Shown here: positions 1 to 24,651 of the stretch, in pieces
How the letters are laid out: the number at the start of each line of letters is the position of its first letter
How positions within the stretch are numbered: position 1 is the first letter of the stretch
Virus record (IMG/VR): IMGVR_UViG_3300032007_000057
Location: 64,001-88,651 of that record
Strand: one strand, 5' to 3'
Source: a virus
Taxonomy: Duplodnaviria > Heunggongvirae > Uroviricota > Caudoviricetes
Length of the DNA stretch: 24,651 bases
Translations under genes and position numbers: made by a program
The notes under the pieces: model-generated
Seen by the model: only the letters and a program-made list of their open reading frames with translations
Told to the model about the DNA's origin: nothing
The model's database searches: none

Positions 1-1
1 T

Positions 2-376
2 AGTATTGCGTCGGGAGCAAATGCATATACCTTGCCAATAGCAAGTTCATCTAAATTAGGTGGTATTAAAGTAGGATCTAATTTAAGTATAGATGATAAC
101 GGTATTTTAAGTGCTAAAGATACTACTTATGGTAATGCTACAGCATCTGCGGCTGGGTTAATGTCTACTTCAGATAAATCAAAGTTAGATGGAATTGCTG
201 CTGGAGCTAATGCATATTCGTTACCTACAGCATCTGCAACGACTTTAGGTGGCATTAAAGTTGGTTCAGGGCTTGCAATTAATAATGGAACGTTGTCTGT
301 ATCTGGTTCTTCAGTTTTTAGTAGTGATGGCCATTTAGTATTTCCTAATGGAGACGAATTCTGGGTGGAAGCCTAA
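2..376 (+). CDS. Tail fibre/virion repeat protein, C-terminal part (5'-truncated by window edge)
   Basis: The frame is open from position 2 (SIASGANAYTLP...), so the TTG at 32 is not the true start. Two copies of a GANAY(T/S)LPxASxxxLGGIKVGSxLxI unit flank an AGLMSTSDKSKLDGI motif; these motifs recur in phage tail-fibre shafts. The stop overlaps the next start (TAATG). Confidence 0.75.
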   Translation, partial: SIASGANAYTLPIASSSKLGGIKVGSNLSIDDNGILSAKDTTYGNATASAAGLMSTSDKSKLDGIAAGANAYSLPTASATTLGGIKVGSGLAINNGTLSVSGSSVFSSDGHLVFPNGDEFWVEA

Positions 377-2208
377 TGAAATTTAAGTTTAAAAATCAAC
401 AGTTAACATTATATGATACTATGAATGATTGTAGAACTGATAGTAATAAGAAAGGGTATGGCTGTGTAAAAAAAGGTAGTCGCACATATTATTTTGATTT
501 AGTTCCTACTACAGATCCATTTGCTACGGAGTTAAGATATAAAAAGAAAAGTACTGGAACAACTTATGCTATTGCAGATAGCAATTTAAAAGATCTGTCG
601 AGATGGGGAAAGTATAACAAGGATAAATTTGATACAAATAATTATGAAACTGGGACTAATTTAACACAAGATGGTGTAAATTATCTTAAATACGCCAGGG
701 GCATCAATATGACAGAGATGTTTCAGAATTGTTCTAATTTAACTACTTTAGATGCTTCTAATTGGGATACTAGTAATGTTACTAATATGAGTAAAATGTT
801 CTATATGTGTCAAAAACTTAAAACATTAAATGTATCTAATTGGGATGTATCTAATGTTACTGATATGTCACATATGTTTGCTGGAGAAGATTATTGGGCT
901 AGTAGACAAGGTGGTCCTTTATTTACAACATTAGATGTAGCCAATTGGAATACTTCTAAAGTTACAAATATGAGTCATCTTTTTTATAAATGTGAAAAAC
1001 TTGAAACTTTAAATGTACGAAATTGGAATGTATCTAATGTAACTGATATGTCATATATGTTTGGAGGAGAACATGGTATTTCTGGTAAAAGTGTAGGACT
1101 TACTTCATTAGATGTTTCAAGATGGAATACTTCTAAAGTAACCAATATGTCAGGTTTATTTTCAGGATGTACTAAATTAACTACTGTAGATGTTTCAAAT
1201 TGGGACACTTCTAATGTAACTGATATGTCGTGTATGTTTGGTATTACTAGTTGGTCTAGTGGGACTAGATTATCTTTTACTACATTAAATGTTTCTAGAT
1301 TTAATACTTCTAAAGTAACTAATATGGCATATATGTTTCATGGAAATCCAAATCTTTCAACTGTAGATGTTTCAAATTGGGATGTTTCTAAAGTAACTAA
1401 TATGACATATATGTTTGGTTCATATTTTACCATGCCACAAGGATTTACTACATTAAATGTCTCTAACTGGAATACTTCTAATGTAACCACTATGAGTAAT
1501 TTATTTTCTAATTGTGATAAATTAACTACATTAGATGTTTCAAGATGGAATACTTCTAAAGTAACTAATATGTATCAAATGTTTTATGGTTGTAGATCAT
1601 TAACTTCTTTAAATTTAACAAATTGGAATACCTCTAATGTAACTAATATGGCATACATGTTTATGCATTGTAAAGCTATTTCAAATCTTAATTCGTTAAG
1701 TAATTGGAATACTTCTAATGTAACTGATATGACTAATATGTTTTATTCAATGGATACATTAGAATTTATAAATGTTTCAAATTGGAACGTATCCAAAGTA
1801 ACTGATATGACTAATATGTTTGAATATTGCGAGGAATTGACTTCTTTAGATTTATCTAGATGGACACCAGTAGAAGGAGTAAAAATGAGCAAAATGTTTT
1901 ATGGTTGTGGCAATTTAAAAGTCGTTGATTTATCAAATTTTAATACTAATAATAGTGATATGTCTGATTTATTTCATAATACTACAAAACTTCAATATCT
2001 TATCATTAGTTCATCAACTTTTAAATTTCCAATGAATGATGGTTCTTGTGGCGATCTTAATACTACATGTAAAATATTAGTTCCTAGAGCTTTACTAAAC
2101 ACATTTAAAACTGTTACGAATTGGTCTTCAAGAGCTTCTCAATTTGATGCTATTGAAAATTATAATATAACTAGATCTAATGGACAAGTTACCGTAACTC
2201 ATAAATAA
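376..2208 (+). CDS. BspA/DUF285-type leucine-rich-repeat protein, probable receptor-binding or adhesin tail component
   Basis: About 16 repeats of consensus MxxMFxxCxxLxxLDVSNWNTSxVTN, a C-terminal cap (ILVPRALLNTFKTVTNWS) typical of BspA-like LRR proteins, no signal peptide, and translational coupling to the upstream tail gene. Confidence 0.85.
   Translation: MKFKFKNQQLTLYDTMNDCRTDSNKKGYGCVKKGSRTYYFDLVPTTDPFATELRYKKKSTGTTYAIADSNLKDLSRWGKYNKDKFDTNNYETGTNLTQDGVNYLKYARGINMTEMFQNCSNLTTLDASNWDTSNVTNMSKMFYMCQKLKTLNVSNWDVSNVTDMSHMFAGEDYWASRQGGPLFTTLDVANWNTSKVTNMSHLFYKCEKLETLNVRNWNVSNVTDMSYMFGGEHGISGKSVGLTSLDVSRWNTSKVTNMSGLFSGCTKLTTVDVSNWDTSNVTDMSCMFGITSWSSGTRLSFTTLNVSRFNTSKVTNMAYMFHGNPNLSTVDVSNWDVSKVTNMTYMFGSYFTMPQGFTTLNVSNWNTSNVTTMSNLFSNCDKLTTLDVSRWNTSKVTNMYQMFYGCRSLTSLNLTNWNTSNVTNMAYMFMHCKAISNLNSLSNWNTSNVTDMTNMFYSMDTLEFINVSNWNVSKVTDMTNMFEYCEELTSLDLSRWTPVEGVKMSKMFYGCGNLKVVDLSNFNTNNSDMSDLFHNTTKLQYLIISSSTFKFPMNDGSCGDLNTTCKILVPRALLNTFKTVTNWSSRASQFDAIENYNITRSNGQVTVTHK
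709..2020 (+). repeat. Coding tandem repeat array (78-nt base unit) of the LRR gene
   Basis: 26-aa periodicity, with longer units at repeats 3, 5, 7 and 9. Exact 37-nt duplicate at 1106-1142/1529-1565 and exact 23-nt duplicate at 1183-1205/1360-1382. Confidence 0.9.
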
Positions 2209-2227
2209 GAAAGGTGTGTTTATAATT

Positions 2228-2632
2228 ATGACTTCAAGCAATGCTATTGCTGAACTTTTTGATGCAGACCATGAGTGCGTATATAACGATGGAGATCCGG
2301 TAGGAATTTGCATTGATGGAATTGTGAGACCATTTGATAATAATACTGAACTAAAGCCAGTAGAATATGTTGGTGTCGTTTCATTAAATCCATCTTTTAT
2401 ATTGGGTGGTATTACAGGGGCAGTATCTAAAGTTCCAGTAGCTATATCAGGAAAAATTTGTATATGGGTTAATGGAAATGGTAATTTAATTGGAAAGAAA
2501 GTTTTATTTGATAAAGATAAACTGATATTTAGACCCTTTGACAGATTATTTGATTCAGAATATAACGGTATTATTATAAACGTTGAAGGAGAGAATAAGG
2601 ATCGTAGTCTGTGTCATATACTATTGAAATAA
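2228..2632 (+). CDS. Stand-alone protein resembling the C-terminal intramolecular chaperone (Peptidase_G2-like) domain of tail fibres/appendages
   Basis: The motif order AELFD...GDPV...VGVVSLNPSFILG...VPVAISGKICIWV matches the AEYF...GDVV...GVVSxxPxxxLG...PVALxGRVPVKV pattern, recognised by eye. SD AAAGGTG at about 2210-2217; start is uncertain (GTG 2216 or ATG 2228). Confidence 0.55.
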   Translation: MTSSNAIAELFDADHECVYNDGDPVGICIDGIVRPFDNNTELKPVEYVGVVSLNPSFILGGITGAVSKVPVAISGKICIWVNGNGNLIGKKVLFDKDKLIFRPFDRLFDSEYNGIIINVEGENKDRSLCHILLK

Positions 2633-2668
2633 AAAAAAGAGAACAGCCGATTGGCTGTTCTCTTTTTT
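2633..2668. terminator. Bidirectional intrinsic terminator at convergent junction
   Basis: Perfect inverted repeat AAAAAAGAGAACAGCC-gatt-GGCTGTTCTCTTTTTT with A and T tracts on either side. Confidence 0.92.
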
Positions 2669-2687
2669 ATGTTTTGATTCATATGTA

Positions 2688-2705
2688 TATCACAATATTG
2701 TGATA
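2688..2705. other. Perfect 18-bp palindrome TATCACAATATTGTGATA
   Basis: Exact self-complementarity in the intergenic gap between convergent genes; function unknown. Confidence 0.8.
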
Positions 2706-2732
2706 AGTTTTGATATATGTTTAGTGTAATTT

Positions 2733-3383
2733 TTACTCAGCTGGATCTACTTCTGGGTCAGTTTCAGCTTCAGGTTCTCCTTCTTCTTCCTCAACTACAG
2801 GTGTAGGAGTTTCTTCTTGAGTAGGCATAACTGGAATAAAGTTAGAATCAATAGCATCAACTTCTTCTTTAGTAGAAGCTTCTCTAACTAACAATTCTAA
2901 GTGCTGCTGGATACCAACAACTAATGAAGTATACACTGAAGCATTAGTATAATTGGTTCTAATTCTATTTGCAAAAGTGATTATATCATCATTAGTAGGA
3001 TTGGAGTTATTAATTCTAACCTTAAGTAAGCTAATGACAAACTGAGCATTCTCAGTATCAAAGTTATTATTAAGGATATCCAACGCACCTAAGTTCTGCT
3101 GCTCAAAGGTCTTAATCTCGCCATCAGAATAACCTTCACTGATCTGCTTCATAAGCATATTAGATCTATCCTGAATAGCTCTAGCTTTCTGAGATTTAAG
3201 TTCATCTAAGGTAGGCTCAGGAGGAGTAGGAGGAACATACTCTTCAGCAGTATATGGAATATTGAGAAATGCTAACTGCTCATTAGTAACCTCTTTAGGA
3301 AATGAAATATTAGGATACATCTTCTTGAGGTCATAAATTCGAATGGTCTTATTAGTGTCTTCAATTGAACGGTAAATAATCAT
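2733..3383 (-). CDS. Tail fibre assembly-like protein with acidic, Pro-rich C-terminal tail
   Basis: PEPTLDELKSQK start of a helical domain, YSDGEIKTFEQQ and QQHLELLVREASTKEEVDAI pattern typical of tail-fibre assembly/DUF4376-like proteins. SD AAGGGGTG upstream. Confidence 0.65.
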   Translation of the reverse strand: MIIYRSIEDTNKTIRIYDLKKMYPNISFPKEVTNEQLAFLNIPYTAEEYVPPTPPEPTLDELKSQKARAIQDRSNMLMKQISEGYSDGEIKTFEQQNLGALDILNNNFDTENAQFVISLLKVRINNSNPTNDDIITFANRIRTNYTNASVYTSLVVGIQQHLELLVREASTKEEVDAIDSNFIPVMPTQEETPTPVVEEEEGEPEAETDPEVDPAE

Positions 3384-3419
3384 TGATTAAATAAACACCC
3401 CTTCTATAATTTTTATTTT

Positions 3420-3695
3420 TTAAAGTCTCTTAATGTTGTACAAGATATTGTCAATAGTTGTTAAAAAGTTAAAACTATCATTAGATAAGTTATCTTCTTT
3501 AATACAAGCTTCAGTTTCATAGATTTCTTTATCAATATAAACAGTAAAGAACTTGACTATATTTAAGTCAGGATAATACCTTACATATAGATGGTCATTG
3601 ATAGTTGCAAAATGGTTGTCTTTAGTTAAAGATACATAAAGATCTGTGACAATATCTCTATACTTAATAGTCAGTGAGTAAGTAATTTTTTCCAT
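3420..3695 (-). CDS. Hypothetical protein (91 aa)
   Basis: Fills the gap in the minus-strand block and overlaps the upstream gene by 32 nt. The SD (GGGAG) is unusually far from the ATG. Confidence 0.6.
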   Translation of the reverse strand: MEKITYSLTIKYRDIVTDLYVSLTKDNHFATINDHLYVRYYPDLNIVKFFTVYIDKEIYETEACIKEDNLSNDSFNFLTTIDNILYNIKRL

Positions 3696-4209
3696 ATAAT
3701 GTAAAGTAACTCTCCCGGTATAAATTTTTATCTAAAAGAATGTTTTCAGTATCTGGGTATAATTTAGATGCTACATATAATCCAATACTGTCAGCATATA
3801 ATTCTTCTTTATATAAGGCTATATCATACTTTCTATATGATTTAGCATAGTCAGTTTTTATAACTGGAACATTCAGTTCTTTTAAGCTATAGTGATGATT
3901 ATTATAAAGTTCATGACCTAATTCGTGAGAAATAATTTTTACAATATATTTATTTCTTTCTTTAGGTGTATGACCTTTACATCTATACCTAAATACTTTA
4001 GGTCTTAGATATACAATATGTTTTTCACCACACCAACAACCAGCATGTTTAGTAATATCCTTAGATAATTGAATATCCTTATTACCAAAGTTATCTATAA
4101 TATAGTCAGTACATCTACAGTGCATATAGTTTAAGTCTATATTGAAGTGAATATCAAAGAAATTTATACTTCTATCAAAGAGATAATGGATTAATTCTCT
4201 ATATCTTAT
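3664..4209 (-). CDS. Zinc metallopeptidase-like protein (HExxH); probable ATA start at 4209
   Basis: ISHELGHELY motif with downstream YA...EELYADSI (gluzincin-like third ligand). The GTG at 4218 lies inside the SD GAGGTGA, and the only well-spaced in-frame start-like codon is ATA at 4209. Confidence 0.7.
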   Translation of the reverse strand: MRYRELIHYLFDRSINFFDIHFNIDLNYMHCRCTDYIIDNFGNKDIQLSKDITKHAGCWCGEKHIVYLRPKVFRYRCKGHTPKERNKYIVKIISHELGHELYNNHHYSLKELNVPVIKTDYAKSYRKYDIALYKEELYADSIGLYVASKLYPDTENILLDKNLYRESYFTLYGKNYLLTDY

Positions 4210-4222
4210 AGTAATCACCTCT

Positions 4223-4269
4223 TTATTTGTTCAAAGTTCTAAGTCAACTTTTGTATATATATTATGTTA
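4223..4269. promoter_or_regulatory. Divergent-junction motif copy 1 (putative phage promoter region)
   Basis: TTATTTGTTCAAAGTTCTAAGTCAACTTTTGTATATATATTATGTTA, identical to 16696-16741 except for one extra T. It sits between divergent gene blocks. Confidence 0.8.
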
Positions 4270-4308
4270 TTGTATTGAAAGTCTTCTAATTTTATTGGAG
4301 GTGGTAGC

Positions 4309-4443
4309 ATGTGGGAAAAGTTCGTGAAAGAACTGGAGCATGCGGATAAAGTGGAAATCAACGGAAAGGAGTTTGATGCCAAGAAGCTGTTGAAGGCGTT
4401 TGACGAATACGTTGAGTGGGTTGTTGAGTTGCAGGAACAGTAA
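4309..4443 (+). CDS. Small acidic hypothetical protein (44 aa), not in ORF track
   Basis: SD GGAGG, 8-nt spacer, then ATG; MWEKFVKELEHADKVEINGKEFDAKKLLKAFDEYVEWVVELQEQ. Its stop overlaps the next SD. First gene of the block. Confidence 0.8.
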   Translation: MWEKFVKELEHADKVEINGKEFDAKKLLKAFDEYVEWVVELQEQ

Positions 4444-4456
4444 GGAGGAGTTTGAT

Positions 4457-4666
4457 ATGGTTAAGGCGGATTTGAATCTTATTAATAAGCTCATATATGT
4501 GTATCAAGAAATGTATGTGCTTCAGGCGAGTTTGGCGGATAAGGATGATAATGATAATGCGGAGAGGGCTCAGTGTATTATCAGTGAGGTAAAAGAAATT
4601 CTGGATAAGGATTTTGATTATCAGGTAACTGATGCTGATACACCAACGTTCTATATTGATGACTGA
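4457..4666 (+). CDS. Hypothetical protein (69 aa)
   Basis: SD AAGGAGG before ATG 4457; the track's TTG at 4400 lies inside the upstream small gene. Confidence 0.8.
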   Translation: MVKADLNLINKLIYVYQEMYVLQASLADKDDNDNAERAQCIISEVKEILDKDFDYQVTDADTPTFYIDD

Positions 4667-4679
4667 GGAGGGTAATAAG

Positions 4680-4856
4680 ATGACTAAAGATATCATGTCT
4701 CTTCTTGTGCTTGGGGTAGTTAGTGCGATTTCCGTTGTGGGTATGCTAGTGTCGTTTGTATTCGGAAGCTGGGTATGCGTTGCAGTTTGTATGGTTATTG
4801 CAGTTATTTCTAGTGTAGCATTTTTCTACCAGGTATGTGATATGGAGGGCGAATAA
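4680..4856 (+). CDS. Small two-helix membrane protein (58 aa)
   Basis: SD GAGGAGG before ATG 4680; two hydrophobic stretches. Confidence 0.75.
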   Translation: MTKDIMSLLVLGVVSAISVVGMLVSFVFGSWVCVAVCMVIAVISSVAFFYQVCDMEGE

Positions 4857-4857
4857 T

Positions 4858-5034
4858 ATGAACTTTTATCTTACACTTATTTATGGAAGCTTTGGCGTGA
4901 TGAGTATGTTCAGCTGTGTGTATTTTGGAGTACTTCTTAAGCAGGTAATTCCTTTTATGTTCTTTGCAGTAATTGGGTTTTTCCTGCTGATTATGGGATA
5001 TAAGGTTAGTCCATATAAGGAGGATAATAAATGA
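4858..5034 (+). CDS. Small two-helix membrane protein (58 aa)
   Basis: SD GGAGG before ATG 4858; two hydrophobic stretches. Confidence 0.75.
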   Translation: MNFYLTLIYGSFGVMSMFSCVYFGVLLKQVIPFMFFAVIGFFLLIMGYKVSPYKEDNK

Positions 5035-5612
5035 TTTATACTAATCTTGAACTTAAAGTTGATGAAAAAGAATTTACTTTTGGAAAACTTAAAGGAGTAA
5101 CCCTTGGAGAAAGGGGTAGAGGCAGATTTGAAGTATTTCTGCCTGTACCCCCTACATTTGAAAAACTTGAGAAAGGAATGAATGCTAATCTTAGTATTGG
5201 CCTTACGCAAAACAAAAAGTTTAGAATTAATAATGGTGATAATGGTAAGTTGTATCTGATTCTTACGTCTCAGGCTGGATATACCCGAAGAGGTTCTGGT
5301 TATATCTATGAGTTTAAATTGAATGAAAATGATGAGCCAAAGGTAAAGGTCCTTGCTACAGCCAATGGCGCAGATGGAGATGCTGGAAGAATTGGTAGTT
5401 GGGAGGCACAGGTTATGGAAGTAAAACCTGGTGCTATTGTAAAGGTAGTATGGTCTGGGTCTGGTTATGGTATTTGTCCAACATATTATTTTGTTGATGA
5501 AGAAGGGGATGTTGTTGGTGTAGACGAAGATAATATCCAAGATTTTTATGATTATCGCAATGTGGAGATGCCAGAGGCATTTAAAAGAAAGTTCAATAAG
5601 GAGGAAAATTAA
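5031..5612 (+). CDS. Hypothetical Gly-rich beta-type protein (193 aa)
   Basis: SD AAGGAGG, ATGA overlap with the previous gene. LGERGRGR, GYTRRGSG and GADGDAGRIGSW look like conserved motifs, but I cannot name a family. Confidence 0.8.
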   Translation: MIYTNLELKVDEKEFTFGKLKGVTLGERGRGRFEVFLPVPPTFEKLEKGMNANLSIGLTQNKKFRINNGDNGKLYLILTSQAGYTRRGSGYIYEFKLNENDEPKVKVLATANGADGDAGRIGSWEAQVMEVKPGAIVKVVWSGSGYGICPTYYFVDEEGDVVGVDEDNIQDFYDYRNVEMPEAFKRKFNKEEN

Positions 5613-5613
5613 T

Positions 5614-6210
5614 ATGAAAGACCTTTATTGGGAGCAGCTTGTGAAAGACGCTAAAGATACTTCTGTTGATAAAACAGTTCAGGTAGCATTTTTGACTGAA
5701 GCTAATGGAGCATTTTGTCCTACTCCATTTATGTCATTTGGGCCTAAGGTAGATTTGTTTGAAAACAATGATGAGCTTGAAAAAGCCTTTAAGGAAATTG
5801 TAGAGTCATGTAAAGAAATTGATCCAGATATTTCGGAGGATAAACTGAAGAACTTTGCAATTCTGGAGATGCCCATTAATATGATGTTTGATTTGCTTAA
5901 GAGAGAAACTGAATTCTCTATTCTTAACATTCATTTGAAAATTACTCCAGATCAATGTTACGTGCTGGATAAAGCTTCTGATTTTATTCATGACCCTGAA
6001 GTTTCTGCTCAGTCTAAGCTTAGCATTCTGGCACTGAATTATGCTTTAAAGGTTATGAGGTCAATTGACCTTGATTGTGATGAGGGTTCTCATGTTGGAT
6101 ATATCGTAGAGAAACCTGATATGAAGATTACATTGAGTGGAGCGGTAGAGAAATATCCTATTAAGTACTTTGGGGATTGGGATATTGTGATTTATAGGGT
6201 TAGTAGATGA
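5614..6210 (+). CDS. Hypothetical protein (198 aa)
   Basis: SD AAGGAGG before ATG 5614, which is preferred over the track start at 5548. Confidence 0.8.
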   Translation: MKDLYWEQLVKDAKDTSVDKTVQVAFLTEANGAFCPTPFMSFGPKVDLFENNDELEKAFKEIVESCKEIDPDISEDKLKNFAILEMPINMMFDLLKRETEFSILNIHLKITPDQCYVLDKASDFIHDPEVSAQSKLSILALNYALKVMRSIDLDCDEGSHVGYIVEKPDMKITLSGAVEKYPIKYFGDWDIVIYRVSR

Positions 6211-6223
6211 GGAGGAAATTGTT

Positions 6224-6601
6224 ATGGCTGATTTTGTAATGCTTTATGATAATCTAAAAGATACAAGAGAGATTTATTGTGACTATGATGAGATTAAGTA
6301 TCATATTGAGAAGATTTTGAAAGTTAATAAAGCTAGATTGACGCTGGATTATGTGGCGGTAGACCAAAGAATAAAAGTTGTTGTTAGATCAACTGTTTCC
6401 AATGATAGTGTTATCCAACGGGTATATGACGAGCTAAATACTTGGTTTGGTACAACAGATGTAGCAGTAGGAGATAGTAGTCCGAAGTATTATTTGTATT
6501 ATAATAAAGAAAAGGATATGGCTAGGATTGTTTTAGATAATGAACAGGTGTCAGTAAAGGATGGTAAACTAATTGCAGTAATTCAATTTAAAGTACTTTA
6601 A
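6224..6601 (+). CDS. Hypothetical protein (125 aa)
   Basis: SD GAGGAGG; tight gene packing. Confidence 0.8.
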   Translation: MADFVMLYDNLKDTREIYCDYDEIKYHIEKILKVNKARLTLDYVAVDQRIKVVVRSTVSNDSVIQRVYDELNTWFGTTDVAVGDSSPKYYLYYNKEKDMARIVLDNEQVSVKDGKLIAVIQFKVL

Positions 6602-6622
6602 TAAAGAAAGGAGATAATTATA

Positions 6623-6811
6623 ATGGAGAGTATTATGGGAGATAATCTGGTGTTGGAGTTGCATATGGAACAAGCAGTTAGTCATCTTAAGAAGGCAAAG
6701 AATCTTCTTGATGCGGATAAATATGGAGAAGCTAGGCATGAGATTACTAAAGCTCTCCTAGAAGCAGAAGAAATGAAGATGCTGTATAACAAACTTAATA
6801 ATAAAATTTAA
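6623..6811 (+). CDS. Small helical hypothetical protein (62 aa)
   Basis: SD AAAGGAG; amphipathic helical pattern. Confidence 0.75.
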   Translation: MESIMGDNLVLELHMEQAVSHLKKAKNLLDADKYGEARHEITKALLEAEEMKMLYNKLNNKI

Positions 6812-6821
6812 GTATTGAGAA

Positions 6822-6860
6822 AGGGAGATGTCTATATAAGATGTCTCCCTTATATTTTTT
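6822..6860 (+). terminator. Intrinsic terminator-like hairpin inside the + block
   Basis: AGGGAGATGTCT-atata-AGATGTCTCCCT (12 bp, two G-U pairs) followed by TATATTTTTT. Confidence 0.7.
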
Positions 6861-6878
6861 ATCTATGGAGATGATAGT

Positions 6879-7310
6879 ATGTATCAGGATGACATTCTAG
6901 ATATGCTTAAAAATCTTGGTTTAAAGGAAATTAAGATAAAAGATGATTTATGGTCTGGATACATATTTGATTGTGCTAATTATTGTAATGATAAAATGGC
7001 TCCTGAAGAAAAGAGATATCTTCAATGGAGTCCTGCTGATGGATTTACCTTTTTACATGGAGAAGAGGAGTATCGGAAATTTAAAGAATCAGATAGATAT
7101 GACTCTGATGTAGACTGGATTGATGCAGTAATTGATTCCGAAACAGATTGTGTTATTTTTGATATTGGATATTATGAGGAGGCTATGGTACCGTATGAAC
7201 AAGGTGGGTATTGCACTGCAGTGTGTGGGGTGGTTCCTGTAAAATTCTTGGAAGAAAATGGAATTAATTTGGTTTCATTTAAAGAGGAAGGGAATAAAGA
7301 TGCAGTGTAA
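6879..7310 (+). CDS. Acidic hypothetical protein (143 aa)
   Basis: SD GGAG; tight gene packing. Confidence 0.8.
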   Translation: MYQDDILDMLKNLGLKEIKIKDDLWSGYIFDCANYCNDKMAPEEKRYLQWSPADGFTFLHGEEEYRKFKESDRYDSDVDWIDAVIDSETDCVIFDIGYYEEAMVPYEQGGYCTAVCGVVPVKFLEENGINLVSFKEEGNKDAV

Positions 7311-7470
7311 TATCGACATTAATATTGAGTTTTATGATGGTCCAGACGGGCAGCATGTGTATATTGCTGAAGAAAATTCTTCTGGGTGTGACTATAAAGT
7401 AGATAATTTGAAGGATGTAATGGTTCATATTGAAGAGTACATCCGTAATAGGAGGGTTTTTAATGAGTAA
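7300..7470 (+). CDS. Hypothetical protein (56 aa), possible HicB-like beta-beta-beta-alpha fold
   Basis: SD GAGGAAGG before ATG 7300. The pattern IEFxDGPDGxxVYIA...G...VDNLKDVMxHIEEYI loosely parallels the HicB N-domain. Confidence 0.6.
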   Translation: MQCNIDINIEFYDGPDGQHVYIAEENSSGCDYKVDNLKDVMVHIEEYIRNRRVFNE

Positions 7471-7759
7471 GAAATATAATGTGTCATATAAAAGCGTGTT
7501 CCTTTATAATAATGATGGAATTACAGTACTTTTTCCAGGTTTGCCAGGATGTTATACTTATGGTACTTCAGATTCAAAAGCAAAACAAATGGCAATTGAT
7601 GCTCTTAAAGTTTATTGTGAAGAGCTCTTAAGAACAGGCCCCCTGCCTACAAAGATGTCTGATTTGGAGATTAGTAAATGGATTGAAGATCATAAGAAAG
7701 AATGGGGTAAGGCAAAATACTCCATTAAAACAATCATTTCAAATGTGGAGGAATTTTAA
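7463..7759 (+). CDS. hicB: HicB-family antitoxin-like protein (98 aa; no recognisable C-terminal DNA-binding domain)
   Basis: YKSVFLYNNDGITVLFPGLPGCYTYGTSDSKAKQMAIDALKVY...GPLP matches the HicB consensus (V.FPDLPGC.T.G.T.EEA..MA.DAL..Y....G..IP). SD AGGAGG before ATG 7463. Confidence 0.75.
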   Translation: MSKKYNVSYKSVFLYNNDGITVLFPGLPGCYTYGTSDSKAKQMAIDALKVYCEELLRTGPLPTKMSDLEISKWIEDHKKEWGKAKYSIKTIISNVEEF

Positions 7760-7762
7760 ATT

Positions 7763-7963
7763 ATGAAATATTGGGTTACATATAAAGTAATTGCTAGGGG
7801 TGTAGTTGATGTAGAAGCCAATTCAGAGCAAGAAGCTCTTGATAAAGCATACGAAGATATCTCTAATAGGGATGTAAATATGGTTTCAGATATATCAGAT
7901 TATGAAGTTGTTATGGTGGAAGATGAGAATGGTAAAGTATCTGAGGGGTCTTTCATAATATAA
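7763..7963 (+). CDS. Small acidic phage protein, possibly DpnD/PcfM-like
   Basis: KYWVTYKV...VDVEANSEQEALDKA pattern; SD GGAGG. Confidence 0.6.
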   Translation: MKYWVTYKVIARGVVDVEANSEQEALDKAYEDISNRDVNMVSDISDYEVVMVEDENGKVSEGSFII

Positions 7964-7982
7964 TAATTAGGAGGTATATGGA

Positions 7983-8435
7983 ATGAATTATGATGAGATC
8001 AGCATTAGTAATTATTTCAGAGTTACAGATGAGAATAAACTTGATGAGTTGGAAAAAGATTTGTTCTGTATTGGCAATTATGAAAGAGAAATCAATGTAG
8101 CAAAGTTTAAGGATGAGAAAGGTAATACTTATAGGAAGTACTCTTGTTATGGGTCATTGGAGTACGGGTCATATGACGATTCTGATCTTGAAAGATTTTA
8201 TAAAGAACTTCAAAAGATTCTTCCTGAAAGTGAAGTTTTTGTTCTTATGTATATCGGATATGAAGGTCTTAGATATGTGGTGTCAGGATTTACAGTAGTA
8301 ACTAAGGATAAAATTGATTATAGGAATGTAGATGAATTGATTCAAGAAGTGGTAGGACTTCCTGATTTTAATTATAGGAAGTTTGAAGAGTGTTATGATG
8401 AAGGTTATATGATTGAATCTAAGGAGGATGAATAA
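7983..8435 (+). CDS. Hypothetical protein (150 aa)
   Basis: SD AGGAGG; tight gene packing. Confidence 0.8.
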   Translation: MNYDEISISNYFRVTDENKLDELEKDLFCIGNYEREINVAKFKDEKGNTYRKYSCYGSLEYGSYDDSDLERFYKELQKILPESEVFVLMYIGYEGLRYVVSGFTVVTKDKIDYRNVDELIQEVVGLPDFNYRKFEECYDEGYMIESKEDE

Positions 8436-8437
8436 TT

Positions 8438-8791
8438 ATGTATAGTAAAAAAATCGTTACGACAATGGATGTAGAAATGATTATTTCTGACCTGGAATAT
8501 GAACTTAATACCGATGGCCCTGCGTTTGAGAATTATTTTGAAGAAATTGATTTCCTTCGTAAAGAATTGGGGGACCAGATCGTGTATCCTATATTGTTTG
8601 AACTAATGGAACTCGCAAGAAATATGAAGACAGAGCATGCAACTAGAGTCTTTAGCATTAATCGTAATTGTAAAAATGAGCTATTGATCGGATGCATGTT
8701 GCGTGTAATTAATAAGGATGGTATGGGGAATCCGATTGTAAAGGCAACAATCAACTTTAGTGATGAAAATAAAATTGAAGGGAGAAACTAA
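8438..8791 (+). CDS. Hypothetical protein (117 aa)
   Basis: SD AAGGAGG inside the upstream gene's 3' end. Confidence 0.8.
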   Translation: MYSKKIVTTMDVEMIISDLEYELNTDGPAFENYFEEIDFLRKELGDQIVYPILFELMELARNMKTEHATRVFSINRNCKNELLIGCMLRVINKDGMGNPIVKATINFSDENKIEGRN

Positions 8792-8794
8792 CCG

Positions 8795-9166
8795 ATGAAT
8801 GTGAAAACTAATTTTCTGGAAGAGACCATGCAGGAGATTATTGGATCCAATCATGGGGAGAATGAAATTGCGTATGTGGTTGTGAGATCTAAGCCCCATA
8901 ATCTAGCAAATGTGACGTGGGAATCATTTAAAAAAGCGATTAAAGGATTTGAGTATGATGCTGGGTATGGGCTCAATGAGATTTCCTTGATGTGTAAGAT
9001 TGTGTTTACGGATGGGAATTATCTTGAGCGTCACGAGTATGATGGGGCTGAAAATTGGTGGTATGTTGTAGTTCCTAAATTGGATGTTGAGGTTGTGGAA
9101 TATAATCCGGAGATTCACAAGTTTAAAGAAAGCTGGTATGGCCGTGGAGATGATGATGATGAATAA
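8795..9166 (+). CDS. Hypothetical phage protein (123 aa)
   Basis: SD GGGAG. YDAGYG...IVFTDGNYLERHEYDGAENW looks like a conserved phage motif, but I cannot name a family. Confidence 0.8.
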   Translation: MNVKTNFLEETMQEIIGSNHGENEIAYVVVRSKPHNLANVTWESFKKAIKGFEYDAGYGLNEISLMCKIVFTDGNYLERHEYDGAENWWYVVVPKLDVEVVEYNPEIHKFKESWYGRGDDDDE

Positions 9167-10025
9167 ATTTAATGAAGAAAAAGAAAATGAACTTCTTGAA
9201 ATCCTTAAAAAAGGAATTGATGTGTATGCAGATTATAGAGATGAAGTAAATATTAATCTGCTAAAAAGGATTTCAGATAAAAAAGAAGAAATGCATAGTA
9301 CTTGGATGGAAGCGTTTAAAGATGAACTATTTGATTGGTTTGATCCGGATGATATCTTTGAAACAATGAAATCTCATATGAAAGATATTGCAGCTCAAAT
9401 TGGTCTTGACTATGATGATTTTGAAGAAGAGGATAAAGCAAAGTTTGATACTGTATTTTTTGAAAATGTCTGGTTTAAGCCGGATTATGACCATTATCTT
9501 AAACAAAAACTTTGTGTAGATATTTTTGTAGATACTGGTGATTATAATTTTGATTTAGGCTGTAATGAAGTTTATCCGCATTATAATGGGGATAGAATGG
9601 AGCCTATTCAGGATGAGTGTTGTTTAGTATGGCTTACTAAGACTCAAGGATATACTAAGGAAGATCTTGAAAAAAATCTTCTTTCTGATGAAGTCTTTGA
9701 TAATGAAATCTTTGATAATGATTTCTTTGAATCAATTTATGATGAGCTAAATAATTGTACTAGTCATATGAATAGTTTGGTATTTCTTAAAAGACTTACT
9801 CTAAAGGAATATCTTGATATGAAAGATGCTAATACTATTCATATCGATAAAGATGATGTGTGTGGATTGTTTGATAAGTGGAATGGAGCTGGAGGTCTTT
9901 TGGAAATTAAACTTGAAAAAGATATTGATATTCCAAAGGAGATGGTCCATGAAGCAGTTGTTGATGAGATGTTTAAGTATAATATCCATGATGTATATGG
10001 TGTAAATGATAGCTTTTGGGAGTGA
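9159..10025 (+). CDS. Acidic hypothetical protein (about 288 aa)
   Basis: SD GGAG followed by four in-frame ATGs (9150-9159); 9159 gives the typical spacing. Confidence 0.8.
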   Translation: MNKFNEEKENELLEILKKGIDVYADYRDEVNINLLKRISDKKEEMHSTWMEAFKDELFDWFDPDDIFETMKSHMKDIAAQIGLDYDDFEEEDKAKFDTVFFENVWFKPDYDHYLKQKLCVDIFVDTGDYNFDLGCNEVYPHYNGDRMEPIQDECCLVWLTKTQGYTKEDLEKNLLSDEVFDNEIFDNDFFESIYDELNNCTSHMNSLVFLKRLTLKEYLDMKDANTIHIDKDDVCGLFDKWNGAGGLLEIKLEKDIDIPKEMVHEAVVDEMFKYNIHDVYGVNDSFWE

Positions 10026-10031
10026 GGCTAA

Positions 10032-10184
10032 ATGATTCTGACAGCTAGTGTAGTATTGGTAGGATATCTTGTATCATTTATTGTACCACTAAATATGTAT
10101 CAGAGATGTATTGTTGATTACATTATGATTGGGTTTTCTGGATGGTTCCTTTGGAAGCTTATTATTACCGAGGAGGAAAAATAA
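10032..10184 (+). CDS. Small membrane protein (50 aa), not in ORF track
   Basis: SD GGGAG, 9-nt spacer, then ATG; MILTASVVLVGYLVSFIVPLNMYQRCIVDYIMIGFSGWFLWKLIITEEEK. Fills the gap exactly and ends 1 nt before the next start. Confidence 0.7.
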   Translation: MILTASVVLVGYLVSFIVPLNMYQRCIVDYIMIGFSGWFLWKLIITEEEK

Positions 10185-10185
10185 T

Positions 10186-10596
10186 ATGACTATGAGAGAG
10201 CTTAAGTATACTGTAGTTTTTGAGGATGAGGCTAAAAAACTTAGGGAGGGCTGTGTTAATTTTAAGGATCTTGATTTTACCCTTAGGAGCATTTTTGCTA
10301 AAGAGAAAATGATTCCAATTATGGTGAATGAGGAAGAGCAGAAACTTGCGTATGAGGATACTCTGGATTTTCAAAAATGGTTTTGCTCAAAGATGAATTA
10401 TGAAGACGTACTGTTTATTGGAGATTCTATCACCGGAGATATTATGATGGATAAGGATGATAATATCAATCTTAATGATCCAGAGGTTCCTTATAGATAT
10501 AAATCGGAAGAAGAGTGGAGAAAAGTTGCTACAGTAACTATTGAGATTCGTGGTCCTCTTGATATTGAGGAGGAGGATAATGAATATGTGGAATAA
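10186..10596 (+). CDS. Hypothetical protein (136 aa)
   Basis: SD GAGGAGG before ATG 10186, which is preferred over the track start at 10129. Confidence 0.8.
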   Translation: MTMRELKYTVVFEDEAKKLREGCVNFKDLDFTLRSIFAKEKMIPIMVNEEEQKLAYEDTLDFQKWFCSKMNYEDVLFIGDSITGDIMMDKDDNINLNDPEVPYRYKSEEEWRKVATVTIEIRGPLDIEEEDNEYVE

Positions 10597-11089
10597 AACA
10601 AAAGAAGTTCTTAAATGGATTGTATTTATTCTCTTCAGTAGTTTTGTCTGGTGGGTAATGTTGTATGTAGTAGGTTCTACTAAAAGCATTATTCCATATC
10701 TGATTGGGTTCATTGTAGTATTTCCATATCTTGAAGAATGGTTTAAGCATAATCATTCTGAAACAAACTTTAAAGCACACCTGTTTGGCGTTCTGGAGTT
10801 GATTAGTATTGCTATTATGATTCTGTGCATTGGTGAGGGGGTACTTACTACAGACCAGAAAGTAACTCTCATTATTGCAAAATTTATGGCTGTAATGATG
10901 CACTGGTCTACAGGAAGACTTCACTTTAAGTATCATACTAAAGAATCCTTTCTAGTGTGTTTTGCTCTTCATATGCTATTTAATGCCTATGTGCATTATG
11001 CAAAAGTTCAAGCATTTGATGTTAGTTTGTTTATGCCACACTTGATTATTTATCTGGCAACTTATGTTAATGAAAATAAAGTACAATAA
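10586..11089 (+). CDS. PrsW/CPBP-like intramembrane glutamic/metallo-protease
   Basis: About six hydrophobic segments with PYLEEWFK, MHWSTG and ALHMLFN in the order of the PrsW-family motifs (PxxEExxK; H; HxxxN). SD GAGGAGG. Confidence 0.6.
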   Translation: MWNKTKEVLKWIVFILFSSFVWWVMLYVVGSTKSIIPYLIGFIVVFPYLEEWFKHNHSETNFKAHLFGVLELISIAIMILCIGEGVLTTDQKVTLIIAKFMAVMMHWSTGRLHFKYHTKESFLVCFALHMLFNAYVHYAKVQAFDVSLFMPHLIIYLATYVNENKVQ

Positions 11090-11104
11090 GGGGAGGAATA
11101 TATT

Positions 11105-11833
11105 ATGATTACTAAAGAAAAAATTGAGAAGTATAATTATAAGTATACCGTTATTATTGGCCAAGACATTTTGGAGCCACTAGCTGATGAATTTGGTGGG
11201 TTTGATTTGGTTCATGGACCGTTTGATGTCTGCAGAGAGTTTAAGTTTTTGAGTAAGTTTTTATCCGGTGATGTATTTGAAAAATTTATAACTTATATTA
11301 TTGGGCGGTATGAGGGTGTTGAGGCTTCGTTAAAATCTAAAAAGACGACTAGCTGTGTAGATATTGATGGTTGGCGCATTTGGTATAATATTAGTCTTGA
11401 TGGCATTGAGATTATTTTGGAATCTGATGAAGATTTTGATGTGGATAACCTAGACCATGAGACGGTATCGAATGATTCAGTTAGTGAAGCTATTGAAGAC
11501 CGGTTAAAAGAATATCTTGCCAAATATATTGCATTGGAGGATAAACACGAACAAGTTACACGTAAGTTATATCCGGTATTTAAAAAGATGTTGCTAGTTC
11601 ATTTGACCTCGGAGAGTCCTGATTTTGCATATTATTCAAAAATTAAATTTAGAGATGATTTCGCTAAAGTAGTAGATGATTCTGCAAGTAGATTTGAAAA
11701 CGCTAAATATGACGGAGTTCCTATCAAGGATATTTTTGAGAAGTTGATTGAGATGTTCAATTGTGATGATACACATGATTATAGATATGATTATGATAGT
11801 AGAGGTTTCTCATTCGCAATTAGGAAGGTTTAA
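11105..11833 (+). CDS. Acidic hypothetical protein (242 aa)
   Basis: SD GGGAGG; last gene before the convergent terminator. Confidence 0.8.
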   Translation: MITKEKIEKYNYKYTVIIGQDILEPLADEFGGFDLVHGPFDVCREFKFLSKFLSGDVFEKFITYIIGRYEGVEASLKSKKTTSCVDIDGWRIWYNISLDGIEIILESDEDFDVDNLDHETVSNDSVSEAIEDRLKEYLAKYIALEDKHEQVTRKLYPVFKKMLLVHLTSESPDFAYYSKIKFRDDFAKVVDDSASRFENAKYDGVPIKDIFEKLIEMFNCDDTHDYRYDYDSRGFSFAIRKV

Positions 11834-11878
11834 AAACAAAGAAACCCTTAGGATATACCTAGGGGTTTCTTTTTGTTT
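11834..11878. terminator. Bidirectional intrinsic terminator at convergent junction
   Basis: AGAAACCCTTAGG-atata-CCTAGGGGTTTCT (13 bp, one G-U pair) with flanking A and T tracts. Confidence 0.9.
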
Positions 11879-11917
11879 ATGTTTGATTAGTTAAACATTA
11901 ACGTGGATAATGTCTTG

Positions 11918-12910
11918 TTAATTAACCATTATACAAAGTAATGCTATAAAAAGAACGGCTCTAATTTTCTCTCTATCTGGTTCTATGCCAACATCTAATA
12001 ATGTTTTAGCAGCTAATGTAGGTATTGGTTGCATAACTAGACCTCTACCTGCAGCTACAGTAATGCCAACTTTATTGATACCTTCTCTATCTCTATATTG
12101 TCTTAAAAATCTTAAGATAATATTCTGCATAGTTGAATCAACATCATTATAATCATGAATTTTCACACAAATATCTTCAACATCAATTTCTGAAGCACCT
12201 GATAATTGTGCAATATACTCTATAAATTTTGGGTTCATAGTGACTTCATTAATATTATTTAAAGCCTTATCTAAGTCTTGTCTAATATCATCAGTATCTG
12301 CTTTACCAACATTTTTATAATATCTTCTAGCTAAATGTTTAACTGACTGATTTACTTTATTATAAACATCGACTATATACCTATAATAGTCATATAGTGA
12401 AACTTTTTCTGTAAAGTTCTTAAGATATTTTTCCAATGTTTCATCGGCTACTTTAATTACAAAAACTGCCCATCCTTGTTTAGCAACAGTAGCAGCATGA
12501 GCATTCATTAAAGTATATTCCATTAATGATTTGTCCATAATAGGAAAGTATTTCTTTTTGATATATGACAGGACTATGGCAGTATAGTATCTGCTAATGT
12601 CATAAACAGTTTTATCAACATTACCATCAGCTACAAACACCAATATATAAAGTAAAAGCATATTATAATAAGTATTAGATGCAACAAAACCACCCGGCAT
12701 AAAAGAGCCAAATTGTTTAACTTGGCCTTCAGTCATGTTAGCAGTAGTTAAAAACTTGTTCCATAGATTCTTGGTTATATAATAACCGCCATCTATTTTA
12801 CCTACTTCATTTAAAGCTTTATTACTTTCCGTACCAACTAAGTGAGCCATTTCAGCTTTATTAGGGTAGGAGTTTTGAAGTATAGATATGACTAAATTTT
12901 GTAGTTCTAT
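11918..12910 (-). CDS. Helical protein of unknown function, possibly a conserved jumbo-phage core/virion protein; probable ATA start at 12910 (330 aa) rather than ATG 12850
   Basis: Perfect SD AAGGAGGTGA (12927-12918) lies 7 nt before an in-frame ATA, and the ATG at 12850 has no SD. The segment YFPIMDKSLMEYTLMNAHAATVAKQGW recalls a phiKZ-group conserved protein (from memory, unverified). Confidence 0.75.
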   Translation of the reverse strand: MELQNLVISILQNSYPNKAEMAHLVGTESNKALNEVGKIDGGYYITKNLWNKFLTTANMTEGQVKQFGSFMPGGFVASNTYYNMLLLYILVFVADGNVDKTVYDISRYYTAIVLSYIKKKYFPIMDKSLMEYTLMNAHAATVAKQGWAVFVIKVADETLEKYLKNFTEKVSLYDYYRYIVDVYNKVNQSVKHLARRYYKNVGKADTDDIRQDLDKALNNINEVTMNPKFIEYIAQLSGASEIDVEDICVKIHDYNDVDSTMQNIILRFLRQYRDREGINKVGITVAAGRGLVMQPIPTLAAKTLLDVGIEPDREKIRAVLFIALLCIMVN

Positions 12911-12936
12911 TTTAGGCTCACCTCCTTCTCTATATT

Positions 12937-12968
12937 AAAAATAAGGAGTTCTCGCAAAGGAGAACCCC
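12937..12968 (-). terminator. Intrinsic terminator (minus strand)
   Basis: GGGGTTCTC-ctttgc-GAGAACTCC followed by TTATTTTT on the minus strand, just after the stop at 12974. Confidence 0.8.
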
Positions 12969-12973
12969 ATATT

Positions 12974-13489
12974 TTAGAAAACTATTTCTATATTATCTAA
13001 GTCTTCCTTAGTTGAAGCTGAATTAATTTGAGCTCTAAAAATCTGCTTCTTAAGATGCATTGATTTATAATGCTTAAGCATCTGAAGAAGAACACTTTCC
13101 ATAGTTTCTATGGGTACATTTTCAATAACAACATTATTTGCCTGAACTAAATAGTCTGAAGTAATCCCTGTAGCTTTATTTAATGTAATAGAACCATTCA
13201 TCTTATTGCAGTCGGTTTCATCAAACTGCATTAAATAGCCTTCTTCTGTCGTAAAACTGCCCTTAACGGCAGTATTAAATTTATTTTCAAGTTCCCCTAA
13301 TCTATAGTTTTTTAACTCTTCAATAGTAGGTTCTGGAATTGCAACGCATTCATAATAAGTGCCATCGTCAGATTCTATAATGTATGCTTTCTGAGTCTCG
13401 TTACACCAGTTAGCTACAGTTGCATATAAATCCTGATCATAGTCAGGTTTTATAAATTTAGTTCCAATATAGTTTATACTATCGCTCAT
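12974..13489 (-). CDS. Tail fibre assembly protein (DUF4376-like)
   Basis: IPEPTIEELK...GYLMQFDETD...KQIFRAQINSASTKEDLDNIEIVF pattern; directly downstream of the tail-fibre gene. Confidence 0.75.
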   Translation of the reverse strand: MSDSINYIGTKFIKPDYDQDLYATVANWCNETQKAYIIESDDGTYYECVAIPEPTIEELKNYRLGELENKFNTAVKGSFTTEEGYLMQFDETDCNKMNGSITLNKATGITSDYLVQANNVVIENVPIETMESVLLQMLKHYKSMHLKKQIFRAQINSASTKEDLDNIEIVF

Positions 13490-13507
13490 AATTTAAAAAG
13501 TCCTTTC

Positions 13508-14674
13508 TTATTCAAACATAGAGTCAATTTGACTATTGGTTGCTAAGGTAAGATAGTCTGTACTGATTTTACCATTAGTATCTGATACAGGAACACTTCT
13601 TGAATCTACAGTAGGTACTTCTCTAGCAGTAACTGCAATACTCTGAAGTGAAGTATCTTTTAAAACACCCTTATTAGATATAATATTATCAATATTTGGT
13701 GAAATATCGGTAGTAACTTGTTCTGATAAATATGAAACATCAAACCAAGAACTATCTAATAACCCAGTCTCCGGATTAGAGATAGGGAAGTATTTACCTG
13801 AAATATTACCCTTTTTAAGAGGAGAATCAATAGAACCAAAATATCCATTGACAGAAGTAGCATCTGTCTCTACATTAGCTTCAAGAGTAAAGTCGGTAAA
13901 CTCAACCTTAAGCATAAATCTGTAATTAATACTTCTAGGTCTAGTTTCAGACTGTTCTAATTTACCCTTACCCTGATCAGTAGTATAAGCAGATTTATTA
14001 ATAATAAACTCTGAATGATTACCATCCGTTCCATTTAACTTATTATAAGCAGAGGTAATCTTATCAGTTAAAGCTAAGCCAATATCTTTTTCCTCACTAT
14101 TTAAATTAGCTCCATTAACTGGATACACTGGTATAATATGAGTATGCTCTTTTATAGAATCTGGAGTATACGCACCAAATAATGATGAATCATCAGAAGT
14201 AGCATTGCCAATACTCCTTAAATAAATCCCTCTTAAATTTGGGACGGTAAATCTGGCTCCATGGATATCATCTTTACTTCCTAAAGTAATAACATAAAAT
14301 CCGCAAGGGTCGATGTTATTAGGTACAGATCTTGAAAATCCCTGAGCATTTGCCCAAGCAGCATATTGGTCTAAATCAAGTGCAGTATCTTTAATTAGCT
14401 CCCATAATTTAGGATATGACTCGGCATCTAAGTATCTACCATCAGCCCAAATCCAACCATTGGGCATATTACCATTAGGACCCTCAGTATAAGGTATTGA
14501 CGTTGGTAATATACTTCCTATAGGTAAAGCATCAAACTTACTTAAGAAATCTAAAATATACTGGTCTCTGGCTTCTAAAGTATCTATCTGATTATTATGA
14601 GCACTAGAAGATACAGATGTATTAATTTTAGTTTTAGCTGTAATTAAATTAGAAGGAAATGCAATTCCAGCCAT
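13508..14674 (-). CDS. Tail fibre protein with phage tail-collar domain
   Basis: LPIGSILP...PNGWIWADG...YPKLW...FTVPNLRGIYLRS collar motifs, DSIKEHTH metal-binding motif, ETRPRSI tip motif. SD AAGGAG. Confidence 0.85.
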   Translation of the reverse strand: MAGIAFPSNLITAKTKINTSVSSSAHNNQIDTLEARDQYILDFLSKFDALPIGSILPTSIPYTEGPNGNMPNGWIWADGRYLDAESYPKLWELIKDTALDLDQYAAWANAQGFSRSVPNNIDPCGFYVITLGSKDDIHGARFTVPNLRGIYLRSIGNATSDDSSLFGAYTPDSIKEHTHIIPVYPVNGANLNSEEKDIGLALTDKITSAYNKLNGTDGNHSEFIINKSAYTTDQGKGKLEQSETRPRSINYRFMLKVEFTDFTLEANVETDATSVNGYFGSIDSPLKKGNISGKYFPISNPETGLLDSSWFDVSYLSEQVTTDISPNIDNIISNKGVLKDTSLQSIAVTAREVPTVDSRSVPVSDTNGKISTDYLTLATNSQIDSMFE

Positions 14675-14702
14675 ATAAGTTATTCAACTCCTTTATAAAT
14701 TT

Positions 14703-16658
14703 TTATCCTAAACCAGCAATAGATAACATATCTTTACTCCACTGGTTTATAAGTTCTTCATGTGATAATACATTAGGATTAGTTGGGTCAACATTAATAT
14801 AATAATAATGACAAGTACTGTCTTGTCCTTGTCTATGAATTCTGGATTCAGCTTGCATAAGGTCAGTACTTCTAAATGGTCTATTTAAAAATATAATAGT
14901 ATCGCAGCAATACTGTAATCCATCTGTTCCAGTTCCTAATGCTTGTATTGTTCCTAACATAACTCTTATATTAGGATTATCTTTAAATTTATTAAAGTTA
15001 GCATTAAAGTCAGCAGCACTTTCTACTAGCATACTTTCAATATCTAATCTTTTTAATAAATCATGTAGAGTAGCTAAAGGTTCTCTAAAAGTAGAAAATA
15101 TTAATACTTTCTTACCAGCATTATCTATAATGTTTTTAATAGTATTTAAGTTTTCACTTACTACTGCGTTAAGTAATCTAATTTTATTTCTAACAAAGAA
15201 TTCGCCAATAGCTTTACCCATTAATATAAATCTATAAGATGTGATCTCTTTTCGGGTTTGTATAATCTGTTTTCCAATCTCACTATTGGTTGTTCTTATA
15301 TCTTTTTCAATAGCTCTAATTTCTGCTATAAACTCTTTATACTTATCATTACCCATAGGATCCATTTTTTCTAATGCTTTAACTTTCTTATAATAATCTT
15401 CTAAGTAATCATTACCATAACTTATACCTTGTACTCGTATTGAATCTTGGAATAATGATAATAACCTACTTAACTGCTCATATAATCTACTAACATCAGA
15501 TTTGTTCCTAGCATCTAATCCTTCTTTAACGAAATCTTTAATATGCTGCATAGCTACTGGTAATGTAAAGGGCTTGATATTATTAATCTTTAAAGTAATG
15601 TCATATTTCTTTTTATCTGGTAAATTAAGTTCCTTTGAAGCTTCTTTTCTAATCATATATAACTTAAGTCTTTCCTGTAAAACTGCAGAAGCAATAGCAT
15701 CATATTTACCTGTATTATACAAATGTTTAAATATTCTTTGTGCCGTATCTGATGCAGCAAACATAGGATCTAACATAGTCATTACTGGTACAAACTCAGA
15801 TGCCAAAGCTTTGATAGGAGTACCAGATAAAGCTAATACATTCTTTATCTTATATCTATCCTGAATATCCTTTACATTCTGTACTCTGGCAGTATTAGCA
15901 TATCTAAAGTTCTGTATTTCATCAACTATCATACTCTTAGGATTAGATGTTATGTAATTAGTAACTTTATCTAAAGCTTCATAATTACAAATGTAAAATT
16001 TGTCTACAACATTCAGTACATCTTCTTTTAAAAACTTGTTTGGTAAAAGAGCTGTGATAGAATTCTTCCAAGATAATAAAGTACTCTTAGGTGCTGTTAT
16101 AATACATGGGAATAAGTCAAAGGCATAAACAGTTGCTATTGCAGTGAAGGTTTTGCCCAGGCCTTGTTCAAAGGCCATTAAGAATCCATTTAACCCAACT
16201 TTATGAGTTGCATTATAATAATGATACAAGAATTCTTTTTGGTAAGGTTTAAGTTCAACACCTAACTTATTTAATTTAGAAGTAATTTCTGATGGAACTT
16301 CTTCCATAGGTTTTTCTAGAGCAACAATTCTAGGATGCTGATTTAATAATTCTATAACCTGTTTATAAGACTCTCTTTTGAAGCGTTCATATAGCCACTC
16401 AAAAACTTTTTTAACTTCAACTACAAAGAACTCTTCAAAAGAAATATTAGCTCCACCAAAGAAAACACTTCTAACCACTATAGAAAAGATGTGATAAGTC
16501 ATAGAAACTCCAGAAGTACTAATATTAGGAATATTTCTACCAAAGAACATTCTTATATCTTTTTTAAGTTCATACACATTTAATCCAGATATAACTAGTC
16601 TTTTACCAACTCTTAAAGAGTTATCTGTAGTAATTTGAACATTTTTTAGTAGTGCAAT
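14703..16658 (-). CDS. SNF2-family helicase/ATPase; possible ATT start at 16658 (651 aa) rather than GTG 16577
   Basis: LKPYQ Q-motif, Walker A EQGLGKT, Walker B IVDEIQ, motif III LSGTP, motif VI QAESRIHRQGQ. The frame stays open for 27 codons upstream of the GTG, to an ATT preceded by GGTGAT. Confidence 0.9.
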   Translation of the reverse strand: MALLKNVQITTDNSLRVGKRLVISGLNVYELKKDIRMFFGRNIPNISTSGVSMTYHIFSIVVRSVFFGGANISFEEFFVVEVKKVFEWLYERFKRESYKQVIELLNQHPRIVALEKPMEEVPSEITSKLNKLGVELKPYQKEFLYHYYNATHKVGLNGFLMAFEQGLGKTFTAIATVYAFDLFPCIITAPKSTLLSWKNSITALLPNKFLKEDVLNVVDKFYICNYEALDKVTNYITSNPKSMIVDEIQNFRYANTARVQNVKDIQDRYKIKNVLALSGTPIKALASEFVPVMTMLDPMFAASDTAQRIFKHLYNTGKYDAIASAVLQERLKLYMIRKEASKELNLPDKKKYDITLKINNIKPFTLPVAMQHIKDFVKEGLDARNKSDVSRLYEQLSRLLSLFQDSIRVQGISYGNDYLEDYYKKVKALEKMDPMGNDKYKEFIAEIRAIEKDIRTTNSEIGKQIIQTRKEITSYRFILMGKAIGEFFVRNKIRLLNAVVSENLNTIKNIIDNAGKKVLIFSTFREPLATLHDLLKRLDIESMLVESAADFNANFNKFKDNPNIRVMLGTIQALGTGTDGLQYCCDTIIFLNRPFRSTDLMQAESRIHRQGQDSTCHYYYINVDPTNPNVLSHEELINQWSKDMLSIAGLG

Positions 16659-16695
16659 GGTTAATCACCAACTTTCTTTTCAAAAGGTTTTCTCC

Positions 16696-16741
16696 TTATT
16701 TGTTCAAAGTCTAAGTCAACTTTTGTATATATATTATGTTA
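16696..16741. promoter_or_regulatory. Divergent-junction motif copy 2 (putative phage promoter region)
   Basis: TTATTTGTTCAAAGTCTAAGTCAACTTTTGTATATATATTATGTTA; near-identical to 4223-4269 and in the same genomic context. Confidence 0.8.
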
Positions 16742-16785
16742 ATATCCATTAGATCTTCAGCCTTGTTTTAATTAAAAGGACTATC

Positions 16786-16815
16786 TTGACAAGTTGAAGA
16801 TTTTTATGGTAACAT
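16786..16815 (+). promoter_or_regulatory. Possible host sigma70/sigmaA promoter
   Basis: TTGACA, 18-nt spacer, TAACAT with an extended -10 TG, about 30 nt before the first + gene. Chance occurrence in AT-rich DNA is possible. Confidence 0.5.
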
Positions 16816-16846
16816 CCTATTCATCAAAGTATTGGAGGGGTTATTT

Positions 16847-17056
16847 GTGAAAAGTATTATTTGTGGAGTACTTAATATCTTTACATCAATTTGTGCAATA
16901 CTGTGTGTTATGTGGGTTGGATATGTAATCTCAGTTCGGTGGTTTAACGGAGATAAGGAGAAGTTTTATAAGTATTCAGTTGTTTGGAATAAGTGGTACT
17001 GGAGAATTACCCCATTCTTTATTGTAGCTATGATTGCTGAAATCTGGTTGAGGTAA
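16847..17056 (+). CDS. Small two-helix membrane protein, paralog A (69 aa)
   Basis: SD GGAGG, 8-nt spacer, then GTG 16847; shares FTS..A.LC.M and GDKE.FYK...W.K.YWR..P.F..A...EIW with the next gene. Confidence 0.8.
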   Translation: MKSIICGVLNIFTSICAILCVMWVGYVISVRWFNGDKEKFYKYSVVWNKWYWRITPFFIVAMIAEIWLR

Positions 17057-17064
17057 GATAATCT

Positions 17065-17277
17065 ATGATAAGCTCTATTTATCCTATATGTAAGATTTTT
17101 ACTTCAGTATTTGCAGTACTATGTTTGATGGAAGGGTTGTATGTAGTTTGGCTATTGATTCGAGGGGATAAAGAAACATTTTATAAACTTTATCCAATAT
17201 GGAAAAAGCTATACTGGAGGAGTATTCCAGTTTTTATGATCGCAATTTTTGTTGAAATATGGTTTGAGTTGAGGTGA
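17065..17277 (+). CDS. Small two-helix membrane protein, paralog B (70 aa)
   Basis: SD GAGG; clear tandem paralog of the upstream gene. Confidence 0.8.
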   Translation: MISSIYPICKIFTSVFAVLCLMEGLYVVWLLIRGDKETFYKLYPIWKKLYWRSIPVFMIAIFVEIWFELR

Positions 17278-17283
17278 TAAGCT

Positions 17284-19077
17284 ATGGCAATTAGACATAT
17301 GTCAGAATTTGAGCATATCCAGAAGAGAAGTGAACTGTACATTAGAAGTACAGAAACTCCTCTGTATCTTTTAACAGAGCTCATAGATAATGCTTCTGAT
17401 GAGTTCTTAAGTGGATATGCAGATACAATTGTAATTACACTTAACTATAAGGATAAAGTCTATTCAGTTGCAGATAATGGAAGAGGTATTCCAATTCATC
17501 AAAAAGGTATGGAGCATGATGTACCTATTGAAATTGTAACTGAATTGAGAACTGGTGGTAAGTTTGATAACGACCTTTATAATCAGAAATCTGGTTTACA
17601 TGGAGAGGGTCTTACAATTGTAAATGCACTAAGTGAATATCTTGAGATTATTGTAAAAGAGAAAAAGAATAGATATAGAAAGTATACATTTAAACAATCT
17701 GAAGATAAAGACATTACTCCTGAAATTATTGATAAAGAACAAAAGTTTAGCACTAAGTTGGAGTTTAAACCAGATGCTAAATATTTTGATTCTTTGGATA
17801 TTGATAAGGACACAGTTATTGAAAGAGCTAAAGGTATCCTTATCAGTGCAGAACAAGGAAGGAATGCAAATGTTTTTGTTCAGATTATTCCTGTTGATGG
17901 AATTCCACAAGTTATTCAGGTAAAGAATGATATTCTGGAGAAGTTTGCAGATAGGTTGGACAATAAATACTTTACTGAAACTATTACAGGTATTAGAGAA
18001 GCAGATGGTAAAAAGATAAAAGATTCTGTAACTCTATACTTTGGTAGAGTTGAAGATACTACTTCATTTGTGTTTAGAGGTGTAGTTAACACTCTACCTA
18101 TGGATATGGGTAATCATCTTCAATTCTTTAGAAAAGCGTTTAATACTTACTTGTATGAAAAGGCTACTAAAGAGAATATGTATGTTGATGAGGATAGTAT
18201 GGTAGTAGGTATTAATATCCTGTGTATTGCCAGATTATCAGACCCGGCATTTACTGGTCAACAAAAGTATTCTCTTAGTGGTGGTGTGAACAAGTATTCT
18301 TACATTTTTGACCAAGATAAAGTTAATAAGATTTTAGACAAATATCCTAAATTTGTCAAGAGTCAATGTGAACTTGCTCAAGCTATTAAAATGAGTAAAG
18401 ACACTAAAAAACTGGATGTTAAAAAATCTAGGTCAAAAGTTAATGTAGAATCGTTGAGAGATTGTTCTTCCAAAAATGTTGAAGAAAGAGAATTGTACAT
18501 TGTTGAAGGGCAGTCTGCTGGTGGCAATCTTGTTAAAGGCAGAGATATTAGAAAACATGCTATTCTTCCACTTAGGGGAAAAATACTTAATGTATTGAAT
18601 AGTACCTTTGACAGAATTGTTGATAGTAAAACTTTGGGGGCTATATTCAACTCAATAGGAATTAAGCCAAACGATAATGAATTGTCAACATTGAGGTATG
18701 GTAAAGTAATTATCATGGCTGACGCAGATCCTGATGGTTATCATGTTTGTTTGCTATTAGTATCTTTCTTTGAAAAGTTTGCTGAAAAACTTATCAAAGA
18801 AGGTAAACTATTTGTAGGAATCACTCCATTATTTACAACTAGGATAAAGGGTAAATTTGTACCAATTTATACTAGAGAAGATATGGAGAAGTATAAGGCT
18901 GAAGGTAATCCAATTTCTAGAATTAAGGGATTGGGAGAATTAAATGCCAATGACTTGGCAGTATGTGCATTTGATAATAAGTATAGAAGATTGATTCAGG
19001 TAACAGAATCTAATCAATCTGAAATTGAGGCAATTTGGAAAAATAAGCAAAAGCTTATTGAGGATTACATCAAATAA
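17284..19077 (+). CDS. gyrB: Type IIA topoisomerase ATPase/TOPRIM subunit (GyrB/ParE-like)
   Basis: GHKL motifs ELIDNASDE, DNGRGIP, GGKF, GLHGEG..VNALS; TOPRIM motifs IVEGQSAGG, PLRGKILN, MADADPDG, RIKGLGE. The symbol is a family label; gyrase versus topo IV is not resolved. Confidence 0.95.
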   Translation: MAIRHMSEFEHIQKRSELYIRSTETPLYLLTELIDNASDEFLSGYADTIVITLNYKDKVYSVADNGRGIPIHQKGMEHDVPIEIVTELRTGGKFDNDLYNQKSGLHGEGLTIVNALSEYLEIIVKEKKNRYRKYTFKQSEDKDITPEIIDKEQKFSTKLEFKPDAKYFDSLDIDKDTVIERAKGILISAEQGRNANVFVQIIPVDGIPQVIQVKNDILEKFADRLDNKYFTETITGIREADGKKIKDSVTLYFGRVEDTTSFVFRGVVNTLPMDMGNHLQFFRKAFNTYLYEKATKENMYVDEDSMVVGINILCIARLSDPAFTGQQKYSLSGGVNKYSYIFDQDKVNKILDKYPKFVKSQCELAQAIKMSKDTKKLDVKKSRSKVNVESLRDCSSKNVEERELYIVEGQSAGGNLVKGRDIRKHAILPLRGKILNVLNSTFDRIVDSKTLGAIFNSIGIKPNDNELSTLRYGKVIIMADADPDGYHVCLLLVSFFEKFAEKLIKEGKLFVGITPLFTTRIKGKFVPIYTREDMEKYKAEGNPISRIKGLGELNANDLAVCAFDNKYRRLIQVTESNQSEIEAIWKNKQKLIEDYIK

Positions 19078-19080
19078 AAC

Positions 19081-19119
19081 AAAGGCCAGTATTCTGAGGT
19101 GTGCGGAGTACTGGTCTTT
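19081..19119 (+). terminator. Hairpin after gyrB (terminator or processing site)
   Basis: AAAGGCCAGTATTCT-gaggtgtgc-GGAGTACTGGTCTTT, 15 bp with three G-U pairs; only a short U tract. Confidence 0.55.
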
Positions 19120-19185
19120 TAATATAGATGCGCTAGTACCAGTCTATCAAAATTCTATCAAAAACCATTTAGGAGGAAACACATT

Positions 19186-19992
19186 ATGCAGAAATCTTAT
19201 GATAAGAGCGGAATCATTTTCACCAACTACAACAGCAGCGTTGCGAATGAAGAGCTTCTTATGGATATGGTTCTTTATGTCAGAAGAACTTATGGCGTAG
19301 CATTTGCGCCTAAGACGCAGATTAAGGGTGATTATTGCTGCAACCTATGGGCGTGGGATCAGTTTACAAATGTAAAGAGACAGCCAATCTCCATGCCGAG
19401 GCCATACATTTATGAGAATAAGCTTATCTCAGAAAAGGTATTTGCTGAGAGAGAGGTCATGGAGAAACTTTGGTGTTATCCTGGTCTTCCTAACAGAAAT
19501 AAGAAAAAGCTTCGGGAAGGTATTGCTTTGAAAATTGGCCACGCTGGTATTGATTCTCGCTTTGTTGCTATGAATGCGAGCGACCGTTCTGGCGACAGAA
19601 CCAATGGCGTTGAATTGTCAAAAATCAATATGAATCTTAGGGAAGCTTACTTGTCGTTTATCGACAAAGGAAAGTGGAAAGGCTGGGAGTTCTTGGAGAA
19701 GATGACTCTCGAATTCTATAAGAGATACCCTGAGGTACAGTTGTTTAAAGCCGGGATGAACGTTCAAGAGCAACTGTTGGCGCACCTTGATTCTGCAGGG
19801 TACTTTTTCAACAGGATGTGCGTTGACCTTAATGTTAGAAACCTAGTTAACATTAAGGAGACTTATGTTAGCAGTCTAAACTTCGAGCAGCAAATTCGCG
19901 GTATTTATCAAGATAAGGTTGCGCATTACTTTGACGATATCTTGCAGAATCACCAGCATGCTGAAGATATCAAGATGCGATACAAGTATTAG
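19186..19992 (+). CDS. Hypothetical protein (268 aa), locally higher GC
   Basis: SD AGGAGG; no family recognised. Confidence 0.85.
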   Translation: MQKSYDKSGIIFTNYNSSVANEELLMDMVLYVRRTYGVAFAPKTQIKGDYCCNLWAWDQFTNVKRQPISMPRPYIYENKLISEKVFAEREVMEKLWCYPGLPNRNKKKLREGIALKIGHAGIDSRFVAMNASDRSGDRTNGVELSKINMNLREAYLSFIDKGKWKGWEFLEKMTLEFYKRYPEVQLFKAGMNVQEQLLAHLDSAGYFFNRMCVDLNVRNLVNIKETYVSSLNFEQQIRGIYQDKVAHYFDDILQNHQHAEDIKMRYKY

Positions 19993-20014
19993 GTTTAAAA
20001 GGTAGATGGTAAGT

Positions 20015-20048
20015 CTGGGAAGGAGGGTTATTAAAAACTCCTTCCCAG
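20015..20048. other. GC-rich hairpin without U tract
   Basis: CTGGGAAGGAG...CTCCTTCCCAG, a perfect 11-bp stem with no T run on either strand. Confidence 0.7.
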
Positions 20049-20082
20049 CCCACGCCAAGCCAACATATACGGAGGTATTTCG

Positions 20083-20478
20083 ATGGAAAAAAGAAAAAAC
20101 CCACGTCGGGTTGTTGTAAATTTACCAGAGAATAAGCGTTTTGAGTATCTTGATGCTCTTCTCGCCTTCCGAGACCATAACGCCCTCTACAAAGTTGATC
20201 TCGTTTTGGCCATTATCAAGTACCACCGTTTCATTAATGTGACTGAACTATGTAAAAAACTGTCTTCCACCGAAAGTGCTTTTGAGATTATGGAAGAATA
20301 TCTTAGGGAAGAATTCAAAAAGCGTGGCGTTGATCTTAAGCATTTTTTGAAGTTCGGTTGCCCGCTAAGTGACTCGTCTCACCCTTGTTACATTAACTCG
20401 TCATATGCGCCATCTGAGGGGGTAGCAATCAAACTAGCTCTCAGCTTTTTAAAATATACTTCCCCCCTAATTATTTAA
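20083..20478 (+). CDS. Hypothetical protein (131 aa), possible N-terminal ribbon-helix-helix DNA-binding domain
   Basis: SD GGAGG. Basic N-terminus followed by RRVVVNLPE (beta) and two helices; the RHH call is pattern-based only. Confidence 0.6.
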   Translation: MEKRKNPRRVVVNLPENKRFEYLDALLAFRDHNALYKVDLVLAIIKYHRFINVTELCKKLSSTESAFEIMEEYLREEFKKRGVDLKHFLKFGCPLSDSSHPCYINSSYAPSEGVAIKLALSFLKYTSPLII

Positions 20479-20501
20479 ATTTGAAAGGATGATGTATTAC
20501 A

Positions 20502-21419
20502 ATGCCTGTTATTCTTGATTTTGAGCACAAATGCAATATTTGCAAAATTATTGACAATAGCCCCTATCAGGATATGAATGGAGTAAAGTTTATTCCGTTT
20601 ACAAGTACATTTTTAGCATGCTTCTTTAAATCAATTTTCGTAAATAATAAAAATGATTTGATCTCATATTATAGACTAAGGGAGTATTATAACGCGATTA
20701 TTGGTGGAGATGATTTTGCCACATATGATTGGGGCAAATCAGATTATAGGAATACCTTTTCTATGGGGTCTAGTAAAATGGTATTTGTAACACGAAACGA
20801 GGCTGCTGAGTTAGACGAAAAATCTGCTTGGGAGTCAGTAAATGAATATGTTAAAAATAATTATTTAGTGAAAGATAAATATGTACTGCCTTTCTATTTG
20901 ACGCTTGGGTCATCATCTTGTGTGGATGGTATTCTATATGTTAAAATTTATGACTTTTTAAATGATAAATATAGTCTAAAGGATTTTGAAAATCATCCTA
21001 CTCTTGGGGTAATTAAGACAGCAAAAGAAAAAAGGACTTTAAAATTGAAAAAGTATGATAGCCAAGAGAGTATGTTTAAAGAGTATGACAGAATTAAAGC
21101 TAAAAGATTGGCAGAAGAATCAAAAGATTCTGCTAAAGAACTTCAATTTGAATTTGAAGAACCTGTTGACAAAATGCCAGAGTTAAGTGATAATATGACA
21201 TTAAAGCAGGTTAATAATTTGTGTGAGTTTATTGATAGAGCTCTGGAATTTCTTTATTCGCAAGGTATTGACCTGAGTAAGAAGTTGAAGCATAATGTCA
21301 GAACTTCACTTGTTGATGATAACTGCGGTTATTCTATAGCACTCAATGATGATGATTTTGCACCATCAGTACCGTTTCCAGAAGTAATCGAAGGAAATGA
21401 AGAATTAGCAAATATGTAG
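20502..21419 (+). CDS. Hypothetical protein (305 aa)
   Basis: SD GAAAGGA; N-terminal CxxC. Confidence 0.8.
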   Translation: MPVILDFEHKCNICKIIDNSPYQDMNGVKFIPFTSTFLACFFKSIFVNNKNDLISYYRLREYYNAIIGGDDFATYDWGKSDYRNTFSMGSSKMVFVTRNEAAELDEKSAWESVNEYVKNNYLVKDKYVLPFYLTLGSSSCVDGILYVKIYDFLNDKYSLKDFENHPTLGVIKTAKEKRTLKLKKYDSQESMFKEYDRIKAKRLAEESKDSAKELQFEFEEPVDKMPELSDNMTLKQVNNLCEFIDRALEFLYSQGIDLSKKLKHNVRTSLVDDNCGYSIALNDDDFAPSVPFPEVIEGNEELANM

Positions 21420-21434
21420 AAAGGAGATATTATA

Positions 21435-21959
21435 ATGGATGTAATTAAACTAGATAAATTCTTGAAAGAGAATAAACTTCTCTTTAAACCAGATTTTCTA
21501 ATCTCAGTCTTGACTAGATTTAATAAGATTAGTGAATCTATGATTCAGAAAGTTGCAATGAAAAAGTCTAAAGATTCTAAAGAGTGTAAGTATTGTGAAA
21601 CTCTTAAAGAATCAACTAATGGAGTGCAGCAGTATTGCAAAAAGCACAAAGCTGTACATGATTGGGAAAGTATTGATAAGGATAGAACTGGGTTTGGAGT
21701 CCTATTTGGTAATAAGGTACAGTTATTTGGTCGGTATATGGTTGTTAGTATGAAGAGTGATGATGAAGGAGTGTATGTGGTATGGATGGGTAATGATGAA
21801 TCAGATAGCGTGTATTGTATGGATAAGGAATATTTCCCAGGGATTTTTGAAGTAGGATTTAACATTAATCAGTTGTTTAGTGAAAACAATGTAGTAGTTT
21901 ATAAGAATCTTCAGATTTATTGGGAAGATAATAATCCTCGAATTGAAAACATTAAATAA
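21435..21959 (+). CDS. Hypothetical protein (174 aa) with a possible Zn site
   Basis: SD AAAGGAG; CKYC...YCKKH. Confidence 0.8.
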   Translation: MDVIKLDKFLKENKLLFKPDFLISVLTRFNKISESMIQKVAMKKSKDSKECKYCETLKESTNGVQQYCKKHKAVHDWESIDKDRTGFGVLFGNKVQLFGRYMVVSMKSDDEGVYVVWMGNDESDSVYCMDKEYFPGIFEVGFNINQLFSENNVVVYKNLQIYWEDNNPRIENIK

Positions 21960-21973
21960 GAAAGGTGATAACT

Positions 21974-22639
21974 ATGGGTCAGTATTGGATGCCGGTTTGG
22001 GAGAATCAGGAAGGTAAACTTTATGGAATTAATGCTCATCAGTTTGGAAATGGTCTGAAGTTTCTAGAGCATTCATATATTGGAAATTCAGTAACATCTG
22101 TAGTAATGGAAAATCTATATAAAACTCCTTCAAGGCTTTCTTGGGTAGGAGATTATTGTGAAGATAGACGTGTGGGACAAGATAAAACAGGTCCTACAGG
22201 AAATGAGTTGTATGACAGTAATGAAGCAGTTTGGTTTATTTGTGAAGCAAAAAGGCCAGAGTACATACCTCTTTTAGAGAAGCCAAATTGGAAATCTCTG
22301 ACTTTGGAAGAGGTTGGTGGTTATTGTTCTAAGTTTGGTGAAGAACATATTGGTGATTACAATTTGGTAAATTATGATAAGAAGATGTATCTTGATTTTA
22401 AAGAGTATGTTGATTATGGTAAAAACTATGGTGATGACTGGATTATTCATCCTCTGGCAGCATTAACTGCAGGTCCATCTATGTGCGAGGGTGGTGGAGA
22501 TTATGATTCTGGCGATATTAACTTTGATAGAGTCGGTTTGTGGTCGTGGGATTTGATTTCTGTAGAGGATAGAAATACTGAGTTTAAAGATTATCAGAAA
22601 GTCCCTATTGATTTGTACTATTTTAGTGAAAAATATTAA
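21974..22639 (+). CDS. Conserved-type phage hypothetical protein (221 aa)
   Basis: SD AAAGGTGA before ATG 21974. MGQY...GLKFLEHSYIGN...WVGDY...IIHPL..LT...GGGDY...VG.W is a motif set I recognise from uncharacterised phage proteins. Confidence 0.8.
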   Translation: MGQYWMPVWENQEGKLYGINAHQFGNGLKFLEHSYIGNSVTSVVMENLYKTPSRLSWVGDYCEDRRVGQDKTGPTGNELYDSNEAVWFICEAKRPEYIPLLEKPNWKSLTLEEVGGYCSKFGEEHIGDYNLVNYDKKMYLDFKEYVDYGKNYGDDWIIHPLAALTAGPSMCEGGGDYDSGDINFDRVGLWSWDLISVEDRNTEFKDYQKVPIDLYYFSEKY

Positions 22640-22652
22640 GTGTTGCTATAGC

Positions 22653-22690
22653 GGGGATACCTATAAAAAGTATCCCCTATTTTTATTTTA
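22653..22690 (+). terminator. Intrinsic terminator
   Basis: GGGGATAC-ctataaaaa-GTATCCCC followed by TATTTTTATTTT. Confidence 0.75.
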
Positions 22691-22705
22691 CAGGAGGGTT
22701 TAAGT

Positions 22706-23002
22706 ATGCTGTTTAAGGATTTGAGTATTAAAGATAAGATTATGGACACATGTAATTATTATGTTGGGTTTGAACTTCCAGATATTAGTGATGAGCAGTT
22801 GAAAGAACTTGAACTGAGATATTCAATAGCATTGAAAGCTATTGAGGATAATAAAGAGAGGTTAGCTACACTTATTGCAATTAAGAATTACGGATATCAT
22901 GTATGTGGAATGGAAAACCCAAATTCTAGTGATCATGAATTTGAAAATGAAATTGACCATGTTGAAGATACTCTGAATGATTTTATCTTGACTAATTTCT
23001 AG
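22706..23002 (+). CDS. Hypothetical protein (98 aa)
   Basis: SD AGGAGG. Confidence 0.8.
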   Translation: MLFKDLSIKDKIMDTCNYYVGFELPDISDEQLKELELRYSIALKAIEDNKERLATLIAIKNYGYHVCGMENPNSSDHEFENEIDHVEDTLNDFILTNF

Positions 23003-23014
23003 GAGGATGCTAAT

Positions 23015-23449
23015 ATGATTAATACTGAGAAGGTTTGTGATTTTCTGGATCGTCTTGAATATGGTATGTATCCCAGAAATGGTAGTTTGGAAGTTCTCAT
23101 TCCTACACCTTTTAGTGAACAAGAATGCGAAGATATTTGTGAAATTAAAAGTCATGTAAAAAATACTATTGAAAGTGCCACTGACGATTTGGCTATGACT
23201 TATGCTCTTCTAGCATATATGGGAGTTTCTGGAAGACTTTATTCTGAGAATCCTAATTCTATTGTTAAGAAAGCATCTGCGCTACTTCATGATAAGATTA
23301 ATGATACCCTTCAGAATATGCTGCATACTGCCATGTCCTATAGTAATGCCTCAGTTGAAAAAGGTGTGTGGACAGAGAATGTAGATAAGATTAAGCTTTA
23401 TGAGGAGGATATTAAAGATGGAAAAAAAGTCAGCAGCACAAATAGTTAG
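23015..23449 (+). CDS. Hypothetical protein (144 aa)
   Basis: SD AGGAGG; overlaps the gyrA-like start by 32 nt. Confidence 0.8.
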   Translation: MINTEKVCDFLDRLEYGMYPRNGSLEVLIPTPFSEQECEDICEIKSHVKNTIESATDDLAMTYALLAYMGVSGRLYSENPNSIVKKASALLHDKINDTLQNMLHTAMSYSNASVEKGVWTENVDKIKLYEEDIKDGKKVSSTNS

Positions 23450-24651
23450 AGATAATTACTATCAATATGGTAAGTTTATTAATTTGGGTGGAAGAGTTGT
23501 TTGCAGTGAAAAAGACGGTTTAAAAGCAATTCATAGAAGAATCCTATATTCGGCATATAATATTGCAAGAAATAGAACAGTTAAAACAGCAACTCTGGTT
23601 GGAGATACTATGGGCAAATATCATCCTCATGGTGACTCTTCAATTGCTGGTGCTGTAGCAGGATTTGTAAGAGATGGGTTTTTGGATGGAGTAGGTAATT
23701 TTGGTTCAAATGTTGGGATGGATGTGATTGAACCTGCAGCTATGAGATATACGGAGTGTAAATTAAATGAAAAAGTGCTCAAACTTGCTTTTAAGTATAT
23801 TGAAGATGTGCCTTATTTCAACAATGATCTATCTTTTATGGAACCGGAATATCTCCCTACGCCTCTGCCTCTTAATCTTTGTCATTTTAGTGACACTGAA
23901 GATTATGTATCAGCTATTGGGTTTGGGGTGGCGTATACTATGCCAAAGTTTGATATTGCTGATATGTTTGCATTACTTAGGGATATTGTAGATAAGAAGC
24001 CTATTAAGAATAAGGTGCATCTTAGGTATAAATCCATTAGTGTTCCTTGTCCGGATCAGTTGTTTAATGAAGGTTTTGGGCCAGTATATACTACTGCAAG
24101 ATATGTAGTGAATGATAACAAGAAAAGCTTTAATATTATTGAATTTCCACTTATGGTTAAAATAAATAATCCAAGAAAACTGTTGGAACCCTTTGATACA
24201 ATTCCTCAAGATTTTAGTAAGGAAACTACCAATATCTTTGTGGAATTGCCTAGAGGTAAAACAACAGATGACTATGATTTGGAAAAACTTCTTACTGTTA
24301 AAACTAATGTAGATATGTACTTTCATAATGATAGCATTATTAAACATTATAGTCTTCCTGAGATTATTGAAACTACTTATAAATATTATAAACAGGCAGT
24401 TAATAATAATCTTAGTAAAAAGATAAAGAAAATGCAAGACCATATTAGTACAGTAGAATTGCTCATTAAGATTAAACCGTATTTGAATCCTCTTGATGAG
24501 CATACAGCTGAACGTGTTATGAAGAAGTGTAAACTTGATGATAAAACTGTTGATAGTCTTTTGAAGTATACTATTAAGCAGATTTGTTCTGCTGAAGCAC
24601 ATTTGGATGAAAGTAAAAATACTTTAAAAGATCTTAATAGTAAGAAAACGC
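23418..24651 (+). CDS. gyrA: Type IIA topoisomerase breakage-reunion subunit (GyrA/ParC-like), 3'-truncated; missing from ORF track
   Basis: SD GAGGAGG, 9-nt spacer, ATG 23418. Hand translation is open to the window end (411 codons): DGLKAIHRRILYS, GKYHPHGDSSI, GNFGS, catalytic AAMRYT (Tyr111 at 23748). The symbol is a family label only. Confidence 0.95.
   Translation, partial: MEKKSAAQIVRDNYYQYGKFINLGGRVVCSEKDGLKAIHRRILYSAYNIARNRTVKTATLVGDTMGKYHPHGDSSIAGAVAGFVRDGFLDGVGNFGSNVGMDVIEPAAMRYTECKLNEKVLKLAFKYIEDVPYFNNDLSFMEPEYLPTPLPLNLCHFSDTEDYVSAIGFGVAYTMPKFDIADMFALLRDIVDKKPIKNKVHLRYKSISVPCPDQLFNEGFGPVYTTARYVVNDNKKSFNIIEFPLMVKINNPRKLLEPFDTIPQDFSKETTNIFVELPRGKTTDDYDLEKLLTVKTNVDMYFHNDSIIKHYSLPEIIETTYKYYKQAVNNNLSKKIKKMQDHISTVELLIKIKPYLNPLDEHTAERVMKKCKLDDKTVDSLLKYTIKQICSAEAHLDESKNTLKDLNSKKT

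Follow-up and report, generated by a model that had tools for sequence, protein, structure and literature searches.

Near-cognate start codons behind extended Shine-Dalgarno sequences in a rumen jumbo phage

Results and Discussion

Three minus-strand genes in the window, i.e. the whole 24,651-nucleotide stretch of phage DNA analyzed here, lack a canonical start codon at the expected position. Judged from these sequences and those of their relatives, the codons found there, ATA at 12910 (gene (a)), ATA at 4209 (gene (b)) and ATT at 16658 (gene (c)), are real start codons. Such near-cognate starts are probably (about 0.65) read by the host ribosome by means of an extended Shine-Dalgarno (SD) sequence and set a low protein dose. 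The window is part of the complete 284-kb genome (G000; 32% GC) of a rumen jumbo phage of the phiKZ/AR9-like type, which has two RNA polymerases of its own. Neither a blastn search against cultured phages nor a search for its gyrB-like protein in bacterial genomes, made to find the host, gave a match. The predicted features of the three genes are the following.

3664..4209, minus strand: gene (b), 181 aa, with a HELGHE (HExxH) motif
4207..4209, minus strand: ATA start codon of gene (b), with ATG 4125 as the first canonical codon downstream
4214..4222, minus strand: extended SD AGAGGTGAT of gene (b), followed by tact and then ATA
4251..4265, minus strand: promoter-like motif ATAATATATATACAA, strand-exclusive, ahead of gene (b)
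11918..12910, minus strand: gene (a), 330 aa, matching no known family
12908..12910, minus strand: ATA start codon of gene (a), in frame, 20 codons before ATG 12850
12918..12927, minus strand: extended SD AAGGAGGTGA of gene (a), SD score 25, aligned spacing 10
12945..12968, minus strand: terminator-like hairpin and T-run just upstream of the SD of gene (a); 9-bp stem with 5 GC pairs, tail TTATTTTT
14703..16658, minus strand: gene (c), SNF2-family helicase, 651 aa, with SNF2-rel_dom, ResIII and Helicase_C
16656..16658, minus strand: ATT start codon of gene (c), 27 codons before GTG 16577
16664..16669, minus strand: SD GGTGAT of gene (c), followed by taacc and then ATT
16621..16697, minus strand: candidate upstream ORF; AAGGAG 16697-16692, 8 nt, TTG 16683, 20 codons, stop 16623-16621
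16723..16737, minus strand: second copy of the promoter-like motif ATAATATATATACAA, ahead of gene (c)

A third copy of this junction motif lies at genome position 225930, where no same-strand gene follows it.

Start sites of the three genes

The sequences at all three sites match the preliminary description exactly. In gene (a), the perfect SD is followed by no ATG, GTG or TTG within 20 nt; the ATA adds 20 codons to the ORF, and the ATG at 12850 is without an SD (score 4). The product predicted from the ATA begins with M-ELQNLVISILQNSYPNK, while gene callers in public databases give a truncated form of 310 aa from the downstream ATG. The ATA is kept in the homologous loci L004, G001/L005 (G001 being a 275-kb relative of the phage) and L037, with a spacer between SD and ATA that varies by 1-2 nt, and the codon is identical in at least four independent assemblies. 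A more distant homologue (L036), whose protein is 61% identical, has TTG at the aligned codon. For G001 and L037 the gene callers used a GTG start (products 'MILI' and 'MSSI'). This GTG was rejected, as it is part of the SD; in the window and in L004 it also falls in another frame.

The SD and start of gene (b) had been likened to those of a gene at 21974 (AGGTGATAACT-ATG), and this comparison site is real. The sole earlier in-frame canonical codon of gene (b), GTG 4218, was rejected as a start because it belongs to the SD and does not keep the frame in the relatives L006/L007. These carry ATA at the aligned codon and no canonical start in frame, and the homologue in L008/L009 has TTG there. 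An ATT-initiated gene of G001 (266584, 'IRYR...') was rejected as an orthologue, as the similarity ends after the first four residues. The gene (b) protein gave no Pfam match.

The nearest cultured relatives of gene (c) are helicases of phiKZ-like jumbo phages. Its start shares the geometry of the gyrB-like gene at 17273-17286, in which GGTGAT is likewise followed by 5 nt and then the start codon (GGTGATAAGCT-ATG), as had been pointed out. Gene (c) had been ranked as the weakest of the three cases. This ranking does not hold, since its closest relative (L010, 85% identical) has an ATG behind AAGGAG at the codon aligned with the ATT; the ATT itself is kept in L011 and L012/G001. The candidate upstream ORF overlaps the ATT start in another frame, and L011/L012 have a 14-codon ORF starting at ATA in its place. 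A frameshift or homopolymer error was also considered, as the ORF from TTG 16683 reaches an A6 run, where a 1-nt change would bring it into the SNF2 frame. It was rejected because L011/L012 are without the A-run yet keep the ATT and L010 has the aligned ATG. At the tested sites no ATG, GTG or TTG occurs at usable spacing; the GTG of gene (b) is inside the SD and the TTG of gene (c) is out of frame.

Conservation of the N-terminal extensions

An alignment of homologues had been proposed as a check on the extensions. In all three cases a distant homologue carries a canonical start where the near-cognate codon aligns (TTG for (a), TTG for (b) and ATG for (c)), and the extensions are as conserved as the remainder of each protein. 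Five comparisons gave identities for extension and rest of 0.70/0.80, 0.69/0.69, 0.77/0.53, 0.59/0.65 and 0.43/0.47; the extension of gene (a) is 70% identical to its G001 orthologue, compared with 80% for the remaining protein. Within the extensions, 23-54% of the identical residues are encoded by different codons. The extensions comprise 13-59 codons with no stop in frame, compared with 1-8 stops in the other two frames. In the gene at genome position 248090, a GNAT domain begins upstream of the first canonical start.

Genome-wide distribution and link to the extended SD

Non-canonical initiation codons had been described as recurrent, and 13 supported near-cognate starts (ATA 10, ATT 2, CTG 1) were indeed detected among about 324 ORFs of the complete genome, using our own ORF and SD heuristics. 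This corresponds to about 1 gene in 25, or about 4% of ORFs. The same scan yielded 8-9 sites in G001 and none in a 400-kb stretch of a low-GC Firmicute chromosome (Parvimonas, 393 ORFs), despite the fact that Parvimonas infC starts at ATA behind GGAGGTG. The genes concerned are long (median 441 aa vs 187 aa). They encode an SNF2 helicase, a HExxH protein, a GNAT fusion, an RNAP beta'-like subunit and, often, tail-fibre-like proteins. A bias to the minus strand had been noted, and ten of the 13 sites lie on this strand of the window (the plus strand of the genome), but at least three are on the other strand. Likewise, a position at the head of a transcription unit or after a terminator applies to some sites, but three are located 15-20 nt after an upstream stop codon.

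The suggested genome-wide scan of strong SDs was confined to orphan SDs, defined as strong SDs that lack a canonical start in all three frames at spacing 4-13 and counted only in the open stretch ahead of a gene's first canonical start. An in-frame ATA at spacing 7-10 was found behind 10 of 17 orphan SDs (binomial P = 3.5e-8), with ATA making up 5.7% of the codons in these stretches. All 11 cases in which the first canonical start is at least 10 codons downstream have a near-cognate codon. G001 repeats the ATA excess behind orphan SDs (P = 7.6e-4). A crude genome-wide count of ATA at a fixed distance from every SD-like word showed no peak because ATA is very common, and the signal is visible only after restriction to orphan SDs at ORF heads.

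The near-cognate starts are also linked to a type of SD, which is extended toward the start codon and pairs past GGAGG into GUGAU. GGTGA occurs within 20 nt upstream of 11 of 12 ATA/ATT sites but of only 34 of 309 canonical starts (Fisher P = 1.4e-9); a comparison by SD score is partly circular, since the sites were selected on SD strength. Of the phage genes that have a GGTGA-type SD, about one in four begins at a near-cognate codon. Their aligned spacing is 8-10 nt, and the ATG genes of the phage peak at the same spacing.

Alternative explanations

It is very improbable that a downstream ATG or GTG behind an untranslated leader is the true start, or that the ATA and ATT codons are assembly errors. 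Gene callers did pick the downstream ATG for gene (a). However, this ATG is without an SD, the stop-free extensions of up to 59 codons show protein-level conservation together with synonymous changes, homologues are canonical at the aligned codon, and the same codon recurs in at least four independent assemblies. Even harder to credit is a special decoding, by which AUA would be read as Met, a tRNA(UAU) would act as initiator or AUA would be edited from A to I. The phage encodes a tRNA with the anticodon UAU (genome 57053-57128), but its paired G1:C72, C11:G24 and A31:U39 are elongator features, its anticodon stem has one initiator G:C pair instead of three, and its acceptor stem is Ile-like. 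Nine phage tRNAs were found, none of which has a CAU anticodon, so that the phage initiator tRNA envisaged earlier finds no candidate. Internal ATA codons (920 codons in 146 orthologue pairs) are aligned with Ile in 61% and with Met in 2.6% of cases, similar to ATT and ATC. AUA is thus not recoded to Met in the phage. The idea of A-to-I editing, put forward for the ATA sites, fares no better, as no CDA-type deaminase homologue was found in the complete genome and ATT or CTG starts would stay unexplained.

The starts could be real and yet serve no regulatory purpose, if changes from ATG to ATA, which come easily at 32% GC, are near-neutral behind a long SD and are simply tolerated. Most of the near-cognate starts (10 of 13) are ATA, one transition from ATG; in case (c) ATG stands in the closest relative, orthologues swap ATA for CTG and CTG for TTG, and AUA placed in an optimised context matched AUG in vitro (PMC5499595). 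We nevertheless regard such drift as unlikely. Near-cognate status is retained in 6 of 6 comparisons of G000 and G001 orthologues at 40-80% protein identity, S. aureus reporters lose 3- to 10-fold in vivo (PMC13009471), and the sites cluster in long genes and on one strand. The orthologous start pairs are ATA/ATA (five), ATT/ATT, ATA/CTG and CTG/TTG; G001 lacks orthologues of the sites at 118936, 191145 and 109711. Retention of ATA could still be due in part to AT mutation bias instead of selection. Doubtful, too, is a switch timed by the phage, with good translation only when initiation fidelity falls in infection, for example by inhibition, depletion or modification of IF3 by an unrecognised phage protein. 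This would agree with the strand bias of the sites (10:3 in G000, 8:1 in G001), with the promoter-like motif and SD flavour peculiar to the favoured strand, and with the discrimination of IF3 against near-cognate starts as a class (PMC13009471). The strand bias may, however, stem from gene length and detectability, and the genes are mixed both in kind (helicase, RNAP subunit, tail-fibre-like) and in operon position. A fidelity switch run by the phage itself, as originally proposed, is further weakened by the complete genome, which contains neither an initiator-type tRNA nor any match at E<=1 to IF3 (IF3_C PF00707, IF3_N PF05198), IF1 (PF01176), IF2 (PF11987) or S21 (PF01165). The positive controls of this profile search matched in 12-14 reference genomes.

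Proposed initiation mechanism and known systems

We favor direct reading of the near-cognate starts by the host ribosome. The SD of the mRNA, which is lengthened toward the start codon (GGAGGUGA(U)), would pair with the 3' tail of a Firmicute-type host 16S rRNA over as many as 10 nt. This helix would hold in the P site the codon that follows the GGAGG core at about 9 nt (aligned spacing 8-10), and the host fMet-tRNA would initiate there at AUA, AUU or CUG with one mismatch. Besides this decoding by the host initiator tRNA, we infer a reduced yield and a role in dosage. By analogy with S. aureus, the output would be about 10-30% of the AUG yield and sensitive to IF3, and such starts probably serve to keep large, low-copy proteins at a fixed, low dose. 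The dosage limiter offered as one option in the preliminary description is the most plausible function. At several sites the weak start would act together with an upstream terminator. Attenuation in the phage host is not certain, because in vitro an mRNA with AUA in an optimised initiation region performed like one with AUG (PMC5499595). It is conceivable, though improbable, that near-cognate starts, the GGAGGUGA SD and the promoter-like motif together define, in phiKZ/AR9-like jumbo phages of Firmicutes, a single class of strand-segregated genes. Translation of this class would follow the ratio of IF3 to ribosomes as host expression shuts down, a timer that would work without a phage initiation factor.

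It has been shown for S. aureus that infC, ccpN and citZ start at AUA and cvfC1 at AUU, each behind an extended SD (Kohl et al. 2026, PMC13009471). Experimentally, such starts reach about 10-30% of the AUG output, and the near-cognate start of ccpN is also present in B. subtilis (PMC13009471). The phage shares with S. aureus AUA or AUU at normal aligned spacing behind a strong, start-proximally extended SD and, in all likelihood, a Firmicute-type ribosome; in both, the starts are conserved among relatives and overlooked by annotation. However, the S. aureus cases are four genes in a chromosome of about 2.8 Mb, identified via Ribo-Ret and reporters, and they are regulators, whereas the 13 among about 324 phage ORFs were recognized from sequence alone and are structural and replication genes. 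E. coli infC and pcnB, with AUU starts and IF3 autoregulation, are cited in PMC5499595. As in these genes, a near-cognate start discriminated against by IF3 may hold expression low in the phage, which, in contrast, is without infC or an evident feedback loop and mostly uses AUA, dependent on the long SD typical of Firmicutes. Mitochondria using genetic codes 2 and 5 also have AUA starts, and there AUA is Met throughout. In the phage AUA would likewise initiate, but within reading frames it behaves as Ile.

A few Firmicute genes are already known to start by this mechanism. What is unusual in this phage is the frequency of weak starts, about 25 times that found for S. aureus (about 4% of ORFs vs 4 genes per genome). 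This density suggests that phages routinely use the combination of codon and SD to set protein stoichiometry. Standard gene callers take only ATG, GTG and TTG, and therefore at least 13 phage proteins would lose 13-59 N-terminal residues; the 330-aa protein of gene (a) is stored as 310 aa, and a GNAT domain is cut at its start. Very probably, many proteins of uncultured Firmicute phages are similarly truncated. The phage sites may also serve as natural initiation regions for gauging how far an extended SD compensates for a mismatched start codon.

Near-cognate starts at three genes

The three non-canonical starts proposed in the preliminary description were confirmed exactly as described, as was the Shine-Dalgarno (SD) geometry of the two ATG genes with which they had been compared. 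They belong to genes for a 330-aa protein of no known family (a), a 181-aa HExxH protein (b) and a 651-aa SNF2 helicase (c).

Window 12968-12945 (-): terminator-like hairpin, ending 17 nt ahead of the SD of (a)
Window 12927-12918 (-): SD of (a), AAGGAGGTGA, then gcctaaa and ATA at 12910
Window 4209 (-): ATA of (b), preceded by the SD AGAGGTGAT and tact
Window 16658 (-): ATT of (c), preceded by the SD GGTGAT and taacc; GTG 16577 lies 27 codons downstream

Relatives of these loci were taken from four other assemblies. The homologue alignment, a check proposed earlier, showed that the N-terminal extensions are as conserved as the remainder of each protein, with the canonical codons TTG, TTG and ATG at the aligned positions in individual homologues of (a), (b) and (c), respectively. 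Of the identical residues within the extensions, 23-54% are encoded by different codons. Across the supported sites of the whole genome (listed below), the extensions are 13-59 codons long and free of stops, and the remaining two frames contain 1-8.

The 20 nt after the SD of (a) are free of canonical starts, and the earliest in-frame ATG of this gene (12850) lies 20 codons past the ATA and has no SD. The ATA is retained in L004 (86% identity), in the 275-kb relative G001 and L005 (80%) and in L037; in L036, a homologue of 61% identity, TTG-GAA replaces ATA-GAA. The SD-to-ATA spacer differs by 1-2 nt in length among relatives, indicating that the sequence upstream of the ATA is non-coding. Public gene calls mostly give a truncated 310-aa form. 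At (b), GTG 4218 is in frame but belongs to the SD itself. The ATA is retained in L006/L007, where this GTG is out of frame and no in-frame canonical codon lies between the ATA and the preceding stop. The homologue of L008/L009 reads TTG-AAA-TAT-AGA, versus ATA-AGA-TAT-AGA in the window. The ATT of (c) is retained in L011 and L012/G001, and the closest relative, L010, has AAGGAG, 7 nt and ATG at the aligned codon (M-S-L-L versus I-A-L-L).

A candidate 20-codon upstream ORF (window 16697-16621, -; AAGGAG, 8 nt, TTG) overlaps the SNF2 ATT in another frame. At its position G001 and L011 harbor a 14-codon ORF that would itself begin with ATA; L010, with its ATG helicase start, has no such ORF.

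Genome-wide distribution

In a complete 284,119-bp IMG/VR phage genome (G000), bases 1-24651 correspond to the window in reverse complement. This genome has direct terminal repeats, a GC content of 32% and a coding pattern that the standard code fits. It harbors two sets of multisubunit RNA polymerase (RNAP) beta and beta' genes, and the nearest relatives of its SNF2 helicase are virion-associated helicases from phiKZ-like jumbo phages, e.g. Goslar and OBP. On these two features the phage is classed as a phiKZ/AR9-like jumbo phage. Its SD consensus, GGAGGTGAT, is complementary to the 3' end of Firmicute-type 16S rRNA, and the host is apparently a Firmicute.

ORFs were called with a purpose-written simple ORF finder (324 in G000), and only the open stretch preceding the first canonical codon of each gene was scanned. 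SDs were scored by our own heuristic, contiguous matches to AGAAAGGAGGTGATC at aligned spacing. For seventeen strong SDs, all three frames lacked a canonical start at spacing 4-13 (orphan SDs). An in-frame ATA stood at spacing 7-10 behind 10 of them, although just 5.7% of the codons in these stretches are ATA (P = 3.5e-8), and a near-cognate codon was present in all 11 cases with the first canonical start at least 10 codons downstream. The observation made on three genes is real and, as this previously suggested scan revealed, more widespread than noted.

Supported ATA starts: genome 11742 (a), 20443 (b), 93997, 118936, 191145, 192377, 193835, 238679, 248090, (-)118275
Supported ATT starts: genome 7994 (c), (-)109711
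Supported CTG start: genome (-)280955, RNAP beta'-like gene
Ambiguous sites: genome 128687, (-)135371
RNAP beta/beta' homologues, two sets, all (-): genome 208499-209854, 216381-216851, 275005-276147, 279756-280181

The RNAP beta'-like gene (950 aa; genome 279756-280955, -) apparently starts with its CTG behind GGAAGGAG; the G001 orthologue has TTG at this codon. Across the whole of G001, ATA followed 5 of 11 orphan SDs (P = 7.6e-4). Orthologue pairs of the two genomes were ATA/ATA (five), ATT/ATT (one) and ATA/CTG (one), and three supported sites had no orthologue in G001. As a control, 400 kb of Parvimonas sp. (393 ORFs, 28% GC) yielded one orphan SD and no near-cognate sites. However, infC of the control, Parvimonas sp. 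G1425 (L160, ~1722-1720, -), starts with ATA (GGAGGTG, ttatt, ATA-AAA-GAG), as is reported for S. aureus infC. The scan missed it because of an in-frame ATG 17 codons upstream, which would also mislead gene callers; the near-cognate counts are therefore lower bounds.

Initiation regions and gene context

GGTGA lies within 20 nt upstream of 11 of 12 ATA/ATT sites versus 34 of 309 canonical starts (P = 1.4e-9), so that roughly one in four genes whose SD is of the GGTGA type has a weak codon. When the spacing has its usual value of 9, GGAGG-TGA places an in-frame TGA that closes the frame two codons ahead of the start. SD flavours differ by strand: in G000 the + strand has 11 copies of (T)AAGGAGG and the - strand 45 (15:33 in G001), and for GAGGTGA the numbers are 22 and 11 (22:5), which suggests two gene classes with distinct initiation-region styles.

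The proposed location at heads of transcription units was true only in part. It fits (b), (c) and 118936, each the first gene after a strand switch, and (a), 191145 and 248090, which follow terminators, but not 192377, 193835 and 238679, where a stop codon lies merely 15-20 nt upstream. The genome + strand (the window's -) carries 10 of 13 sites, with ORFs split 161:163. Near-cognate-start genes are long (median 441 versus 187 aa), and this length may bias detection. Besides the SNF2 helicase, HExxH protein and RNAP subunit, recognisable products are tail-fibre-like proteins (238679; 193835 and its paralogue 192377) and a GNAT fusion (248090).

Junction motif core ATAATATATATACAA: window 16737-16723 and 4265-4251 (-); genome + 7915, 20387, 145318, 153024, 163615, 183042, 225933

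This core is confined to one strand (8:0 in G000, 12:0 in G001, at most one mismatch) and stands at heads of genome + strand gene runs, with (T)GAACAAATAAGGAG ~20 nt later. It resembles the virion-RNAP early promoters of AR9/phiKZ-type phages, which are extended, AT-rich and read AAATATATATTAT-N6-G (PMC5312081). Both RNAP gene sets are on the opposite strand. A third copy of the 30-nt motif (three mismatches; L003 1501-1530 = genome 225930-225959) is situated where genes of the opposite strand have their 3' end. Its own strand is free of genes for ~2 kb, and the copy may represent an orphan promoter or an antisense one.

Explanations for near-cognate initiation

The sequence comparisons are best explained by initiation at near-cognate codons that would be directed by extended SDs and carried out by the host machinery. 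In S. aureus, Ribo-Ret together with reporter assays showed non-canonical starts for infC, ccpN and citZ (AUA) and cvfC1 (AUU); each is preceded by an extended SD, and output is ~10-30% of AUG (Kohl et al. 2026, PMC13009471). Context can bring AUA to AUG activity in vitro, according to a review of AUU, AUA and AUC starts (He et al. 2017, PMC5499595). Literature searches returned no description of dense near-cognate start use in phages. Combined with an extended SD, such a start would probably set a low protein dose. The main rival is that drift from ATG to ATA is tolerated almost neutrally. A fidelity switch timed by the phage, as proposed earlier, is possible and has no specific support: homologues of IF1, IF2, IF3 (IF3_N, IF3_C) and S21 were not found in the phage genome, nor were cytidine- or adenosine-deaminase domains. 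The suggested phage initiator tRNA was likewise not recovered, as none of the nine phage tRNAs found has a CAU anticodon and tRNA(UAU) belongs to the Ile-type elongators. In alignments, internal ATA codons match Ile just as ATT and ATC do.

In the tRNA island (genome 54173-60084, L038), the T-loop of tRNA-Ile(UAU) is unusual (AUCAUAC, with A at position 54). Rfam detected a tRNA-Asn(GUU) (genome 56117-56187) that ARAGORN missed; ARAGORN's own calls include a 'tRNA(CUA)' that folds poorly and a tRNA-Gln of 95 nt whose extra arm is long. A sub-threshold drum-RNA match also occurs there.
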